From a virus: a DNA stretch of 64,000 bases. Shown here one piece after another: positions 1 through 64,000 of this stretch. How positions within the stretch are numbered: position 1 is the first letter of the stretch; every line of letters starts with the position of its first letter. The position numbers were made by a program, and so were the translations under genes. The DNA is taken from the IMG/VR virus record IMGVR_UViG_3300036940_000232; one strand, written 5' to 3'. A model generated the notes under the pieces. It was not told the origin of the DNA. It worked only from the letters and a program-made list of their open reading frames with translations, and did not search any database.

Positions 1-1030
1 AATTGCCTGTTTTAGTACTAATCGGATATACTTGAGTACTAATAGATTGCCATGCTGCAGATCCTGCGGTTGCTCCAGCTACAAGAATCTTTCCATTATT
101 TGTAGTGCTAGTAGCAGGAACCGCTAAATAACCATCTACTGTATTAAAGTTATCGAGCTTTGTCTTATATCCGTCAGTAAATACATTCGAATCTGTCGCA
201 TCTGCAACAAGCTGACGAATTTCTGTAGCTGTCTGATCCGCAGTTGCATTCGTCTCTATGCCATCTACCTTTGTCTTATATGCATCTGTAAATACATTTG
301 AGTCTGTTGCAGAATCTACAAGTGTACGAATCTCGGCCGCTGACTGATCAGCGGTTGCATACTCTTCAATTCCATTAAGCTTTGTAACTTGAGCACCTGT
401 CATAAGACCTGCATTTCCACCTGCAATAGCATTTGGAATTACATCAGTTCCGCCAGTTACGTGCTGACTTCCGTGAGTCTGTGGATATGCATATCCACTT
501 GCATTAAAGTAAGACGCAAGCTGAGCAATAGTTTTTGATGGAGTATCTGTCCAATATGTTGAACCGATAATTCTATCAATCATTACTCTGGTATTCTTAA
601 GTTCATCTAATAGATTTACTGGGTTTGTAATCAAAGATGTTGGTGTATTTGAGTATGCAAGCTTTGTACTTTGAATACTTGACTGTGTATGCATACTTGC
701 ATCTGTAGTTGTAGTTCTGTGCGTTTCAATAGCAGTTGTAATTGCTGAACTAATTGTTGGTGAGATATCTAATCTTGCAGCATTAATTTGTCCAGTACCA
801 GTTGTGTTGATTAAACTGATAGTTGCATCTGCTGTAAGATTGACATCAGCATCTGTATCGATCGTGTCTAATTTGTCATAAATTGCTTGGAGTACAGAGA
901 CATGATAATCTAAATCATATTTAATATCATCAAAGTCGTCATTCACAGGGTCGTTGTCAATGATTGTACCAGCAATATAGTCTGACCCACCATTTGGGCC
1001 AGGAAATGTTGCGTTGCTAACTGTTGTCAT
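1..1030 (-). CDS. Tail fibre protein, partial (runs off the window start)
   Basis: Not in the ORF track. Manual translation from ATG at 1030 (MTTVSNATFPGPNGGSDY...) is open to position 1. Contains a 37-aa repeat KxDGIExxATADQxAxEIRxLVxxATDSNVFTD typical of tail fibres and follows the baseplate genes. Confidence 0.75.
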   Translation of the reverse strand, partial: MTTVSNATFPGPNGGSDYIAGTIIDNDPVNDDFDDIKYDLDYHVSVLQAIYDKLDTIDTDADVNLTADATISLINTTGTGQINAARLDISPTISSAITTAIETHRTTTTDASMHTQSSIQSTKLAYSNTPTSLITNPVNLLDELKNTRVMIDRIIGSTYWTDTPSKTIAQLASYFNASGYAYPQTHGSQHVTGGTDVIPNAIAGGNAGLMTGAQVTKLNGIEEYATADQSAAEIRTLVDSATDSNVFTDAYKTKVDGIETNATADQTATEIRQLVADATDSNVFTDGYKTKLDNFNTVDGYLAVPATSTTNNGKILVAGATAGSAAWQSISTQVYPISTKTGN

Positions 1031-1034
1031 TTAT

Positions 1035-1508
1035 TTATCTCCATCTGTCATCTGTATCCCATTCAGCATTAGTATCTGCCCAATAGGTTTCCTCATAAAC
1101 TATTTCGTAATATATTCCTGCAGCAATCGCACCAGACAATGCTGCTTCTATTTCATCTTCCCTAGAAAGTAAATCAGAAATTAATTTTATCTGGATATGG
1201 CAAGGTGAAGTTTCAATAACTTGAAAATCATCAGACTCTAAGAGTAAATAATTTTCTAAGTATTCGATAATAGAATCTTTTGTACCTGCACCAGTCTTAA
1301 TAGATATTAATTCTTGAAGTCTTAATCTATAGTTGGTATCAGTCTCTCCATCTAGTCTAGGAGCATTAATGAATCCGCCCAATGTATCTAGATGATTAGC
1401 GCGCGCACTATTAAGTCTATGTGCATCTCTAACTTTAACTGTTTGCTCATACACCTCTTCGAATGCATAAGCAATAGCATCTATTATACGTTCTCTATTA
1501 GATTCCAT
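1035..1508 (-). CDS. Baseplate wedge protein (P2 gpI-like)
   Basis: PRLDGETDTNYRLRL motif; located downstream of baseplate J. Confidence 0.6.
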   Translation of the reverse strand: MESNRERIIDAIAYAFEEVYEQTVKVRDAHRLNSARANHLDTLGGFINAPRLDGETDTNYRLRLQELISIKTGAGTKDSIIEYLENYLLLESDDFQVIETSPCHIQIKLISDLLSREDEIEAALSGAIAAGIYYEIVYEETYWADTNAEWDTDDRWR

Positions 1509-2236
1509 TATAATCTCCTGTAAAACATTGGGAATTGTCTATCTACACGATTTTTAATATTCGTTGTATAATAGGCTTCAATATTACTAATCGATGGTAC
1601 AACAGTTAAAGTGTCTGTTTCAAATTCAACTTTAAATTGAACATACCTATTATCAGCTTCTATTACAGGATGTTTTGTTGTATATGCTACAAATAGATTT
1701 ACTTGATGCTCATCTAATAAATTATCAGATGCAAGCGTAATCATATTTCCATAAACAGATGCATCTGTTGCATAATTAGTATAATCTGAGGCAAGACCTA
1801 CTTGTGCCTCACCAACAATAGCTGAATCAATATATGAGTTACCATATACATCATAACCATCGCGGTAATTATTTTCCTCTAATATAGAAACTAAAATATT
1901 AATATCGTAATCAGTCATTACTCTATAATTAAATAGACTCATACAATTTTCATATCGTATAGCTCCTACTTCAAGCTCAATCCAATCTCCCATATCATCT
2001 GGGTCATCTGACGTCTTATAATAATACGTCAAGTCTGTACCAAATGGTGTAGATATATCCGCAATAAATTCTCCATAATGATGAAAATTTTTAGTAGAGT
2101 CTTTAACTTCTGTAATTAAAGACCCTGTTAATGAATCATCATCTAAAGTGATATTGCCGGTGGAGCTATCGAAAGTGACATTAGTCAATTCGCAATATGA
2201 TAAATCATTTTCTGTCTTCCACTCATGCATTAACAT
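1508..2236 (-). CDS. Putative virion structural protein (baseplate region)
   Basis: Acidic, beta-rich, translationally coupled between baseplate genes; no family recognised. Confidence 0.45.
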   Translation of the reverse strand: MLMHEWKTENDLSYCELTNVTFDSSTGNITLDDDSLTGSLITEVKDSTKNFHHYGEFIADISTPFGTDLTYYYKTSDDPDDMGDWIELEVGAIRYENCMSLFNYRVMTDYDINILVSILEENNYRDGYDVYGNSYIDSAIVGEAQVGLASDYTNYATDASVYGNMITLASDNLLDEHQVNLFVAYTTKHPVIEADNRYVQFKVEFETDTLTVVPSISNIEAYYTTNIKNRVDRQFPMFYRRL

Positions 2237-2240
2237 TTAA

Positions 2241-4091
2241 TCACCTTGTTATTGTAATTGTATTTGCGGCAGGGATTTGAATATTGCTACCTACTAGATA
2301 TTCTTCATGCCCTTGGTCAGTAGCAGTGTCACCATCAAGAGTAAATGTATCTAGTGTCGCAGTATCAATATCATCATGCCCACTAATAGCAATTTGAAGT
2401 ATTTTATTTTTCCATATTTTATCTTCTAATCCAAGTTCATTAATAAACTCAGTAATATCAGTTTCAATTTCATCTTGAACTTCATCTTTCTCTGAATCTG
2501 TTAAATCAGAATCTTCATCCCAAAGCAGTGTTATTGTAACATCAATCTCGGCTTCTGGTATACGATAGAACCATGAATAAGGTGAATCATCATCGCCTTC
2601 TGCATATGAGCTATCTGTATCATAACCAATCGATTGAACTCCTGCTGCACGAGTTGTTTCTATTGTATAAACAATAGTATCTTCTGTATCAGCATCTCCT
2701 ACAACTCCGCCGCTGACGTATATCTTAATTTTACCCTGAGAATCAGTCACTAATGGACTTGCATTCTTATAGTAATATACGACAGTTACATCTTGGTCGG
2801 TAGTAAGTGCTGGACTGAATGTGATTAATCCAGATATCTCATCATAACTATCAACAGTAAGCGCACCATCGGTTGCTCCAGTCACACTAACAATAGAATC
2901 AATTGGTGTGTCTGTTACTGTTACAGTTGTTGATCCAGATGTGACAGTTGAGAATACTTCAGTGTCATATGTTGTATTATAATTTTCACAGTAGTAAACA
3001 ACAGTAACATCCTGATCTGTAGTTAGCGCCGGGCTGAATGTTATCTCACCTGTGAAATCATCAAACTCTGTTACAGTCAGTGCTCCATCTGTTGCCCCAG
3101 TTACACTTGTGACTGTATAGATTGGTGTATCATATACTGTAACACTTGTTGATCCAGATGCCACTGATGAAAATACTTCAGTATCTTCAACTGCATAGAA
3201 ATCTTGAACGATAACATTTGTTACACCAGTAACATTTCTAATCTTATACTCAATAGCTTCAGCGGTAGCGTTACCAATTGCATTGGCTGTCTGTTGAATT
3301 CTTTGTCTATAGAAGTAATCAGATTCTTGGTCATCTCCTCCTGTCAGAGCAGTTTCATTTTGGACTGAATGTATAAATGTAATATCTGAAACTAAAATAT
3401 TTACTGCGCCTATGATTGCATTCCCTTCAGATCCAGGTTCGGATGCTTGCACAGGAATTGTAATACTAATCGGATAATAATCGATTGTAAGTTCGACACC
3501 TGCAGGAACTTGAGTTGCAGTTGTTATTTCACGACCATTATATGTTGCGCCAGATGTATAATCATTTAAATCATCACCAGTGATTGATTCTATACCACCA
3601 ATAATATTTTCTACGGAAAATATTGTGAATGGAGATTCTTGCGCTGCATATGTTTCATCTGTAATCCTTTGCGCATAATATCCTGTTTCTGTAGTGACAT
3701 AATATGCAGGATATGCATCAGATGTTGAGACAATTGTTCCAGATGGAATAACACGAGTCTGTGTGGTTGTCAATGGTGTTGTACGTTTAAATGTAACTTC
3801 ACCTGTTGCGACAGTTCCACTAAGTCTATCTACACTTAAAAGCGCACCAATTTCATCAAGTGACTGCCCATATGCTGTCTCAATAAATCCAGACTTGTAT
3901 GTTTCCTCTAACTGTGTCCATAATCTAACTAGTTCAACCGTGAATAAATCTGTTATATTCTTAATTGGACTGCCCGGTGTCAAATCGATATCGTCACCGA
4001 ATAAATGCTGCAACCTAGTATTAATATCTGTACGTATTGCTGCATAATCTTTTTTAACAAACCCCGTTTCTGTGACTCCATAATCAGCCAT
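2241..4091 (-). CDS. Baseplate J-like wedge protein with inserted duplicated beta domains
   Basis: N-terminal YGVTETGFVKK...DLTPGSP, A.G.SLD.IG, GxxGN and GGxDxESD..YR.R motifs of the baseplate J family. Confidence 0.9.
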   Translation of the reverse strand: MADYGVTETGFVKKDYAAIRTDINTRLQHLFGDDIDLTPGSPIKNITDLFTVELVRLWTQLEETYKSGFIETAYGQSLDEIGALLSVDRLSGTVATGEVTFKRTTPLTTTQTRVIPSGTIVSTSDAYPAYYVTTETGYYAQRITDETYAAQESPFTIFSVENIIGGIESITGDDLNDYTSGATYNGREITTATQVPAGVELTIDYYPISITIPVQASEPGSEGNAIIGAVNILVSDITFIHSVQNETALTGGDDQESDYFYRQRIQQTANAIGNATAEAIEYKIRNVTGVTNVIVQDFYAVEDTEVFSSVASGSTSVTVYDTPIYTVTSVTGATDGALTVTEFDDFTGEITFSPALTTDQDVTVVYYCENYNTTYDTEVFSTVTSGSTTVTVTDTPIDSIVSVTGATDGALTVDSYDEISGLITFSPALTTDQDVTVVYYYKNASPLVTDSQGKIKIYVSGGVVGDADTEDTIVYTIETTRAAGVQSIGYDTDSSYAEGDDDSPYSWFYRIPEAEIDVTITLLWDEDSDLTDSEKDEVQDEIETDITEFINELGLEDKIWKNKILQIAISGHDDIDTATLDTFTLDGDTATDQGHEEYLVGSNIQIPAANTITITR

Positions 4092-4449
4092 TTATCTCAC
4101 CTGTAATTTGTAATAATTCTCCAGAAGTTGCTATCTTTACTGTTGCAGAAATACTTACAGACTTTCCAGATTGCCTAACAACCTTAATATCTGTGACTTC
4201 CTTATATCTGGAATCTTTCAATATTGCTTGTTTAACTGTATATTTAATAAAGTTAGGAGAAGGATTGTATCCTAATATATCCTGTAATCTTGTCCCAAAT
4301 GTTGGGTACAATTTATTCTCGCCAACAAATGTATTTAAAATGATTTGGATATTTTGTTCCAGATTTTCCTCTCCATGTAGTATTTCAATATTCTTTGTAT
4401 CTGGGTTATAATTAAAATCAAAATCATCTGTTAATAAGATTGACATCAC
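4084..4449 (-). CDS. Baseplate wedge subunit (gp25/W/DUF2634-like)
   Basis: 121 aa with L.Q.I...L.T..GE...P.FG pattern, directly upstream of baseplate J. Confidence 0.8.
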   Translation of the reverse strand: MMSILLTDDFDFNYNPDTKNIEILHGEENLEQNIQIILNTFVGENKLYPTFGTRLQDILGYNPSPNFIKYTVKQAILKDSRYKEVTDIKVVRQSGKSVSISATVKIATSGELLQITGEING

Positions 4450-4937
4450 ATTGCTCCTATATCATCGCTTGTTAGGTCTTCACCTTCAGCAGTTATTGTA
4501 TCTCCAGTCATAATAATATCGCCGCCGGCAATAGTTATAACTCCCTCTGAATCTATACTTATACTCGATCCGCCGTTTTGAATTCTGATTGTATCACTCT
4601 GTAAATTAATAACTTCAGATGGCGCTCTTACTTGTCCTAAAATAATAGGATTTTTTAATTTAAAGCTATTACATGTAATAATAACTCTATCTCCTACATT
4701 AAAAGTTGGCATGATATATGAGCTATCACTTAAACATGGCGTCATAACACGACAATTCTCAAGTGTTAAATCATTTAAACTTGGTACAGAAACGCTTATT
4801 ACTGCAGATTCTTCATTAATAGTTTCAATAACAGCTTCATATGTTCCAAAGAATTCATTATTGAACACTTTACGAATCATCGACTGTATAGATTTTTTAA
4901 TATCTGTAACGACTGCTTCTTTACTTCTTGGTTTCAT
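4446..4937 (-). CDS. Baseplate spike protein (gpV/Gp138-like)
   Basis: N-terminal OB-fold pattern (P...VGDRV.I) plus C-terminal beta-repeat; expected synteny. Confidence 0.75.
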   Translation of the reverse strand: MKPRSKEAVVTDIKKSIQSMIRKVFNNEFFGTYEAVIETINEESAVISVSVPSLNDLTLENCRVMTPCLSDSSYIMPTFNVGDRVIITCNSFKLKNPIILGQVRAPSEVINLQSDTIRIQNGGSSISIDSEGVITIAGGDIIMTGDTITAEGEDLTSDDIGAM

Positions 4938-5851
4938 GCCTCTTCCTCTGATACAGGTATAGCTCTATAAGCTAAAACTTTCATCTCGTATCCGCTTGAT
5001 ATAGTTATTTCATGTGTAACTTCTTCGACTTTATATACTTCTTCATCAAATCGAATAAGACCGCCGGCCTCAACCTTAGGTGTTCCAAATATTTCAAAGT
5101 ATATATAATATAATTGCCCTTCTATTTTAGATGTAGAATCTTTAAACTTAAAAACTTCATCAGTTACGAATGTATTTACATATACATCTTCTTGAATAAA
5201 ATCCTCATCAGCAGAATAAAATATCAAATTCTGTTGGTTCTGTATTCTCATACGAATAGGTTTAGATGTCTCATCTTTTATTAGCTCGATAATTTCATCC
5301 GCCACTTCATATGCGGTTTTACCTTCTGTTGTGATAAAGTTACTGAACTCTGTATCTGCAGTATATTCTGGAATTTGACAGTATACATCTGTAAATCCGT
5401 ATGTTGAAACTAACGCAAAATAATCAGATAATGATCCTATCTTTTTATAATCAGGATTAGTAATTTTAGATTTAGTAAATAAATATCTTTCTAAACGGTC
5501 ACCTTTGAGTTCCCATTTAGTATTCATCCCATCGATTGTATATGATACATCATTTATTCGTACATATTGCCAACCTGACCATAATGTAGAATCACCAGAC
5601 CATCCAAAATTATACTGTAAATAATCTCCTTCGACTATTACAGTATTATCTGGTAGATTCCACAATGTGAGTGTAAAAGTATCAGTTGAAGAGTCAATAT
5701 GGTCATATAACTTTAACTCGATATCTACAACTTCATTATCGATTTTTAAAGTTTGGTATTGGTCTACTTGTGGTGGCTCATCAACTGATGTAACTTCCTC
5801 GATTATATCGTGAATAATTTCTACTTTAATCTCACAAAAATCCAATACCAT
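4934..5851 (-). CDS. Baseplate hub protein
   Basis: 305 aa upstream of the spike; TFTLTLWNLP and G.P....GG.I...YKVEEVTH patterns. Confidence 0.65.
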   Translation of the reverse strand: MVLDFCEIKVEIIHDIIEEVTSVDEPPQVDQYQTLKIDNEVVDIELKLYDHIDSSTDTFTLTLWNLPDNTVIVEGDYLQYNFGWSGDSTLWSGWQYVRINDVSYTIDGMNTKWELKGDRLERYLFTKSKITNPDYKKIGSLSDYFALVSTYGFTDVYCQIPEYTADTEFSNFITTEGKTAYEVADEIIELIKDETSKPIRMRIQNQQNLIFYSADEDFIQEDVYVNTFVTDEVFKFKDSTSKIEGQLYYIYFEIFGTPKVEAGGLIRFDEEVYKVEEVTHEITISSGYEMKVLAYRAIPVSEEEA

Positions 5852-5853
5852 AT

Positions 5854-7485
5854 TTAAGCTCCTGCTGTGTTTACAATCTTACGCTGATTTCCTAACATAT
5901 CTCTTGAGAATGCAAATATCTTCATGTATCCACCGAGCATCCATCCTGCAATAAATACATTTACTTTAGTTGTTGGATCTGAAAATCCCCAAGCATCTTT
6001 AACGTCCTCAGTTCTATTTTCTTTTCCTCTTCCAGTAAAGTCAGCATCAAAATCTGGATGGATATTTAATCTTCCAATAAAGAATTCATAATCACCAGAT
6101 ACAGGTACAGATGTAATTAGTTGTTTCCCACCATTAATATTAGCGTATACTTTAACAGAATACATATCTGCTAAATTACGTGCCCATACATGTGAGGAAA
6201 CTGCATCCTGTGACACTTGATAGTTTCCGCTCCTTAAACTTGGTTCTGGATCAGTGTGACTGAACCAATCTTTATTTCCAGATCGTACTTCTGATAATAC
6301 TTCTTTTTTCTTAATATATTCAGTTACAGAATTTGTAATATCCATTTCATACTGATACCATACATTATATAATGAAGATACTAATGAGATATCATTATCA
6401 GGGTCGACATCTGTGAATAATGGAACGCCAGTAAAGTTAAATTGAGGTTTCCATTCAACGTTATCGTGTTGAGTGACTTCAACATTTATAGTTGGGAATG
6501 ACACAGTGTACCATAGTGGATCGCCATTTGCATCTACACTTTCATCGTAATTCCCGTAGTATGCAGACCAAAATCTAAATCCAATAGTACTTGTGCCAGG
6601 CATCGTTAATGAAATAACGTCTGTATCTTCAATATAGTCAGCGTGGTCTTCGTGAAGATTGCTTGATTTCTTTTCATAATCTTCTATGTATTTTCTGAAT
6701 AATACACCGAAACTATTTTCAGGCCCAATCGTTTTAGTTAATATTCTAGCTCCACTACTTAATATATTATCATTAAATCTAATCTGACCATCAGTTTGCA
6801 CACTGTCATACCATAATGTAGTATCAGTATCATCAGTAGCTTCTGATGTGAATGATAATCCTGCAAGCTCAGTCGAATCTATAATATCCCAACCAATATC
6901 TGAGAACTTAACGATTTTCGCTTGAATTGAACAATTGACAATTTCTCTACTATCTTTATCATGCGATAGTGATAAATTAGTCATCGCTAAATTATCTAAA
7001 TATGTATCGAGCGGGCTGGATGTTGTTAATGTAAATATACGATTATTATTTTTAATATATTCAAGTGCTTGAATAAATTGCTCTATTGTAAAGCTCGTTC
7101 CATTACCTTCAACAAATTCTGAAATATCAACTGTATCAGATTCTGCCACTTGGGTAGCTTCTTCAGTTGTTAATCTTCTGACAACAATTTCATTACCAAC
7201 AATTAATTCTTCAAGTCCATTGAATAAATTCTCATTCATTTTAATATCGAATGATATTGATGCAGGAGATATATTTCCAAATTGTGAACGCGATTCTCCT
7301 CTAATAGTATTACGACTTGTGACTGTTCTTTTCTGCGAAAATTGAATATTTTGAACTGTTGGTATAGTAAACCTATGTAGATCGCCATCTTCATCTTCGT
7401 AGGAAAGTTCAGTAATGGCTGGGCCGCCATTACGCTGAATCTTATGTAATACATTATCATCGTCGTTATAATATATTGAATTCAT
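5854..7485 (-). CDS. Tail tube initiator/baseplate-proximal protein
   Basis: Follows the tape measure gene; N-terminal half resembles tube-initiator folds; mainly synteny. Confidence 0.45.
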   Translation of the reverse strand: MNSIYYNDDDNVLHKIQRNGGPAITELSYEDEDGDLHRFTIPTVQNIQFSQKRTVTSRNTIRGESRSQFGNISPASISFDIKMNENLFNGLEELIVGNEIVVRRLTTEEATQVAESDTVDISEFVEGNGTSFTIEQFIQALEYIKNNNRIFTLTTSSPLDTYLDNLAMTNLSLSHDKDSREIVNCSIQAKIVKFSDIGWDIIDSTELAGLSFTSEATDDTDTTLWYDSVQTDGQIRFNDNILSSGARILTKTIGPENSFGVLFRKYIEDYEKKSSNLHEDHADYIEDTDVISLTMPGTSTIGFRFWSAYYGNYDESVDANGDPLWYTVSFPTINVEVTQHDNVEWKPQFNFTGVPLFTDVDPDNDISLVSSLYNVWYQYEMDITNSVTEYIKKKEVLSEVRSGNKDWFSHTDPEPSLRSGNYQVSQDAVSSHVWARNLADMYSVKVYANINGGKQLITSVPVSGDYEFFIGRLNIHPDFDADFTGRGKENRTEDVKDAWGFSDPTTKVNVFIAGWMLGGYMKIFAFSRDMLGNQRKIVNTAGA

Positions 7486-9731
7486 TAAACTTCTCCTGAG
7501 AATCTCTCTACCATCAATGTTCCAAGTTCATCATCAGATTCTATTAGAACATCTCCGACATAAATATTTGTTAATCCAGAACTTCCTGCAGTTGTCATAC
7601 GACCTGCAGCAGCTTCTGCATTGTTTTCCATTCTCGCTCTATTAATTGTAGAGCCTCCGTATGCAGCTACACCACCAAATGCGGCAAGACCTGCTCCGGC
7701 TCCTAAGTAGCTTCCAGCTTTAAGTGCTGTAAATCCACCAAGTCCACTAAATACTTGTAGACCTACGAGTGCTGCTGTAAGTAAGGTGACAGCATATGCA
7801 AGTTCATACGCATCTTCTCTTGCTAACTTACTAATATATGAGAATCCCATCATAGCAGTCATAGCAACTCCCATACCAACTGCCATCGCTTTAGCCGATT
7901 TATTAATCGCGGCATTTGATGCTGCTAGAGCTTCATTCTTTGCTGTAAGACCATCAGTGCTCATACCTGCTTGTCTAAGTACTGCTGAATGTCCAGTGAG
8001 CACCATCTTAAATTCAATAAATGTATTGATAAGAGCCTGTGTTGATATCTTCAGATTAAACTCTTCGCTAGCAAATAATTGAGTTGCTCCCTGCATGACA
8101 GCCATTAAACTTACAAGTGTTACTAGTGTCATACCAAGTGCGGTTAATGCTCCGGCTAATACTACTGCGGCCCCAAGCGCCATTTTAAATATACCAGGCA
8201 TATTAGTTAGTCCTGTTGAAACGGCACCAAGCACATTTGCAATTAGTTTAAGTACAGGAGCAAATGCTCCACCGATCTGCGCATAGAATGATTGAATCGT
8301 ATTCTGTATCCGCTCAATTGAATGTGCAGCATTATCTGTCGCATTTTTATATAACTCAGTTGTGACTCCAGTTTCATCCACTGCGATCTGCAGTCTGTTC
8401 CAAAGCGCTGGTTGAGCTAACAATAGCTGCTGCAGGGCTTGCATTGCATTAACTTTACCACCAAGCATTTGGGTAAGTTCTTCTGCGGCTGCACTTGCGT
8501 TATTAGAATTCTGGACATAACCACGCATAGTCTCAATGACTTTATTCATATCACGGAAATCTTCATTTGCAAATCCAAATTTGGTTGCAAACTTCTCACG
8601 GATATCAGCCTTCTGGAATTGTACCAGGAACTGACGGAATGAAGTACCTACATTCTTAAGACCTGCTGATGAAAGTATACCGAGGTATGCAGATAGGTCA
8701 CGAACTTCAAGACCTGCTTGATATGCTGAACCTGCGGCAAACTCGAACCAATCCACCATATCTTCTAATTCAGCAGTAGATGCGTTTGCGGCTGCTGTCA
8801 TAGAGTCTACAATCATTGTAGATTTATTGACATTTAAGTGGAACGCTTCCATCGTTTTAATAACGGCGTTTGAAGCATCTTTATAATCAATCTGAGCTAC
8901 AGTTGCTAATTGAAGTACATCTGTTACAGCTTTTGTGTTCTTTGTAACATCAATACCAGAAGCACTGAAACGCTCCATTGAGGATGCTACATCATTAATT
9001 CCATAAACATTTCCAGCTTGTAACGCAAAGATATCTGAACGACTTAATGTTGATGCGAAATCTGTTGACTTAGCAATATAGTCAGCATAGTACTTATCGA
9101 ATTCTGCAAACTCTGAAATAGTTTGTTTCATTATCATCTGGATTTGATTAAGAAATGGACTTACGAATTGAGTGATGATGTGTAAACTGAATGCTGCGCT
9201 GAATGCGTTCTTAATAGTTTGTGAACTCTTTTTAGCATTTGCTGCCATACGGTCTTGCTCTTTCTTGACCATATTGGTTTGATGCTTTGCTGCGTCTTCA
9301 GCATAATTGCTCATCCGTTTATTACTTGCAACAAACGAGCGTTCATATTGTTTCTGCTTAGCTTCCATACCGCTAAACATATTGTCAGCAGCCTTCATGC
9401 TATTTTCCATTGAGGCTTTTGACATAACATTCGATTCCATGCCTTTCATAGCAGCACCGAATCCTCGCATTCCTTGTACGTTCCACTGTCCTACTTGCGC
9501 TCTATCAACTACCCTTTGCTCTCTTAAATTCTGAGCAGCACGACCTACATCTAAGCCCTGCTGCATTACATCGCGAAAAGCTTTGGATCTTTTTGTTACG
9601 CGTCTACCTGGGCCAGCTTCACGCTTTTGTAAACCTGACATGGCAGTATTTACTTGTCTCACCGCTTTGTTGAGAGCCACGCCATTGACTATAGTTGTAA
9701 CATCAAGAATAGTCTCTAATTTATTTACCAT
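7485..9731 (-). CDS. Tail tape measure protein
   Basis: 748 aa, Ala-rich helical, TP901-type core (A..S.A....L..M...AG..A...G), hydrophobic C-terminal region. Confidence 0.9.
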   Translation of the reverse strand: MVNKLETILDVTTIVNGVALNKAVRQVNTAMSGLQKREAGPGRRVTKRSKAFRDVMQQGLDVGRAAQNLREQRVVDRAQVGQWNVQGMRGFGAAMKGMESNVMSKASMENSMKAADNMFSGMEAKQKQYERSFVASNKRMSNYAEDAAKHQTNMVKKEQDRMAANAKKSSQTIKNAFSAAFSLHIITQFVSPFLNQIQMIMKQTISEFAEFDKYYADYIAKSTDFASTLSRSDIFALQAGNVYGINDVASSMERFSASGIDVTKNTKAVTDVLQLATVAQIDYKDASNAVIKTMEAFHLNVNKSTMIVDSMTAAANASTAELEDMVDWFEFAAGSAYQAGLEVRDLSAYLGILSSAGLKNVGTSFRQFLVQFQKADIREKFATKFGFANEDFRDMNKVIETMRGYVQNSNNASAAAEELTQMLGGKVNAMQALQQLLLAQPALWNRLQIAVDETGVTTELYKNATDNAAHSIERIQNTIQSFYAQIGGAFAPVLKLIANVLGAVSTGLTNMPGIFKMALGAAVVLAGALTALGMTLVTLVSLMAVMQGATQLFASEEFNLKISTQALINTFIEFKMVLTGHSAVLRQAGMSTDGLTAKNEALAASNAAINKSAKAMAVGMGVAMTAMMGFSYISKLAREDAYELAYAVTLLTAALVGLQVFSGLGGFTALKAGSYLGAGAGLAAFGGVAAYGGSTINRARMENNAEAAAGRMTTAGSSGLTNIYVGDVLIESDDELGTLMVERFSGEV

Positions 9732-9990
9732 ATAAACCCTTCATTAAAGTAATCTTCCTTTTCATCTGCTCAGGAGTATCTGTAGCAGTAATAGATAAAG
9801 GATTAGTTTTCGCGGGATTATCGTTCCGCATCTTGTCTATTTCGGCCTTATAATTTTCTGCACAAGCTACAAGGAAAAGAATCTGTAATGGAGTAAGGTC
9901 AGAAGGCCCATCTGTCAATTTATAGTGCGACCTTTCTCCATTTAATATAAAGTCTAACTGTTTACCGCGTGGACTACTCGCGAAAGTCTT
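9721..9990 (-). CDS. Tail assembly chaperone C-terminal extension (T frame; probably made by frameshift)
   Basis: Frame is open from 9990 to 9721 and overlaps the end of the upstream chaperone; only a weak TTG start at 9918. Confidence 0.6.
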   Translation of the reverse strand, partial: KTFASSPRGKQLDFILNGERSHYKLTDGPSDLTPLQILFLVACAENYKAEIDKMRNDNPAKTNPLSITATDTPEQMKRKITLMKGLYGK

Positions 9991-10396
9991 CTACCAATTC
10001 TTTTGAATCTGGTGAAGCTCCACTAATCTCACGTACAAAATCTGCAAGTGCGGTAATGCCAGATAACTGTTTGACCTGTTCTACCGTAAGGCCAACGTCT
10101 GTAAAGTCTTCCATTGCCTTGCATACAATATACGCATTGACTTCTGTTGAAGCTTTAAGGATTTCTCCCATCATGACACCTTCTGGAAGATCATCTTCAG
10201 AAGTTGACTCACCCATGTGCATCATATATTTCTTTGTGACTGGATCGGTAATTGCATCAAATGCAAGTGCGTCTGCTTCATTAAGTTCTAAGTCTGTAAG
10301 CGGTCTAACGTATACTGTTCCTGCAGGAAGTTCATATTCCTTTACAACAGATTTTCCTTTCTGAATTAATTCGTTAATGTTAAAATAAGTTTTCAT
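9974..10396 (-). CDS. Tail assembly chaperone (G-like)
   Basis: Acidic 140 aa between the tube and tape measure genes. Confidence 0.75.
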   Translation of the reverse strand: MKTYFNINELIQKGKSVVKEYELPAGTVYVRPLTDLELNEADALAFDAITDPVTKKYMMHMGESTSEDDLPEGVMMGEILKASTEVNAYIVCKAMEDFTDVGLTVEQVKQLSGITALADFVREISGASPDSKELVEDFRE

Positions 10397-10438
10397 AATG
10401 TTTCCTCCAAAAATTATTTAAAAAAAAGGTGAGTAAGC

Positions 10439-10906
10439 TTACTCGCTTACTGCAGCCTTTGAATCGATTGTGTCACTACCAAGGTTGGTTGCAACAGTCT
10501 TAAGTGCTATTCCACTGAATGACATTGTAGCTACGCCACCTTCATTCGTGATGTCTACAGGTGTTGCATTTGTAAAGTAACAATCTTCCCATGCTACCTC
10601 ATCAAATGTCCACTGATCCAGATCTGGCTTTGAGTTAACGATTCCAATTGAGAATCTTCCTCTGTTAATTGCAGTTGCATACATCTCGCGCATTACATCT
10701 GCATTAACTCCCTTAACGGTAAAGTCAAATGTAAATCTTTCGTTCTGAGCTGCGACACCAATGTTCGCTTCTTCTATTGAGTCAATAATCTCGAATGGTA
10801 AATCAGATGTAGGTGAGAAATTCTCAATCGGTGTGATTGGCATTTCATCGCCATCTACAGTTCTGAATCTAACTCCAAGTCTTGTTGTAACTTCGTAATC
10901 AACCAT
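10439..10906 (-). CDS. Tail tube protein
   Basis: 155 aa beta-rich protein directly after the sheath gene. Confidence 0.75.
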   Translation of the reverse strand: MVDYEVTTRLGVRFRTVDGDEMPITPIENFSPTSDLPFEIIDSIEEANIGVAAQNERFTFDFTVKGVNADVMREMYATAINRGRFSIGIVNSKPDLDQWTFDEVAWEDCYFTNATPVDITNEGGVATMSFSGIALKTVATNLGSDTIDSKAAVSE

Positions 10907-10916
10907 TTATATCACC

Positions 10917-11996
10917 TTATGCTGTAAACTTAAGATCAACATCGATTGAGTGGATTGAACCTGCATATTCTACGCTGATTGATACATCAACATTTCTTGT
11001 AGTTCTTGCTGTCGTAATCAGTGTGTCTTCTGCCGCGCTTCTTGATGCTGCGTCTTTTGCCAGTGCATTTGCTACTGGAATACTGATTGTGAATGATTCA
11101 AACTCGCCAGCATTTACTGCAACCTGTAAGATACCTGAGATCTTATTAATCAGTGATGCCATACCGACTCTGTTAATCTGTAACCCACCAATTACTGTAG
11201 GTGATGTTAAGTTTGCTTTAAGTTTGTATACTATGTCATCGATAGTTCTACGCACGTCAAGGAAATAAATTCCGTCTGCTACAGCTCCCATTGTATATGC
11301 TGACTCAAGTGCAAGACCTGAACCTGCCAGATACAGTGGATCAATCACTGGATTAAGATGTGCTGCTACGAGCGCTGTTCTCTGTGCTGTTGTGAATTCT
11401 GCTGTCTGTGTGATACCAGAAATTCCTCTGAGGATTGGTGACTGCCATGGATTGATAGACACGATAAGTCCTGCAACTGCTGCTGCGACATCGTTGTCTG
11501 AGTTATGTGCAATACCGAATACTCTGTCTTCAGATGCAGTCAGAAGTCCAGTTACTGCTGATGGTGCTGTTGAAGCGTCTTCTCCGCTGTCAAGCATGAA
11601 TACACCAATACGTTCTGTGACTGCTGCATTTACGTGATCCAGAAGTTCTTCTGAAACGTATGCGTCTGTATCTGTCTCTACTGTGTTTGCTACAACGACG
11701 ACCTGAATATCTTTTTCTGCTAACAGACCAAGCCCAGTTCCAACTGTTGTAGTTGTCTTTGTGTCTCCTATATCAACGATCCAAACCTTTGCTGCGCCGT
11801 TCTGGAATGCCAGTTTTGCTGCGAGTGAAAGGTCACAATCAGTTGCGTATAATGCATCTACTTCAGCAGGTGAGCCTACGAGTAAGGCTTCAGTCATAGC
11901 TGATGTACCTACACCAACAATTCCGACTGTACCAGTGTCTCTAATTGAAACGCCAGCGAGTTCAGATACGTCGACTGTTACATTAACAAATGCCAT
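10917..11996 (-). CDS. Contractile tail sheath protein (compact)
   Basis: TGTVGIVG, AKLAFQNGA.KVW, HLNPV and C-terminal L.VRRTID.I motifs of sheath proteins. Confidence 0.85.
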   Translation of the reverse strand: MAFVNVTVDVSELAGVSIRDTGTVGIVGVGTSAMTEALLVGSPAEVDALYATDCDLSLAAKLAFQNGAAKVWIVDIGDTKTTTTVGTGLGLLAEKDIQVVVVANTVETDTDAYVSEELLDHVNAAVTERIGVFMLDSGEDASTAPSAVTGLLTASEDRVFGIAHNSDNDVAAAVAGLIVSINPWQSPILRGISGITQTAEFTTAQRTALVAAHLNPVIDPLYLAGSGLALESAYTMGAVADGIYFLDVRRTIDDIVYKLKANLTSPTVIGGLQINRVGMASLINKISGILQVAVNAGEFESFTISIPVANALAKDAASRSAAEDTLITTARTTRNVDVSISVEYAGSIHSIDVDLKFTA

Positions 11997-12009
11997 TTCT
12001 TATTCTCCA

Positions 12010-12783
12010 TTAATTTATTGTAATTGAAATATCTTCTAAGTCAACATCTACTGATTCAAGTGGTGCACTTGCTTCACCCATGTTAACTTGCCAAGTGTCA
12101 GGATAAACTAATCCAATACTAAACGCCTTAATAACTACGACATCTTCGCCAATTAACGTGGAGAGATCAGTTATATCCGTACGTCTTGGAATCGAAATAT
12201 CATAATCCATCATCGTAGCTTCTAAATTAGCTTTTACCCATGTATTAAGATCTTTTAAGACTTTACCAACTGTCCAGTTCGCTCGTCTAATCGCTACATA
12301 AGTAACTGTAAATTCTGTGTCATCATCAGGCGTATCAACACCTAACCAATTAATGTCTATTCCATTGGAAGCGACTTCGTAGTCAGTGTCTTCTACAAAT
12401 GTAGTTGTGCCGTCTGTGATTGTAATTGTTCCGGTAACTGGTTCAGTAAGTCTATAAGTTGCTGTGCCATCTTCATATGTAAATGTGTCGACCATTGTGT
12501 CTTCTTCATCTTCAGCACCAACGACTAATCTTAGAGTTGCCTCTAGATATTCCTTATAGTCTATTGTGTTATCGGTTGCATTGTATTCACCATAATCGTC
12601 AATTGACCTAAAGTATGGTGTGTTGAAATCCAAGAACTGTACTGCTACAGTAACTCCTGGATATTTATTAGTTTCGTAAACGTTATTTAATTTAGTCGCA
12701 GTGACTGTTCCATCAATAAATGTATTTGGAATCAAGTCAAATATAGTATATTGGATATCCGGATCTAACATTAACTCACCCAC
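12010..12783 (-). CDS. Tail terminator-like protein with inserted beta domain
   Basis: Directly upstream of the sheath gene; YPG..V motif; internal DTDY..beta insertion. Confidence 0.55.
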   Translation of the reverse strand: MGELMLDPDIQYTIFDLIPNTFIDGTVTATKLNNVYETNKYPGVTVAVQFLDFNTPYFRSIDDYGEYNATDNTIDYKEYLEATLRLVVGAEDEEDTMVDTFTYEDGTATYRLTEPVTGTITITDGTTTFVEDTDYEVASNGIDINWLGVDTPDDDTEFTVTYVAIRRANWTVGKVLKDLNTWVKANLEATMMDYDISIPRRTDITDLSTLIGEDVVVIKAFSIGLVYPDTWQVNMGEASAPLESVDVDLEDISITIN

Positions 12784-13433
12784 TGAAACTCAAAGTGAGT
12801 TCCGTTTTGAATAATCTTTCCTTTTTTATTTTCCGTTAAGGTATTATTCTTACCTCTTCGAATACCTTGTTCTAATGCATTTGGTGTAATACCGGCGTTC
12901 TCTCTTCTAGTAATACCTTGAGGCGAGAACCCTTGGGCTAAATGCACCTTTGCTTCTTGAAATGTTTTATTGAATATCCTATGTTCTCTATAACCAATCT
13001 TAGTCATTGATTGATAGAAGAACGGACGTGCTGGTACACCTATACCATATTCGTGCATAGCAGCTATTTCAGCTACTGATTTTGATGTTCTATTTTCTAC
13101 TTCATCTTCAAATCCAACTACAATTGTATGATACTTTGTCATTGGATCCACATGTATTTCGAACACTAACGATTGTAACATCAATCCTGTTTCTGCAAGT
13201 GGTGTACTATAATTTAAAGCATTAGGATTTGCGGCCCGCCTATCTTTCGTTGCATCTGATAGAGCTTCAAGATTGAACTCTCCATTCATGATACCATCGA
13301 TGATAATCTGCGCCCACTCTTCAACTAGCGCCATAGAATATTCCCGGGCATAGTTGGAGGCGACGACACCAGCTAATTCACTGATGCCTTCTGCAAATTG
13401 TCCTAAAAACTTTTTAACATTATCTTGTGCCAA
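12771..13433 (-). CDS. Neck/tail completion protein (HK97 gp10-like)
   Basis: PL..TG.ML.S and A..HEYG..VPARPF motifs. Confidence 0.75.
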   Translation of the reverse strand: MAQDNVKKFLGQFAEGISELAGVVASNYAREYSMALVEEWAQIIIDGIMNGEFNLEALSDATKDRRAANPNALNYSTPLAETGLMLQSLVFEIHVDPMTKYHTIVVGFEDEVENRTSKSVAEIAAMHEYGIGVPARPFFYQSMTKIGYREHRIFNKTFQEAKVHLAQGFSPQGITRRENAGITPNALEQGIRRGKNNTLTENKKGKIIQNGTHFEFQWVS

Positions 13434-13779
13434 CGCTTACTTCCTCCAGTACATATTTCATATATGCACCTTCGTCTGACCAATTTTCTACTTGAGTAAC
13501 AATCATTCTTTTACTACCTGAAGTAATAACATCGTGATGTGTTAATATAATTTCAGATATTGGTACATATAGTTTCCACTTTCCACTTATATCGTATCCT
13601 ACAGGCATATGAACTAAGTCTTTATTGCTCATAGGCTGTAATGATCCTTGGAAGGGTGTTAGGGTCGGGGAGCTTCTAACGGGATTGCCACGGGCATCTA
13701 TAGCCTCCGTAGAAGCCGCTGAGACGAGATTTAGTTCCTTACTAATAGCAAGAATCGCCGCAGTCATATCCTGTATCAT
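13420..13779 (-). CDS. Head closure (stopper) protein
   Basis: GSLQP...D...P.G pattern, 119 aa, expected synteny. Confidence 0.65.
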   Translation of the reverse strand: MIQDMTAAILAISKELNLVSAASTEAIDARGNPVRSSPTLTPFQGSLQPMSNKDLVHMPVGYDISGKWKLYVPISEIILTHHDVITSGSKRMIVTQVENWSDEGAYMKYVLEEVSVGTR

Positions 13780-13783
13780 TTAA

Positions 13784-14623
13784 TCACCTCACCCTGTAGA
13801 ATCCTTTCTTAAAATTGGCAACTAATTTCTGGTAGCGAGCATTTGCTTTAACCGCTACATCTTTGGTTTTTGCGTAGGTTCCAGATGTGGCACCAGATGA
13901 TACCTTGATATCTCCTATTTCTATTGAATCGCCGCTTGTAGATGTTGAGAGTGCGTTAAGTTGGTCTGCGTAATGCAGTGCAGCGATTTTAGCCCCTAAC
14001 AACAGATATAAATGTGATGCTTTAACTTCACGACCTGTATAATAATAATTAAGATACAGTGCTTCTGATGTAGATAGCTGTGCGTCAAATTCTAAGTATC
14101 TTTGTGATGTATTAATTACCAATGGAACTTTTTCAACTTGTTCTGTAAATTCATATGTTGGAATTTCCATTGTGTAAATATCAATGTCATATTTTGATAC
14201 TGCGCCTGAGCAGTTCTGGTCAAATATGTATTTATTTGGAAGTTTATAATATGCGTCTTGAATCCAGCTAAGCTGCTCTGCATATACACGAATGCATATG
14301 TCTAGCATAATTTCATCTTTTGCTACCGGAAGCAAGGCATCAATTCTTGCATCTGAAATTTCTGTTGATGCAATGTTTTCTACATTACGCATGTGTGAAA
14401 TAAGTTTCTGCTCAAATGTATCAACGTCTTCTTTATCAGTTTCGTCAACACCATCTGTAAATGAAACTCTAATGGTAAGGGAGACATCTAAGTCTTCATC
14501 TTGCCAATCAATTTCGTATGAAGGGATTGTGTCAACTAAAGTTTCAGTTGCTCCATCCCATGTGTAAATGTTAGCCTCGGTCATACCATCTGGTACTTCC
14601 GGTAATAGTATGACTGCGCTCAT
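13784..14623 (-). CDS. Head-tail adaptor protein
   Basis: C-terminal S.xIGDIKVS motif typical of adaptors; synteny. Confidence 0.6.
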   Translation of the reverse strand: MSAVILLPEVPDGMTEANIYTWDGATETLVDTIPSYEIDWQDEDLDVSLTIRVSFTDGVDETDKEDVDTFEQKLISHMRNVENIASTEISDARIDALLPVAKDEIMLDICIRVYAEQLSWIQDAYYKLPNKYIFDQNCSGAVSKYDIDIYTMEIPTYEFTEQVEKVPLVINTSQRYLEFDAQLSTSEALYLNYYYTGREVKASHLYLLLGAKIAALHYADQLNALSTSTSGDSIEIGDIKVSSGATSGTYAKTKDVAVKANARYQKLVANFKKGFYRVR

Positions 14624-14628
14624 ATTAC

Positions 14629-14829
14629 TTAATCCCTTGAATATTTAACTAAGTCTTTGAAGACATCATATGCTTCTTCTGGTGTAAGTCCACCTTCGAC
14701 TGCACCAAGAATCTTGTCTTCAAGTGCTCCCTTCTCTTCCTTTGATATGTTCTTTGCTCTACGCTCTAAAGCTGCCCAAATAATACCTGCTACTGTTGTA
14801 GCTGCTAATGTAATTGTTGCTGGATCCAT
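14629..14829 (-). CDS. Small protein with N-terminal hydrophobic helix
   Basis: Coupled to the glycosyltransferase gene; one predicted membrane segment. Confidence 0.5.
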   Translation of the reverse strand: MDPATITLAATTVAGIIWAALERRAKNISKEEKGALEDKILGAVEGGLTPEEAYDVFKDLVKYSRD

Positions 14830-15783
14830 TTATAATTCTCCTAATAATTTTGTCCATTTTGGTTGCACTACTTCATGAGTATAGTTCTTTGCATATTCAA
14901 GAGCTTTCTCGCTGAGTTCGCCTCTCTGTTTGAGGGCCATTTCAATTCCAGAAGTAACTCCTTCTTTGCTGACTATTGCCCATGCTGTGCCATTATTCAT
15001 TTCTTCTAATCCTTCAACTGGTATCATAATACCTGAGTCTTGGATTAGTTCAATTTGACCACCGTAATTTGTAGCTACGCATGGAACCCCACATGCCATA
15101 GCTCTCATTGCTGCAATATTAAACATATCTGCTCTGTTCGTTGTAACAAAGACATCCATTGCATTAAATATATCTGAGCTACCAGGGCCGCCAACCAACA
15201 TGACTTTATCGCCAATATCCATATTTGCTACCAAAGGGATAAGTGGAAAATCAGCTTGTGGAGATTCCATTTGAGTGTTCAACATAAGAACTGGATTCTC
15301 AACTAAGTCTTTATCTACGAACTCTTTGAACCCAAATAACAGGGGCATTAAATTTGTCCTGATATCTTGTGGGCCGGAATATCCGATGACTACTGCGTCA
15401 TCGAGTTCGAATTCATCCACATACTCCTCCATTTCTTCAGCATTAAATGGTTTAAATATTTCTGGATCATATGAGAATGGAATTGGTTCTGAGATATTTT
15501 CAATACCTGCTTGTTCAAGTACCTTCTTTCCAAACTCTGTCATAGGCACAAAGATATCTGCCTTAAGTTCTGCAATGTTCTTGTCTAGTGGAGCCGCATC
15601 AATTGGGCACACATAAACTAACTTCTGACTGTCTGTAAGTTTGTACTCCTTTACTACTAAAGGATGTTTGAACGCTATAACGACATCTGCTTCCTCGATA
15701 GAATCAACGACTTCATATGTCTTGCTGATTTCTTCAACGGTCGCATCTGCCATACCATTATCATGATCTACGAATACTTTCAT
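14830..15783 (-). CDS. Glycosyltransferase, GT4/GT-B family
   Basis: FNAMDVFV...F..AAMRAMACGVPCVATNYGG..E motif. Confidence 0.85.
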   Translation of the reverse strand: MKVFVDHDNGMADATVEEISKTYEVVDSIEEADVVIAFKHPLVVKEYKLTDSQKLVYVCPIDAAPLDKNIAELKADIFVPMTEFGKKVLEQAGIENISEPIPFSYDPEIFKPFNAEEMEEYVDEFELDDAVVIGYSGPQDIRTNLMPLLFGFKEFVDKDLVENPVLMLNTQMESPQADFPLIPLVANMDIGDKVMLVGGPGSSDIFNAMDVFVTTNRADMFNIAAMRAMACGVPCVATNYGGQIELIQDSGIMIPVEGLEEMNNGTAWAIVSKEGVTSGIEMALKQRGELSEKALEYAKNYTHEVVQPKWTKLLGEL

Positions 15784-15814
15784 TTAATTGCCTCCGAAGA
15801 CATTGCTGCCTTCT

Positions 15815-15866
15815 ACTATATATATGTTTCTCTATGTTGCTGCTAGTATATAAAGGTTGTGCCGCA
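15815..15866 (-). promoter_or_regulatory. Late-type archaeal promoter
   Basis: Minus strand ACAACC-TTTATATA-CTA with ATATATATAG about 25 nt downstream, then GGAGG and ATG of 15783. Confidence 0.7.
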
Positions 15867-15867
15867 A

Positions 15868-16218
15868 CTATTTTAAGAGTACCCACTGCTCTCGATAACA
15901 CTCATATTTACCTGTTGAGTTATCAATGTGTGGATATAGTGTAATTTTCTTTGCGTCAACTGCAGCGTGTGGGATAACATACCATTGATCCTCTGGCTCA
16001 ATATATCCAATGATATAATCAATTGAACCTTGTTCATATGCTGTTCTATCGCATCCATTCACTGCTTCGAGTTTATAACGACGTCCTTCCGACATCGTCC
16101 TTGTTGATTTAACTTGGAGTCTTGTTAACCGACCGTTCCAGTCTGCAATTAAATCATATGGTAACGTATCGATTACTGGTTGACTTACTGCAAAATTCAT
16201 CTCTGTAAGTTTAATCAT
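15868..16218 (-). CDS. PD-(D/E)XK homing-type endonuclease (PDDEXK_5-like)
   Basis: YDLIAD...LQVKS motif; the conserved N-terminal helix continues upstream of the annotated ATG. Confidence 0.8.
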   Translation of the reverse strand: MIKLTEMNFAVSQPVIDTLPYDLIADWNGRLTRLQVKSTRTMSEGRRYKLEAVNGCDRTAYEQGSIDYIIGYIEPEDQWYVIPHAAVDAKKITLYPHIDNSTGKYECYREQWVLLK

Positions 16219-16826
16219 AGCTTGGAGTTCTGCAACTCCTCCTGCAATTCTTGGTTGAATAATTTCGCCTCCGTGTAATGTTCAGATATAAGATACAGTA
16301 ATGCTACCACATTAATCTCATCCATACCTTGTCCGGTAATACTATTATGGTAAATCGAATTATGTAATTCTTTTGGAATAAAAATTCCAATATCCGAATC
16401 ATTATTTAAATGTAAATGATGAAATTCAGAATTATCAAATCGTGTATTTAATGGATTGAATCCATATCCACGACGTTTGTGTGCGTCACGAGCTTTAACT
16501 AATTTACCAGCATCAGTTTTTCTATATGCGGCAACCTTTGTACATATATCATCTTTATGTTCAATATAATAAGATTTATCATACTCGCGCTTTTGTAATT
16601 TTATTTTATCAGCATTTTCTTCTAAGTATATTTTACGCTTGTCTTTATTATTTTCGTAATAAGATTTATTCCAAGCTTTACACTTATCAGGATTATCATC
16701 TCTAAACTTTTTATCAAGTTCTCTGCGACAATCTTTACATTGTGTACGTAGGCCATCTTTATGTGTTTTATCTTTATGAAAATTAGACTCATCTAATTCT
16801 CTATTACACCTACTACATACTTTCAT
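16215..16826 (-). CDS. HNH-type endonuclease with N-terminal Zn finger
   Basis: CxxC...CxxC N-terminus and FHHLH...IPKELHN C-terminus. Confidence 0.7.
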   Translation of the reverse strand: MKVCSRCNRELDESNFHKDKTHKDGLRTQCKDCRRELDKKFRDDNPDKCKAWNKSYYENNKDKRKIYLEENADKIKLQKREYDKSYYIEHKDDICTKVAAYRKTDAGKLVKARDAHKRRGYGFNPLNTRFDNSEFHHLHLNNDSDIGIFIPKELHNSIYHNSITGQGMDEINVVALLYLISEHYTEAKLFNQELQEELQNSKL

Positions 16827-17278
16827 ATAATCACTTTATGATATTCCCAATCCTCTGGAGGAAGGAAGTATTTTCCAGTCTGCGGCTCAAGTAGGTACAC
16901 AACAGAATCTTCTCCTACGAAAAGATTCAGCGAATGAACCCCTCCGCTTTCGCCAGGCTTACGGTCTACCTTCACTCTACCAAGTGCGTGACCCTGCCGT
17001 AGCATTGTAAAGTTAGCTTTCATCACGACAGAAAATCCGTCACAATCAAAAACTTCCTTTTCATATTTCATTTCTGGCACATAACTTGCGCCTACAAATT
17101 TTTCTAAGAACTCAAGATTGACAAGCATATAACTTGCATCTTCGCGTTCATAATCAACTTTAATATCAAGTGTCCCTTTAATCAGTGTATCCAATTCTTT
17201 AGCCATTACGTCAATTTGAGTTGTCTGACGCGGCATTAGTTCATATAAGAACTTAATTGCTTTGTTGATTAAATCCAT
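16823..17278 (-). CDS. Putative papain/transglutaminase-like cysteine peptidase
   Basis: FDCDGF (Cys) and HSLN (His-Asn) motifs; start moved to MDLINK at 17278. Confidence 0.55.
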   Translation of the reverse strand: MDLINKAIKFLYELMPRQTTQIDVMAKELDTLIKGTLDIKVDYEREDASYMLVNLEFLEKFVGASYVPEMKYEKEVFDCDGFSVVMKANFTMLRQGHALGRVKVDRKPGESGGVHSLNLFVGEDSVVYLLEPQTGKYFLPPEDWEYHKVII

Positions 17279-17747
17279 GTAATCTTTCCTGTGATAGATA
17301 TAATAATGCAATAATATTTATTTCATCCATACCTTGCCAACTAATACTGTTGTGAAAGATAATATTATGTAATTCTGCTGGCATATAAATACCAATACCA
17401 TGATCATCATCTATATGTAAATGATGAAAGTGACATCCTTCGAATGGTTCATTTAAAGGTTCGCATCCAAAGTTGCGTCTTTTGCTACAACTACGCGCTC
17501 TATACTCAGCCGCTTTATCTGGATTATTAAGTATCCATTCTCTATGTTTAGCATAATACACTTCTTGATTAGCTTTATAGTTTCTAGCATGCCTTTCTTT
17601 TGTATGAGTTTTATTTCTTTCATAATATGATTGCCCGCCTTTACGCTGACAATCTTTACACTGGGTTTGATATCCACGAGTTTTATGTTTATAAAAATTG
17701 GATTCATCTAACAATCGTCCACATTTATGGCATAACTTCATCATCAA
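17253..17747 (-). CDS. HNH-type endonuclease, paralog of 16215-16826
   Basis: Same Zn-finger N-terminus and near-identical C-terminus GMDEINxxALLYL. Confidence 0.7.
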   Translation of the reverse strand: MMMKLCHKCGRLLDESNFYKHKTRGYQTQCKDCQRKGGQSYYERNKTHTKERHARNYKANQEVYYAKHREWILNNPDKAAEYRARSCSKRRNFGCEPLNEPFEGCHFHHLHIDDDHGIGIYMPAELHNIIFHNSISWQGMDEINIIALLYLSQERLHGFNQQSN

Positions 17748-17767
17748 ACTCCTAATTATTTATTGAA

Positions 17768-17840
17768 TGTACGAGGTGTGATTCGAACACACAGCCATCT
17801 CCGTGCAAGGGAGGCGCTCTTCCATTGGAGCTACACGCAC
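17768..17840 (-). tRNA. tRNA-Ala(TGC)
   Basis: Full cloverleaf; CT-TGC-AC loop; G3:U70 alanine identity pair; A73. Confidence 0.9.
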
Positions 17841-17906
17841 ACACTGAAGGCTAGGCGGAGGCAACCATCATAGCCTTTCATATGTTTAAATGGTAGATAA
17901 ATGTAA

Positions 17907-18230
17907 TTAAATAAATATTGCTATAATTGCTACGATCATACATATAAGTGCGACAATCCAAGAGTAGATTTCGCGGTTTCCTGTATGTTTAGCGTCTTCG
18001 GTCTTTAGTTTACCAATGTCGCGCTCCACGACTGATAAACGGCCATTCACATCCGCTAGATTGTTCTTAAACTCTCTGCGAATAGATGCGTCGGTTTCTC
18101 TGACCTCAGTTTTAATCTCCCCCATTTCTCTTGCTATCTCTTTAAAACTGGTGTCAAACATGTTGTGTAAACTTTTCACTCGTTCGTCCAACCTGATAAT
18201 AAGATCACGGGTAGTACCGTCGCTATCCAT
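17907..18230 (-). CDS. Coiled-coil protein with C-terminal membrane helix (holin/XhlA-like)
   Basis: Heptad region followed by WIVALICMIVAIIAIFI. Confidence 0.5.
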   Translation of the reverse strand: MDSDGTTRDLIIRLDERVKSLHNMFDTSFKEIAREMGEIKTEVRETDASIRREFKNNLADVNGRLSVVERDIGKLKTEDAKHTGNREIYSWIVALICMIVAIIAIFI

Positions 18231-18244
18231 AGGCTATCACCTGT

Positions 18245-18272
18245 AAAAATCGAAAAAAAATTAAAAAAAAAG
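18245..18272 (-). terminator. Poly-T terminator after the major capsid gene
   Basis: Several T runs of 5-9 nt on the minus strand just after the stop. Confidence 0.55.
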
Positions 18273-18281
18273 GTGTTAGGC

Positions 18282-19280
18282 TTATGCGCCAACACCAGTT
18301 ACAAGTCCTACAATAGCACCAGAGTTGAGTCTAGCTGCCTTGTACATTGTAGTAGCATAGATGTAGTGCTTTCTTTGCTGTGGCTTGTATTCAGTTTCGA
18401 TTGTGACAGGTCTCTTAACAGCGAGTGCTGCTGCAGCAGACTTGTCGATGAGGATTGCGAGGTATCCAGTTTCTCCTGTTCCAATTCCTACGCTTGGTAC
18501 GTGGAGGGACTCAACAATGTCGATTCCGTAGAGTCTTGTGATTACACCATTCTCACGGAACTGTGTTGCACCAGCCTTGCTTGCATCGATGAACATGTCA
18601 TCCTTTAAGAGTGATGCTGTCTGTCTTGGGTGGACAAAGAGTGTGTCTGCCTTGAATCCGCTTTCCTGCATTGTGACCATACCTTCTGCGATGAGTGGCA
18701 TGTCAAGTACATCATTTGTTGCGACTCCAGCGATGTCTGCTCCTGCGTATGCGACGTCATAATCTGCTGCTACATATGTAGTTGCTGATGCGTCTGCTTC
18801 GAGGACAGTGATTGGGTCTGTGTCTGATGCTGCTGTGATAGCTGCGACAATGTCCTGGTCTTCCTTGATTGCAATTCCTTCTGCGAGCTGCATCTTAAGG
18901 TTGTCAAGCATTGAAATCATAACTTCATCGATTGCCTGCTTTGTGACGGATGTTGCCATACCGACCTCTGTTGGCTCGATTGTTACTGTGTCGAAAGACA
19001 GTTCAGTGTTGATTGGTACATCAGTAAGGTCATTTGCAATGTCCTGTGCACTGTATGTAGTGTAGTCGATGTATGCTCTCTTAGGCAGTTTGATAGTAGA
19101 ACCAGACTTTCCTACAAGGTCAGTATTGACTGTAACGAAGTTTCTGAATACTCTAACAGCTTCTGCTGCCTTCTCGATCTCTGCTCCCCATACTTCTGGA
19201 ATACGTGCTGTAACGTCATCGTGTGAAATTTCGTCACCGTCAGCAAGGGTCATGTTCTGTAAATCTTCAATTGAACTCAT
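18282..19280 (-). CDS. Major capsid protein (HK97 fold)
   Basis: IPEVW..EI, G.TIKLP, LA..IA..ED, LFVHP...A.L, G.I..LYGI.IVES and IET.....RK.YI motifs; start at MSSIEDL. Confidence 0.9.
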   Translation of the reverse strand: MSSIEDLQNMTLADGDEISHDDVTARIPEVWGAEIEKAAEAVRVFRNFVTVNTDLVGKSGSTIKLPKRAYIDYTTYSAQDIANDLTDVPINTELSFDTVTIEPTEVGMATSVTKQAIDEVMISMLDNLKMQLAEGIAIKEDQDIVAAITAASDTDPITVLEADASATTYVAADYDVAYAGADIAGVATNDVLDMPLIAEGMVTMQESGFKADTLFVHPRQTASLLKDDMFIDASKAGATQFRENGVITRLYGIDIVESLHVPSVGIGTGETGYLAILIDKSAAAALAVKRPVTIETEYKPQQRKHYIYATTMYKAARLNSGAIVGLVTGVGA

Positions 19281-19321
19281 ATAAATTCTCTCCAATTCGG
19301 TTAATGTTGTTTAATAAATGT

Positions 19322-20728
19322 TTATTGTGATTTGCTCATAAAGTCAATAAATGCTTTAGTAGCGTCTCTGCCAGTTAACTCTTTCTTTGCTACTTCAATT
19401 GTCTCTTCGACGTCTGGAGCTGAAAGTTCAACTGTAGATTCTTTCTTTACGGATTTGCGCTTTGCACCAACTGTTGGAGTCTTAAGTCTCTCAACTGTCT
19501 CGATGTATGCACCGAGTTGTGCTATTCCCATATCAGCCAGGAATTCCTGATCTGCATTTGGATCTGCTGACATTGCTACTCCTAAGAGTCTGTCATGCTC
19601 CGCGTTAATCATTGTTTCGTTCTCTGCCTTAAGTACAGATACTTCAGCGCTTAATGCGGCCTTCTCAACCTGTAATGCTTCAATCTTTGCATTTGCGTCG
19701 TCAATAAGACCCTTAAGCTCAGCGATTGCGTCGTCGTGGCTTGAAGCTTCGACTTCTACTTCTTCAACTGTCTCTGCTGATGCTTCAACTTCAACTTCCT
19801 CTGCAACCTCTTCTACAACTTCTTCTGTAGATGCTTCGACCTCTGTCTCCTCGACTTCTACTTCCTCAGTAGATGCCTCAACTTCTTCGACCTCTTCAGT
19901 TACTTCCTCTGTTGATGCTTCGACTTCAACGTCTTCAACAATCTCTTCTGATGCAGCCTCAACCTCTTCAACGGTTTCCTCTACAACTTCCTCAGTAGAT
20001 GCTTCGATTTCTACTTCAACTTCGACTTCTGCTACCTCTGATGATGCTGCGATTTCTGTAACCTCAGGCTCTTCGGTAACTTCAATATTCTCTTTTGTGC
20101 TCATTTCTGTTTCACCCTTTTCAAATAAAGAATTCCACTCCTCTTGAGCCTTCCTGAAAGATTCGATAGCTGCAACAAACTTCTGGCATGCATCGTATTT
20201 CTCTGCATCATCGCTGTATTGTTCGCAATCAACTTCAGGGTTCTCAATTATATTCTCGGACATGCTAGTTTCTCCTTCTTTGAAATCCTTGTCAAGCATG
20301 CAAGTCCTGCAAGCAGGGTTACGTACTAAACTGATTTCCTTTGGAGAAAAGATTTCTGTAGCAACACGTCTAACTACATCAAGTCTTACAAGTGCGCCAA
20401 TACTTAATCCACGCTTCTCGCCTGACTTAACAGCTTCAATTGACGCTGGGTGTCTTAATACACCTTTAGTAACCATGAACCCAAGTTCTGTTTCGGCAGT
20501 ACTTAATATAGTACCGACAGTACCAAGTTTATGTTCACATAAAATGTCAACACCTTCAAATGCTTTAGCAGCGGCACGTATTACCTCTCTTGGGTAGAAA
20601 GCTATATTGCCGTTTGCGTCTGTCCAGACACCTTCTTCTAATGCTGCACCTGAGAAATATAAAAGGCCGTCTTTCTCCTCATATGAAGAGAACTGAATTC
20701 CCATTATTATTTCATCATTTGATGTCAT
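19322..20728 (-). CDS. Prohead protease fused to acidic scaffold
   Basis: N-terminal HK97-like protease (EH, GLSIG, EISLV..PA) followed by Glu-rich repeats. Confidence 0.85.
   Translation of the reverse strand: MTSNDEIIMGIQFSSYEEKDGLLYFSGAALEEGVWTDANGNIAFYPREVIRAAAKAFEGVDILCEHKLGTVGTILSTAETELGFMVTKGVLRHPASIEAVKSGEKRGLSIGALVRLDVVRRVATEIFSPKEISLVRNPACRTCMLDKDFKEGETSMSENIIENPEVDCEQYSDDAEKYDACQKFVAAIESFRKAQEEWNSLFEKGETEMSTKENIEVTEEPEVTEIAASSEVAEVEVEVEIEASTEEVVEETVEEVEAASEEIVEDVEVEASTEEVTEEVEEVEASTEEVEVEETEVEASTEEVVEEVAEEVEVEASAETVEEVEVEASSHDDAIAELKGLIDDANAKIEALQVEKAALSAEVSVLKAENETMINAEHDRLLGVAMSADPNADQEFLADMGIAQLGAYIETVERLKTPTVGAKRKSVKKESTVELSAPDVEETIEVAKKELTGRDATKAFIDFMSKSQ
19730..20080 (-). 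repeat. Tandem EVEA(S/A)xEEV peptide repeats in the scaffold
   Basis: About 7-8 imperfect copies in the translation. Confidence 0.85.
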
Positions 20729-20818
20729 ATTAATACCCTTATTCTATGTAAGGACGTTGGTCTAGTGAAAGACGAATTCCTCGTCTATAAATTGGATTTG
20801 CCATGGGCATCCTCTCTA

Positions 20819-20866
20819 CTATATATATCTTGTGCTATGTAACCTATAGTATATAAATCTTTCGGT
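20819..20866 (-). promoter_or_regulatory. Late-type archaeal promoter
   Basis: CCGAAAGA-TTTATATA-CTA followed by ATATATATAG; upstream of the protease gene. Confidence 0.75.
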
Positions 20867-20923
20867 GATTGGAGCACATATTTGCCCCAAATCCGAAATA
20901 AATCGATATATTGAGGTGCGCGA

Positions 20924-21166
20924 CTAATAATCTTCCTTTTTAGTTTCGTATAATCGTTTAATGTAAAATGCTTGTATTTCTACACTCTGGCGTGTTTTGA
21001 ATCTATCCTTTGGCAGCAAACAAAATACTGCGACATATGATCCGCCCTCCAAAGGTTGTCCTACCGTCACCTGAAATCCGTCAACTTGTACAGCTTTAAA
21101 ATTGGTGAGAGAAGAGTAATCCATTAAGGATACTCTCCAAAAGTTAGGTAGTTCAGTAATCTTCAT
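20924..21166 (-). CDS. Hypothetical protein
   Basis: Coupled to the portal stop with a GAGG RBS. Confidence 0.5.
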   Translation of the reverse strand: MKITELPNFWRVSLMDYSSLTNFKAVQVDGFQVTVGQPLEGGSYVAVFCLLPKDRFKTRQSVEIQAFYIKRLYETKKEDY

Positions 21167-21168
21167 TC

Positions 21169-22443
21169 TTATTCCTCAAATATTTCTGATGGGAAAACTT
21201 CTGATTGGATAAGTGCATTCTTTGCAATCTCTGGTGTGAATACATCTGACTGCGTTGCAAATCCAATGTTATTAAGTAATGTGCTCTTGCTTAATGGTTC
21301 TGGGTCATTGAACTTCATTGTGACCTTTCCTTCACAGAATGTTGGGAAAATTTGCTTCTCAAATACATCTGCTACAATCTTCTGCTTTACCTTCAAACTC
21401 TGCAGCCACTCATTATATCTTGGTTCGAAATCATCAATACGGAATGTAGCTGTCGCACTGACAAGTTCAATAGGCATACTATATGCTGCAGCGATTTCTG
21501 CTATGTTTGGTTCAAGATAAGAAGCCACATTGATTGACGATGTTGCATTACCAAGGGACTTGATATTATATCTCTCAGATGTTACATATGCAGATTCAGA
21601 TGTAAAGTTCTGGCTAAGTTCGTCAGAGACAAGAAGAATATCATCTGCAGAGGCACCGTCAATAGATACATGCATTACGTTAAGTGAACGTGAGAATGCT
21701 TCCGCGCTGGTACTTCTAATAAGACCTGCTTGTGTAGCTGGCTGCATTGCTGCTTGAATTGAAGAGATACCTACATCTGAACCGCCAAGGCTCAGGAACT
21801 TAAGCATACCAATTTCATTTGCATCCCACTTAGCAACTTCTTCACTTCCTCTTGTCTGAACATATCCTACAAGGAATCCATCCTTATCATACATAATGTT
21901 ATTTTCTGAGTCTCTCTGGAAATCCATTTCTGCTGGAGGAATCTCTGCAAGACATAATCCATCCGGCCCGTCAAATGGCTCAAGATATGATGCACCATAG
22001 ACATAAGCATCTAGTACAAAGTTGTGCAGTAATGTATCAAAAGAGACATTCTCCATTAACTGATCGATTGCTTTCTGGTCGCTTGCTTTTTCCGGAGTAA
22101 TAGTATATCCGTTTCTTATAATACCATTAGTTGATTCATTGATAGCACGATGGACGTGTCCATTAACAAGATACATATATTCCTTTGTACTGTCCTTCAT
22201 CAGATTTACAGTACCTGTAAGTTTTCCTGCTGAATCTGACTTCTTCTTTCCGGCGCCTTTAATCTGACCGGCTAATGAAACTACTGCTTCTTTTATTCTA
22301 GCAAATGTTGGTTCGGAAGTCTCAACTGCCTCTGGAGTTAAAAGTTCTACCTCCTTTGGTTTAGGCGCTGCGAGCCTTGATAACTTCTTTGGTTCCACTT
22401 TGTGTGAGCTGCTTCCTGCTGAAATACCTTTTCTACCTTTCAT
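21169..22443 (-). CDS. Portal protein
   Basis: 424 aa between terminase and protease; L...V..AYVYG..Y and G.S..SD.GIS patterns. Confidence 0.85.
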   Translation of the reverse strand: MKGRKGISAGSSSHKVEPKKLSRLAAPKPKEVELLTPEAVETSEPTFARIKEAVVSLAGQIKGAGKKKSDSAGKLTGTVNLMKDSTKEYMYLVNGHVHRAINESTNGIIRNGYTITPEKASDQKAIDQLMENVSFDTLLHNFVLDAYVYGASYLEPFDGPDGLCLAEIPPAEMDFQRDSENNIMYDKDGFLVGYVQTRGSEEVAKWDANEIGMLKFLSLGGSDVGISSIQAAMQPATQAGLIRSTSAEAFSRSLNVMHVSIDGASADDILLVSDELSQNFTSESAYVTSERYNIKSLGNATSSINVASYLEPNIAEIAAAYSMPIELVSATATFRIDDFEPRYNEWLQSLKVKQKIVADVFEKQIFPTFCEGKVTMKFNDPEPLSKSTLLNNIGFATQSDVFTPEIAKNALIQSEVFPSEIFEE

Positions 22444-22454
22444 TTAATCTCTCC

Positions 22455-23858
22455 TTAAACTAATGCGATTCTATTACGGCGTGATGTATAATGTCCATTA
22501 CGTTCTTCGAATCCTACCTTCTTTCTCTTCGTCGCTATTGCGATAGCACCAGCACCAAACGATACACCTGCAGCCTCTATTGCAAGGGCTATACTCATAG
22601 GAATATCATCGTGTCCATTACCGGCCGCTTTAATCTGCATGTAATGTGTATCTGGATTCTCCTTATATATTAGTGAAGCCAGTTCTCTAAGTACATCATC
22701 ATCTGCTGGCAGACTAAGTTGTCTCTTGTTCATAACAGTAGACATCTTTGTCATAAGTGCTGGCTTTGTCTTTCTATTGAAGTTAAAAGCTTCAACACGA
22801 TACTTAGGATATAAACTCCTAATTTCTCTGATGACACCTTTTCCAGCATTTCCGTCGTCCACCAAAATCTTTGTTGGATTGAAACGTGATGCTTGATCTC
22901 CTACCTTAAATGCAATTTCATCTTCAGTACAATTTGTATATCTCTGAATTTCTACTACAACCATATTCTCTGGGTCTGTATAATCCAGTACTGTCGAAAC
23001 GGTAAAGTCACGAACCATACCGACGTCAAGCCCAATGCAGTATCTGCGGTCTGGGTGACCAACTGATATTTGTTCTGCGTCAGATGCGACGGCTGCTTGA
23101 ATCGCGGCTAACTGGAAGAATGCTCCATCACTATCGGTAAACTCTGCAAGATATTCCTGCCGATACGCCGGGCTGTCTTCTCCACCATTCCTTTGGATTT
23201 CTCTTTCAAGTTCCGCTGGATCTACTAGAGGAGTGCCGTCTTCGAATACAGCATCTTTGTGAGTCATATGCATATGCACATATTCACTATCATCTTGACA
23301 TGCTCTATAGAATTCACCACTTGATAAGCCAGGTGTGCTAATGAGTACCACGGTTCCTTTACAACTTGTGATTGTAGGATACAGTACGTGGAAGAGTTCT
23401 TCTGGTACGAAAGCAGCTTCATCAATTAATACTAGATTGATTGTGAAACCTCTCAGTGCATCCGGATTGCTCCCAGGGAGGGATTGAATCTTTGAGCCGT
23501 TAGTGAACTCAAGCTGTGTCTGTGTTGACCGTGTAATTGATCCTGCGAGCTTTGAACCATTGATAAGTCCGGAAATAGTTTCGAACATCAATGAACTCTG
23601 ACGTTGTGATTTTGATATACAAACAATTCTGGAATTTGGATGTGTGGCTGCATACCAAGCTGCGTATGCAGAGAACACAAATGATTTTCCAAAACGACGG
23701 GCCGCCCTAATAGCTAAGAATCTCGCCCTTGATTGAAGGATCTTTTTCTGTCCTTCATGTAATGTGATGCCAAGAATTATCTCGGCAAACTTCACTGGGT
23801 CATCTCTTAAATCTTTAAGCTTGATCGATCCAGTGGTTTGTTGTTCCTGTGTTTCCAT
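22455..23858 (-). CDS. terL: Terminase large subunit
   Basis: RRFGKS Walker A, LRG..INLVLIDEAA Walker B, ISTP, GLDVG...D nuclease and HDD.P.S.AL. Confidence 0.95.
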   Translation of the reverse strand: METQEQQTTGSIKLKDLRDDPVKFAEIILGITLHEGQKKILQSRARFLAIRAARRFGKSFVFSAYAAWYAATHPNSRIVCISKSQRQSSLMFETISGLINGSKLAGSITRSTQTQLEFTNGSKIQSLPGSNPDALRGFTINLVLIDEAAFVPEELFHVLYPTITSCKGTVVLISTPGLSSGEFYRACQDDSEYVHMHMTHKDAVFEDGTPLVDPAELEREIQRNGGEDSPAYRQEYLAEFTDSDGAFFQLAAIQAAVASDAEQISVGHPDRRYCIGLDVGMVRDFTVSTVLDYTDPENMVVVEIQRYTNCTEDEIAFKVGDQASRFNPTKILVDDGNAGKGVIREIRSLYPKYRVEAFNFNRKTKPALMTKMSTVMNKRQLSLPADDDVLRELASLIYKENPDTHYMQIKAAGNGHDDIPMSIALAIEAAGVSFGAGAIAIATKRKKVGFEERNGHYTSRRNRIALV

Positions 23859-24594
23859 GTGTAACAGTTCCTTCTGTAATTATCATATCATTGGTATATG
23901 AGTCAGGTAATGCATAATCAATACCTGTAACATATTCAATGCCATTTGTATTAGGTACATTAAGGATACTGCGATCGACGATATAGTTATCGTATTCAGC
24001 CCATTCAATATCATAATTCCCATTAGTACGAAGTACTAAATCATTCTCCGGAATAATAACTGTATGTGGATCGTCCATAGCTACAAACTCTACGTCCATT
24101 CTCAATGTGAATCGTCTAAAGTCATCTCTAGCTGAATAGCGAATACCCCATGAGCCATATGCAAATGTTTTCTTTCTACCGAAAATCATACTATCACCAT
24201 ACATCGGTGCCTCGTCATTGATTGCTATATCCTGAACTGAATTCTCATTAGCAGCCATGATAATAGACTCATTTATTAATATGATTCTATCTCGGTCTGC
24301 AAAGTCAACAAACTCATCTGGAATTCCCTCACGTATAAATCTAAGTATATTGTGGGTATGCATCATCTTAAACCCTTTGACACCTACTATTGTGCCAGGT
24401 ACCTTCATCGCATGATACAATGCCGCCATCTTTCCTAATGTCGTCTTGCCCGACTGTCTTATATTAGTATATGCAAGTAAGGGGGTTGTCCCTTTAATAA
24501 ACTCATCAAGCATACGAGCCTGATCACTAGGAATATCCAATCCAAATGTTTTAGCGAACTTCTGAGTTTCGCTGACTAAGCAATTCTTTACCAT
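23815..24594 (-). CDS. Truncated terminase-ATPase paralog without nuclease domain
   Basis: RQSGKT Walker A and IAINDEA Walker-B-like motif; GGAGG RBS before ATG 24594. Confidence 0.6.
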   Translation of the reverse strand: MVKNCLVSETQKFAKTFGLDIPSDQARMLDEFIKGTTPLLAYTNIRQSGKTTLGKMAALYHAMKVPGTIVGVKGFKMMHTHNILRFIREGIPDEFVDFADRDRIILINESIIMAANENSVQDIAINDEAPMYGDSMIFGRKKTFAYGSWGIRYSARDDFRRFTLRMDVEFVAMDDPHTVIIPENDLVLRTNGNYDIEWAEYDNYIVDRSILNVPNTNGIEYVTGIDYALPDSYTNDMIITEGTVTHGNTGTTNHWIDQA

Positions 24595-24595
24595 T

Positions 24596-24904
24596 TTAAT
24601 CCTCCAAATAAATTTCAACGCGAGCTATAGATTTCTGTATATCTGCGTTTGCTGCAATCCAAGCCACATCATAGAGAGGGCTATCTGATTCAGCGGTGAC
24701 GACATGAAGTGATTGTTTGCCGCCATTAAATGTTATTGTATTATGTAGACAGCATGCCTTGTCATGAACAAGTTCTCCTATACTATCTATGATTATCTTC
24801 TGTTCGAATAGGTCAGGAACTACCAGGGCCGTGTTAGCGCCTGGGTTCATACCTCTTACTTGATTCAATATATCTATTAGCATGTCAGTCCTCCTGCTCA
24901 TCAT
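24596..24904 (-). CDS. Hypothetical protein, possibly a degenerate terminase-ATPase fragment
   Basis: ITFNGG..S.HVVTA...YDVAWI loosely echoes the F.NGS.I...D...I segment of TerL. Confidence 0.35.
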   Translation of the reverse strand: MMSRRTDMLIDILNQVRGMNPGANTALVVPDLFEQKIIIDSIGELVHDKACCLHNTITFNGGKQSLHVVTAESDSPLYDVAWIAANADIQKSIARVEIYLED

Positions 24905-25820
24905 GTGAAGAAGGCAGTGCTATTGTAATTTCGCCATCAGTATCTCCGCTTAGGAGAGCCGCTATGTCATTAACATTGGCCAGGCTGCCTGCATTTTCTT
25001 GAGACATACGCGCCTGCCTAGTTACATTTAGACTCTTAAGCCAGTTAAGTAACTTAGTGTCTAATTTATCAACTACGCTGCCGGCGCTGTTAGGCTCGAA
25101 CCAGGTCTCAATTGAGCCGTCGGGCGCTCCTCTGCGACGCTCGACAATTTCGCCGTTTTTGGCCACAAGCTTCTCAGCCCGTTTGAGCCGCAGCATTGCC
25201 ATAGCAAGTCTGTTTAGAACTATCATGTCGGCGGCGCCGTCAAGTTCGTAGCTAGTAGATATATATTCGGTTATTTGATCGTATAATTCTTTTTCAAGAT
25301 AGCAACGACTTTCGCCGTCATCGTCAAAATACATGTTCTGGTAATTGCAACTATCTTTAAACATGTTGCAAGGACAATATAGTATTTGGTTGAATGAGCT
25401 GCCGTTTGTTATTGTAGCGCGCAGCCTCGCCGCCCTATGAGCTGGAGATTGTGTGAATCCTCCGCCATGGCGGGCACAGGTCATATAGCCCGGCACTGCT
25501 ATTTCTTGGCAACGCACTGGTTCAATATCCAGCCCGCCGCATTCGGGACATTCGAGTAGGTGTGTTCCTACTTGATGACTATAGTGAGTTTCGCAGGATG
25601 TGCAAACATATCCACCGCATGCAGCACACTGCCTAGCGGCCTCATCCGTCTTATTATCTTGGTGAAGTATCAATCCTTCGTGTATCCACTCTGGTTGATT
25701 ACCTATTTCCTCAGCCTCTTCAGCGAACATGGCTTTCGACACCTTCCCTACATTATGGCTTGACGGTTTACGTCGGTCGATATGATTGTCACCACCGCTT
25801 CCTCCGTTTGGAAGTGACAT
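24885..25820 (-). CDS. Putative terminase small subunit with Zn-binding motifs
   Basis: Several CxxC and a C..HGG motif; first gene of the late arm. Confidence 0.55.
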   Translation of the reverse strand: MSLPNGGSGGDNHIDRRKPSSHNVGKVSKAMFAEEAEEIGNQPEWIHEGLILHQDNKTDEAARQCAACGGYVCTSCETHYSHQVGTHLLECPECGGLDIEPVRCQEIAVPGYMTCARHGGGFTQSPAHRAARLRATITNGSSFNQILYCPCNMFKDSCNYQNMYFDDDGESRCYLEKELYDQITEYISTSYELDGAADMIVLNRLAMAMLRLKRAEKLVAKNGEIVERRRGAPDGSIETWFEPNSAGSVVDKLDTKLLNWLKSLNVTRQARMSQENAGSLANVNDIAALLSGDTDGEITIALPSSHDEQED

Positions 25821-25837
25821 AATTTTTTACCTCTGGT

Positions 25838-25884
25838 ATATATATGTGCCGGTATGTCAGTTATAGTATATAAAGGTTTCGGAA
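25838..25884 (-). promoter_or_regulatory. Late-arm main promoter
   Basis: CCGAAACC-TTTATATA (BRE-TATA), ATATATA near the expected start site, GAGG RBS. Confidence 0.75.
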
Positions 25885-26113
25885 GTTACGGCAAAATGTG
25901 TGTAACAACTACGACAGCCTAAATTTTTTCTGTGTAAATATATTTAGACAGAGGGGGTTGCAAAGATTTTTAGACTGTTTGATTCCCTTAAAAATTTTTA
26001 AATGTTTATTTCTGGAGACAATTTTTTTTAACAGTTACCTCATATATTGACTTTACAAAGTGGAACGATAGGTTTATATACTATCCTGATATACTATAAG
26101 GTAGTGATTTAAC

Positions 26114-26512
26114 ATGGTAAAAATTGAAACAGTGACTTTGAAAGGAAATAACGATTATCAAACAGACATAAAAACGCTATCAGTCGAAGCTAATATGAAA
26201 CAGTCTAGAATTGTTTGCAAACATTGTAACAGATATGTTAAGCCAATTCGTGACCAGTCAATACAGCGTGAAGATTTTTCAGAAGATGAATGGGAAAAGA
26301 TTAAAGATACCATAGACTTTGAAATAACATGTTCAAAGTGTGGAAATACCGAATACGTGCAATACATTGGCATGAAGCATATTAACCAGAATACAGAACA
26401 TTATAAAGTTATTTGGGCATTTGCAGAACATAGACCAAACGATGTAACTATCGAAACTTTTGAAGAAGCTACTGGACTGACTCATTCTAGTAAGTTCCCA
26501 ATTATAGCTTAA
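26114..26512 (+). CDS. Early hypothetical protein with CxxC...CxxC Zn ribbon
   Basis: Own promoter and poly-T terminator. Confidence 0.7.
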   Translation: MVKIETVTLKGNNDYQTDIKTLSVEANMKQSRIVCKHCNRYVKPIRDQSIQREDFSEDEWEKIKDTIDFEITCSKCGNTEYVQYIGMKHINQNTEHYKVIWAFAEHRPNDVTIETFEEATGLTHSSKFPIIA

Positions 26513-26660
26513 TTTTTTTTTGAATGTCTAACTGTATAAACTTTCCTGGCCAGTTTGATCCGTGGGCAGTCTAAAATTTTGTGTTACGATAAGTATATAT
26601 ACCTTTAAAGCCTACTAGTGTATGCCCAATGAGGCACTACAACAAAAGGATTGATTTAAA

Positions 26661-26963
26661 ATGTACGATGAAAATGCAAAAAATGGATTTACCTTTGAGA
26701 CACTGAACACCAACTTTAAAGCTGATAAAGTTGAAGAATCAAAAGACGTTCCTAACTATGCAGTAGTAGATGATGTTGAGTATGCCGACTGCTACGGAAT
26801 TAGACCATGTGACGTCGAAAACCACATTGCAGTAAGGTATCAAGCAAGCATTAGAGGTATGGCAGTAAAAGTCTATTGTCAAAAAACTCTTAGCCAGTGT
26901 GACTCTGTTGCAGCAATGGAACATGTACAATTTATTAAGGAAGTCTTCGGACTGACTCTTTAA
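26661..26963 (+). CDS. Early hypothetical protein
   Basis: Cassette context. Confidence 0.7.
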   Translation: MYDENAKNGFTFETLNTNFKADKVEESKDVPNYAVVDDVEYADCYGIRPCDVENHIAVRYQASIRGMAVKVYCQKTLSQCDSVAAMEHVQFIKEVFGLTL

Positions 26964-27200
26964 TTTTTTTTTGGCTTATCTAACTGTATAAACTTTCCTG
27001 GCCCGTTCCTGTTTTTATGTTCTTATTATCCTTACTGTAATTTAGCTTTAAAGCACCCATATATCCATTTTAAGCGTATTATATGCTATTATCGTATAAC
27101 TGTAAGTATTGAACTATGAAGTGCTTAAAACATTCATTATACAATTTTTTAGATTGTCTACCGTTATCTATATATACTATACAGTCCTTTACTGTATTGT

Positions 27201-27350
27201 ATGACTACTAATAACTACTATGAACCTAAACAAAAATTGTTTAGGACTATGGACTCTGTAAAGGAATTAATCAATGATGGTCAATTGACTGCCGCAAAAA
27301 ATTTGTTAGCTTCATGTATTTTGTTAGCGGAGGACATTGAGCCTTTGTAA
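27201..27350 (+). CDS. Early small protein (49 aa; not in ORF track)
   Basis: MTTNNYYEPK...EPL, lying between a TATA box and a poly-T tract. Confidence 0.6.
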   Translation: MTTNNYYEPKQKLFRTMDSVKELINDGQLTAAKNLLASCILLAEDIEPL

Positions 27351-27429
27351 ATTTTTTTGACTGTATGAGTATATAAAGTTATCGCTCGACCATTAAGTTT
27401 ATATACTATACATGCATTTACTGTAATGT

Positions 27430-27621
27430 ATGTTATCAACTAAAACACCTTACAGAACATTTAATAACGAGAATGGAAGTATAGCAATTTTTAGTTTTCT
27501 TAACTATGACGTAGTATCGTGGAAACTTAGACATGAGGATACATATCACATAGTAAAATCAAGACAATATCGAACTGTTAATGCTTTATTTAATTTAATT
27601 AAAGAGCGATTAACTCAATAA
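27430..27621 (+). CDS. Early hypothetical protein
   Basis: Cassette context. Confidence 0.65.
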   Translation: MLSTKTPYRTFNNENGSIAIFSFLNYDVVSWKLRHEDTYHIVKSRQYRTVNALFNLIKERLTQ

Positions 27622-27679
27622 TTTTTTTTTGACTGTCCAACTGTCTAAATTTTTGTCGGCCAGGGCCAGGAATTTTAGA

Positions 27680-27799
27680 CTGTTTGTAGTATCTTTTAGG
27701 GAAACTGTCTAAAGTTTTTTTCGGAGTGGTGAAGTATCTTTTAGGTAGAACTTCCTAAATTAATTGGGATTTTTGATATGCAGATTGCAGTATCTTTTA
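27680..27799 (+). repeat. 120-bp direct repeat, copy 1 (iteron-like GTATCTTTTAGG units)
   Basis: Identical to 29630-29748 except for one T in a T run. Confidence 0.9.
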
Positions 27800-28015
27800 A
27801 GGATTGACTGTTGAAATTTTTTGACTCTTTATATTAATGGCAAATTTATTTCTAAAGTTCAAAGGAATATAAGGTAATCTTGAATTTGTCATGATTAATC
27901 ATTTATTACCAATTATGTATCCGACAGGTTTATATACCATGCTGTATATAGTAAGGTTTGCTTCAATATGAGTTGAAGCACGACAACATTTAAAAATTTA
28001 GGATGTGAATAAGCA

Positions 28016-28609
28016 ATGACTACAATAACAGTAAGAACACCAGTAAAGACCGATGAAACTATATATCCAACTATGGCAACCGATTCCGATTTTGCCATTC
28101 TTGTAGAGCATGGTAACAGATACGATGAAAGCGTAAATAAAGCACTTGCAGATAAGAGACTTAAAACTGCAAAAACAAACCTACTGCATCGTATTCCTGA
28201 AGTGTTCGCACTCCGTGAATGTCAAAAACGTATAAGGTATTATGAAAACCAACAATCAAACCTAGATGCAGGTGAACTTCCTACAAAAATTTTGTCACAC
28301 CCAAAATCCCGTAAGGATGATTTGCTAAGAGAATACAGAGAAGGCAATCAGCTTGTACTAGATGCATTGAAGGAACAAGAGAAGAAACTTAGGAAAATTG
28401 CAGATTCAGTTCCAGAAGCCGCCGAACTGGAAATTGAAATTGCAATGCTTCAAAAATCCATAGACCAACATCGGCAAACTAGAAAAAATGTTGCAAGATA
28501 TTTGAGACAGGTACGAAACGTTGGAAAAACTGGAATCGCATACTGGAATCCAGACAGGACAAAAATGTTTTCAATGAGGATTTATCCAGAATCCTCTTCC
28601 AACAATTAA
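28016..28609 (+). CDS. Early hypothetical coiled-coil protein
   Basis: Cassette context. Confidence 0.7.
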   Translation: MTTITVRTPVKTDETIYPTMATDSDFAILVEHGNRYDESVNKALADKRLKTAKTNLLHRIPEVFALRECQKRIRYYENQQSNLDAGELPTKILSHPKSRKDDLLREYREGNQLVLDALKEQEKKLRKIADSVPEAAELEIEIAMLQKSIDQHRQTRKNVARYLRQVRNVGKTGIAYWNPDRTKMFSMRIYPESSSNN

Positions 28610-28717
28610 TTTTTTTGAGAAGTGCTCCTCCTAGCACTTCTCTTTTTTTTTGAATGTCTAACTGTATAAATTTTTGATATACGATAAGTATATATACTAT
28701 ACATACCTATTAGTAGT

Positions 28718-28960
28718 ATGGATAAATACATAAGAATGTTAGCAGGTGAAGGTATAGAACTAACAGTCATTGAAGATTTAGACTGTTGGGATGGACGTGT
28801 AATGTTAGCAAAAAGCAATACAAATAAATTTAGTGTGTTGGGTGAACAATACTTTATGGTACACTCAAAAATCTTTGACAATGAAGAACAGGCAAAAGAA
28901 TTTTATGATGAAGTTGTCGAAGCATTGGAAGGTGACATCTTCCAACTTTTTAAGGAGTGA
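28718..28960 (+). CDS. Early hypothetical protein
   Basis: Cassette context. Confidence 0.7.
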   Translation: MDKYIRMLAGEGIELTVIEDLDCWDGRVMLAKSNTNKFSVLGEQYFMVHSKIFDNEEQAKEFYDEVVEALEGDIFQLFKE

Positions 28961-29183
28961 GCAATCACTCTTTTTTTTTACTTGTCTGACTGTATAAATT
29001 TTTAGCATCTGTCCTCTGTCTTCCTTCCTGTCTGTCTTTATGTGTATGTACTGTTTATTCTGTCTGTAATCGTGTGTATGAGTATTTTATCTATGTAGTA
29101 GTATGTTTGTATCTGTCTATCTGTAAACGTCTTAAATCAGCGTTTTTGTTTAACCAACAGGTTTATATATCAATCATGCCTTT

Positions 29184-29381
29184 ATGTATGTGAGGTATAA
29201 CATTATGATTAAAAACATGGGTATAAGAATTTGTATGTGTCACTGTACAGTCGAAAGAATGTTAGTATGTAATTGCGATGTAACCATCTATGCTAAACGT
29301 GTTAGCACTCATGAAAAATTTATAAAATCTTATCATCGAACTATCGAAGGTATGAGTATGAGGTATGAATTTTCTCTTTAA
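29184..29381 (+). CDS. Early hypothetical protein
   Basis: Cassette context; true start may be the downstream ATG. Confidence 0.55.
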   Translation: MYVRYNIMIKNMGIRICMCHCTVERMLVCNCDVTIYAKRVSTHEKFIKSYHRTIEGMSMRYEFSL

Positions 29382-29499
29382 TTTTTTTTGACTGTCTAAC
29401 TGTCTAAATTTCTTTGGCCAGGGATCTTTAGGAAGTGAAGCACCGTCAGGTTTATATGCATGAACTGACCGCTAGCGTTTTTGTTCAACAGTCGGTTAT

Positions 29500-29748
29500 C
29501 TATCTTTTAGGCAAACGTTGTAAACTTTTTTAGCCAGTTGTCCTATGTATTTTTTACGCGCGCGCGATCGGGAAATTTTTTTAGGAAGTCCGGAGTATCT
29601 TTTAGGTAAACGTTCGAAAGTTTTTTAGGCTGTTTGTAGTATCTTTTAGGGAAACTGTCTAAAGTTTTTTCGGAGTGGTGAAGTATCTTTTAGGTAGAAC
29701 TTCCTAAATTAATTGGGATTTTTGATATGCAGATTGCAGTATCTTTTA
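29500..29748 (+). repeat. Iteron-like array including copy 2 of the 120-bp repeat
   Basis: (G)TATCTTTTAG at 29501, 29595, 29639, 29683 and 29739. Confidence 0.85.
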
Positions 29749-29949
29749 GTAATAATTCGGATTAATATATTTCAGAAGTGATAAAATATATATATCCTAT
29801 TAGTGCAACTTGTAAAATTCCTTTATACAGATCCTCCCGATGCTTTAATAAACTTTTGAACTGTTGAAAGAAAGTATTTTCTAATGTTTCCGCTGCTATC
29901 GAAAAAACCAAAAGGTTTATATATTTGACACTCGCACGATTAAGGGTGT

Positions 29950-30460
29950 TCTGTTTTTTTCCGTTTCCTTTGTGGTGCGGTGATACGGGCTTTGAATTAA
30001 AGCAAGTATCCACTTTATACCGCCTACAATACGGATGGAATAAGCATGAATCGGCACGACCATACTGTGTCGTTAGTCATGAAGCACGGGCAAGCTAATA
30101 CTGCTCTCAACCGTGAAGGTTGCGGCAAATGCCAGTATGTGTAACAGCATACGTGTGGCTGGAGTTGAGATACCGGCAGGTAATAGCGAAATCCAAGTAA
30201 AACGTGTGGATAGTATGGTACTGCAAGAAGTCGGCAGTCATAGCCTCGTTAAAACTGAGATGGCATCAAGGGCGAGGGATACGGCGGTAGCTATCGCTGT
30301 TTCAGGTCGGTAGGCGACATTGAATAGGCATAGCGTGGGGTGAAATCCATTAACGCTGAACGTATCAACACCTGAGCACACAGGTGAGTGTAATAAGGCA
30401 CATATAGTATAGACTTCCCGTATGGGAAAAACACCACGACTTAATAATTCACAGGAGTGA
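29950..30460 (+). ncRNA. Candidate long structured RNA or leader
   Basis: TATA at about 29915; GC-richer with several stems; no convincing ORF; family not recognised. Confidence 0.4.
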
Positions 30461-30467
30461 TGTAGAT

Positions 30468-31190
30468 ATGGATATTTTTTCATTAACAACAAAAGAGGTC
30501 GGCGAGTTCGTCGAATCTCAGTGTGCAGACAAACAGACAAAAGAACTTATGAGCTGGCTTGATGCTCTTAAGACCGACAAAAAGGTCGAGCTTGACCTGA
30601 CAGTTGCAAAACTGAATGTCGGAAAGGAGATTTCAAGTGGTGAGTTCACACGCCTTAAGGAAGGCAGAGAAGGGTTCGTCAAAGACAACAAATTTGTCGA
30701 GATAACCACTGTCAAGAAGGTAATTGACGGCGATGGTAACATCGTTGATAAGCCTGTAAAGACTTATGTTCTCAAGAACCTTCCTTCAGAGGAGTTTTTC
30801 CTCCCAGACGTATCAGAGGCAGTTGCCCTCAGATATTGCCAACTGGAAGATGAAGATGCAATGGCTCTGGCGGAAGCTGAAGCTAAGGCAGAAAAGTCCG
30901 ACAAGAAGGCAGACTTGCAGGCTCTCGAAGCCCTGAAGTCAGAACTCGCAGACAAGTATCAGGTTGCAAAGAACCTGTTCATCACCAGAACTGCGATGCG
31001 TGAGAGTGCCGACTCTAAGAGGCTTCTCAAACTTCTGCGTTGCGAGGCAGCTCGTAACTTCAAGAGGTGGAAAATATCCAGCATTCAGGCAGTCATTCAG
31101 GCTCGCACAACTAAGAAGGTTGTAGAGGAGCAGGATGCAATCAGCACCAGATGGATGACTGAAGATGCAAAGAAGGAGTTGGGGCTTTAA
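30468..31190 (+). CDS. Hypothetical charged helical protein
   Basis: GGAGTGA RBS; consistent codon usage. Confidence 0.75.
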   Translation: MDIFSLTTKEVGEFVESQCADKQTKELMSWLDALKTDKKVELDLTVAKLNVGKEISSGEFTRLKEGREGFVKDNKFVEITTVKKVIDGDGNIVDKPVKTYVLKNLPSEEFFLPDVSEAVALRYCQLEDEDAMALAEAEAKAEKSDKKADLQALEALKSELADKYQVAKNLFITRTAMRESADSKRLLKLLRCEAARNFKRWKISSIQAVIQARTTKKVVEEQDAISTRWMTEDAKKELGL

Positions 31191-31227
31191 AACCCCAGAC
31201 TCTATAAAGTATAGGAGTTGATAATCA

Positions 31228-31722
31228 ATGGCGAAAGGATGGCAAAAAGCTAAGAAGGATTCCCGTAAGCGCGGGGCTGCTGAAGACAAAAGAATACGCA
31301 GAGATGCGTCTAAAGTCGGCGGCATTCCATATAGCAAGCGTGCTGACAAAGTTTACACCAACGCAATGATAGATAAACGAATTGCTCAAATGCGTGCCGG
31401 TGCTGAGCTTTGCACACAAGCAATCCCTAGCCTTGAGATTCCAGAGGATGAGAAAGTTTGGAAACAGATGAATAACCTCATGCCTCAAGGGAAAGGCGGC
31501 AACATGGCTGCTTTCCCACTCCTTACTACTGAAAGCATTGTGCATAAAGCGGTCAATCGTTTGATGCCTCCACATGAGGAAGCTAACTATAATATAACGA
31601 TGGCGGCATACTATGCAAAGAAGCCGAAAGGCAACCCAAAGCCGCTCAATTCCAAAGCACAGAAGGCTGCAAGAGAAGAAAGGCAGAAGAGATATGGAAC
31701 TGGAAGCGGTACTTCCCATTAA
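31228..31722 (+). CDS. Basic hypothetical protein (possible nucleic-acid binder)
   Basis: AGGAG RBS; Lys/Arg-rich termini. Confidence 0.7.
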   Translation: MAKGWQKAKKDSRKRGAAEDKRIRRDASKVGGIPYSKRADKVYTNAMIDKRIAQMRAGAELCTQAIPSLEIPEDEKVWKQMNNLMPQGKGGNMAAFPLLTTESIVHKAVNRLMPPHEEANYNITMAAYYAKKPKGNPKPLNSKAQKAAREERQKRYGTGSGTSH

Positions 31723-31839
31723 AGATGGGAGATGAAAGACACAAACCTCAAGAGGTTTTTAATCTAATGGGCTAAAGCCCCCCAATATACTAATACGTTG
31801 CTAAGATATATAAATCTTGCGGCGGGCAGGTGATTCACA

Positions 31840-32013
31840 ATGACAGGCAAAAACAGTTGGAAGAATGCACGTAAAGACCCATTTCTCAAGATGCAAGGGA
31901 TTGTTGGCGGTCAGAACATCGTGAGAGATGACGCGCATTTGCCTTCCAGATTCGCACATAATCCGGCACTCAGGCGCGTTAGAGACCGTGCGCAGGACAT
32001 CCCTGAGGATTGA
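31840..32013 (+). CDS. Small basic protein (57 aa; not in ORF track)
   Basis: GGTGA RBS; MTGKNSWKNARKDP...IPED. Confidence 0.6.
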   Translation: MTGKNSWKNARKDPFLKMQGIVGGQNIVRDDAHLPSRFAHNPALRRVRDRAQDIPED

Positions 32014-32774
32014 CGAGGATGCCCATAGCGAGCATTTCTTTATGCAAGCGTACATTAGGATCGAAAGCTCGTTAGAACGTATAATATACCCATTGTTGCC
32101 GAGTGTCCGATTTACAAAAAATCCTTTGTTGTCGTAACGTTCCTCACAGTAATGACGGCACTCACGCGGTAACGCAAACCAAAAAAAAGGTGCTAGCAAG
32201 CCTAAACTCACTAACACCTAAAATTTTTCGCTACCTATGGCAAAAAAAGAATCAATGCAATCCAAACATTGCAACTAACTCTTACAACCTATGCTTATTA
32301 AAGCGCAGATAAACATAAGTTTTCTAAGCTTATAAACCTGCATTTGCTTCAATAAGCAAAAACAACGTACACTTCATTAACTCATTTGAAACTTGCGAAT
32401 AAACACTGTTTTCAATTAGACGAAGTATGAATTGCGTCTTATACATGTACAATCGAACACAATTTTCAATTCTTACGAATATGAATTTATGTTCATTTCG
32501 TACAATAGCAACAAATCCCAAGACGCAAATAAAACAATTGAGTATTTATCTTTAGGATTCTGTTACTTGTACAATTGTACAAGTTTAAGAGTAAAAGTGC
32601 TCAACAGCCCCGAAAATTCTCGGAGAAAAGACATAGCTACCGCTGTTGGCTTAAGACGAAACATCTGTAGAAATCGACTAACATGTTAGATTTCGCGCGT
32701 TTGAGATGTTTCACTCTACCCTACATATGAATTGCTATAAAGCACATACTATATAAAGGTTTCGGAGGAATACA

Positions 32775-33017
32775 ATGAAAATCCCAGAAGAATTGCTGAA
32801 ATTAACCGTGACTAAAAAAAGCGGCGTGTTTAGATACATTGCAAGCCAAGTCTCATTAGAGGATGGCGTCTTTGTAATTGCCAGTGCAGATGGCAAGCGC
32901 GCAAAATATATTCCACATACCGCATATGAGAACATTGATGTGGACTTACTGGAAGGTACAGAATACGACAGTGTAGTTGAAAAACTCAAGGCGGTGTTTG
33001 ATAATGGCAGTGATTGA
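32775..33017 (+). CDS. Hypothetical protein
   Basis: GGAGG RBS. Confidence 0.65.
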   Translation: MKIPEELLKLTVTKKSGVFRYIASQVSLEDGVFVIASADGKRAKYIPHTAYENIDVDLLEGTEYDSVVEKLKAVFDNGSD

Positions 33018-33315
33018 AAATCCTGTTGAGGACTCGGAGCGCGAGATTCAGGTAGTTATGGACAAGACAGAGGACATAGTGCCGCAGGTTGTCGCACTTC
33101 TAAAGAGCTTCTATAAGAAGTATAATGCCATTGGTTACTACTGCACTGGAGTCAAATATGCGGCGCCGGAAATGGTAATTTGGCATCTTGTCTTCTCTAA
33201 GAAAGTCACAGACGATATGACGGAAGAGATAAGACAATCTCTTGTTGAAATTGATTCAAAATTCGGATACGGCGGAGCACCCAGTGGCTCTCCGGTATCA
33301 TGTCCATGCAGGTGA
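32977..33315 (+). CDS. Hypothetical protein
   Basis: Operon context; true start probably MAVIEN. Confidence 0.6.
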   Translation: MKNSRRCLIMAVIENPVEDSEREIQVVMDKTEDIVPQVVALLKSFYKKYNAIGYYCTGVKYAAPEMVIWHLVFSKKVTDDMTEEIRQSLVEIDSKFGYGGAPSGSPVSCPCR

Positions 33316-33319
33316 GAGA

Positions 33320-33592
33320 ATGAGCAGTTGGGACAGACCGGCACCTGATGCCGAAGACGTTGGTACAGAAGCATGTGAGGATTACCTAGAATCGTGTGGA
33401 TGCGTTGTATTTTCCGATGATAAGGTCGGGGAACTTGTTGATAGGCTTGTTGCCTATGTACAATTGAATGACAGATTCAGATGGAAGCAGCAGCGATATG
33501 GCAGACAGGCCGAGCTAGAAGAATTACTCGAAGGGTACTTCGGTTTCTCAAAACAGAGGATTGAAGAAATAAAAAGAGAGGCACTAAAATGA
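33320..33592 (+). CDS. Hypothetical protein
   Basis: GGTGAG RBS before MSSWDRP. Confidence 0.6.
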   Translation: MSSWDRPAPDAEDVGTEACEDYLESCGCVVFSDDKVGELVDRLVAYVQLNDRFRWKQQRYGRQAELEELLEGYFGFSKQRIEEIKREALK

Positions 33593-33900
33593 TACTCCTG
33601 AATGCCACCTCTAATACGCCAGCGACAAACAAAATCACGGACATGCCGGAAGAAATCAAAGCAGACATGATTCGGCTGTTCGATATGTCTGACAGCCCCG
33701 ACGATCTTTTACAGGGCATTAGAGTGATGCTGATTGCTAACATGATAGAGTCAGCATTCATCGATTTCCACGACCGTGGACAGGTCATCATAAACGGCGA
33801 CCATCCATACTCGATTGCGCTGATGGCAGTGCTAACTTCAAAAGGTATTGGAGCGCTCACAGCAACACAAGTGCCGCAGGACATGTGGCAGGAGACATAA
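33589..33900 (+). CDS. Hypothetical protein
   Basis: Coupled start/stop. Confidence 0.6.
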   Translation: MILLNATSNTPATNKITDMPEEIKADMIRLFDMSDSPDDLLQGIRVMLIANMIESAFIDFHDRGQVIINGDHPYSIALMAVLTSKGIGALTATQVPQDMWQET

Positions 33901-33901
33901 T

Positions 33902-34483
33902 ATGTATATAGCAAACGGATACGACATGGAAGTTCTTGATGGGATAGTTCATCTAAACAAAGTGCCTGTTTCAGATTTACGTCTGGTAAGCAACCTCCTC
34001 ACTGGCGCACAGAACACAGTTGGCGCTGGCATTTTCACAACAGAACATAGCAGTTCATTCAGATTCAATAATCAAGACTGCCGTGCTGTATTCGGTTGCC
34101 CTATTTCTTGGTATGATGATTTACATACCGATAGGGAAAGGATGTATTTCATTGCGGACAGAGTTGACGCAGTACGTCACGCTTATGAAGCCCGCTTACA
34201 TCGTACAATTTATTGGCGTGGCAATAAGATAACACTCAGCCAGTTTGGTTTACATTTACAGAATCCATTACAACTCACACACAAGCTAACAAAGGTCGAG
34301 GCTTGTACTGAAGACGGGATATTTAGTTCCGGAATCAGTGTTACATACGCTGTAGGTGAGCATAGACAGTGTATAGAATACGCTCCGATAGGCAATTGTT
34401 TCGGAAGCGATGAAGCAATTAAGGAAGAGTTAGAACGCAGGATGTATGAAGTACAGGCGTTCTCAAGTCAATACAGAAACTGA
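33902..34483 (+). CDS. Hypothetical protein, paralog of 34493-35119
   Basis: GxGIFT..S..F and GIFSS repeats; AGGAG RBS. Confidence 0.65.
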   Translation: MYIANGYDMEVLDGIVHLNKVPVSDLRLVSNLLTGAQNTVGAGIFTTEHSSSFRFNNQDCRAVFGCPISWYDDLHTDRERMYFIADRVDAVRHAYEARLHRTIYWRGNKITLSQFGLHLQNPLQLTHKLTKVEACTEDGIFSSGISVTYAVGEHRQCIEYAPIGNCFGSDEAIKEELERRMYEVQAFSSQYRN

Positions 34484-34492
34484 GGCAAGAAA

Positions 34493-35119
34493 ATGATACA
34501 GATAGGTAACAATACATTTGCATTTGGGAAGCACGGAATTGTAATGAACGGACAGGTAACATCTGAACAACATGCAAGTTTTGCAATTACCGGATGTCCT
34601 AGTATCGGCACAGGGATTTTCACACCACAGGAAAGTGCAGCTTTCAAAACTCCAAATTCGTTTTGTAAGGTTTACTTCGGAAGGGCAGTGAACTATAAAA
34701 AGCTTACGTCAGAAGACGAAATTGTCAAATTCATCAGGCGTAGAGTTCAAACACTCCAGAAAGTTGCAGGTCTTAAAACCGTAGACAACTTCGAATTCCA
34801 CGGACATAAGGTAAGTGTTTACAGGAAGAGCCTGAATGTAATAGGAGCTGCAGCAATCACGGAAGCTCTCACTGGAGCTGAATTTGTCGATGGTCATGGA
34901 ATCTTCTCATCCGACAGATTCGTAACCGTAGAAGCCTTTGGTGAGAGAAAGGAATTTGATTTCCCAATTATCGGACTTGCACTCGGTGAAGCCGACGAGA
35001 TCAAATACATGCTTGAGAATAGGCTCAAACTTGTAAGAGATTGGGTCGAATCAGTCAGGCCCGCGCCAGAGCAAGAATTGTATCAGAAAACAATTGTAAT
35101 TAATATCATGGAGGTCTAA
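34493..35119 (+). CDS. Hypothetical protein, paralog of 33902-34483
   Basis: Same motif pair. Confidence 0.65.
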   Translation: MIQIGNNTFAFGKHGIVMNGQVTSEQHASFAITGCPSIGTGIFTPQESAAFKTPNSFCKVYFGRAVNYKKLTSEDEIVKFIRRRVQTLQKVAGLKTVDNFEFHGHKVSVYRKSLNVIGAAAITEALTGAEFVDGHGIFSSDRFVTVEAFGERKEFDFPIIGLALGEADEIKYMLENRLKLVRDWVESVRPAPEQELYQKTIVINIMEV

Positions 35120-35120
35120 T

Positions 35121-35399
35121 ATGAGAGACACAGAATCTGCAAATCCTAGGCATCACGTACAGCTTGAAAAAATTCCGGATGAGAACGATGATCTATATAG
35201 GGTGTCAAGAATTGTAGATGCCCCGCTCAGTTCAAAGGTAAGTATGGATCCAGTTACGCCTGAAAGTGTAGCTAAATGGGCAGATGGGATGTTAAGAATC
35301 AAGGCAGCCCAGGCTAATCATGAAGATTACCAGTCACCTTATCCGCAGGGTCGTCCTCTCAGAGAAATACTCCAACATCAAGGACGGTTCCATCTATGA
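35121..35399 (+). CDS. Hypothetical protein
   Basis: GGAGG RBS. Confidence 0.6.
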   Translation: MRDTESANPRHHVQLEKIPDENDDLYRVSRIVDAPLSSKVSMDPVTPESVAKWADGMLRIKAAQANHEDYQSPYPQGRPLREILQHQGRFHL

Positions 35400-35696
35400 G
35401 CGGAGAAACGACATCAGCTATATATGCCTGTATCAGTTTCATTCTTGCGGTTCTCTGTGCATTTGTATATTGGCCGCTTGCATTCCTTTTCGGATTCTTC
35501 TTCCAGATGTTTCTGATGGAATCTATTGCGTACTGGGTAGCAAAGAAAGTGATGGCTGATGGATGATCTAAAGGGAGTCATGTTAATAGGGCTTATCATG
35601 ATGATAACCCCGATTTACCCAATCAACGGACTTGGTGGAATCATACTATTCGCCAGTGCACTCTGGTGGATAATTACAAAATGGTTTGGTGATTAA

Positions 35697-35957
35697 ATGC
35701 AGGACTATGCAAACGTTTTGCTTCATGCAAAACAAATGATGAGGGCGCTTAAAACCGTTCATCCAGAAGCGACATTCGAACAATCTTTATTACTCCCATC
35801 CGAAGTAAAATTCGAGATGCGTAAGACAGATTTTACAGTCAGCATTTTCATTCCAGAGGATGCGAACACAGCAAACTATTCCTATACACAAGACGTATAT
35901 GGTGTCCTATTTGACGCAGATAGTAGAATGATGTCATTAACTTCAGAGGTATACTAA
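35697..35957 (+). CDS. Hypothetical protein
   Basis: GGTGA RBS. Confidence 0.6.
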   Translation: MQDYANVLLHAKQMMRALKTVHPEATFEQSLLLPSEVKFEMRKTDFTVSIFIPEDANTANYSYTQDVYGVLFDADSRMMSLTSEVY

Positions 35958-36406
35958 TGATAGACGATGCAGAGAAATATGCAGCTCAACTTTTACGCTT
36001 GATTGTTCAGGCGAGAACAAACAAAGAAGCTCTTACTCATGGAGTTTGCCAGTGTAGCGATGGCAAGTTCCTTGAAATGACATTGACAATGGCTAACATG
36101 TCAATAGTCAACGGCAACTCATACACCCCGCTCAAATCAGAAAAGCCGAGTCTGTGGGGAGAAGAACTTGTTGTGGCAATCATGTACACAGCAGGAGAAT
36201 TTGCTCTTCAAATGCTTCCGTGGAGCAGTCTTATATTACGCTTTGAGACAAATGAAATCCCAAGAACGCTTCTAATAGAGAATATTATTGATGGAATTGC
36301 AGAAGTTACTCTCGTTAATTGTGATGACATTAACGTAGATGAGCTTGGAGAAGATTTTAGTAGGCTAGATGATGGATCCATCAATGTTGTAATAGTGGAT
36401 GAATAA
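35957..36406 (+). CDS. Hypothetical protein
   Basis: GAGGT RBS; coupled. Confidence 0.6.
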   Translation: MIDDAEKYAAQLLRLIVQARTNKEALTHGVCQCSDGKFLEMTLTMANMSIVNGNSYTPLKSEKPSLWGEELVVAIMYTAGEFALQMLPWSSLILRFETNEIPRTLLIENIIDGIAEVTLVNCDDINVDELGEDFSRLDDGSINVVIVDE

Positions 36407-36630
36407 ACATGGCAAACGATAACGCAACACTTGTCAACCTTTTGCACTCTCTTTCAATCGCTGAAGGGAATATAGACGAATTGGGAAAGCGAAAAGAGTT
36501 CGATAGGTTGCGTGCATTGTTTAGAGAACTCAAAGCCGAAACTAAAGAGTTATCACAAGAAAGGTGGTTCAATTAATGGGCGGTCGCATAAAAATAAATC
36601 CAAAGAAAGTACAGGAACAGATACGCAAAG

Positions 36631-36861
36631 ATGAAGTTGACTATACACATTGGAGTAGTGGACGAGCACCATCACAACATACAAGGAGGAAATGAAATGG
36701 TAGAAGTATCGGATGACTTTATGAAAGCCGTGAACGGCTTAGTAGAAACAGCATATGAGACAATCGGACAGCTCGCCAGTATTCAGGATTGTCCCGAAGA
36801 CATTGCAATGCTTGCTAATGCTGTAGATCGTGTTAAAGCACATAGTCCTGTAACGGAGTGA
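36631..36861 (+). CDS. Hypothetical protein
   Basis: Operon context; the start may be downstream. Confidence 0.5.
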   Translation: MKLTIHIGVVDEHHHNIQGGNEMVEVSDDFMKAVNGLVETAYETIGQLASIQDCPEDIAMLANAVDRVKAHSPVTE

Positions 36862-37091
36862 GTAAGATGCAACAGACAAAGAACGCAGACGGCACATTTG
36901 ATTTCACGAATGTAGATCCTGAAGTGGCGTTCTGGATGGCGTATTGTATGAAGTACTATGCCAGAAATGGTGCCGAATCAAACGCATACTCGTTCAAACG
37001 TGCCATTGAAATTGTCAATGAGAAGATTGAGACAGGTGAAGTTCCGGATGAGTACTTCAAGAGTTCAACAACTGTATCGGAGGCTCTATGA
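36858..37091 (+). CDS. Hypothetical protein
   Basis: Coupled. Confidence 0.55.
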   Translation: MSKMQQTKNADGTFDFTNVDPEVAFWMAYCMKYYARNGAESNAYSFKRAIEIVNEKIETGEVPDEYFKSSTTVSEAL

Positions 37092-37492
37092 AATTGACGG
37101 ATAGTGCCGAAATAAACGATAGGCTGATGAGTCAGCTTCTCGTAAAATATCCCGATGTTAAATGGAGTTTGCGGACAAGGTTCGACGTACTTAGATGGAC
37201 GTACGAAGTCACAGCGAAGTGGGAAGACGGCCCATCAGTCGATGACCTAATGAATGTACTCAAAGAGGTTAAGAAGACATTGCCAACTGATAAAGCTGTC
37301 TTTGTAACATCTGAAAGAGACTATAGTACAGAGGTTTTACTCAATGAGGCGCGCGCAGTTGCCAAGAATGAGTGGATACTTCACGACATAAATCAGATAA
37401 ATATCCGGTATATTGAGGTGCGAGGAGTCACTTTGGAGCGCTTTGCAAGGGATAATTTACACTTTAAGACAATTAGCGGTGCTAAAACATAG
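37088..37492 (+). CDS. LPD29-like domain protein
   Basis: WS.R....V..KWEDGPS...R.YS motif. Confidence 0.55.
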   Translation: MKLTDSAEINDRLMSQLLVKYPDVKWSLRTRFDVLRWTYEVTAKWEDGPSVDDLMNVLKEVKKTLPTDKAVFVTSERDYSTEVLLNEARAVAKNEWILHDINQINIRYIEVRGVTLERFARDNLHFKTISGAKT

Positions 37493-37503
37493 TTGCGCAC
37501 CGC

Positions 37504-37540
37504 AACCTTTATATAACTTGAACACATATAGTATATTACC
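37504..37540 (+). promoter_or_regulatory. Promoter of the tRNA/ncRNA cluster
   Basis: CAACC-TTTATATA just upstream of the first tRNA-like RNA. Confidence 0.7.
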
Positions 37541-37548
37541 AACAAATT

Positions 37549-37678
37549 GTGCCGGTAGCTCAGTCAGGCAGAGCGCTAAAATTTCCGTATACGCCTGTTC
37601 AAACCAAACGGTTTGTGTAGTACACGGTTACTTCGTCTTGTAAACGAGAGGTCAGTGGTTCAAATCCACTCCGGCACG
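37549..37678 (+). ncRNA. tRNA-Thr(TGT)-like RNA with a Y-like stem inserted in the anticodon arm
   Basis: Intact acceptor, D and T arms; CT-TGT-AA loop kept; about 55-nt hairpin insert carrying TGTAG-N7-TTACTTC. Confidence 0.8.
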
Positions 37679-37681
37679 TTA

Positions 37682-37753
37682 GAGGTGTGTGCAGAATGCG
37701 GTTACTTCAGAAATGGTTTGAAATGCACAACCGCATTCGTCTATTCACACCTC
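37682..37753 (+). ncRNA. Y-like hairpin RNA 1
   Basis: Two stems with an internal loop; TGCAG-N7-TTACTTC. Confidence 0.75.
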
Positions 37754-37760
37754 GTAGCAT

Positions 37761-37896
37761 GTGGGAATAGCTCAACAGGCAGAGCGTCAGCACCAATAAA
37801 GCCCGCTATCGCCAATTGAAAGCGTAAGCTTTCCGTAGATTGCGGATACTTCATGAACCGAGCTGAAGGTTAGCAGTTCGAGTCTGCTTTCCCACT
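37761..37896 (+). ncRNA. tRNA-scaffold RNA with a Y-like stem replacing the anticodon loop
   Basis: GTGGGAA/TTCCCAC acceptor, D and T arms, TCAGC/GCTGA stem; CGTAG-N7-ATACTTC. Confidence 0.8.
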
Positions 37897-37899
37897 TAC

Positions 37900-37971
37900 G
37901 CAGTGTGTAGCGAGCAGATACTTCAATGATATGCAGATATGACAACCGTTCTGCTTGCGTCGATTCACTGC
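37900..37971 (+). ncRNA. Y-like hairpin RNA 2
   Basis: TGTAG-N7-ATACTTC with a complementary 3' strand. Confidence 0.75.
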
Positions 37972-38010
37972 TAATACGAACACAAATAGAAGCATATAAA
38001 GAATAAACCA

Positions 38011-38084
38011 TTGGGAGTGTGTAGGTGACGGTTACTTCATTGAAACTGAAACCGATAACACCGTCATCGCTTGTTCACTCCCAA
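38011..38084 (+). ncRNA. Y-like hairpin RNA 3
   Basis: TGTAG-N7-TTACTTC; TTGGGAGTG/CACTCCCAA closing stem. Confidence 0.75.
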
Positions 38085-38096
38085 TACCAATCATTT

Positions 38097-38225
38097 GCGG
38101 AGGTTGCCCAGCCAGGCAAGGCGCCAGCATAATAGTGCGCTCTCGCCTTTCCCATGTTTTGCATGGTGTAGATAGCGCTTACTTCAGGGAGCTGGATTTC
38201 GGCGGTTCAAATCCGCCCCTCTGCA
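38097..38225 (+). ncRNA. tRNA-scaffold RNA with a Y-like stem replacing the anticodon loop
   Basis: GCGGAGG/CCTCTGC acceptor, CCAGC/GCTGG stem; TGTAG-N7-TTACTTC. Confidence 0.8.
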
Positions 38226-38247
38226 CTAAATATAATGGAGGATTAAT

Positions 38248-38703
38248 ATGGTTAAGAACTGTTTACTAACACCAAGAATTCACAAGTATTGGAAAAGTGC
38301 TGACAGTGATTGTGCTATATTAACTCCAATACCTATCAAGATGGGAGTTATCGATGTACCTTGGGCACTCATTCATGTAATAAGTGGCAATAGGTATTAT
38401 CAACCGATGGAATACGAAATGCTTGAAGCTAAAATGCTTTATCCAAATACACGTTTTGAAACAGATTACGGTTGGGAAAAATGTAATTTGCATGATATAA
38501 TGGAAGATTGTGTAGAAAGAAGCTCAGAAGTACGTGGGTTCACATTCAGACATAACAATGAAACTATTATGCAAGTAACTGTTGATTCATGGATCCGTGG
38601 TTTATTATCACTTGAGCGTGCTCAATATATAGATATACATCAGTTATCTCCAGCTCAAAACTTTGAGTGGGATATTTACAGACAACGTGCTCTCATGAGT
38701 TAG
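38248..38703 (+). CDS. Hypothetical protein
   Basis: GGAGG RBS; 3' end overlaps tRNA-Pro. Confidence 0.6.
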   Translation: MVKNCLLTPRIHKYWKSADSDCAILTPIPIKMGVIDVPWALIHVISGNRYYQPMEYEMLEAKMLYPNTRFETDYGWEKCNLHDIMEDCVERSSEVRGFTFRHNNETIMQVTVDSWIRGLLSLERAQYIDIHQLSPAQNFEWDIYRQRALMS

Positions 38704-38760
38704 AGGTCATGCCTCGGCGTTTGGAACGCCGATACTCCAGTTCGATTCTGGATGGGAGCA
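38689..38760 (+). tRNA. tRNA-Pro(TGG)
   Basis: Cloverleaf; CGGCG-TT-TGG-AA-CGCCG. Confidence 0.8.
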
Positions 38761-38762
38761 TT

Positions 38763-38961
38763 AGGGCGATTGCCCTGACCAATACATCTATGGTCGTTAA
38801 AAATGTAGATGTATATACTGACTTGGTAAATGGTCGGACTAAACTCGCGACGAATGGCATCGTGCCGAACACATCCTATAAATGGCTTTAGGTGGTGAGC
38901 GATACCAAGTTTCTGTGAGAATCAGACGTGGCAGGGAGCACTTGTACGATACGTTGCTCCC
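38763..38961 (+). ncRNA. Candidate multi-stem structured RNA
   Basis: Four clear stems (5, 9, 8 and 7 bp); unassigned. Confidence 0.5.
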
Positions 38962-38991
38962 ACTAATATTCATTCAATGGAGGCAAATTAA

Positions 38992-39627
38992 ATGGAAACT
39001 GGAAAGATAACCTTAACTCGTGCATTGACAGAGAAGAAACTCTTAGACGATAGAATCACGAAGGCAATCAACGCAAGTGTGTTCTATGGTTTTGTAGTTG
39101 GTGACAAACGTGCACCAAAATCCCCTCGTTTCAAGACAGAGGATGATGTTAAAACAGCAATCATTGCGAGCGATTCCAAGGTTAATGATCTGATATCCCG
39201 GAGAAATGCACTTGCCAGTGCAATTATCGCATCTAACGCCAGCACTAAAGTGAAAATTGGCGGAGTTGAGATGACAGTTGCGGAAGCGATTGAGATGAAG
39301 GGTTCTATCAAATATCTTGAAGCTCAGCGCGATGCAGTTGCAAATGCTCTTGCGATGATGAATCGTGAGGCAGAACACAATGAAAGCGACCTGCAATTAC
39401 AAGTCGACATTCTTGCCGAGGCAGCATTCGGCTCAGATAAGGAGAAAGACCCAACGGTTATCCAGAACATTTCAGACAGCCTTGTAAAAGAACGCAAGTT
39501 CCATGCTGTCGACCCTTTGCATCTTGCTGAAAAGCTTGAGAAGTTGGATGAGCAGATTGATAACTTTAATTCCGAAGTCGATTTCGTGCTCTCCGAATCC
39601 AATGCAATCACTATGCTCACTCTTTGA
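38992..39627 (+). CDS. Coiled-coil protein, DIP1984-like
   Basis: TLTRAL.E.K.LDDRI.K, MTVAEAI and F.SEVDFVLSESNA motifs. Confidence 0.55.
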   Translation: METGKITLTRALTEKKLLDDRITKAINASVFYGFVVGDKRAPKSPRFKTEDDVKTAIIASDSKVNDLISRRNALASAIIASNASTKVKIGGVEMTVAEAIEMKGSIKYLEAQRDAVANALAMMNREAEHNESDLQLQVDILAEAAFGSDKEKDPTVIQNISDSLVKERKFHAVDPLHLAEKLEKLDEQIDNFNSEVDFVLSESNAITMLTL

Positions 39628-39641
39628 GTGATGCATTGATA

Positions 39642-39912
39642 GGTATGCAGCCGAACATTTCAAATATTGGACATCTACGCCGGATGAAGTAGGCGATGAC
39701 ACAAAGAAACAAATGGTTGTTTGAAACCAATCGATCCGTGAGGATAAAGAACCTAAAAGTTCAAAGTTCAAAGGATAAAGTTTAAGTTTCAAATTTCAGA
39801 GCAACCAAAGTTTAAGTGTTAAGATTTAGGATTCAAGATTCATTAAATCCTAGAGCAATGTTTATAATAGTTTCCAATGACTAGGAAATGTACACTAGGC
39901 TGGCTGTATGCC
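39642..39912 (+). ncRNA. Structured RNA with 11-bp closing stem and repetitive A/U-rich interior
   Basis: GGTATGCAGCC pairs with GGCTGTATGCC; interior AAAGTTCAAAG-type repeats. Confidence 0.6.
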
Positions 39913-39924
39913 AACCTTCATTAT

Positions 39925-40116
39925 GGATAGGTAGCAAAGCTTGGCCCATGCAATATGATCGCGAGGCGGTTGGTATCTATGGCGCACATGATACCCATGC
40001 GAGTATATGGATTTTGAAAGCTAACGACTGCATGCGTTAGTGAGTACCATATGCTAGTGTGTTATTCAAGATGCATGCAGCATTTTGCGGCAGTTCAAAT
40101 CTGCCCCTATCCACCA
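39925..40116 (+). ncRNA. Oversized tRNA-like RNA (192 nt, encoded CCA)
   Basis: GGATAGG/CCTATCC acceptor plus A-CCA; D and T arms; large structured insert; anticodon unclear. Confidence 0.7.
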
Positions 40117-40125
40117 ATCAACGAC

Positions 40126-40187
40126 TCCGAGACCATGACGAGGGCACAGTAATAGCGCTGTGAGTCGGTTAAATTCCGGCCTCGGAA
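40126..40187 (+). ncRNA. Minimal degenerate tRNA-like element
   Basis: TCCGAG/CTCGGA, CACAG/CTGTG and GTCGG-TTAAATT-CCGGC stems. Confidence 0.4.
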
Positions 40188-40192
40188 ACCGT

Positions 40193-40265
40193 GCTCGTAT
40201 AGCTCAAGTAGTAGAGCGAGGCACTTGTAATGCCTAGGTTCCGGATGCAATTTCCGGTACGAGCT
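40193..40265 (+). tRNA. tRNA-Thr(TGT)
   Basis: Cloverleaf; T-loop TGCAATT. Confidence 0.9.
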
Positions 40266-40404
40266 TAAATAACAAGAGGTGAATCTGAATGAAGATGATG
40301 ACCGAGCTTGAGATTTATTAACGAAGATTAATAAGATTTATATAAAATAATAAGATCAATAGGTTTGCCGGCGCCCTTAATTCGCCGGAATCTAAATACA
40401 TTGT

Positions 40405-40574
40405 GCTCACGTAGCATTATAAGGCAAATGCAAGTGCATAATTGGATAATTGTTCGACATGATAAAGTTGCGGCCGCAACAAAAGTGCAGCGAGATTATT
40501 CATGGCACTGTCACCGTAGGATTTGCTAGCAAGATTCTACGATGCGAAGGTTCGATTCCTTTCCGTGAGCACCA
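40405..40574 (+). ncRNA. Oversized tRNA-like RNA (170 nt, encoded CCA)
   Basis: GCTCACG/CGTGAGC plus A-CCA; AGTGC/GCACT stem with an expanded loop; long variable arm. Confidence 0.7.
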
Positions 40575-40582
40575 AATCATTT

Positions 40583-40655
40583 GGGGATATCTCATAGCGG
40601 CTATTGTCTTCGGCTCCAGACCGGATGCTCGTCGGTTCGAGTCCGACTATTCCCA
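40583..40655 (+). tRNA. tRNA-Trp(CCA), intronless
   Basis: CT-CCA-GA loop; cloverleaf. Confidence 0.85.
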
Positions 40656-40702
40656 CATCAATATGTACTCGTATCAGAATTGGTATATGAGCTCGGCTGT
40701 TA

Positions 40703-41102
40703 AATTAGGTGAAATAATGTTTAGTGATTTAAAAAATTCGAAAAGGCAAGGTAATGTAGGAATTGGACATGCAATTGCTTACTTTACTACACAAGGTTAT
40801 ACAGTTAGTATTCCATTAACAGATAGTCAGGAATATGATTTAATTGTTGATATTAATGGAGAACTAAAGACTATCCAAGTCAAAACCACACAATCAATAG
40901 ATAAAAGTGGAGCATACCGAGTTGAATTAAGAACAATCACAAAATATTTAACTACAACAACAGAGAAGAAACCACTCTCTAAAGTAGATTTCCTATTTGT
41001 TTTAACAGAAACAAGTAATACGTATTTAATTCCTGGTAATTTAGTAGAGGGCAAATCTGGTATTTGCTTAGGCGCTAAATATAATACGTACCTAGTATAG
41101 TA
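40703..41102 (+). mobile_element. Endonuclease-encoding archaeal-type tRNA intron
   Basis: BHB boundaries enclose a complete ORF with its own AGGTGA RBS. Confidence 0.85.
40717..41100 (+). CDS. Intron-encoded PD-(D/E)XK endonuclease (PDDEXK_5/I-Ssp6803I-like), 127 aa
   Basis: K.QG..G...AIAYF, YDLIVD and IQVKT; true start is ATG 40717, not 40450. Confidence 0.9.
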   Translation: MFSDLKNSKRQGNVGIGHAIAYFTTQGYTVSIPLTDSQEYDLIVDINGELKTIQVKTTQSIDKSGAYRVELRTITKYLTTTTEKKPLSKVDFLFVLTETSNTYLIPGNLVEGKSGICLGAKYNTYLV

Positions 41103-41234
41103 CCCGAGTATTTGGAGGTTCGAGCCCTCCCGAGTACGTATGCATCCACGGATGCAGAATTTTGGCCAAGACCGCTGCTTATGGCGGTATATAAACTTAC
41201 TGCAGTATAGATGCGGTTACATAAGCTCAATTGA

Positions 41235-41307
41235 TGGCGTATAGTTCAGGCAGTAGAACGGTTCGTTTACACCGAACAGGTCGCAGGTGCAATTCCTGCT
41301 GCGCCAA
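41235..41307 (+). tRNA. tRNA-Val(TAC)
   Basis: Cloverleaf; T-loop TGCAATT. Confidence 0.9.
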
Positions 41308-41330
41308 TCGCATCTGACGATGCACACATT

Positions 41331-41402
41331 GTGGCCGTAGTGTAATGGTTATCATGCCGGCTTGTCACGCCGGTAATCCGGATTCGATTTCCGGCACCCA
41401 CG
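41331..41402 (+). tRNA. tRNA-Asp(GTC), two acceptor mismatches
   Basis: CCGGC-TT-GTC-AC-GCCGG. Confidence 0.8.
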
Positions 41403-41496
41403 TAGGACATAGGAGTAGGTATGTCCTGAATAATACGGACATGATTAAGTGGTAGCTGTCCTACCCAGCTATCCTCAGTCTAAAGGAGTGAATCAA

Positions 41497-41730
41497 ATGA
41501 CAATGTTTATAAGCGAAGACAATCTAAACGTTCCGACACCTAATGGTATGATTTCTGCGACAGTAGTTCTCACAGGCGGAACGCTTGCAGAGCATGGAAT
41601 ACACGGAGACTTAGCCGCATACGTTGGAGTAGGAAATATTCCTTGGATCATGAAGAACGGTCGTAAGCTTTCATTCGCGGAAGCAAAAGCACATTTCCCA
41701 ACACTCGAAGAAGCTGATTATAGGAAGTGA
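41497..41730 (+). CDS. Hypothetical protein
   Basis: GGAGTGA RBS before MTMFISE. Confidence 0.6.
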   Translation: MTMFISEDNLNVPTPNGMISATVVLTGGTLAEHGIHGDLAAYVGVGNIPWIMKNGRKLSFAEAKAHFPTLEEADYRK

Positions 41731-41731
41731 A

Positions 41732-41935
41732 GTGATGAATAGACTACATTCAGAAAATCCAATAGTGGGGCATGATTGTATGTTTCCAGTATATCCAGAC
41801 CATCCTGTAAGAACTACATCTATAGACAACGAAGTCATGGAAGTAGCGTCAAGGATAAATGAAATAGCTAATCGAAACGGATTACTTCCCAGTGAAGTAT
41901 TAGGTTTGGTAAGCAATAAAATCAATGGGCAGTAA
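41732..41935 (+). CDS. Hypothetical protein
   Basis: Coupled. Confidence 0.5.
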   Translation: MMNRLHSENPIVGHDCMFPVYPDHPVRTTSIDNEVMEVASRINEIANRNGLLPSEVLGLVSNKINGQ

Positions 41936-42001
41936 CTCAGTCATGGTTAGAGAGCCGTTCTTATAAAGCGGAAATCATGCGTTCAAATCGCATCTGCCCG
42001 A
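41926..42001 (+). tRNA. tRNA-Ile(TAT)
   Basis: CCGTT-CT-TAT-AA-AGCGG; cloverleaf. Confidence 0.85.
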
Positions 42002-42009
42002 TACTTATT

Positions 42010-42083
42010 GCTGACTTAGGACAGTTAGGGAGTCCGCCAGCCTGAAGAGTTGGTTGCCGCAAGTTCGAGCCTTGCAGTCAGCA
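42010..42083 (+). tRNA. tRNA-Phe(GAA)
   Basis: Cloverleaf. Confidence 0.9.
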
Positions 42084-42086
42084 TCT

Positions 42087-42159
42087 GCCCGTTTCGTATA
42101 ACGGTTTATTATTCGGCGTTGCCAACGCTGAGATCGGTGTTCGATTCACCGGGCGGGCA
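42087..42159 (+). tRNA. tRNA-Gly(GCC)
   Basis: Cloverleaf. Confidence 0.85.
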
Positions 42160-42244
42160 TACCGTAGTGAACAAGCGGTACTATCTTGGGCCAGCGTGTT
42201 AAAGAAGTGAAAGGCCAAGTAGCTTCCCCAAGATTTGTTCAATT

Positions 42245-42316
42245 TGCCGGCTTAGTGTAGTGGCTATCATATGGGTTTTCATCCCGGTAACCTGGGTTCA
42301 AATCCCAGCGGCACCA
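42245..42316 (+). tRNA. tRNA-Glu(TTC), irregular acceptor stem, encoded CCA
   Basis: TT-TTC-AT loop; T arm intact; acceptor has a bulge. Confidence 0.7.
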
Positions 42317-42333
42317 TACAAATAGGAGGAACT

Positions 42334-42492
42334 ATGATACGCTTAATAACATTAGCGCTTGCATTAATATTTCTTAAGTTCATGTGGGCAGTAATGTCAC
42401 CGCAAGGTGTCTCATTCTACGACTTTTGTTTCTTCCCGACATTACAAGTTGGGTTCTTCGTAGGATTAATCTGGTTTCCACCAATCAAATAA
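42334..42492 (+). CDS. Small membrane protein
   Basis: GGAGGA RBS; hydrophobic. Confidence 0.5.
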   Translation: MIRLITLALALIFLKFMWAVMSPQGVSFYDFCFFPTLQVGFFVGLIWFPPIK

Positions 42493-42564
42493 CTGGCAGT
42501 GGCACAGAGGCTCTGCGCTAGGCTGTAGACTTAGTTCACGTCGGTTCGATTCCGGCCTGTCAGA
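42493..42564 (+). tRNA. tRNA-Tyr(GTA), archaeal type, intronless
   Basis: C1:G72, short variable loop, A73. Confidence 0.9.
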
Positions 42565-42645
42565 TTCGTGCGGAGAATTTATAGTTCAGTAACCTCCTTT
42601 AATGTTGTTTATTCTCCGCACTACAACTAATAATGGAGTGATAAA

Positions 42646-42849
42646 ATGGGCATGCTTACAACAATAGTAGTGATAATACTTGCATTTATATTTAGTACAA
42701 TATCAGTTTTCATATCAGATGTTTGGTTTGATTATATGTATGACCATGATATATATGGTCGTGTATATACAGCAGCAATGACATTAGTAACGCTCGCACT
42801 TATATCCGCAGGTATAATTCTAAAAATAGTAATCCTTTTGGACGTATAG
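42646..42849 (+). CDS. Small two-helix membrane protein
   Basis: GGAGTGA RBS. Confidence 0.55.
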   Translation: MGMLTTIVVIILAFIFSTISVFISDVWFDYMYDHDIYGRVYTAAMTLVTLALISAGIILKIVILLDV

Positions 42850-42914
42850 CTCAGTCAGGTTAGAGTCCTCGCCTTTTAAGCGAGTTTGCGCCGGTTCAAA
42901 TCCGGCTACGTTCG
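42840..42914 (+). tRNA. tRNA-Lys(TTT)
   Basis: Cloverleaf. Confidence 0.9.
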
Positions 42915-42941
42915 TATGTTGCATAAAAAAGATTTAGGTAC

Positions 42942-43340
42942 ATGGGAGAACTTCATGTAGCTAAACTATTAATAGAAAACGGATACTCCGTATTTCAATC
43001 ATTTGGAGATAATTCTAAAATAGATTTAATTGTAGTTGATGATGACTATAATACACATAGATTACAGGTCAAGGTATTTTCACGAGACAGTAGAGACACA
43101 AATGTAACATCTGTTAAGTTCGGAAAATCTGGACCAGGATACACATTTACATACACATCAAATATGTTCGATTGGTTCGTAATAGTCGATGTAGTTACAA
43201 CTGACGTTGCATGGATTCCAGTATCAATATTTGAATCATCAAATGCAATTAAGCCTAGTATAACATTAAGACATGTTATGCCTAAAAATAGACAAGACAA
43301 TGTACACATGTTTTCTGACTATACAAATATTCCATTTTAA
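42942..43340 (+). CDS. Free-standing PD-(D/E)XK endonuclease
   Basis: GEL.VAK.L, IDLIVVD and LQVK motifs. Confidence 0.8.
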   Translation: MGELHVAKLLIENGYSVFQSFGDNSKIDLIVVDDDYNTHRLQVKVFSRDSRDTNVTSVKFGKSGPGYTFTYTSNMFDWFVIVDVVTTDVAWIPVSIFESSNAIKPSITLRHVMPKNRQDNVHMFSDYTNIPF

Positions 43341-43352
43341 TTTATTCATTTT

Positions 43353-43438
43353 GTGGACGTTAGTGTAATCCGGAAGCACGCTCAAGCGCAGGATACCATG
43401 TATACCGGAGTAGTTCCGTTCAAATCGGAGCGTCCACA
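43353..43438 (+). ncRNA. tRNA-like RNA with aberrant anticodon arm
   Basis: Acceptor, D and T arms intact; anticodon arm expanded. Confidence 0.6.
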
Positions 43439-43445
43439 TCAATAA

Positions 43446-43520
43446 TACGCCGTAGTGTAGTAGGTCTATCATCCTAGCCTCATAAGCTAGGGATCGTCAG
43501 TTCGAATCTGACCGGCGTAA
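43446..43520 (+). tRNA. tRNA-Met(CAT) (elongator or Ile2; no initiator GGG/CCC stem)
   Basis: CTAGC-CT-CAT-AA-GCTAG. Confidence 0.85.
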
Positions 43521-43522
43521 TT

Positions 43523-43600
43523 TGGGGAGTTCGTAATAGAGGCCTAATACGATGAAGTAGCTGCAGCTCTGCTCATAGACTTCAGTTCGAATCTGCCCCA
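43523..43600 (+). ncRNA. Degenerate tRNA-like element
   Basis: D-like stem and TTCGAAT loop; other arms incomplete. Confidence 0.35.
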
Positions 43601-43612
43601 GCTCACTCAATT

Positions 43613-43718
43613 TGCCAGATGCCCGGGAGGCTGAATGCAGTGCACAGTAATATAATAAACCCTTAAAGTATGTCGCCTCGCACTGGTTCACGGGAAGTTC
43701 GACTCTTCCCTTTGGCAT
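43613..43718 (+). ncRNA. tRNA-like RNA with expanded anticodon loop
   Basis: TGCCAGA/TTTGGCA acceptor, CAGTGC/GCACTG stem, GGGAAG-TTCGACT-CTTCCC. Confidence 0.6.
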
Positions 43719-43977
43719 AGGTTTATGCCTAATCTTACGAATAAGGGTCAACAGTAGTGCGATAGAATCAGTGACCCCGCGAGACCCGAGTGGCTTATGC
43801 CACGGTGAAGCTGATAACTATCGTGATAAAGGAGGACAAATATGTTAGTATTCAGAATAGCAAATGCAGTTATGGCTTATGCGCAACGTAAGAAAGAACC
43901 AAATGCAATTCAAAAGATTGAAGCTGAACTGAAAGGTATGGGCTTCAGAACGAAAAAGCCGTAAGGCATTTCATTTT

Positions 43978-44063
43978 GCCTGCGTCGCATAGTTGGTATT
44001 GCGCTAGTCTTGAAAACTAGTGACTCTTTACGGGTCATGCCCGTTCGAATCGGGTCGCAGGCG
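43978..44063 (+). tRNA. tRNA-Ser(TGA)
   Basis: Cloverleaf with long variable arm; G73. Confidence 0.9.
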
Positions 44064-44079
44064 TAATTAAGGTGATAAA

Positions 44080-44550
44080 ATGGGAGAACTATGTAATGGT
44101 AGAATATCATATGTTATAAGCAATGAATGTTGGATTTGCACATCACATGCTCCACTAAAGAATAGAATTAGATTAGATGAGTATGGGTACTATACTATAT
44201 CTATTAATAATAAAACAGAATATATGCATAGATATGTATATAGGTTTTATAACGGAGATATTCCAAATGGATATGTAGTCAGACATACATGTGATAATCC
44301 ATTATGTATTAATCCTAATCATTTAATAATCGGAACACCAGCCGATAATGTAAACGATATGGTAATGCGAAATAGAAGTTGTATTGGTAGTTCTAACGGT
44401 AGATCCAAATTATCAGAAGAGCAAGTTATTAATATATTTTATAATACTAATTCTATTAAATCTATTGCAGATACATATAATGTAGACCCAAAGACAATTC
44501 GCAAAATTAAAAATAAAGAAATGTGGATTAACATAACGCGAGATTTATAA
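44080..44550 (+). CDS. HNH homing endonuclease (I-HmuI-like with C-terminal HTH)
   Basis: HR.VY...V.HTCDNPLCINPNHL..GT..DN.ND motif. Confidence 0.9.
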   Translation: MGELCNGRISYVISNECWICTSHAPLKNRIRLDEYGYYTISINNKTEYMHRYVYRFYNGDIPNGYVVRHTCDNPLCINPNHLIIGTPADNVNDMVMRNRSCIGSSNGRSKLSEEQVINIFYNTNSIKSIADTYNVDPKTIRKIKNKEMWINITRDL

Positions 44551-44556
44551 CTAAGT

Positions 44557-44645
44557 GCCCGTGTCGCTTAGCGGTCATATAGCGCCAGGTTGCTAACCTG
44601 GTCGGTGTTAATTCGCCATCGCCGGTTCAAATCCGGCCACGGGCG
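44557..44645 (+). tRNA. tRNA-Ser(GCT)
   Basis: Cloverleaf with long variable arm; G73. Confidence 0.9.
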
Positions 44646-44652
44646 CTAACTT

Positions 44653-44931
44653 TTGGAGGTAATAATGGGATTAAAGGAAGTTATTTCATATCCACTAGAT
44701 ATGAATGGACGTAGTACAAGATACTTTGCAGCGTTCACAATCAACGATATTTGTAGCGCAAAAACTGTAATTCACCCTTTAAATAAAGCCACAAATGATG
44801 ATGAAGCTTTACTCGAAGCTTTCCAGTGGCGCGAGACAATGGATGAAGATAGTTCAGATATTGACTTTGAAGTAATCAGAGTATTTGTGGAGGGAGCAAA
44901 TGGAGCCGACAACAAGAATAGGATTTTGTGA
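44653..44931 (+). CDS. Hypothetical protein
   Basis: GGAGG RBS; probable start MGLKE. Confidence 0.55.
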   Translation: MEVIMGLKEVISYPLDMNGRSTRYFAAFTINDICSAKTVIHPLNKATNDDEALLEAFQWRETMDEDSSDIDFEVIRVFVEGANGADNKNRIL

Positions 44932-45106
44932 TCAAGTATATGTTTGCACAAAATGCGGACATGAAGTTCACGCAAATCTTTATGGCAAATCCCCGACCTG
45001 TGAGGGATGCCTAATGATAATGGTTCCAAAGGATATTGAGCCGCTTCTGCGTAAAACGCAAGAACACATTGAGCGAATAACAGGTCAGCGAGTTGGTATG
45101 GCATGA
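44885..45106 (+). CDS. Small Zn-ribbon protein
   Basis: CxxC...CxxC. Confidence 0.45.
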   Translation: MWREQMEPTTRIGFCDQVYVCTKCGHEVHANLYGKSPTCEGCLMIMVPKDIEPLLRKTQEHIERITGQRVGMA

Positions 45107-45333
45107 AACATGCACAACTTGTAATACTCGATTGTATTCCTAATAACGCGAAATTCATGGCTATATTCCACGAATGGTTTGTAAGCTCCAATGGATTCAC
45201 AGTTGTTACTTTGGATGCAGAGACAGAAGATCAGGCGCTCCTTGAGTGTTATAAAATAAAAGAGGAGAAATCGCGCGGCAATAACCGTGTCGATTTCAAA
45301 CTCATACAATTATTTGTGGAGGCACGGTCTTAA
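45103..45333 (+). CDS. Hypothetical protein
   Basis: Coupled. Confidence 0.5.
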   Translation: MKHAQLVILDCIPNNAKFMAIFHEWFVSSNGFTVVTLDAETEDQALLECYKIKEEKSRGNNRVDFKLIQLFVEARS

Positions 45334-45348
45334 AGACCGATTCATTTT

Positions 45349-45430
45349 ACCGACTGGGCGGGGCGGTTACGCAGCAGACTTAAAATCTGTGCTCGTAGGA
45401 GCAAGGCAGGTTCGATTCCTGCAGTCGGTA
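45349..45430 (+). tRNA. tRNA-Leu(TAA)
   Basis: Cloverleaf with variable arm GCTC-GTAG-GAGC. Confidence 0.9.
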
Positions 45431-45455
45431 TACTTATAATCATGGAGGAATATAA

Positions 45456-45831
45456 ATGTTAGCAAAGGTAATAGCAATAGCAGCATTAGCACACAGCGGA
45501 AGGAAAGATAAATCTGGACACCCAGAAATTCTTCACCCAATGAGAGTTGGAATGAAGTTTTATGAGATGGGTGAAAAAGATGCCGTTGTGTATGCAGGAT
45601 TCCTACATGATGTCGTAGAAGACACCAATGTTTTACGTTGCAATACTGACGCATGATCCAGGAGTTCCATATGAGGAATATATTTCTGTAGTTGCAGGGA
45701 ATGACGCGACTCGCAGAATAAAAAGTGTGGACATTGAAGACAATGAAACGCGTGACCACACTGGAATTGCCGATGAGGATATGGTGCGGATTCTCTGCAA
45801 ATATAAAACAGCGAAAGAAATCTTGAGGTGA
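45456..45831 (+). pseudogene. SpoT/MESH1-like HD hydrolase split by deletion and frameshift
   Basis: AH.G..DK.G.P...HP..V and LHDVVEDT in one frame; LT....YEEYI...K..D..DN in the next. Confidence 0.7.
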
Positions 45832-46364
45832 GAATTATTTGGCCGTTTAATAAAAAAGAAGACACGTCTCTTCTTAAGAAAAACAAAGAAATATTAGGCG
45901 ACTTTTATGCTTTAGTTGAGAATGACGTAACGCAATTGAAGGAACAGTTACTCGAGTTATTCGATGCGAGTGTCGTTGTCGAAGTATCTATTGATCATAG
46001 ATATGTTAGTTCATATGAAATGACAAGAGAACGTCTATCTGAAATAATAGGTTATTGTGATATTTATATCAAGTGGACAGATGGCCCGTCTAAAATTACA
46101 ATCGAACCGCAGATCCAAGATGTAATCGATTCATATCAGAGTAGAATCTGTACACAATCACCTTTCAAAGATATCAGTATTGATTTGTGTATGTACAGGG
46201 ATTATTCAAGACAGACAATACTCGAAGCCGCGAAACGATTCAACATGTCTATTCCAAAGCCATTTATAATTGAACTCAACCCGTGTAACATTAGTTACTT
46301 GAGATATGAAGAGTATCCGTTGAGAGATTGGGCAGAATGGGATTTAGAATGTAAAGATTTGTGA
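45828..46364 (+). CDS. LPD29-like domain protein
   Basis: I.IKWTDGPS...R.YS motif. Confidence 0.55.
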   Translation: MRIIWPFNKKEDTSLLKKNKEILGDFYALVENDVTQLKEQLLELFDASVVVEVSIDHRYVSSYEMTRERLSEIIGYCDIYIKWTDGPSKITIEPQIQDVIDSYQSRICTQSPFKDISIDLCMYRDYSRQTILEAAKRFNMSIPKPFIIELNPCNISYLRYEEYPLRDWAEWDLECKDL

Positions 46365-46383
46365 GTAACACTCACATCATTTT

Positions 46384-46457
46384 GCACGTATAGCTAAGCC
46401 TGGTAAAGCAGATGGTTGCAGACCATCGATTCCTCAGTTCAAATCTGGGTACGTGCT
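46384..46457 (+). tRNA. tRNA-Cys(GCA)
   Basis: Cloverleaf; U73. Confidence 0.9.
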
Positions 46458-46472
46458 TAAAGGAGGTCAAAT

Positions 46473-46787
46473 ATGGTAGACGTACAAGAAAGTACAGGAT
46501 TCATGCAAGAAAAAATGAGAGCGCATATAAAACACATTGCAAATCTTTATGGATATAAAATTGTGCGCGATTGTTCTGAGTACGGGTGCCAATTTGATAT
46601 AAAGGATAATACATTCTGGAGCTTCTTACGCAGAAGACATGGGTATTATGATATATTATGGGCCGGCCGTGGCGCAGATTATAAACCTACTGGATTCGAA
46701 ATTTATGGCGACTATGAAAAATTATCTACACTTGCACATCATCTTGAGAATGATGGATACATTGTTAAGTTTGTGAAAGACAGGTGA
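46473..46787 (+). CDS. Hypothetical protein
   Basis: AAGGAGGT RBS. Confidence 0.65.
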   Translation: MVDVQESTGFMQEKMRAHIKHIANLYGYKIVRDCSEYGCQFDIKDNTFWSFLRRRHGYYDILWAGRGADYKPTGFEIYGDYEKLSTLAHHLENDGYIVKFVKDR

Positions 46788-46860
46788 GCGGGACTAGCCA
46801 AATGGATAAGGCGTCGGTCTACGAAACCGAAGATTCTGGGTTCGACTCCTAGGTTCCGCG
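46788..46860 (+). tRNA. tRNA-Arg(ACG)
   Basis: TCGGT-CT-ACG-AA-ACCGA; cloverleaf. Confidence 0.9.
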
Positions 46861-46875
46861 TAACACTTCGTGTTT

Positions 46876-46947
46876 GTCCGCGTAGTCTAATGGATAGGCG
46901 CTGGTCTTCTAAACCAGCTCATGCGAGTTCGAATCTTGCCGTGGACG
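46876..46947 (+). tRNA. tRNA-Arg(TCT)
   Basis: Cloverleaf. Confidence 0.9.
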
Positions 46948-46949
46948 CT

Positions 46950-47021
46950 GTGGCTGAAGCAGAATAGCGATGCGTCGGGTTGTGATCCCGGAGGTAGCGG
47001 TTGCAAATACCGCCAGCCACC
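46950..47021 (+). tRNA. tRNA-His(GTG)
   Basis: Cloverleaf; C73; T-loop TGCAAAT. Confidence 0.85.
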
Positions 47022-47022
47022 T

Positions 47023-47175
47023 ATGTCTGTTGTAAAACAATTTCTTTTATATCTTTTTGCAATTATTGGTGTCGTTGCAGCCGCAGCGGTTGCCATCGTG
47101 CATTTAGTTGCAGCACATCCAGTGTTCTTTATCTTAGCGATATGCGCACTGGCACTTCTATTAGTATACGGATAA
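47023..47175 (+). CDS. Small membrane protein
   Basis: Hydrophobic; start moved downstream of tRNA-His. Confidence 0.45.
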   Translation: MSVVKQFLLYLFAIIGVVAAAAVAIVHLVAAHPVFFILAICALALLLVYG

Positions 47176-47297
47176 CTTTGGAGGAGAAATGCTTTCGAGA
47201 ATTCAAAAGCTAATACTTTTCCTGTAGCATTATACGGAGCAGTGGCGACAGTTGGATTAATTCCAGTATGCGGTTACGTTCTTAAGGAGAAACAACA

Positions 47298-47594
47298 ATG
47301 AATCTGTATGAGAAAATAAAAGAAGCAATACCAAATGCAAATGTTGAATTGAGTACTGTAACAGATAGGAAAGACCTTCCATTTGTAACCATCAATGATT
47401 CAGGGTCATATGGTGTATTTGTCTCTAGTCTCCCTGACACTTATGCAGAATGGGTTGAAGAACTTGAAAGTATAAAGGGAGATTTACAATGCGCCATGGT
47501 TGCATACGATGGCGAATCATCTGACGAACAGGAATGTTTCGAGGAAACAAAAGAGCTGGGCGGTAGTGTTCTGCTACTAGTCCAAGAAATATAA
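47298..47594 (+). CDS. Hypothetical acidic protein
   Basis: AGGAG RBS. Confidence 0.6.
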   Translation: MNLYEKIKEAIPNANVELSTVTDRKDLPFVTINDSGSYGVFVSSLPDTYAEWVEELESIKGDLQCAMVAYDGESSDEQECFEETKELGGSVLLLVQEI

Positions 47595-47608
47595 AGGAGG
47601 AAACCAAT

Positions 47609-47926
47609 ATGGGAGAAGGAACAAACGTAGGAATTCCATTCTTAGGAATTGCAGCAGCATTTGCATTCTTCATTTACGGTGGAATGGCTGGTGTATTCGG
47701 CATAATTATCTACACATTCCTAGTAGGACTTGTAGCAATCCTTGTCGGACTCATTCCGGGAATAGGATTTGTCTTTGCATACCTCATTAACACTGCAGTT
47801 GTAGTGCCGTGGGTGTTTGCATATACAGGAATAGCAGCGAGTTGGCTTACCACACTTATCCTTGTGATATATAGTGCAATAAGTTTATTCGTAAGTCTAT
47901 ATATCTTCAAAGAAGTTTGGGGCTAA
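47609..47926 (+). CDS. Multi-pass membrane protein
   Basis: AAGGAGG RBS; 3-4 hydrophobic segments. Confidence 0.65.
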   Translation: MGEGTNVGIPFLGIAAAFAFFIYGGMAGVFGIIIYTFLVGLVAILVGLIPGIGFVFAYLINTAVVVPWVFAYTGIAASWLTTLILVIYSAISLFVSLYIFKEVWG

Positions 47927-48261
47927 TGTGGCCTTCGGCCTCCCCAATATAGTATATGTCTCTAAGATATATAAACCTTTGGGTGGGCACAATTTTATTT
48001 ATCGAGGTGAATAAATGTTAGTAGAAATATTTTGCGGAATGATATTCCTAGGAATGTGTTGGGTATGCGCAGGAGAGCCTGATGCAAAGGATACACCAAA
48101 AGCATTCTATGATGGCGTTTCCGGCTTTGTAAAGAATGACATATTTGGTGCGTTCTCACAGAAGGAATAGACATGGATCCACTTTCAATAGGTTTAGCAT
48201 TTGCACTTGGCTTTGCAACGCTATTCCTTATATTTTGGTTATTTTTTACAGGAGATGGTAA

Positions 48262-48477
48262 GTGATGGAGCGTAAAGTCAAAGATAGACGTATTGTAAAA
48301 TGTCAGTGTACAAAATGTCCGAACGATTTAATGTATGTTGTAATGCACAATGGTGAAACTACATATACAAAATGGTACTTAGCGCAGTGTTCGGAATGTA
48401 ATTCAATGTTTGAAATTGAGGAAACAATCACACCAAAGGAACATCTGGAAAAACTAGCAAAGGTATGGTGTAAATAA
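48262..48477 (+). CDS. Small Zn-ribbon protein
   Basis: Cys clusters. Confidence 0.5.
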   Translation: MMERKVKDRRIVKCQCTKCPNDLMYVVMHNGETTYTKWYLAQCSECNSMFEIEETITPKEHLEKLAKVWCK

Positions 48478-48576
48478 TGCAAGAGAAACCTAAAGTTAAA
48501 TGTAGAAAATGTGGCGACAAGTTCGTACCTAGAAGATTACTTGACAGATATTGTGACATATGTCTGAGACAGATGA

Positions 48577-48813
48577 ATGAATAGACCTTTTAAAGATTGG
48601 AATTCATCTTACAACCAAGTGCTTCGTGAAACACTTATTCAAAAATACACACCTGATCCATTACTTACGCTGGTTGCAGTTCTGATAATTTTACTAGGTA
48701 CATTATTCATAGTATGTATGCTAATACTGGGTTTCAAAGCTGTGTTTGCAGCGACCATAGTTGGTATATGTATAACAGTAATCACGGCTCCAATCTTATG
48801 GTACATGGATTAA
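48577..48813 (+). CDS. Small membrane protein
   Basis: Two hydrophobic segments. Confidence 0.5.
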   Translation: MNRPFKDWNSSYNQVLRETLIQKYTPDPLLTLVAVLIILLGTLFIVCMLILGFKAVFAATIVGICITVITAPILWYMD

Positions 48814-48834
48814 AATTTAATTTTTGGTAAGAGC

Positions 48835-49344
48835 ATGGAAAGAGAAAATAAATATGTATGGGTTACATTAGAAGACGGTACACATAATGTCGAACATAGA
48901 GTTATAATGGAAGCTCATTTAGGGCGTAAGTTAGATACTGATGAAATCGTACATCACAAAAATCATATCAAGTGGGATAATAGAATTGAAAATTTAGAAG
49001 TCATGGATAGAGCTGAACATTCTAGAATGCATAGACCAGACGCAGAAATAGAAATTCTAATATGCGATTGGTGTGGCGAAGAAGTTGAAAAACTCGCTGC
49101 AGAAATGCGCTATGCTAGAAATCATGGTACTGATAAATTTTTCTGTAATAAAAGTTGCGCAGGTAAATTTAAATATTATATATTAGGATGCCAACCTCCG
49201 AGTCAAGCGACTCGTTCTGCTGATATAGATGACGCAATTATTCTACAAGAGTTAGCAAATGGGCTAACAGGATATAAAATATCACAAAAGTATGACTGGA
49301 ATAAAACTACAGTTTATACGCATATTAAGAAGCTTACACAGTAG
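48835..49344 (+). CDS. HNH endonuclease (HNH_3-like) with Zn finger and HTH
   Basis: EHR.IME.HLGR.L...EIVHH.N..K.DNRIENL. Confidence 0.9.
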
Positions 49345-49419
49345 TGCCGTAGGCTAGCATAGGTCAATGCCACCAGACTTTGAATCTGGTATTCGTCGGT
49401 TCGAATCCGTCCGGCACTA
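49343..49419 (+). tRNA. tRNA-Gln(TTG)
   Basis: CCAGA-CT-TTG-AA-TCTGG; cloverleaf. Confidence 0.85.
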
Positions 49420-49584
49420 TTCAACTTTTTTAAGAAGCAAATAATTTTACACATGGAGAGCGGTAGCTATGGTCTTTTTATCGAAGTCACTATAATCATG
49501 TAAATGCGTATGACGAATCTAAGGTGAACTCAATTTTCAGAGGCACCGAAATCAAATCAATAAAAGAACTAAAGGTGATATAAA

Positions 49585-50241
49585 ATGGTGAAAGCATTAA
49601 CAGCAATCGTAGCAAAGTGGAACGCATGGAAAGACAAGAATGTTAACGTCGAGGAAATCCTGGAGCTTGACAAAGCAAAGTACAAGCAGAAGATTTCAGA
49701 CGCAAAGAGCAAGGTAATCAAGCTTGTTTCCGAGAAGGATTCCCTGATTACTACACACAAGGAATTCGAAGGCAGAATCTACAAGGCAAAAGACCTTGCT
49801 AAGAAGGCAGCCAAGAAGGGTGACGAAGCTGAAGCCAAGAAGTATCTTGTAAAGGCAGCTAAGCTTGAAGCAACTGCTAAGGATATGGCAGCGACAATCG
49901 CAGACCTTGAGAAGAAGGAAGAAATCCTGAAGCAGAGAGTCGGGGATATGGAAGAAGCACTTGAGATGCTCGATGCAAACAACATCTATATCAAGGCACA
50001 GCTCAGTGCAGCAGAAGTCAGCAAGGACGCTGCAGAAATGCTCACTGGAATGGGCGAGGATGACACTGACCTCAATGAAGTCCGTGACCTGGCCAAGGAG
50101 CGCACAAAGAAGCTCGAAAGCAGCGCTAAGGCAATGACCGATCTTGCAGATGAAGGATTCCTCAAGCCTCGTGTAGTTGTCGATACAGATGTCGACATGG
50201 ATGAGGTTGAGAAAGAACTCAAGAAGCTTATGAAAGAGTGA
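49585..50241 (+). CDS. PspA/IM30-like protein
   Basis: 218 aa long coiled coil with A.KA...GDE.EAK.YL pattern. Confidence 0.6.
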   Translation: MVKALTAIVAKWNAWKDKNVNVEEILELDKAKYKQKISDAKSKVIKLVSEKDSLITTHKEFEGRIYKAKDLAKKAAKKGDEAEAKKYLVKAAKLEATAKDMAATIADLEKKEEILKQRVGDMEEALEMLDANNIYIKAQLSAAEVSKDAAEMLTGMGEDDTDLNEVRDLAKERTKKLESSAKAMTDLADEGFLKPRVVVDTDVDMDEVEKELKKLMKE

Positions 50242-50245
50242 TTCC

Positions 50246-50539
50246 ATGCGCAGCCGCTGGAATTCTATAGAGAATAGAGCGGTAAGATCAGCGCTTAAAA
50301 GAGAGCTGGCAGCTAAGACCAGCTTTCTCAAATGGCGCCCAAATTTAAGACGGATAACCATCGATGATTGGATGGAGTTCTGGCTTAATGCAATGATGAC
50401 TTTGATGATAGGATTCTTATTCCTGTTATTAATAGTCATGATAATAGCAATGAAATGGGTAGGTATAATTGTAGCACTATTTGTGTTCCCAATTTTCCCA
50501 CTATTGCTATCTATATTAAAGGATATGTGGTTTGATTAA
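50246..50539 (+). CDS. Membrane protein
   Basis: Two hydrophobic segments. Confidence 0.55.
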   Translation: MRSRWNSIENRAVRSALKRELAAKTSFLKWRPNLRRITIDDWMEFWLNAMMTLMIGFLFLLLIVMIIAMKWVGIIVALFVFPIFPLLLSILKDMWFD

Positions 50540-50786
50540 CATGAAGTCATATAAGCAAAGATACTATGAAGTACTAGTGAAAGCAATCATTCGAGAAATC
50601 AAAGATGCAGTCACAAGTATTGATTATGTCGAGCTTATACTCAAAGGAGTAATACTTATCTACGCAATTGTTGTAGTAAGTGCGCTGATGAGTATGATAA
50701 TCGGCACAAAAGTTTTTGCGATGCTACCGCTCGCTGTATCGTCTATAATCATAATTGGAATAATTTCAATCATAAAAATTAAATAA
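50532..50786 (+). CDS. Membrane protein
   Basis: Two hydrophobic segments. Confidence 0.55.
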   Translation: MINMKSYKQRYYEVLVKAIIREIKDAVTSIDYVELILKGVILIYAIVVVSALMSMIIGTKVFAMLPLAVSSIIIIGIISIIKIK

Positions 50787-50799
50787 GGAGGAATTTTAC

Positions 50800-52353
50800 T
50801 TGGGTAAATTTAATAAAAAAGCAACATTAGAACAGTCAATGGCTAGGCATCCAGATGCAATAGTCAATCATGAAGGTGCCCTTGCGTATTCGATGTCTGA
50901 AAAGACAAAGCTGATGACCATTGCAGTTACGTGTCTGATTGGTGAATCAAAATTCTATGAGTCACCAGGCGCAGCAGATGCTAACCTCAGCAATGCAGTC
51001 GATGCAGTCCTTCGAACAGATCCAGAATTTGTATTAAAGTTAGCAGCTTTCTGCAGAAATCAGATGTATCTTAGATCACTTCCGATTTACCTGCTTGTGA
51101 AGTATGCAAACTATACCGGCCCACGAGTAGAAGTTCCCAATGCATCAGCATATGTGCCACAGATCGTAAGGCGCGCTGATGAACTGACAGAAGTAGTAGC
51201 AGCTCAGATGAACATGTATCCTAAAAAACGCAGGAAGTCTGGCGGAGTTCAGCTCCCAAGGATACTTAAAAACGGACTTGCTGAAGCTCTCAATAACTTC
51301 TCAGAATATAATCTCGCTAAGTATGACAGACCTGGCGATGTGAAAATCAAGGACGTTCTGTTCCTGACACATCCAAAACCAAAAGATGCAGCTCAGCAGG
51401 AAATCTTCGACAAGATTGCAGCAGGTATGCTTGACACACCTGAAACTTGGGAAGTCCTGTTGTCAGATTGGCAGTCAAAGTTCCCATCCAAGAGGGATGC
51501 ATGGATATATATCATTGATAATGTATTCAACAAAGATGGAAAGGTCAACAACTACATGGCGATGTTGAGGAACCTGAACAATATTCTGGAAGAAGATGTT
51601 CCTCCAAAATATATAGACAAAGTAGCAGAGATGTTACAGGATCCACAAGCGGTAAAGGCTTCAAAGCAATTCCCATACAGGTTCTTATCTGCATACAACA
51701 CAATCAAGTTTGCAAACAGAAGCAGAACAGAAGTAGATAAACTTAAGTCTGCTATTGAAAGAGCGCTCGATATTTCTGTCGAGAATGTTCCACAGTTACC
51801 AGGCAGCACACTTGTACTGATTGATGTATCTAGCTCAATGCAGGGTTGTACAGTCAGTAGGAAATCCGTTGTGAGATGTGCAGACATCGCATGTGTTTTC
51901 GGTGTAATGACTCCAAGAATCGTTGAGAAACTTCCAACAGTAGTTGCATTCGGAACTGATTACAGACAGATTCAGATTGCAGACAGCGACAGAATGCTTG
52001 AGACAGCCAATAAGATAATGAACCTTTCAATTGGTATGGGCACAAATCTTGCAGGCCCGCTTCAAGAAGTAACTAGAAAAGGTATTGTCTATGACAGAAT
52101 AATTATTTTGTCAGATATGCAGTGCCACAGGTACGGAGCGGAAGCGCTTGAGCAGTATCGCAGACAGGTCAATCCTAATGCATACATTTATTCTGTAGAC
52201 CTCTACGGATATGGAAGTGCATTGATGCCAGAAAATTCAAAGAATCTATGCCTAATGGGTGGATACAGTGATAAGATATTCAACTTCATCACTTCATTCG
52301 AAGCAAACCCAGCCACCATGGTTGAAAGGGTGGATGCATGGACGACGAACTGA
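50800..52353 (+). CDS. Ro60/Rsr RNA-binding protein (TROVE + vWA)
   Basis: N.EG..AY, R...YLRS.P, L.KY, TWE, Y.AMLRNL, QFPYRF.SAY and vWA DVSSSM...SDMQ; TTG start with AGGAGG RBS. Confidence 0.95.
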   Translation: MGKFNKKATLEQSMARHPDAIVNHEGALAYSMSEKTKLMTIAVTCLIGESKFYESPGAADANLSNAVDAVLRTDPEFVLKLAAFCRNQMYLRSLPIYLLVKYANYTGPRVEVPNASAYVPQIVRRADELTEVVAAQMNMYPKKRRKSGGVQLPRILKNGLAEALNNFSEYNLAKYDRPGDVKIKDVLFLTHPKPKDAAQQEIFDKIAAGMLDTPETWEVLLSDWQSKFPSKRDAWIYIIDNVFNKDGKVNNYMAMLRNLNNILEEDVPPKYIDKVAEMLQDPQAVKASKQFPYRFLSAYNTIKFANRSRTEVDKLKSAIERALDISVENVPQLPGSTLVLIDVSSSMQGCTVSRKSVVRCADIACVFGVMTPRIVEKLPTVVAFGTDYRQIQIADSDRMLETANKIMNLSIGMGTNLAGPLQEVTRKGIVYDRIIILSDMQCHRYGAEALEQYRRQVNPNAYIYSVDLYGYGSALMPENSKNLCLMGGYSDKIFNFITSFEANPATMVERVDAWTTN

Positions 52354-52610
52354 AAAAAGAATTCGTAAAAGTACTTTGGGCCGAATCAAACTACCATGAA
52401 GATGAGGTTGCACAGGACATTAGATTCCTAGCGACATCCGTCAAGAATAACATGGAAGTATTCGGACTAATGCTGAAATTAAGAAATGTTGGTCGTGGTC
52501 AACCACACACATTTCTTTTGGACGCAGTTGAGGCAACGTTTAAAAAAGATGATGAGCGTGCCAAATCATTGATCAAAAAATGGAAGGAGATGAGAAAGTA
52601 TGGAAATTGA
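52338..52610 (+). CDS. Hypothetical protein
   Basis: Overlapping start. Confidence 0.55.
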   Translation: MDDELKKEFVKVLWAESNYHEDEVAQDIRFLATSVKNNMEVFGLMLKLRNVGRGQPHTFLLDAVEATFKKDDERAKSLIKKWKEMRKYGN

Positions 52611-52959
52611 AGTAGGAGCAGCAATCGGGCCAGATGGTTTCCTAGCAAACAAGATAACAATAAAGTCAGGTGGCTTTAAGAAACTCGAATTACCAGAGGA
52701 ATATCTCAGAGGAGATTGTTTCTGGGTGAAGAAGGGTAAGAACGCAGCATTCATTCTGCGCTCAAGAGTCAACCCACTGACACAAGAGAAAACAGAAACC
52801 AGAAAGACAATCAAGATCCCGCTCGACAGAACGTTCACTGATGCACAGGTTGAGAGACTTGTAGCATTCATGCGTGAAGCCGGTGCTCGCCTTGTAAACA
52901 TCAGGACACTTATGGAATCAGGATTGCTTGAAACCGAACCAATAGTTGTCGAAATCTAA
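52600..52959 (+). CDS. Hypothetical protein, similar to 55756-56169
   Basis: Shared LP..Y...AG.RL..I pattern. Confidence 0.6.
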   Translation: MEIEVGAAIGPDGFLANKITIKSGGFKKLELPEEYLRGDCFWVKKGKNAAFILRSRVNPLTQEKTETRKTIKIPLDRTFTDAQVERLVAFMREAGARLVNIRTLMESGLLETEPIVVEI

Positions 52960-52968
52960 GGTGACAAC

Positions 52969-53229
52969 ATGAAGTTCAAATGGTACTTTTATGGTATCAT
53001 TTGTCTTTCTTATTTAATAATTCTACTTAAGATATTTTTAACAGGTATATTTATATCTGCATTCATAACAGAATGGATAGTCACAATTAGCGCAGTAATT
53101 GCCATATACGCAGGCATTGGAATAGCCATGTGGTTATGTCATCAATTAATGTTTGGTAAACTACATTACTGGATTCGAGATATCATGGAGGCGGACATAT
53201 CATGGAAGAAGAAAGACCAGAAGGATTAG
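52969..53229 (+). CDS. Membrane protein
   Basis: GGTGA RBS; hydrophobic. Confidence 0.55.
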   Translation: MKFKWYFYGIICLSYLIILLKIFLTGIFISAFITEWIVTISAVIAIYAGIGIAMWLCHQLMFGKLHYWIRDIMEADISWKKKDQKD

Positions 53230-53501
53230 TCATCGGTGACTTAGTTATACTAGCCACAATCCTTGTATTAGAAGTAATACAGATTAAGATTACATTCTTC
53301 GGATTCGTATTGTTCGGGCCAATTATAACTTTCTTATTCACATGTATTGTTGGCGGATTCACCTTACTAATCTTGGGATTAATTGCGCTGATTCTATTAG
53401 ATGAATGTTGCAAATGGATTGCTAAGAAGTATTGCGAATATATAAAACCAAAGGCGCGGGCTATCTGGTATTCAGAAGTAGAATGGAGAAAGACAGAGTA
53501 A
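53202..53501 (+). CDS. Membrane protein
   Basis: Hydrophobic. Confidence 0.5.
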   Translation: MEEERPEGLVIGDLVILATILVLEVIQIKITFFGFVLFGPIITFLFTCIVGGFTLLILGLIALILLDECCKWIAKKYCEYIKPKARAIWYSEVEWRKTE

Positions 53502-53539
53502 GTAATTTTTGAACAAAGATATTAAACTTAGGTGATGCA

Positions 53540-53800
53540 ATGATTCATAAAAAGTGTATGGCATGTCAGGAACCAAACGAATATCCTGATTATATAGATG
53601 AAACCTTTCTCACATCGTACACAGCGTCACTGAAAAAAGTTGGCGGCGATGAGTATGCAGAATCTATACTATCGCTGTATTTAATTTATTGTGAGATTGG
53701 TAAACTATGTTTATGCGTTCATTGTGCTAGGAAATTCCTACGCGAAAGAGAAGAATTGATAGGAAAATACGGAGGAGAAATGCGTGAGTTGCGATTGTGA
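53540..53800 (+). CDS. Hypothetical CxxC protein
   Basis: GGTGA RBS. Confidence 0.55.
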   Translation: MIHKKCMACQEPNEYPDYIDETFLTSYTASLKKVGGDEYAESILSLYLIYCEIGKLCLCVHCARKFLREREELIGKYGGEMRELRL

Positions 53801-54173
53801 ATATTGCTTTGATAATGGTGCATTTTACAGGTGCTCACTTACTCGCGAAGTAATAACAAAAGATTGTGATTTAAATGAATGCAAAGAGCTTGAACTTGCT
53901 CGCCTTAATAAAGGTATAAGGTTTAAACCAACAGTAGTTGGGTATAACGAGAACTTACATTATACAGAAAGAAATTCTACAGAAGTAATGATAGGGAGCT
54001 ATACATTTGAAGAGATAGCAAATAGCGCAGGATTTTATGAGAGATATGGTTGGATAATGTGTGTAGATGGAGAAGAAGTAAACCCTGAAGTGCGCCCACA
54101 TAAAAAATTCTATGAGTTACATATTTACGGCAGTTACATTTATATACATGGTTACAGGAGAGGCTACGAATGA
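53784..54173 (+). CDS. Hypothetical Cys-rich protein
   Basis: Operon context. Confidence 0.45.
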   Translation: MSCDCEYCFDNGAFYRCSLTREVITKDCDLNECKELELARLNKGIRFKPTVVGYNENLHYTERNSTEVMIGSYTFEEIANSAGFYERYGWIMCVDGEEVNPEVRPHKKFYELHIYGSYIYIHGYRRGYE

Positions 54174-54297
54174 ACCAATTACAAAAGAGTGTACACCTGG
54201 CGAAGGTCATGTGTATAAATATTCAACGATATCTCGTACAACATCAATGATTATGTTACGAGATTTCCCAAGACAAATATTCGAAGGAGGAAAATAA

Positions 54298-55749
54298 ATG
54301 GACGAATACAACCCAATACTGTATGCCGATGCATACAAAATTAGTCACCCAAAACAGTATCCAGGGAATCTGATGTATTTGAATTCCTATCTTGAAGCCC
54401 GCGTGCCAAATATAAACACCGTGTTCTTCGGTATGCAAATGCTGCTTCAAAGATATATGTCTACACCAATCACCAAAGAAATGGTTGATGAGGCAGAAAA
54501 GTTTTGGACTGACTATGGAATAGATTTCAGCCGCGAAGGTTGGGATATCATTGTGAATGAATACGAAGGCAAGCTACCTCTACATATTCAAGCTGTTCCA
54601 GAAGGAACTCGTGTTCCAACAGGAAATGTATTGGTGCAAGTGACTAACACTGACTCAAGACTCCCATGGCTTGTCAACTTTGTTGAGACAATGCTTATGA
54701 GCAATCTTTGGTATCCAACTACAGTTGCAACAGTCTCATTCGGCATTAAGTGTCTTATTAAAGATGCACTCGACCAAACCGGATGTGAAATAACAGACAT
54801 CATACTTCCATATAAGCTGAATGACTTTGGCTTTAGAGGAGTTTCATCAAAAGATTCTGCAGGAATTGGCGGAGCTGCGCACCTTACTAGCTTCGATAGT
54901 TCAGACAATGCAGAAGGTCTTATCTATGCGATGAAGTACTACAATGCTTCAATCAAGAATCTTTCAATCAACGCAGCCGAGCACTCTACAATTGGTGCAT
55001 GGGGCGAAGATGGAGAGATAGATGCATATCAGAATATGATTGACGCATTCTTTGGAGAAGGTAAGATTGTCGCGTGTGTAAGTGACACATATAATCTGTG
55101 GAATGCCATAGATATGTGGGGCACAGAACTGAAGGATCAGATAATCGAATCTGGCGCATGTCTTGTAGTCCGCCCAGATTCAGGTGACCCAGTAGAAATT
55201 TCACTGCTAACTATCAAATCACTAGCGGTTCATTTCGGGTATACCACAAATGAAAAGGGATACAAGGTTCTACCAGATTGCATTCGCGTAATCTATGGAG
55301 ATGGAATCAACATGACATCAATCGCCGCTATCATTAACAATATTATTAATGATGGATGGGCCGCAGAAAACATCACATTCGGAATGGGCGGCGCACTTCT
55401 GCAGCAGGTAAATCGTGACACCTTCGGTTTCACATACAAAGCATGCGAAGGTATTTATGATACAATAGAAGGAGAAGTTGCGTTCGATATCTATAAAGAT
55501 CCAATAACATCTGGTGGTTCAAAGACATCAAAGCGTGGCAGACTTGCACTCATCATTAATGAGGAAGGTAAGTATGAGACAATTCGTGAAGATGAGATGG
55601 AATCTCCGGAGCAAAATATCCTAGAAGATGTATATCTTGATGGTGAAATTGTAAAGGAAGTTACATTCGATGCGATTCGCGAGACAATAAACAAGGAAGT
55701 AGATGCACAGATAGCCCTGCTAAGACAGGCATTTATCAATAAGGAGTGA
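54298..55749 (+). CDS. nadV: Nicotinamide phosphoribosyltransferase
   Basis: DAYK.SH..QYP, DFG.RG, AAEHS, VSDTY, VRPDSGDP, GDG and FGMGG.LLQ.VNRDT. Confidence 0.95.
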   Translation: MDEYNPILYADAYKISHPKQYPGNLMYLNSYLEARVPNINTVFFGMQMLLQRYMSTPITKEMVDEAEKFWTDYGIDFSREGWDIIVNEYEGKLPLHIQAVPEGTRVPTGNVLVQVTNTDSRLPWLVNFVETMLMSNLWYPTTVATVSFGIKCLIKDALDQTGCEITDIILPYKLNDFGFRGVSSKDSAGIGGAAHLTSFDSSDNAEGLIYAMKYYNASIKNLSINAAEHSTIGAWGEDGEIDAYQNMIDAFFGEGKIVACVSDTYNLWNAIDMWGTELKDQIIESGACLVVRPDSGDPVEISLLTIKSLAVHFGYTTNEKGYKVLPDCIRVIYGDGINMTSIAAIINNIINDGWAAENITFGMGGALLQQVNRDTFGFTYKACEGIYDTIEGEVAFDIYKDPITSGGSKTSKRGRLALIINEEGKYETIREDEMESPEQNILEDVYLDGEIVKEVTFDAIRETINKEVDAQIALLRQAFINKE

Positions 55750-55755
55750 GTAAGT

Positions 55756-56169
55756 ATGGCAAAGGTAGTATTAGTATTCAAACAGGTAATTGACAAGGAA
55801 AACGGATTCAAGAAAATGGTAAAGCTCGAAAGCGTGGAGAACATTGTCTCCAGTGAGGACTTACCAGATGCGTATACACAAGAAGGTATCAACATCGACT
55901 ATGACGAAGCGACGCAAACTCTTGCTATCATGAATGGCACAGAGCTTGTAGCTGACTTTGAAATCGGTGAGATTGTTACGCCTGAGTGCATGGTTGAAAT
56001 CCAGCAGCTTTGTGAGAGAGCAGGTAAGAGGCTCGACATAATTCTTGAAGAACTTCGCGATGCCCAGAAGAATTGGGAAGGTCGTGTAGTTGAGTACGTT
56101 GTCAATGCAGAAGAGGAAGTGACCGGTATAATTGCTCAGATTAAGAAATTTCTTGGGATTGACGCCTAA
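55756..56169 (+). CDS. Hypothetical protein, similar to 52600-52959
   Basis: LP..Y...AG.RL..I. Confidence 0.6.
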   Translation: MAKVVLVFKQVIDKENGFKKMVKLESVENIVSSEDLPDAYTQEGINIDYDEATQTLAIMNGTELVADFEIGEIVTPECMVEIQQLCERAGKRLDIILEELRDAQKNWEGRVVEYVVNAEEEVTGIIAQIKKFLGIDA

Positions 56170-56221
56170 ATTTTGGGCGAATCTTGGTGAAGTAAATAAC
56201 TTCATACCTGGCGAAGAGCCA

Positions 56222-56425
56222 ATGGAGTATAATACACCAAGAACGCTAATGGTTGTAAACCCCGGTAGCATCGGAGTGGACGTTGAATTCATACATGGGA
56301 TGACTTATAGAAAGGCATTATCCAGATATTCAATAGTTCCATATCGAGATTTAATGCCCACCAATATTGGACCAGTACACCCTGATGAAACAATACACGA
56401 GGATGTAACATTCCTTGTGCTTTAA
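56222..56425 (+). CDS. Ubl-like beta-grasp paralog lacking the C-terminal conjugation tail
   Basis: Gap-free alignment to the repeats of 60087-60959 (GSxGxxVE, TYR, M, GxVxPD, VTxLVL), then a stop; exact start uncertain. Confidence 0.75.
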   Translation: MEYNTPRTLMVVNPGSIGVDVEFIHGMTYRKALSRYSIVPYRDLMPTNIGPVHPDETIHEDVTFLVL

Positions 56426-56979
56426 TGGAGGTAAGTATGAAAAGAGGACTATACATTGGAAGGTTTCAGCCCTTTCATCTTGGGCACTTTAATACGCTGA
56501 AAGAAATTGAAGCGATGGAGTTAGTAGATGAACTGATAATTGCAGTGGGTAGCTCGCTCACATCTTATACTCCACGTAATCCTTTTAGCGGCGGCGAACG
56601 TCTCGATATGATAAGGCCGGCGGTTGAAGGTAAATTTGATTTCGGAACATATATTACTGGTATCTCAGACATTGAATACAATCATATATGGGTAGGGCAC
56701 ATGGTTGCTCAGCTCCCGAAATTTGATATGATATTTACTAATAATCCGCTAGTCGGAAAACTTTTCACAGACTTTAATTTTAAAGTAGTGAATACATCTA
56801 TGACTGATAGAGGTAGATATAGTAGCACAGCTATCAGAAATAGTATGTCATCTGGCGACCCAACGTGGAAATACAAAGTCGCTCCGAGTACAGTTAAGTA
56901 TATCGAAGAGTATGATCTTGTGGAAAGAGTTAGAATAGTCAATCAGACAGATGCAGTAATTCCGGTGGCGAATCAATGA
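56425..56979 (+). CDS. nadM: NMN adenylyltransferase (NadM type)
   Basis: IGRFQPFHLGH, NPFSGGER and S.T.IR motifs. Confidence 0.95.
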   Translation: MEVSMKRGLYIGRFQPFHLGHFNTLKEIEAMELVDELIIAVGSSLTSYTPRNPFSGGERLDMIRPAVEGKFDFGTYITGISDIEYNHIWVGHMVAQLPKFDMIFTNNPLVGKLFTDFNFKVVNTSMTDRGRYSSTAIRNSMSSGDPTWKYKVAPSTVKYIEEYDLVERVRIVNQTDAVIPVANQ

Positions 56980-57227
56980 CAGTAGAAGACATTCTTATTA
57001 ATGAAATAGTAAAGAATCCTTTCATAGCAACAGAAGAGTACCTTAAGGAAACAGTTACTATTGATGAGATTGTTAAACCAATTTACAATCTCAAGGATGC
57101 ATAATGCCAGAACTTACAGATATATGTATTTGTGGGCATACATATAAATGTCATATTGGATTGCAAAATGAAGAATGTTTTTTTAATTATAATTGCGAAT
57201 GCAAACAATTCATAGAGAGGAAAGATA

Positions 57228-57305
57228 ATGATCGATAGGTTTACTGGAGAAAATCATCTCGGAAAACTGCTAATGTTAATACGAAAGGAATTGCAAGGAG
57301 ATTAA
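57228..57305 (+). pseudogene. NADAR/YbiA relic (N- and C-termini fused after internal deletion)
   Basis: 25-aa ORF MIDRFTGE-NHLGKLLMLIRKEL; GxNxLGxxLMxxR is the NADAR C-terminal motif. Confidence 0.55.
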
Positions 57306-57307
57306 AT

Positions 57308-58585
57308 ATGGTAACACTAAACGAAGTTTTGGAACGTGTAAATGGATATATAGTTGGCGGTGCAGTAAGAGATAAACTTCTCGGACTTAAGCCAAAAGAT
57401 TATGATGTCTGTACACATATTCTACCTGAAGCAGTATGGCAAATGTTTACCGGACATTGTTATATAGTTGGTGAGAAGTTCGGAACTGTCGGAGTGCATA
57501 CTACAGATGTTGGTGATGTTGAAATCACAACGATGCGTAAAGAGGTAATTCCAGGTCGTAAACCAGTAGTCAAGTGGACAACTAATCTTGAAGAGGATTT
57601 GTCTCGCAGAGATTATACAATCAATGCAATGGCGCTCGATATAGATGGTAATCTGATTGATCCATTTGGCGGCGCTGATGATTTGTTTGCAGGGATACTT
57701 AGAGCGGTCGGTGATGCCAATGAGCGTATAAGGGAAGACCCGCTTAGAATCATGCGTGGAGTAAGGTTTATTGTTAAATATAACCTGCAACCTCAGCGCG
57801 ATTTAACAGAGGCTCTTTGTTACAATACACTTGGCGGACTGAGCAAGGAACGGATCAGAGACGAATTCATGAAAATTCTTGAAGTCAATCCTGTTTACGG
57901 ACTCAAGTGGCTCAAATATATTGGTGTCATAAAAGAGATATCTCCTACGATAGATTCATATTCTCACTATGACCAGAATCCCATATTCCATCCAGAGCTT
58001 GATGTATGGAATCATACACTTCTTGGTATTGAAGATGGATTCAGTAAAGGATTCCCAGTACTTTCACTATTGGCGCACTTGTTGCACGATTGTGGAAAGC
58101 CACAAGCATGGGATGGCTGCCATTATAATGGGCATGAGAATATCGGCGGCGATTATGCAGAAGAATGGATGAGGCATTTCTGTTTCTCAAATGCAGAAAT
58201 AGATGCAGTTAAGTTTGCAGTTAAGAATCATATGAAAGTTTGCAAGTGGAATGAGATGCGAACGTCTAAGAAAATTACAATCGCTCAAAACCCTAATTTG
58301 ACAACGCTCTTGCATGTTCATGAAATGGATTCTGTGGGCCGTCCACTAAAGGAATGTTCAGTAGATAGCATCTTGGAATTCAAAAGTAACATAAAAGAAA
58401 AAGTAAACTGCTACTTGAATGGATTTGAAATCATGGCACAGCTAGAGCTGCCGCCAGGCCCAGGAGTCGGCTATATACTCAATCACTTGATTGAATTGCA
58501 AGTCGAAGGAAAAATCAATGATAGAGATGAAGCTATCAAGTATCTAGCGACAGAGTTCGATTGGAAGGTTACGAATGACATTTAA
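57308..58585 (+). CDS. cca: Class II tRNA nucleotidyltransferase (CCA/polyA polymerase family) with HD domain
   Basis: VGGAVRD.LLG..P.DYD, EDL.RRD.TINAMA, EDPLR.MRG.RF, ERI..E and H...LHD.GK. Confidence 0.9.
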   Translation: MVTLNEVLERVNGYIVGGAVRDKLLGLKPKDYDVCTHILPEAVWQMFTGHCYIVGEKFGTVGVHTTDVGDVEITTMRKEVIPGRKPVVKWTTNLEEDLSRRDYTINAMALDIDGNLIDPFGGADDLFAGILRAVGDANERIREDPLRIMRGVRFIVKYNLQPQRDLTEALCYNTLGGLSKERIRDEFMKILEVNPVYGLKWLKYIGVIKEISPTIDSYSHYDQNPIFHPELDVWNHTLLGIEDGFSKGFPVLSLLAHLLHDCGKPQAWDGCHYNGHENIGGDYAEEWMRHFCFSNAEIDAVKFAVKNHMKVCKWNEMRTSKKITIAQNPNLTTLLHVHEMDSVGRPLKECSVDSILEFKSNIKEKVNCYLNGFEIMAQLELPPGPGVGYILNHLIELQVEGKINDRDEAIKYLATEFDWKVTNDI

Positions 58586-58943
58586 ACTTGTTTATACTGA
58601 AGGCGGCAAATATGTTGCCGACCATAAGGTATTAAGTACAGCACAAACGCAGATTGAATTTTTTAAACGCGGATTTAGTACACAATTCCGGACAGGGCAA
58701 TACATACTCATTGATATGATAATTGCATATGCATTAGTCGACCCAGACTTTGATGTAACTTTACTTGACGTTAGATATATGGGTAAATCATATCCAGTAA
58801 AAGAAGATGGTCGCTGCGAATTCTTATGTGAAGCGAAAGGTTCACCTAAGCATAAACTACTAGATGCACAAATGAAATTCATGCGGGATCAAATTGAATA
58901 TAGAAAGAAATGGAGATGGTCAAGAAGTGATAGAACTGATTAA
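58575..58943 (+). CDS. Hypothetical protein
   Basis: Coupled. Confidence 0.6.
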   Translation: MTFKLVYTEGGKYVADHKVLSTAQTQIEFFKRGFSTQFRTGQYILIDMIIAYALVDPDFDVTLLDVRYMGKSYPVKEDGRCEFLCEAKGSPKHKLLDAQMKFMRDQIEYRKKWRWSRSDRTD

Positions 58944-59023
58944 TTTTGCGGTATATCAATACATATCATTTAACCTTTTTTCTTTTCATATTTTTCAGAT
59001 AGAAAACATGTGGAGGTTAATAT

Positions 59024-59347
59024 ATGGTAAGATTCAACATTGAAATGCTAGCAGAAAGAGACTTAGATGAGCCTGTTAGTTTTATGGGAGTATCATTTAT
59101 ATCAGAAGATGAGCTAGAGGCAACAATTGAGTACTGCGATGAAAATATACGTGCATACTATACGAAATCTTTTCAATCATGCGTATCAGTAGCTCGCACT
59201 GGGATAGGATACATTGAGACAGGGTATGACGAAGAGGATTATGAAACAGATTTCGAGTATTATTATTGCGCAGAATGTGGCGCTGATATAGGAGAGGCAG
59301 ATTATGTAATAGAGCATTGTAGAGACCATGTAAGAGGTGACATATAA
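59024..59347 (+). CDS. Acidic Zn-finger protein
   Basis: GGAGGT RBS; CxxC...H..H. Confidence 0.6.
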   Translation: MVRFNIEMLAERDLDEPVSFMGVSFISEDELEATIEYCDENIRAYYTKSFQSCVSVARTGIGYIETGYDEEDYETDFEYYYCAECGADIGEADYVIEHCRDHVRGDI

Positions 59348-59476
59348 TGTCACTAACAAATTTACTCCGTAAAAAAGTGGAGGATTAATATGATATATAT
59401 AACGATGGTATAAAAGTGTTGGATGAGCAGGAGAATTTCTTATTACGCAAATTCAAAATACAAGAAAAATTGAGGA

Positions 59477-59749
59477 ATGATGGACACAAGGACGCTTCTT
59501 CGCTTCGAGGAAGAAATAAAGAACATATATAATACTGTATCATTTGATACAATATTTGTAGCAAAAGACATAGGTGCAAATGGAAACATCTTAAGAAAGA
59601 TGTGGCAGGAAGGAGTGCTTATTCGAGTCGGCAAGTCCGGCAAATCGATGACATATAAATTGTCAAGTCGTTTGCGTCCACAAGTAGAGGTGATTGTACA
59701 TGGTGAAATTAATTCAGACAGTAACAACAATTCAGAGGAAACGAGCTAA
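59477..59749 (+). CDS. Possible winged-helix protein
   Basis: A.DIG...L.KM..EG.L.RVG pattern. Confidence 0.45.
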   Translation: MMDTRTLLRFEEEIKNIYNTVSFDTIFVAKDIGANGNILRKMWQEGVLIRVGKSGKSMTYKLSSRLRPQVEVIVHGEINSDSNNNSEETS

Positions 59750-60035
59750 GGCCGAAGCGCTAATTGCGTTAATTGAAAGACATATACATGTATATGTTAC
59801 TTCATATGAACTTCAAACTATTGAAGTATATTGGTGTGATCCCGATGATGAGTATAATATTAGTGATATAGAATATTATCACGATGATTACGTTGAAACT
59901 ATTGAAAGTGAAAGGACAGGTTATCATTGCTCTATATGTAATAGAGAAATTGATGACCCAATAGAGCACATGGAAGAGTTTCATAGTGATAAGTTAAATG
60001 AAGAAATCAAAGTGAAACTTCGTCAGTTAAAATAA
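59694..60035 (+). CDS. Acidic Zn-finger protein
   Basis: CxxC...HxxxxH. Confidence 0.55.
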   Translation: MYMVKLIQTVTTIQRKRAKAEALIALIERHIHVYVTSYELQTIEVYWCDPDDEYNISDIEYYHDDYVETIESERTGYHCSICNREIDDPIEHMEEFHSDKLNEEIKVKLRQLK

Positions 60036-60086
60036 TCTGGCAAGTTTATAAGTAAAAAATCGAAAACAATTTGGAGGAATTATTAA

Positions 60087-60959
60087 ATGGTAAGAAAAAT
60101 TTCAGTATCAAAGATGGGTAGCGCAGGAACAGAAGTAGAGATCACAGGGAAGCCAACATACAGGCAGATTGTTGCAGCCGCAGGATTCAGCACATTCAAG
60201 GCAATCATGGCCAACACACTTGGTTATGTAAACCCTGATCACGAAGTTGACGATTCAGTCACCATGCTTGTCCTTGCAGCACCTAAGTTCGATGCAGGAT
60301 ATGGGGCAATCCCATCCATTGAGGTTGAGGATGATGACGGAAACGTTTATACTCTCACTCCATCAGAACCAGTACCTGCAGAGCCAGAGCCAACTGCAAC
60401 AGCAGTAGCTGCAGCTCCAGCAACTAGAACAATCTCTGTATCAAAGATGGGAAGTTCCGGAACAACCGTAACAATCACATCAACAACAACATACAGACAG
60501 GCAGTTGCAATGGCTGGCTTCGAAACATTCAAGGCAATCATGTCCAATACCGGCGGATATGTAAACCCTGATGACGAAGTAGACCCAAGTGTAACAATGC
60601 TTGTACTTGCAGCACCTAAGTTCGACGCCGGCTACGGCGCCATTCCTTCCATCGAAGTCGAAGATGACGATGGGAATGTGTACACACTTACACCACAGGA
60701 GCCAGTTGCAACAGCAACAGCAACAGTAGCTGCACCTGCAGCAACCAGAACAATTTCCGTTTCAAAGATGGGAAGCTCTGGAACAACTGTCACAATTACA
60801 GCGACAACTACTTACAGGCAGGCAGTTGCGCTCGCAGGATTTGAGACATTCAAAGCAATCATGTCAAACACTGGCGGATACGTTAACCCAGACGATGAGG
60901 TTGACCCAAGTGTAACCATGCTTGTTCTTGCTGCACCAAAGTTCGACGCAGGAAACTAA
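60087..60959 (+). CDS. Tri-repeat ubiquitin-like (beta-grasp) precursor
   Basis: Three ~70-aa repeats, each ending LVLAAPKFDAG; two shared linkers; C-terminus DAG-N. Confidence 0.85.
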   Translation: MVRKISVSKMGSAGTEVEITGKPTYRQIVAAAGFSTFKAIMANTLGYVNPDHEVDDSVTMLVLAAPKFDAGYGAIPSIEVEDDDGNVYTLTPSEPVPAEPEPTATAVAAAPATRTISVSKMGSSGTTVTITSTTTYRQAVAMAGFETFKAIMSNTGGYVNPDDEVDPSVTMLVLAAPKFDAGYGAIPSIEVEDDDGNVYTLTPQEPVATATATVAAPAATRTISVSKMGSSGTTVTITATTTYRQAVALAGFETFKAIMSNTGGYVNPDDEVDPSVTMLVLAAPKFDAGN

Positions 60960-60992
60960 GTGAGCCGGAAGCCCCGCTCACTCTTTTATTTA
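60960..60992 (+). terminator. Hairpin plus T-rich tract between the Ubl and E2 genes
   Basis: GTGAGC...GCTCAC stem followed by TCTTTTATTT. Confidence 0.5.
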
Positions 60993-61004
60993 TAGGAGGT
61001 AAAT

Positions 61005-61712
61005 ATGCAAGCGCTTGAAGAACATATACAGACAGTAGAATCTGCAAACTCAGACAATTCTGCTGCAATACGAGAATACAAAATTATAGAATCAAGTCCA
61101 CACTTCCACGATGTAAAGATTGTGGAAGATAAAATAATCTTTACAACAGTGCCTATTCATCTGAATAGTCCAGCAGGAGATTCGCAGACAGTCAATCTTG
61201 GTCGCCTTGAGATTCACATTTATAAGAATGGAAATTACAGGGTATACAGAGATAGAACTTCAGATAGAGATCAAGATCTACCAAGGTCAGGAATTCATCC
61301 GCACGTTGGGTCTGGAAATTCAATATGTCAAGGTAATGCAAATGAGATGTCTCAACTTGCAACGGATAGACAACTTGCAATGCTTGCCACCTTTATCTAT
61401 GAGTTCCTACACCACTATAACATCAGCTCTCCATACTGGAAGCCATACTTCGCAGTGCCATGTATATCATGCGAACACAGAAATACCGCCAGATGCAATT
61501 TCTGCATATGCAATAACTGTGGCAACAGAAGAGGAGACAAGTGTATTGGATGCACTCAGAAGGGAATGACAACTGCAAATACTGCACACAGATATCTTGT
61601 AAGTATCCTTGAGAACAAGCGTTCAGAAGTAGATGAGGATGATTACATTGACTTTGCAGACAGACTTGCAGCATATATTAACAACAGAATGGAGGAGATC
61701 GATAATGTTTAG
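61005..61712 (+). CDS. Prokaryotic E2/UBC-like protein with C-terminal 8-Cys Zn domain
   Basis: HPHV.....ICQGN active-site motif; L..YN..SPY. Confidence 0.75.
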   Translation: MQALEEHIQTVESANSDNSAAIREYKIIESSPHFHDVKIVEDKIIFTTVPIHLNSPAGDSQTVNLGRLEIHIYKNGNYRVYRDRTSDRDQDLPRSGIHPHVGSGNSICQGNANEMSQLATDRQLAMLATFIYEFLHHYNISSPYWKPYFAVPCISCEHRNTARCNFCICNNCGNRRGDKCIGCTQKGMTTANTAHRYLVSILENKRSEVDEDDYIDFADRLAAYINNRMEEIDNV

Positions 61713-62556
61713 AATTTTTGTATTAGCTGAAGCATACGGTAAGATGCTCAGAATGCTTGACTTGATGGATAAAGAAATAGGTGCGCTCATGCTTGGACGC
61801 ATTCACAACGGTGACGCATATGTAGAGGATGTAGTTATCACAAAGCAAGGTGTAACTGGCGCATCCGTCGAGTTTGATGAGGAAGGAATTGACCTTGCAA
61901 CTATGAGAGCAATGGAACAGGGAAAGGTTGTAATTGGATGGTTCCACTCACACGTAAATATGAAGGCATTCTGGTCTGGAACAGATATGAAAACAATCAA
62001 TGACCTGATTGCTCATACTGAAGATTACCTAGTTTCAATCGTATCAAATAAGAAATACGAACATGTAGGGAGAATCGATTACTACGGACAGTCCACATTT
62101 GGAAGAGAGCGCCAGTTTGTAGACAATATCCCAGTAATCCCAGTACTCAATGATCCAGCTGAGTATGATGCCGAAATCAAAGCTGCAATTGCAGAGAATG
62201 TAACAGAAAAGTATATATACTACTCAAAAGGTAAGTATGGAAAGAATAAGGGTAGTAAAACTCATACAGTTATTCATGGCAATCAGTCAGTGTTTGACGA
62301 TAACGGTAAGTACAGAGGATACAGGAAAGATGAGTATGTTGACGACGAAGATGAATTAGGAGTCACATATCAGTTAACTGATGAAGAAATGGATGATATA
62401 CTTGAAGAGCTTAAACAGGAACAGCTAGAAGCTAAAATGGACAAGACAGCTATGCAATTCACAGAAGATGACGCTGAAGTTGCATGGAAAGAGATTGACA
62501 GACTCATGCTCTTAGGAATGTCAGAAGAACAAGCAAAAGCACTAGTACTTGGGTGA
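61705..62556 (+). CDS. JAB/MPN+ (JAMM) metallopeptidase
   Basis: E(IG)...HSH-x7-S-x2-D; start moved to MFRIF at 61705. Confidence 0.9.
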   Translation: MFRIFVLAEAYGKMLRMLDLMDKEIGALMLGRIHNGDAYVEDVVITKQGVTGASVEFDEEGIDLATMRAMEQGKVVIGWFHSHVNMKAFWSGTDMKTINDLIAHTEDYLVSIVSNKKYEHVGRIDYYGQSTFGRERQFVDNIPVIPVLNDPAEYDAEIKAAIAENVTEKYIYYSKGKYGKNKGSKTHTVIHGNQSVFDDNGKYRGYRKDEYVDDEDELGVTYQLTDEEMDDILEELKQEQLEAKMDKTAMQFTEDDAEVAWKEIDRLMLLGMSEEQAKALVLG

Positions 62557-62561
62557 TATAA

Positions 62562-63083
62562 ATGGAAATGGGATTTGACGACTTTGTTACATTCTACAAT
62601 GCATACAAAGGCGACGCAGCACAAACAAATGCAATAAGAGCAATCGACACTATTATTCCGGATGCCATAAATGATATGGTACATTACGTGGCATACAAGC
62701 AGTACGATGTACCGTTGAATCCCGAATGGGCAGATCTTTGTGATGAGTCCATATATAATAGTCAGAGCGCTAGACTTAGAATAGGCCCATTTCTCATGAC
62801 TGTTTGGTCTGAAAGCGCGGCTTATGTCGAGTATTTGCCAGATAATGCAATGATGCAGGAAAGACTTGCACTTGGAGAAGACGATGAGTTCTATAGAGCT
62901 GATAGCGGATTCATGCCGGTATCATGGGACAGCAGGATTGTCATCACATCATTTGGTGAAGTAATACCAAGAGGCGTCGCAGGAGATGAATACATCAATG
63001 CACTTCGCGAAGGTAGACTGAACGATGCAGTGATGCAGATGTTGACAATCATGAGAAAAGAAGTAATCGATTGGAGTAGATAA
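62562..63083 (+). CDS. Hypothetical protein inside the Ubl operon
   Basis: GGTGA RBS; lies between JAB and E1. Confidence 0.7.
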   Translation: MEMGFDDFVTFYNAYKGDAAQTNAIRAIDTIIPDAINDMVHYVAYKQYDVPLNPEWADLCDESIYNSQSARLRIGPFLMTVWSESAAYVEYLPDNAMMQERLALGEDDEFYRADSGFMPVSWDSRIVITSFGEVIPRGVAGDEYINALREGRLNDAVMQMLTIMRKEVIDWSR

Positions 63084-63085
63084 TA

Positions 63086-63793
63086 ATGGCAGATGAAGAG
63101 ATTGAGGTTAATTACCTCAGACAATTAGATTGGTTTAATCCAACTACAATGGAAGCACCTACCGTTCATATTATTGGTTGTGGAGGAATCAATTCCTTTA
63201 CAGCTTTTTATCTTGCGCAGATGGGAATAAAGAAGCTTGTGCTTTGGGACTACGATGAAGTCGAAGAGCATAACATTCCAAACCAGAATTTCCTTTTGGA
63301 ACATATTGGAATGAAGAAGACGACCGCACTTGCAAAACTTATCAAAGATAAAGTAGGCATTGAAGTTAAAGTTAAGGATAGATTCTTCAGTGAAGATTCA
63401 AAAATTACTGACGACAATGCTATTGTGATTGTTGGTACCGATAACATCTCATCCAGAAAAACAGTGTATGAACACTGCAAAGGTAATGAGAAAGTAAAAA
63501 TGTTCATAGATGGTCGTCTAGGCGGACTTGCATTCAATATATTTACAATCAATCCGCACGAAGAATCTGACCAAGAACTCTACGAAGAAAACTTGTTCGA
63601 AGAAGGTGAATCAGACGGTCTTCCATGCACAGCGAAATCAATCATATTCGTTGGTGCTCACATTGGTGCACTTATTTGTCAGCAAGTATTTGCTATAATG
63701 ACTGAGCGCCCAGTTACGAAGAACGCATGTTATGATCACCTGAACAATCTTATTGATATAGATGGTAAGGCGATTATGTATGGTACAGCATAA
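63086..63793 (+). CDS. ThiF/E1-like adenylyltransferase
   Basis: RQ, IIGCGG, DYD.V..HN..NQ, K, GTDN..SR, DGR.G and candidate catalytic PCT. Confidence 0.9.
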   Translation: MADEEIEVNYLRQLDWFNPTTMEAPTVHIIGCGGINSFTAFYLAQMGIKKLVLWDYDEVEEHNIPNQNFLLEHIGMKKTTALAKLIKDKVGIEVKVKDRFFSEDSKITDDNAIVIVGTDNISSRKTVYEHCKGNEKVKMFIDGRLGGLAFNIFTINPHEESDQELYEENLFEEGESDGLPCTAKSIIFVGAHIGALICQQVFAIMTERPVTKNACYDHLNNLIDIDGKAIMYGTA

Positions 63794-64000
63794 ATTCTTA
63801 AAGATTAAAACCCACGGTGATAAAGCCAACCACGGCATCACCGTTGGTGAATGTGAGGTCACAGAAAAACTTGACGGAGCAAACTTCTCATTTGATATTG
63901 ATGATGAGACAGGCGAACTCCATTTCTATTCACGAAACAATGAATTATGTGGCGGGCTTGAGAATGGCAAGTCATGGGTACGTGCGACCGAATCAATTAG
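63780..64000 (+). CDS. ATP-dependent RNA ligase (Rnl2-like), partial
   Basis: Not in the ORF track: MVQHKF...VTEKLDGANFSF...SRN; open to the window end. Confidence 0.75.
   Translation, partial: MVQHKFLKIKTHGDKANHGITVGECEVTEKLDGANFSFDIDDETGELHFYSRNNELCGGLENGKSWVRATESI

What the first reader, a model, noticed from the sequence alone, without database searches (positions are those of the whole stretch)
56222..56425. Fourth, tail-less Ubl paralog placed between the NAD salvage genes
RTLMVVNPGSIGVDVEFIHGMTYRKALSRYSIVPYRDLMPTNIGPVHPDETIHEDVTFLVL aligns without gaps to the Ubl repeat (GSxGxxVE, TYR, GxVxPD, VTxLVL). It stops exactly before AAPKFDAG, and its stop overlaps the nadM start. Inference: a non-conjugatable Ubl acting as decoy, adaptor or regulator, possibly linking Ubl tagging to NAD counter-defence.
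Basis: partly seen in the sequence, partly recalled or inferred. Interest (0 to 1): 0.65.

Follow-up and report, generated by a model that had tools for sequence, protein, structure and literature searches.

The report
Captured tail-less ubiquitin-like repeat unit
A small gene between a virus's two NAD-rebuilding genes is a genuine but very diverged copy of one unit of the virus's three-unit ubiquitin-like tag gene; it lacks the attachment tail because exactly one repeat length was pasted in by a recombination accident, and no regulatory role is shown.

Summary
ORF 56222-56425 (67 aa) aligns without gaps to all three repeats of the poly-Ubl gene at 60087-60959 (33-34% identity, E 4e-10). It is predicted to be a beta-grasp domain (pLDDT 91) and ends exactly where the repeats' conjugation tail begins.

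The truncation is neither a nonsense mutation nor a shown adaptation. The gene lies in a 262-nt insert (56158-56419) in the last codons of the upstream gene ("geneX"), flanked by 9-nt direct repeats. In frame, the insert reads decayed tail, linker, domain. That is one full repeat period in permuted order. The stop codon is geneX's old one.

Three related contigs have the empty site, with geneX running almost straight into nadM. All candidate start codons lack the Shine-Dalgarno site that neighbouring genes have. The domain has lost family-invariant residues and sits on a very long tree branch.

Ubl4 and NadM do not co-vary, so the position between the NAD genes looks accidental.

The protein cannot be conjugated. 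Whether it is a co-opted non-covalent regulator (about 0.3) or a dispensable passenger (about 0.55) is open. All sampled copies are identical, and no RNA data were found.

The parts
56222..56425 (+). Ubl4 ORF (67 aa from ATG; TAA 56423-56425): tail-less beta-grasp paralog of the poly-Ubl repeats
56158..56419 (+). 262-nt inserted unit. In the Ubl4 frame it reads decayed tail, linker, domain, which is one complete, circularly permuted poly-Ubl repeat period
   Evidence: Empty sites are in L004, L018 and a contig of run X20 that joins 56157 to 56437
56149..56157 (+). left 9-nt direct repeat (end of ancestral geneX, codons F-L-G)
56411..56419 (+). right 9-nt direct repeat (7/9 identical to the left one; Ubl4 codons F-L-V). 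The following CTT TAA is orthologous to geneX's original last codon and stop
   Evidence: The last 16 nt of Ubl4 match the last 16 nt of L004 geneX at 15/16
56162..56182 (+). 'ghost' tail (T-P-K-F-W-A-N) in the Ubl4 frame, upstream of the ATG. It is a decayed counterpart of the repeats' A-A-P-K-F-D-A-G, with the terminal Gly lost
56159..56221 (+). in-frame, stop-free upstream extension from TTG 56159, the start used by public gene calls (88 aa). It overlaps the geneX stop by 11 nt, so translational coupling is possible
55756..56169 (+). geneX: 137-aa protein of unknown function. It is a conserved member of the NAD module in related viruses. Its last three codons and stop come from the insert
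54298..55749 (+). NadV (NAMPT)
56437..56979 (+). NadM-like NMN adenylyltransferase (likely start 56437, SD 56427-56431)
60087..60959 (+). tri-Ubl precursor: three repeats, each with a conjugation tail. It belongs to the family that Ubl4 derives from
61633..62556 (+). JAB peptidase of the Ubl operon (true start probably downstream of 61633)
63086..63793 (+). ThiF-type E1 of the Ubl operon

Best explanation
Ubl4 is a captured single repeat unit of a viral poly-Ubl gene. A recombination or copy-choice event used the same short homology twice. That homology lies between the codons for the last beta-strand of the Ubl domain (L-V-L) and the last codons of geneX (F-L-G-L-stop). The event copied exactly one repeat period into the 3' end of geneX. 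Because the period was taken from strand-end to strand-end, the unit is circularly permuted. Its tail and linker come first and the globular domain comes last. The domain therefore ends flush at the junction and uses geneX's old stop codon. An ATG in the former linker (or a TTG overlapping the geneX stop) can give a free 67-88 aa beta-grasp protein. Without a C-terminal Gly tail, that protein cannot be activated by the E1 or cut by the JAB peptidase. Shown: the homology, the fold prediction, the insert boundaries, the empty sites and the missing ribosome-binding site. Inferred: the recombination mechanism, and that the ORF is today most likely a weakly translated, dispensable passenger rather than a selected regulator. 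My odds are 0.8 for the capture origin. Given that origin, they are about 0.55 for passenger, 0.3 for a co-opted non-covalent Ubl-fold regulator, and under 0.05 for an NAD-specific role.
For: Homology and fold:
- BLASTP E 4e-10, ungapped.
- Exhaustive profile search of 1.84 billion representatives: E 1e-28 for this protein.
- AF2 with a 24-row family alignment: pLDDT 91.4, pTM 0.76, with beta-beta-alpha-beta-beta order.
- All structural neighbours are beta-grasp proteins: SUMO-2, TtuB, the bacterial Ubl of 8tyx, the multi-ubiquitin protein 8u38, and 2Fe-2S ferredoxins with Z up to 7.5.

Insert and empty sites:
- Sister phage L004 has geneX (50% aa identity) followed after 25 nt by nadM (88% identity), with no Ubl unit in 10 kb.
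- The last 16 nt of Ubl4 equal the last 16 nt of L004 geneX at 15 positions. The shared nadM SD and start follow.
- L018 has the same geneX ending.
- A contig of run X20 joins window 56157 directly to 56437 through 30 unrelated letters. Its geneX also continues C-T-T after the junction.
- At sites where X20 differs from the window, L004 agrees with the window. This holds at 17 of 18 sites in nadM and 7 of 9 in geneX. Window-X20 identity in geneX (about 79%) exceeds window-L004 (61%).
- The two empty-site lineages therefore do not form a clade that excludes the window in either flank. One insertion is more parsimonious than two identical deletions.

Permuted unit:
- Directly after the left junction the Ubl4 frame reads L-T-P-K-F-W-A-N-L-G, where the repeats read L-A-A-P-K-F-D-A-G-Y-G.
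- With the position fixed by the junction, a P-K-F match within one residue of register has a chance below 1e-3 (my estimate).

Signs of weak or no selection as a gene:
- All four candidate starts pair poorly with the anti-SD (dG +0.2 to -3.0). Most neighbouring genes score between -5.6 and -11.3.
- Residues invariant in all 23 other family repeats are lost: Lys in the first loop to Asn, and Ala-Gly after the helix to Tyr-Ser.
- The terminal branch is 2.58 changes per column, against a median of 0.16.
- The unit is absent from the syntenic site in three relatives. No stand-alone tail-less unit turned up in five other poly-Ubl virus lineages.
Against: - The ORF is intact and ungapped even though it has lost conjugation-specific invariants. 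The hydrophobic core pattern is fully kept.
- In a drift simulation from repeat 2 to the observed nucleotide divergence, only 6.6% of sequences stayed open and 4.8% kept at least 33% aa identity.
- That fits a period of evolution as a folded but non-conjugated protein. It could, however, have happened in an unsampled donor before capture.
- The unit is fixed and 100% identical in at least 13 contigs. These come from oil-field, subsurface and wastewater samples and cover two haplotypes that differ just downstream.
- Translation by coupling to geneX (TTG 56159 overlaps its stop) needs no SD. Two other weak-SD genes in the region sit at such junctions.
- The donor has not been found. The resident repeats are only about 50% identical in DNA.
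- The direction of the event rests on parsimony over mosaic flanks.
Confidence: 0.55

Rival explanations
1. Co-opted regulator. Whatever its origin, Ubl4 is now a selected, non-conjugatable free Ubl. It binds non-covalently to the virus's own E1, JAB or E2-like proteins, or to Ubl-recognising targets. It tunes, caps or competes with tagging by the tri-Ubl product.
For: - The fold is predicted with high confidence and the core is kept.
- What is lost are exactly the features needed only for conjugation (tail, loop Lys, Ala-Gly). The G-x-V-x-P-D and V-T-x-L-V-L surfaces are kept.
- The ORF is open and ungapped at a divergence where simulated drift leaves 6.6% of sequences open.
- The unit is fixed in all sampled genomes of the lineage.
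- The cognate E1, JAB and poly-Ubl lie 4-7 kb downstream in the same transcription direction.
- Tail-less beta-grasp domains are normal parts of ISG15-like and bacterial Ubl2/Ubl3 proteins (10.1101/2024.11.21.623966).
Against: - There is no ribosome-binding site.
- The sister phage L004 has the same Ubl operon but lacks Ubl4 in the 10 kb sampled, so the operon appears to work without it.
- Taillessness is explained mechanically by the junction.
- There is no sequence variation among copies to show purifying selection.
- The family invariants lost in the domain (3 of 13) are lost at about the same rate as in the untranslated ghost tail (1 of 3).
Confidence: 0.3
2. Ancestral gene, lost in relatives. 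The geneX-Ubl4-nadM arrangement is old. L004, L018 and the X20 relative each lost Ubl4 by deletion between the 9-nt direct repeats.
For: - Deletion between short direct repeats is common, and the repeats are there.
- This region is a hotspot of rearrangement. Examples are the nadM internal deletion, Nudix/NADAR/RtcB gain and loss, and a geneX internal deletion in L018.
- The long branch of Ubl4 suggests age.
Against: - It needs two or more independent deletions with the same end point.
- Even then, the permuted tail-linker-domain order bounded by geneX-like repeats still implies an earlier insertion of one repeat period. This rival changes only the timing.
Confidence: 0.12
3. NAD-module adaptor. 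Ubl4 physically links Ubl tagging to NadV/NadM, for example by binding NadM, as its position suggests.
For: - It sits between geneX and nadM, with its stop immediately before the nadM SD.
- In distant relatives the NAD module lies next to or near the poly-Ubl operon. In L020 the order is NadV-NadM-290 aa-polyUbl.
- A gene just upstream of NadV in L004 has a weak Ubl-family match (hhalign 79%, E 1.6e-5).
Against: - Ubl4 and an intact NadM do not co-vary. L004 has NadM without Ubl4. Ten contigs have Ubl4 with a nadM cut to 68-72 aa.
- The position is explained by microhomology with the end of geneX.
- The window's counterpart of the L004 gene gives no significant Ubl match.
Confidence: 0.04
4. 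Nonsense-truncated pseudogene. A full Ubl unit with tail was duplicated here and a point mutation created a premature stop.
For: The ORF stops exactly at the domain-tail boundary.
Against: - The sequence after the stop is the nadM SD and start, not tail codons.
- The stop and the preceding codon are orthologous to the geneX terminus of L004.
- The tail remnant lies upstream of the domain.
Confidence: 0.01

Closest known systems
The conjugatable repeats of this virus's own poly-Ubl gene and its small family (P0002, P0003, P0005-P0008, P0010, P0011; 2-5 repeats each)
   Same: Same sequence family (profile E 1e-28) and same predicted beta-grasp fold. It shares the R, G, T-Y-R, G-x-V and V-T-x-L-V-L positions.
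   Different: It is a stand-alone single unit with no P-K-[FI]-x-[AG]-G tail. It has lost the loop Lys and the Ala-Gly after the helix. It lies 4 kb from the operon and sits on a very long branch.
Tail-less N-terminal beta-grasp domains of ISG15, BilA and bacterial Ubl2/Ubl3 proteins of Bil and Bub operons (Gong et al., bioRxiv 10.1101/2024.11.21.623966; PDB 8u38, 9d5b, 8tyx)
   Same: These are beta-grasp domains that belong to a Ubl-E1-JAB system but cannot themselves be conjugated. They appear among the structural matches.
   Different: Those domains are covalently joined to a last domain that does carry the conjugatable Gly. Some mediate dimer or filament formation. Ubl4 is a separate ORF with no conjugatable partner domain, and there is no detectable sequence relation (Foldseek identity 18-21%).
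Archaeal SAMPs and ThiS/MoaD/TtuB sulfur carriers
   Same: Small prokaryotic beta-grasp proteins that work with ThiF-type E1 and JAB/JAMM enzymes. The tri-Ubl has a weak SAMP2 Pfam match (E 0.002, below cut-off). TtuB and a MoaD-like protein are among the fold matches.
   Different: All of these depend on a C-terminal Gly-Gly tail, which Ubl4 lacks. Ubl4 itself has no Pfam match.
YukD of Bacillus subtilis (PDB 2bps), a ubiquitin-fold protein without a conjugation tail
   Same: A stand-alone prokaryotic ubiquitin-fold protein with no C-terminal Gly tail. It appears in the fold list at Z 5.7.
   Different: Unrelated in sequence and in genomic context: a secretion locus (my own knowledge) rather than a viral Ubl-E1-JAB system.
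Giant-virus polyubiquitin whose last unit lacks Gly-Gly (scan note e1-5459431; not checked here)
   Same: A viral ubiquitin-type unit that stops just before the attachment residues.
   Different: That case is true eukaryote-type ubiquitin, with the unit being the last one inside the polyprotein, and it is reported as conserved across many viruses. Here the unit is a separate captured copy seen in one viral lineage.

Membership tests
Viral poly-Ubl repeat family (unnamed; this window's tri-Ubl and 9 other representatives) | Significant sequence similarity to the repeat unit | tested here: met
   BLASTP E 4e-10; profile E 1.1e-28 in the exhaustive search
Viral poly-Ubl repeat family (unnamed; this window's tri-Ubl and 9 other representatives) | C-terminal tail P-K-[FI]-x-[AG]-G on every unit | tested here: not met
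   Present in all 23 other units and absent from Ubl4. A decayed copy lies upstream of the ATG at 56162-56182.
Viral poly-Ubl repeat family (unnamed; this window's tri-Ubl and 9 other representatives) | Units arranged head to tail in one polyprotein next to E2-like, JAB and E1 genes | tested here: not met
   Single unit, 3.7 kb upstream of the operon, between geneX and nadM
Viral poly-Ubl repeat family (unnamed; this window's tri-Ubl and 9 other representatives) | Near-invariant Lys in the first loop and Ala-Gly after the helix | tested here: not met
   Asn and Tyr-Ser at these columns
Conjugatable ubiquitin-like modifiers (ubiquitin, SAMP, BilA, ThiS/MoaD type) | Beta-grasp fold | tested here: met
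   AF2 pLDDT 91.4. The matches are all beta-grasp proteins, with TM 0.56-0.68 and Z up to 7.5. This is a prediction only.
Conjugatable ubiquitin-like modifiers (ubiquitin, SAMP, BilA, ThiS/MoaD type) | Flexible C-terminal tail ending in Gly, free or exposable by a peptidase | tested here: not met
   The ORF ends at the last strand. In-frame read-through meets a second stop two codons later.
Conjugatable ubiquitin-like modifiers (ubiquitin, SAMP, BilA, ThiS/MoaD type) | Adenylation by a cognate E1 | not testable with these tools
   An E1 is encoded at 63086-63793. Biochemistry is needed.
Non-conjugatable ubiquitin-fold adaptor or regulator proteins (UBL/UBX-type, YukD-type) | Ubiquitin fold without a conjugation tail, made as a stable protein | tested here: inconclusive
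   Fold and taillessness are met. Expression is unknown: there is no SD at any start and no RNA run was listed.
Non-conjugatable ubiquitin-fold adaptor or regulator proteins (UBL/UBX-type, YukD-type) | A defined non-covalent binding partner | not testable with these tools
   Needs pull-down or calorimetry with the E1, JAB, the 235-aa and 173-aa operon proteins, NadM and geneX.
Pseudogene by premature stop | Homologous coding sequence continues after the stop | tested here: not met
   The sequence after the stop is the nadM SD and start, shared with L004.

The most novel reading that the evidence does not exclude
A repeat unit torn out of a viral polyubiquitin-like gene by a microhomology accident has been co-opted as a free, non-attachable Ubl. 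It modulates the virus's own E1/JAB tagging cascade. That would be a caught-in-the-act example of how tail-less Ubl regulators arise from conjugatable ones.
Probability: 0.3. Interest if true: 0.6.

Novelty: new variant of a known kind. Interest (0 to 1): 0.33.

Why it matters
The virus's poly-Ubl/E1/JAB operon is the notable feature of this region. Ubl4 is a side product of it. Its value is mainly evolutionary, because both junctions, the empty sites and the decayed tail are all visible. Together they show how one period of a tandem-repeat gene can be copied elsewhere and become a new small ORF with a borrowed stop codon. It is also a caution: an exact truncation before the functional motif can be a recombination register rather than design. 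If the protein is made and binds the Ubl machinery, it would be a simple natural tool for probing an untested viral tagging system. Nothing here shows that, and the proposed tie to NAD counter-defence is most likely positional coincidence.

Tried and rejected
- Phage GenBank records: megablast of 54000-64000 gave no match. tblastn of Ubl4 gave only chance hits with E of 0.6 or more.
- IMG/VR scans with Ubl4, the tri-Ubl and geneX: no relatives.
- Nearest held virus record G001: no match to Ubl4 or to 44001-64000.
- Word-index protein search: found only the protein itself.
- Pfam and PHROGs: no hits for Ubl4.
- AF2 on the single sequence: uninformative, pLDDT 52.
- Complex prediction of the E1 (4-row alignment) with Ubl4 (24-row alignment): no verdict, score 0.22 against a mark of 0.32. 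This counts neither for nor against binding.
- Sequencing-run search: no RNA holder listed, so expression is untested.
- Promoter and terminator scan of 53500-60200: nothing above the shuffled expectation, and no site next to Ubl4.
- A programmed frameshift or read-through fusing Ubl4 to NadM: considered by inspection and rejected. There is no slippery heptamer in the zero frame, and a second in-frame stop follows two codons after the first.
The scan with the closer alignment gave three P0003-type loci with no tail-less unit.
- The window's 129-aa protein upstream of NadV (53784-54173) as a fifth Ubl-like domain: hhalign probability 5%, not significant. There were no Pfam or Atlas leads for it or its L004 counterpart.
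- Shuffle test of the ghost tail as a free local alignment: only marginal, p 0.02-0.06. Its weight comes from its fixed position at the junction.
- Literature searches for phage or archaeal-virus tail-less Ubl paralogs: nothing relevant.

Full report
**What is there.**
The window is part of a tailed virus. Terminase, tape-measure and baseplate genes lie on the minus strand. A long plus-strand block runs from about 26 kb to the end.

In that block, ORF 56222-56425 encodes 67 residues. It lies after NadV (54298-55749, NAMPT, Pfam E 9e-48) and a 137-aa gene of unknown function that I call geneX (55756-56169). It lies before a NadM-like nucleotidyltransferase (Pfam E 4e-15).

Further downstream are:
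- a CCA-adding enzyme;
- the tri-Ubl gene (60087-60959);
- a Cys-rich 235-aa protein;
- a JAB peptidase;
- a 173-aa protein;
- a ThiF-type E1.

**Check of the observation.**
BLASTP of the 67-aa protein against the tri-Ubl protein gives one ungapped hit per repeat. The best is E 4e-10, with 20-21 of 61 residues identical.

The ORF ends exactly where the repeats continue into their 8-residue tail. A six-frame profile scan of the window finds these four units and nothing else.

One detail needs correcting. The stop overlaps only the first in-frame ATG of the nadM frame, which has no ribosome-binding site. The likely nadM start is 56437, behind GGAGG, as in the sister phage.

**Family and fold.**
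I made a profile of the four units and scored it against 1.84 billion representative proteins. It found only ten true relatives.

Apart from this ORF, all of them are polyproteins of two to five units, or fragments of such polyproteins (P0004, P0007). Every complete unit ends in P-K-[FI]-x-[AG]-G, followed by a linker or by one to three residues. Ubl4 is the only stand-alone tail-less member.

With the 24-row family alignment, AlphaFold2 predicts a beta-grasp domain with pLDDT 91.4 and pTM 0.76. The single-sequence model was poor.

Foldseek and VIA-align return only beta-grasp proteins. These include SUMO, ISG15, TtuB, the bacterial Ubl of 8tyx, the multi-ubiquitin proteins 8u38 and 9d5b, and 2Fe-2S ferredoxins. 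TM-scores are 0.56-0.68 and Z reaches 7.5. That supports the fold but no specific relative.

Ubl4 keeps the hydrophobic core and most family-invariant positions. It has lost three of them: the Lys of the first loop, and the Ala-Gly after the helix.

**Why it has no tail.**
The sister contig L004 carries NadV, geneX (50% identical), NadM (88%) and the closest tri-Ubl (P0002). It has only 25 nt between geneX and nadM, and no Ubl unit anywhere in its 10 kb.

Three junction facts follow:
- The last 16 nt of Ubl4, including its stop, match the last 16 nt of L004 geneX at 15 positions. The shared nadM SD and start follow.
- The window's own geneX matches L004 geneX up to codons F-L-G and then departs.
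- L018 has the same geneX ending as L004.

Laying public contigs on the region gave independent confirmation. One contig of run X20 joins 56157 directly to 56437 through 30 unrelated letters. Its geneX again continues with a Leu codon after the junction.

The difference between filled and empty sites is therefore a 262-nt segment, 56158-56419. It is bounded by 9-nt direct repeats at 56149-56157 and 56411-56419.

Read in the Ubl4 frame, the segment begins with L-T-P-K-F-W-A-N-L-G. That is a decayed version of the repeats' L-A-A-P-K-F-D-A-G-Y-G. It continues with a short linker that contains the ATG, and it ends with the globular domain.

That order is one complete repeat period taken from last-strand to last-strand, so it is circularly permuted. 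The domain stops flush at the junction and uses geneX's original last codon and stop. In turn, geneX reads three new codons and a stop out of the insert in another frame.

The simplest mechanism is recombination or template switching that used the same microhomology twice. The homology is between the codons for the Ubl last strand and the similar end of geneX. This step is inferred.

**Direction and age.**
I compared the sites where the X20 contig differs from the window. L004 agrees with the window at 17 of 18 such sites in nadM and at 7 of 9 in geneX. In geneX, X20 is closer to the window (about 79% identity) than L004 is (61%).

In neither flank do the empty-site lineages form a group that excludes the window. 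One insertion is therefore more parsimonious than repeated identical deletions. The flanks are mosaic, however, so this is not proof.

The resident repeats are not a recent donor:
- DNA identity to them is 49-52%, with dS saturated.
- In a family tree, Ubl4 joins the clade of the window, P0002, P0003, P0006, P0007 and P0008 units. It does so on a terminal branch of 2.58 changes per column, against a median of 0.16.

Either the donor was an unsampled, distant poly-Ubl gene, or the geneX-Ubl4 block is older than the nadM flank suggests.

**Is it a working gene?**

*Evidence against:*
- Most confident genes in 49-64 kb have a Shine-Dalgarno match of -5.6 to -11.3 kcal/mol to the anti-SD. The four possible Ubl4 starts score +0.2 to -3.0.
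- The unit is absent from three related contigs.
- No comparable stand-alone unit exists in five other poly-Ubl virus lineages that I fetched.
- Family invariants are lost in the domain at about the same rate as in the untranslated ghost tail.

*Evidence for:*
- The ORF is open and ungapped, and it keeps the core.
- In a simple drift simulation to the observed divergence, only 6.6% of sequences stay open.
- The unit is fixed and identical in at least 13 contigs from several habitats and years, across two haplotypes that differ immediately downstream.
- TTG 56159 overlaps the geneX stop, which would allow translational coupling without an SD.

Because every sampled copy is identical, no test of purifying selection is possible. 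No RNA run was listed. I put a dispensable passenger at about 0.55 and a co-opted non-covalent regulator at about 0.3.

**The NAD link.**
The position is explained by the microhomology at the end of geneX, and Ubl4 does not track NadM. L004 has an intact NAD module without Ubl4. Ten contigs keep an identical Ubl4 beside a nadM reduced to 68-72 residues by an internal deletion, followed by Nudix and NADAR genes.

The NAD module and the poly-Ubl operon are neighbours or near-neighbours in distant relatives too. That is conserved gene order in this viral group, not evidence that Ubl4 connects them. NadV plus an NMN adenylyltransferase is the known phage NARP2 route (10.1101/2024.02.11.579819).

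**Comparison with what is known.**
Tail-less beta-grasp domains are ordinary components of ISG15-like, BilA and bacterial Ubl2/Ubl3 proteins, where only the last domain is conjugatable (10.1101/2024.11.21.623966). Operons with a tandem-repeat Ubl (polyUbl), an inactive E2-like protein and a JAB-E1 fusion protein were predicted in bacteria in 2006 (PMC1779556).

Three things differ here. The unit is a separate ORF. It belongs to a small viral family in which every unit normally carries its own tail. And its origin is readable from the junctions.

I therefore class it as a new variant of a known kind. It fails the defining tail, array and invariant-residue tests of its own family, so it is a derivative of that family and not a working member.

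**Earlier notes of this scan.**
Earlier notes on the operon, the poly-Ubl and the NAD pair agree with what I saw. I re-checked only the Pfam assignments and the repeat structure. I did not test the suggested archaeal host.

Noticed in passing
window 56437-56979; L002, L008, L010-L014, L016, L017: Two haplotypes of the same virus population exist. The window type has an intact 180-aa NadM and no Nudix or NADAR. The commoner type has nadM cut to 68-72 aa by an internal deletion, followed by Nudix, a 115-aa gene and NADAR. Sister L004 has NadM plus Nudix plus an intein-containing RtcB. The NAD module is a recombination hotspot.
   Followed up: partly
window 60420-60632 vs 60741-60953: Repeats 2 and 3 of the tri-Ubl are 97% identical in protein (dN 0.02), but their synonymous sites are saturated (dS about 1.7). 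Either the duplication is very old and under extreme purifying selection, or there is selection against DNA identity between tandem repeats.
   Followed up: partly
window 55756-56169; L004 1965-2360; L019 2559-2939: geneX (126-137 aa, no Pfam or PHROG match) is a conserved member of the NadV/NadM module. It is 50% identical in L004 and 36% identical in the distant L019 (E 4e-20). It is an unknown partner of the viral NAD-rebuilding genes.
   Followed up: partly
L004 115-489 (gene just upstream of NadV); window 53784-54173: The L004 gene has a Cys-rich N-terminal part shared with the window's 129-aa protein (E 3e-6). Its C-terminal part matches the Ubl family profile without a tail (hmmsearch E 1.7e-5; hhalign 79%). 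The window's counterpart shows only an AGF-type motif and no significant match.
   Followed up: partly
P0005 (L019 10001-11617), residues about 78-139 and 247-282: The five-repeat poly-Ubl has two degenerate, tail-less Ubl-like segments between true repeats. The profile hits are very weak (E 1-9).
   Followed up: no
window 60300-60360 and 60633-60690; P0002, P0003, P0006, P0007: After each non-terminal tail comes a conserved short motif: hydrophobic residues, an acidic run, G-N/x-x-Y, then T/V-P. It is followed by a low-complexity Ala/Pro/Thr or acidic spacer. It could be the primed-side recognition element for the JAB peptidase.
   Followed up: no
L018 1221-1542: A related contig has geneX broken by an internal deletion and frameshift. 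It lacks NadM and Nudix altogether and runs from geneX into a NADAR fragment and the CCA enzyme.
   Followed up: no
L020 7243-13190: In a distant relative, the NAD module (NAD kinase-like, NadV, NadM) lies directly next to the poly-Ubl operon, separated by one 290-aa gene of unknown function. An Apyc1-like anti-Pycsar gene lies nearby.
   Followed up: no
window 61633-61712: The longest JAB ORF overlaps the preceding gene by 80 nt and its ATG has no SD. The relatives' JAB proteins are 241-266 aa, so the true start is probably further downstream.
   Followed up: no

What the first reader, a model, noticed from the sequence alone, without database searches (positions are those of the whole stretch)
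60087..60959. Polyubiquitin-style precursor: every repeat ends in the same conjugatable DAG tail
All three domains end LVLAAPKFDAG, followed by Y, Y and N. Repeats 1 and 2 are followed by the identical linker YGAIPSIEVEDDDGNVYTLTP and an Ala/Pro/Thr spacer. Inference: JAB cleavage after each Gly could release three mature Ubls, as with eukaryotic polyubiquitin genes, and the acidic EDDDG hairpin may bind metal or drive oligomerisation. A hairpin-T tract after the gene could make the Ubl more abundant than the enzymes.
Basis: partly seen in the sequence, partly recalled or inferred. Interest (0 to 1): 0.72.

Follow-up and report, generated by a model that had tools for sequence, protein, structure and literature searches.

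The report
Viral polyubiquitin-like three-unit tag precursor
A tailed virus from methane-producing habitats encodes three near-identical ubiquitin-like units in one protein, each ending in the same conserved glycine tail, beside its own activating, carrier and trimming enzymes. It therefore looks like a prokaryotic-virus counterpart of the eukaryotic polyubiquitin gene, but cutting has not been shown.

Summary
ORF 60087-60959 (+) encodes three beta-grasp units. Each ends MLVLAAPKFDAG, followed by Y, Y and N. The same 21-residue linker follows units 1 and 2.

It opens a five-gene cassette: poly-Ubl, E2-like protein, JAB peptidase, unknown protein, compact ThiF-type E1. All seven independent relatives keep this cassette, with 2 to 5 units.

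All 25 aligned units, internal or terminal, keep an invariant P-K-x-x-[A/G]-G tail. No single-unit relative was found.

Units 2 and 3 are 97% identical in protein, yet their synonymous sites are randomised. This shows long purifying selection on every unit and on the linker.

The tails are flexible in the AlphaFold model. A complex model places an internal Gly-Tyr junction in the JAB catalytic groove (0.82 against 0.01 for the best control). A tail-less paralogue elsewhere in the genome ends just before the tail, which suggests the fold does not need it.

My best reading, at about 55%, is a polyubiquitin-style precursor cut after each Gly. The main rival is conjugation of the whole array through the last Gly.

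The metal-binding idea for the acidic hairpin has no support. The stem-loop plus T-tract after the gene is real and keeps its position in other lineages.

The scan has noted comparable poly-Ubl arrays before on other DNA. I found no paper describing this one.

The parts
60087..60959 (+). Poly-Ubl gene (290 aa): three tandem beta-grasp units, a one-residue Asn cap and the stop codon
   Evidence: ORF and translation. The AlphaFold2 model has three beta-beta-alpha-beta-beta-beta units. The top Foldseek matches are bacterial multi-ubiquitin proteins, linear tetra-ubiquitin and ISG15.
60087..60299 (+). Unit 1 (residues 1-71), ending PKFDAG at Gly71
   Evidence: It is orthologous to unit 1 of P0003 (72% identity).
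60300..60425 (+). Linker 1: conserved 21-aa hairpin motif (60300-60362) followed by an Ala/Pro/Thr/Glu spacer
   Evidence: Its protein sequence is identical to linker 2, but 18 of 21 codons differ. The motif G-A-[IL]-P..[VIL].D[DE][DN]G.[EV][YW] is kept in relatives only 33-47% identical. A hairpin is predicted at low confidence.
60426..60632 (+). Unit 2 (residues 114-182), ending PKFDAG at Gly182
   Evidence: This unit plus its following linker was used in the JAB complex model.
60633..60746 (+). Linker 2: the same 21-aa hairpin motif (60633-60695) followed by an Ala/Thr/Pro spacer
   Evidence: Spacer length varies in natural strains: a 6-base deletion at 60703, and a variant insert between 60708 and 60743.
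60747..60956 (+). Unit 3 (residues 221-289), ending PKFDAG at Gly289, plus the cap Asn290
   Evidence: It shares 65 of 67 residues with unit 2, with 33 synonymous codon differences.
60959..60994 (+). Stem-loop (60959-60982) followed by a T-rich tract: candidate terminator or attenuator between the Ubl gene and the enzyme genes
   Evidence: Fold energy -15.3 kcal/mol, z = -2.97. A stem-loop plus T-tract sits at the same place in L002/L003, L001, L005 and L007, with four different stem sequences. The consensus scanner did not call it on the + strand.
61005..61712 (+). E2-like protein (235 aa) with an invariant HPHV..ICQG motif (Cys108) and a C-terminal cluster of eight invariant cysteines
   Evidence: Ortholog alignment A3. 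The model has low confidence. Its N-terminal domain matches only UBC/RWD folds at Z 5.2-6.7, for example Ubc9 at Z 6.2, rmsd 3.3 over 99 residues. No sequence family hit.
61705..62556 (+). JAB/JAMM metallopeptidase (start inferred from orthologs) with a complete E..HxH..S..D motif (E24, H81, H83, S91, D94)
   Evidence: Pfam Prok-JAB E 6.9e-7 and JAB E 5.3e-5, both above their cut-offs. PADLOC JAB hit. Catalytic residues are invariant in A5.
62562..63083 (+). Conserved protein X (173 aa), function unknown; present in every complete cassette at 171-179 aa
   Evidence: Gene order in L001, L002, L008, L011 and L012. No family or Atlas lead.
63086..63793 (+). Compact ThiF-type E1 (235 aa) with a GCGG nucleotide loop and an invariant LPCTAKS motif (Cys181)
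   Evidence: Pfam ThiF E 3.7e-20. Best NCBIfam match is ThiF at 75.6 bits, below the cut-off of 159. Alignment A4.
56222..56425 (+). Tail-less paralogue of the Ubl unit (67 aa). It stops exactly where the AAPKFDAG tail would begin, and its stop overlaps the start of the next gene
   Evidence: hhalign against the unit profile A1: probability 97.4%, E 1.2e-11, aligned to unit positions 3-65. tblastn hits only the poly-Ubl units.

Best explanation
The gene encodes a precursor of a virus-encoded ubiquitin-like modifier, built like a polyubiquitin gene.

Shown by sequence and models: there are three beta-grasp units, and every one carries the same exposed P-K-F-D-A-G tail. The gene heads a conserved cassette with an E2-like protein, a catalytically intact JAB peptidase, an unknown protein and a compact ThiF-type E1.

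Inferred mechanism:
1. The JAB cuts the peptide bond after Gly71, Gly182 and Gly289.
2. This removes the Asn cap and releases unit 1 bare. Units 2 and 3 each keep the preceding hairpin linker as an N-terminal extension.
3. The E1 adenylates each freed Gly carboxylate.
4. The unit passes to Cys108 of the E2-like protein and then onto lysines of targets that are not known (host or virion proteins).
5. Three units per translation, plus a stem-loop and T-tract before the enzyme genes, would make the modifier more abundant than its enzymes.
For: (1) Tail conservation. In 25 units from 9 proteins that are only 28-78% identical to unit 1, Pro66, Lys67 and Gly71 are invariant, in internal and terminal units alike. 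The residue after the Gly varies: Y, F, A, S, I, N, L, M.

(2) Architecture. Every relative found among 1.8 billion representative proteins has 2 to 5 units. A profile search among short proteins found no single-unit form. C-terminal caps are 1-3 variable residues: N, L, M, FN, SRL, ICE. In P0007 the Gly is followed after only 3-4 residues by the next unit.

(3) Purifying selection on every unit. Units 2 and 3 share 65 of 67 residues but only 32 of 65 codons, against 28-34 expected from random codon choice. L002 shows the same pattern. The tail codons differ synonymously between units. Of the 13 strain differences listed inside the gene, 12 are at third codon positions.

(4) The fold probably does not need the tail. 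A paralogue at 56222-56425 ends just before it. In the AlphaFold2 model residues 66-83, 177-188 and 285-290 have pLDDT below 50 and follow the last strand.

(5) Complex model. JAB residues 1-175 plus Zn were modelled with unit 2 and its following linker. The score was 0.82 against a best control of 0.01; this mark was reached by 58 of 80 solved complexes and 2 of 110 mismatched pairs. The runs agree in at least 53% of contacts, and partner pLDDT is at least 77. The interface lists JAB residues E24, H81, H83 and S91-D94, and Ubl residues 62-73 and 75. It therefore spans the internal Gly71-Tyr72 bond in segment numbering, which is Gly182-Tyr183 of the protein. JAB-Ubl complexes have been solved, so this pass may reflect likeness to them.

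(6) Cassette conservation. The five-gene order is kept in L001, L002-L004, L005, L007, L008, L009/L010 and L011/L012, while unit number changes from 2 to 3 to 5.

(7) Precedent. BilC cuts a BilA-GFP fusion after the conserved Gly (PMC10557695). The BubCD JAB releases the Ubl from a Ubl-E2 fusion (PMC11601596).
Against: There is no biochemical or proteomic evidence of cutting at any site.

The 21-aa hairpin linker is as strongly conserved as the units: 21 of 21 residues identical despite 18 synonymous codon changes, and it is recognisable in distant relatives. That is odd for a disposable spacer. After cutting, it would leave units 2 and 3 with about 40-residue N-terminal extensions, unlike polyubiquitin.

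The known multi-beta-grasp modifiers ISG15 and FAT10 are conjugated whole (my own knowledge). The published bacterial three-domain Ubl3 proteins are treated as one unit (10.1101/2024.11.21.623966).

The E2 assignment rests on a motif and on weak fold matches (Z below 8).

The AlphaFold2 model is only moderately confident (mean pLDDT 63).
Confidence: 0.55

Rival explanations
1. Whole-array modifier. The JAB removes only the terminal Asn, and the complete three-unit protein is conjugated through Gly289. This would be like ISG15, FAT10 or the bacterial Ubl3 proteins, or like a ready-made linear chain that gives multivalent binding.
For: Multi-domain Ubls conjugated as one piece are the known rule in bacteria (10.1101/2024.11.21.623966; PMC1779556 describes one to three tandem Ubl domains in class 6e operons). 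The linker hairpin is under strong purifying selection, as expected if it is part of the mature protein. The closest structural match of the model is a bacterial multi-ubiquitin protein (9d5a, E 3.2e-5).
Against: It does not explain why all 16 internal units in the family keep the invariant P-K-x-x-[A/G]-G tail, when a paralogue lacks the tail altogether. No packing between domains is predicted: pTM is 0.29 and the linkers and tails have pLDDT below 50. The solved Ubl3 proteins, by contrast, have tightly packed, mutually different domains (10.1101/2024.11.21.623966). Unit number varies from 2 to 5 with unchanged enzymes. The complex model accepts an internal junction in the JAB groove.
Confidence: 0.28
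2. Not a conjugated tag. The array would be a decoy, inhibitor or carrier. For example, it could soak up or misdirect the host's own SAMP/ThiS-type E1 and JAMM enzymes, or it could be a ThiS/MoaD-like sulphur carrier serving the ThiF-type enzyme.
For: The only sequence-level similarity is to SAMP2, and it is weak: Pfam E 0.0022 at 18.8 bits against a cut-off of 27; PDB profile E 0.0057. The E1 scores best against ThiF/MoeB models. The E2 assignment is not firm.
Against: The cassette always includes a protein with an invariant HPH...C motif at the place of the E2 active site, on a UBC/RWD-like predicted fold. It also always includes a JAB with a complete catalytic motif. That is the gene content of conjugation systems rather than sulphur-transfer pairs (PMC1779556). 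No sulphur-metabolism genes lie nearby.
Confidence: 0.1
3. A recent duplication with no special meaning. The internal tails and identical linkers would exist only because the units were copied recently and have not yet diverged.
For: Units 2 and 3 are 92-96% identical within a genome but only 63-67% identical between genomes, which points to duplication or homogenisation within each lineage.
Against: Synonymous sites between units 2 and 3 are already at the random level in two lineages, so the copies are old and their protein identity is actively maintained. The tail is invariant across the whole family at 28-50% identity.
Confidence: 0.03

Closest known systems
Eukaryotic polyubiquitin precursors (UBI4, UBB, UBC)
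   Same: Head-to-tail copies of one modifier in a single reading frame. Every copy ends in the glycine used for conjugation. A short extra residue caps the last copy; by my own recollection yeast UBI4 also ends in Asn. Protein sequence is almost perfectly conserved between copies despite many synonymous changes. Copy number varies between genomes.
   Different: There is no detectable sequence homology to ubiquitin; the nearest, weak, similarity is to SAMP2/ThiS-type beta-grasps. The tail is D-A-G or E-A-G rather than R-G-G. Units in this virus are separated by conserved linkers of 38 to 42 residues. The predicted processing enzyme is a JAB metallopeptidase encoded in the same operon. The carrier is a virus of prokaryotes.
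BilABCD (bacterial ISG15-like) systems, types I and II (PMC10557695; 10.1101/2024.11.21.623966)
   Same: Separate Ubl, E2, JAB and E1 genes in one operon. In Bil, the JAB has been shown to pre-process the Ubl by cutting after the conserved Gly, one residue from the end, and it also cuts a Ubl-GFP fusion.
   Different: The E1 here is a 235-aa single adenylation domain, not the roughly 450-aa enzyme with inactive, active and CYS domains; the PADLOC BilD match is partial, 32.6 bits over about 100 residues. The E2 and the Ubl hit no Bil model. There is an extra conserved gene X. The cassette sits in a virus genome, not in a bacterial defence island. Every beta-grasp unit has its own tail.
Bacterial three-domain Ubl3 proteins of Bil/Bub operons and the poly-Ubl of class 6e operons (mlr6139) (10.1101/2024.11.21.623966; PMC1779556)
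   Same: Three beta-grasp domains in one polypeptide, encoded beside E1, E2 and peptidase genes. These are the best structural matches (9d5a, 8u38, 9cd2, 9d5b).
   Different: As described, the published Ubl3 domains differ from one another. Domains 1 and 2 pack tightly and form Ca2+-bridged dimers and filaments, and the protein is treated as one modifier. Here the units are near-identical, are joined by long flexible linkers, and each ends in the full conserved tail.
SAMP2 and the archaeal sampylation system (UbaA E1, HvJAMM1 desampylase)
   Same: A small ThiS/MoaD-like beta-grasp with a C-terminal Gly, a compact ThiF-type E1 and a JAMM peptidase. It gives the best, though weak, sequence matches for the unit, and the JAB has a weak desampylase hit. 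The habitat and one binned contig suggest an archaeal (methanogen) host.
   Different: By my own knowledge, sampylation has no E2, and SAMPs are single-domain proteins made without a multi-unit precursor. All scores are below the family cut-offs.
PRTRC / class 6d cassettes (PMC1779556; NCBIfam TIGR03736)
   Same: A cassette on mobile elements with a small Ubl, an E2-like protein, a JAB and a ThiF-like E1.
   Different: The E1 scores 32.5 bits against PRTRC_ThiF, whose cut-off is 144.75. The JAB has no JAB-N module hit. The Ubl is multi-unit.

Membership tests
Polyubiquitin-type precursor (architectural class) | Tandem head-to-tail copies of the same modifier in one ORF | tested here: met
   Three units of 67 aa; units 2 and 3 are 97% identical and unit 1 is 81% identical to them. 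Relatives have 2-5 units.
Polyubiquitin-type precursor (architectural class) | Every copy ends in the glycine tail used for activation, and the last copy carries a short cap | tested here: met
   PKFDAG ends at residues 71, 182 and 289, followed by the cap Asn290. Pro, Lys and the terminal Gly are invariant in 25 of 25 units.
Polyubiquitin-type precursor (architectural class) | Copies abut without spacers | tested here: not met
   Linkers of about 42 and 38 residues separate the units, and they contain a conserved hairpin motif. Only P0007 has junctions of 3-4 residues.
Polyubiquitin-type precursor (architectural class) | A peptidase cuts after each internal glycine | not testable with these tools
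   Only a complex model exists: 0.82 against a best control of 0.01, with the internal Gly-Tyr junction at the JAB catalytic residues. This supports binding but does not show cutting.
Ubiquitin family (sequence homology) | Significant match to ubiquitin/Ubl sequence models | tested here: not met
   No Pfam ubiquitin hit. The best is SAMP2 at 18.8 bits against a cut-off of 27, with NCBIfam SAMP2 at 15.5 bits against 70.
Beta-grasp (ubiquitin-like) fold | A beta-beta-alpha-beta-beta(-beta) fold that matches solved Ubls | tested here: met
   The AlphaFold2 secondary-structure order is repeated three times, with domain pLDDT of 65-87. Foldseek matches multi-ubiquitin proteins, linear ubiquitin and ISG15 at E 3e-5 to 1e-3 and probability 0.9-1.0.
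BilABCD | Operon with separate Ubl, E2, JAB and E1 genes | tested here: met
   Gene order is Ubl, E2-like, JAB, X, E1. The E2 identity is only moderately supported.
BilABCD | Multidomain E1 (inactive and active adenylation domains plus a CYS domain) matching BilD | tested here: not met
   The E1 is 235 aa with a single ThiF domain. The BilD profile matches only positions 210-320 of 453, at 32.6 bits.
Bacterial Ubl3 (Ca2+-dependent filament formers) | Three different beta-grasp domains, the first two tightly packed, with conserved Ca2+-binding acidic residues | tested here: inconclusive
   The units are near-identical and no packing between domains is predicted (pTM 0.29). The Ca2+ sites could not be mapped because sequence identity to 9d5a and 8u38 is only 13-14%.
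PRTRC / class 6d cassette | E1 reaching the PRTRC_ThiF model cut-off | tested here: not met
   32.5 bits against a cut-off of 144.75.
JAMM/JAB metallopeptidase (for the neighbouring enzyme) | Catalytic motif E ... HxH x7 S xx D | tested here: met
   E24, H81-S82-H83, S91 and D94 are invariant in three orthologs. Pfam Prok-JAB scores 29.6 bits against a cut-off of 25.
UBC-type E2 (for the neighbouring protein) | UBC fold with an HPN-like motif followed by the catalytic Cys | tested here: inconclusive
   HPHV-x(4-5)-ICQG is invariant. The predicted order is helix, four-strand meander, loop, helices. Only UBC/RWD folds match residues 13-150, but at Z 5.2-6.7, below a safe level. There is no sequence-model hit.

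The most novel reading that the evidence does not exclude
A lineage of large tailed viruses of methanogenic habitats, probably archaeal viruses, has independently evolved the polyubiquitin strategy. One gene makes 2-5 identical ubiquitin-like tags, and the virus's own JAB frees them. A minimal virus-encoded E1 and an E2 with a zinc-finger tail then attach them to host or virion proteins. This would be an offensive use by a virus of the same chemistry that bacteria use defensively in Bil systems. It might feed tagged host proteins to the archaeal proteasome.
Probability: 0.4. Interest if true: 0.85.

Novelty: new variant of a known kind. Interest (0 to 1): 0.68.

Why it matters
Polyubiquitin genes are regarded as a eukaryotic hallmark. 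Prokaryotic multi-domain Ubls have so far been described as single composite modifiers.

Here every unit keeps a conjugation-type tail under strong selection, and the gene sits in a virus beside its own E1, E2-like protein and JAB. That would make two things testable. First, whether the strategy of many tags from one precursor arose outside eukaryotes. Second, whether prokaryotic viruses use ubiquitin-like tagging against their hosts or for building virions.

The system is compact, with a 235-aa E1, and the predicted products have distinct sizes. That makes it an attractive target for reconstitution.

Tried and rejected
- Tandem Repeats Finder on the DNA found nothing. The repeat exists only at protein level.
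- blastn and tblastn against 50,697 phage records found no match.
- The IMG/VR pattern scan found no confirmed relative. The nearest held virus record, G001, is a 52%-complete fragment without the gene.
- Pfam, PHROGs, PADLOC and NCBIfam gave nothing above cut-off for the poly-Ubl, the E2-like protein or protein X.
- ESM Atlas feature searches for the E2-like protein and X gave only unnamed viral clusters at 0.85-0.90.
- phmmer of the E2-like protein against PDB gave only a chance-level match of the Cys cluster to the UHRF1 PHD finger (E about 1).
- The sigma-70/terminator scanner did not call the post-gene hairpin on the + strand. Folding the region did show it.
- Selection against DNA identity between repeats. 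The two linkers share only 3 of 21 codons against 9-10 expected (P about 0.001-0.005). Whole unit 2 against unit 3 gives 39 against 48.8 expected (P 0.03). The effect is absent in L002, L001 and L005, so I do not claim it.
- No RNA holder was listed for the gene or the operon, so expression and the terminator effect could not be examined.
- The tail-less paralogue has no counterpart in the other loci fetched.
- Membership in Bil, PRTRC or the Cap2 E1 families is rejected on score.
Full report
**The observation**

ORF 60087-60959 (+) translates to 290 residues. It holds three units of identical length, 67 residues from ISVSKMG to DAG. The units end at Gly71, Gly182 and Gly289, and each ends MLVLAAPKFDAG. 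The residues that follow are Tyr, Tyr and Asn, then the stop.

Units 1 and 2 are each followed by the same 21 residues, YGAIPSIEVEDDDGNVYTLTP. An Ala/Pro/Thr-rich spacer comes next.

The repeat cannot be seen in the DNA by a tandem-repeat finder. The units are only 73-82% identical in nucleotides.

**Genomic setting**

The window is a tailed-virus genome. It carries a large terminase, portal, major head protein, tape measure and baseplate wedge. It also carries NAD-salvage and RNA-repair genes.

The poly-Ubl gene heads a run of five genes on the same strand:
- The poly-Ubl itself.
- A 235-aa protein with an invariant HPHV..ICQG motif and eight invariant C-terminal cysteines.
- A JAB peptidase with a complete JAMM motif (Pfam Prok-JAB E 6.9e-7; residues E24, H81, H83, S91 and D94 invariant).
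- A 173-aa protein with no recognisable family.
- A 235-aa ThiF-type E1 (Pfam E 3.7e-20) with an invariant LPCTAKS motif.

The predicted fold of the second protein has low confidence (pLDDT 51). Its N-terminal 140 residues match only UBC and RWD folds: Ubc9 at Z 6.2, RWD domains at Z 6.1-6.7, and Ube2K and UbcH10 at Z 5.3-5.4. I therefore call it E2-like with moderate confidence.

**The family**

An exhaustive HMMER search of 1.8 billion representative proteins found only nine relatives. Word-indexed and DNA-pattern searches added a few more.

Every complete member is multi-unit, with two, three or five units. A profile built from single units found no single-unit protein among short proteins.

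In an alignment of 25 units from nine proteins, the invariant positions are three glycines in the core plus Pro66, Lys67 and the final Gly71. The penultimate residue is always Ala or Gly. This holds equally for the 16 internal units. The residue after the Gly is variable, and the terminal caps are one to three unrelated residues.

Wherever enough flanking DNA was available, the same five-gene cassette follows with nearly constant enzyme sizes, while the unit number changes. These contigs are large, up to 128 kb, and carry the same CCA-adding enzyme and NAD-salvage genes. They appear to be relatives of this virus.

One relative lies on a contig binned as Methanosarcina. The window's DNA, or DNA sharing about 40% of its sampled words, occurs in oil-field, subsurface, bioreactor and wastewater metagenomes of about 20 studies. 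An earlier follow-up in this scan argued for an archaeal host from a tRNA intron. I did not test that.

**Selection**

Units 2 and 3 share 65 of 67 residues but only 32 of the 65 identical residues use the same codon. Random codon choice would give 28-34. The relative in L002 shows the same pattern: 62 of 67 residues identical with 28 synonymous differences.

The two 21-residue linkers are identical in protein although 18 codons differ. The tail codons also differ synonymously between units.

In three other samples, contigs of a roughly 96%-identical strain cover the gene, one of them in a single piece and none with an indel. Of the 13 listed differences inside the gene, 12 lie at third codon positions. 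The exception is 60802 C>A, which changes Ala to Glu in unit 3. Length variation is confined to the Ala/Thr spacer.

The copies are therefore old, and the protein sequence of every unit, every tail and the linker hairpin is actively maintained. Units 2 and 3 are 92-96% identical within a genome but 63-67% identical between genomes. The units thus track each other within each virus, as expected if all must fit the same co-evolving enzymes.

**Is the tail structural?**

It probably is not, for two reasons.
- In the AlphaFold2 model each unit is a beta-grasp (pLDDT 65-87). The tail and what follows it (residues 66-83, 177-188, 285-290) fall below pLDDT 50, after the last strand. No packing between domains is predicted (pTM 0.29).
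- A fourth, solitary copy of the unit at 56222-56425 aligns to unit positions 3-65 with 97.4% probability.

Foldseek places the model next to bacterial multi-ubiquitin proteins, linear tetra-ubiquitin and ISG15. At sequence level the only similarity is a weak one to SAMP2.

**Does the JAB accept an internal junction?**

I modelled the JAB domain with zinc together with unit 2 and its following linker, which is an internal site. The score was 0.82 against a best control of 0.01. That mark was reached by 58 of 80 solved complexes and 2 of 110 mismatched pairs. The runs agree in at least 53% of contacts, and partner pLDDT is at least 77.

The interface lists the catalytic residues E24, H81, H83 and S91-D94 on the JAB. 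On the Ubl it lists residues 62-73 and 75. The tail A-P-K-F-D-A-G and the first residues after the Gly therefore lie along the catalytic groove.

JAB-Ubl complexes have been solved, so the pass may partly reflect memory of them. It supports binding but does not show cutting.

There is published precedent. BilC cuts BilA one residue from its end and also cuts a BilA-GFP fusion (PMC10557695). The JAB of BubCD releases the Ubl from a Ubl-E2 fusion (PMC11601596).

**Mechanism**

My preferred mechanism, at about 55%, is a polyubiquitin-style precursor cut after each Gly, followed by E1 activation and transfer through the E2-like cysteine to unknown targets.

Two things hold the confidence down. Nothing has been measured. 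And the linker hairpin is too well conserved for a throw-away spacer. It is recognisable even in relatives only 33-47% identical, as G-A-[IL]-P, then a hydrophobic strand, [DE][DN]-G, then [EV]-[YW].

If cutting happens only after the Gly, units 2 and 3 would carry this hairpin as an N-terminal extension and unit 1 would not. The hairpin might be a recognition element for the JAB on the far side of the cut; the model shows contacts of Tyr72, Gly73, Ile75 and residues 90-92. It might instead be a functional appendage.

The main rival, at about 28%, is that the array is conjugated whole through Gly289, as with ISG15 or the bacterial Ubl3 proteins. That reading does not explain the invariant internal tails.

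The acidic EDDDG element shows no sign of being a metal site. The conserved feature is [D/N]-Gly at the turn of a predicted hairpin. The Ca2+ sites of known Ubl3 filaments are formed inside packed beta-grasp domains (10.1101/2024.11.21.623966).

The stem-loop plus T-tract after the stop is real (z = -2.97). A stem-loop plus T-rich tract sits at the same place in four other lineages with different stem sequences. This argues for a conserved terminator, attenuator or RNA-stability element. Its effect on the ratio of Ubl to enzymes is an inference. No RNA data were available.

**Comparison with what is known**

Tandem Ubl domains next to E1, E2 and JAB genes were predicted in 2006 and likened to polyubiquitin (PMC1779556). 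Three-domain bacterial Ubls have since been solved (10.1101/2024.11.21.623966).

This cassette is not a member of Bil, of the CBASS Cap2 type or of PRTRC by profile scores. I judge it distinct from Bub by architecture, because Bub operons have fused enzymes and a DUF6527 protease (PMC11601596). It differs from all of these in having near-identical units that each carry a full tail, a minimal E1, an extra conserved gene and a viral location.

For archaeal viruses I found only a report of E1-like homologues in Asgard viruses (10.1101/2021.07.29.454249). I found no paper describing this family.

This scan has noted comparable poly-Ubl arrays and phage-borne Ubl cassettes on other DNA (notes e1-2886541, e1-1940468, e1-1940655, e1-5355605). 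The theme may therefore be wider than the literature shows.

I class this finding as a new variant of a known kind.

Noticed in passing
window 56222-56425 (+): A solitary fourth copy of the Ubl unit lies between the NAMPT and NMNAT genes. It lacks the AAPKFDAG tail and overlaps the NMNAT start by one base. It may be a non-conjugatable adaptor or regulator. None of the other loci fetched has a counterpart.
   Followed up: partly
window 61461-61553 (+), inside the E2-like gene: Eight invariant cysteines follow the E2-like domain, spaced CxxC-x7-CxxCxCxxC-x7-CxxC. This looks like a two-zinc treble-clef or RING/PHD-like module, so E2 and E3-like functions may be fused in one protein. The only match is a chance-level one to the UHRF1 PHD finger.
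   Followed up: partly
window 60300-60362 versus 60633-60695: The two identical 21-residue linkers share only 3 codons, against 9-10 expected from random codon choice (P about 0.001-0.005). This could hint at selection against DNA identity between repeats, but relatives do not show it.
   Followed up: yes
window 60759-60953 and onward, in run X3: A low-depth contig (4.8x) from a subsurface metagenome matches unit 3 at 94% identity. It then continues into a YGAIPSIEVE linker instead of Asn-stop. Some strains may therefore have a fourth unit or differently homogenised units. The same sample has a 6-base deletion in the spacer at 60703.
   Followed up: no
window 62562-63083 (+): Protein X (173 aa) is present in every complete cassette at 171-179 aa, between the JAB and the E1. 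It has no family, fold or Atlas lead. It is a candidate adaptor, E3 or target.
   Followed up: partly
L011 4386-5558 and 10031-11173: In one relative the cassette is flanked on both sides by IS605 OrfB/TnpB (Cas12f-like) genes, so the cassette might move as a unit.
   Followed up: no
L001 6651-7070; L007 471-944: Some lineages have an extra small gene inside the cassette: 139 aa between X and the E1 in L001, and 157 aa between the poly-Ubl and the E2-like gene in L007. Neither has a family hit on record.
   Followed up: no
P0007 (L008 6001-7617), residues 77-156 and 233-311: The five-unit relative has two inserts of about 80 residues between units. By eye they resemble degenerate beta-grasp units, one ending ...EDAAG, so it may hold seven units in all.
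   Followed up: no
window 60040-60086 (+): The intergenic region upstream of the poly-Ubl gene has a TTTATAAG element about 40 bases before the start and a GGAGG ribosome-binding site. This is compatible with an archaeal TATA-type promoter of its own. It is not conserved in L002, where the upstream gene abuts the poly-Ubl gene.
   Followed up: no
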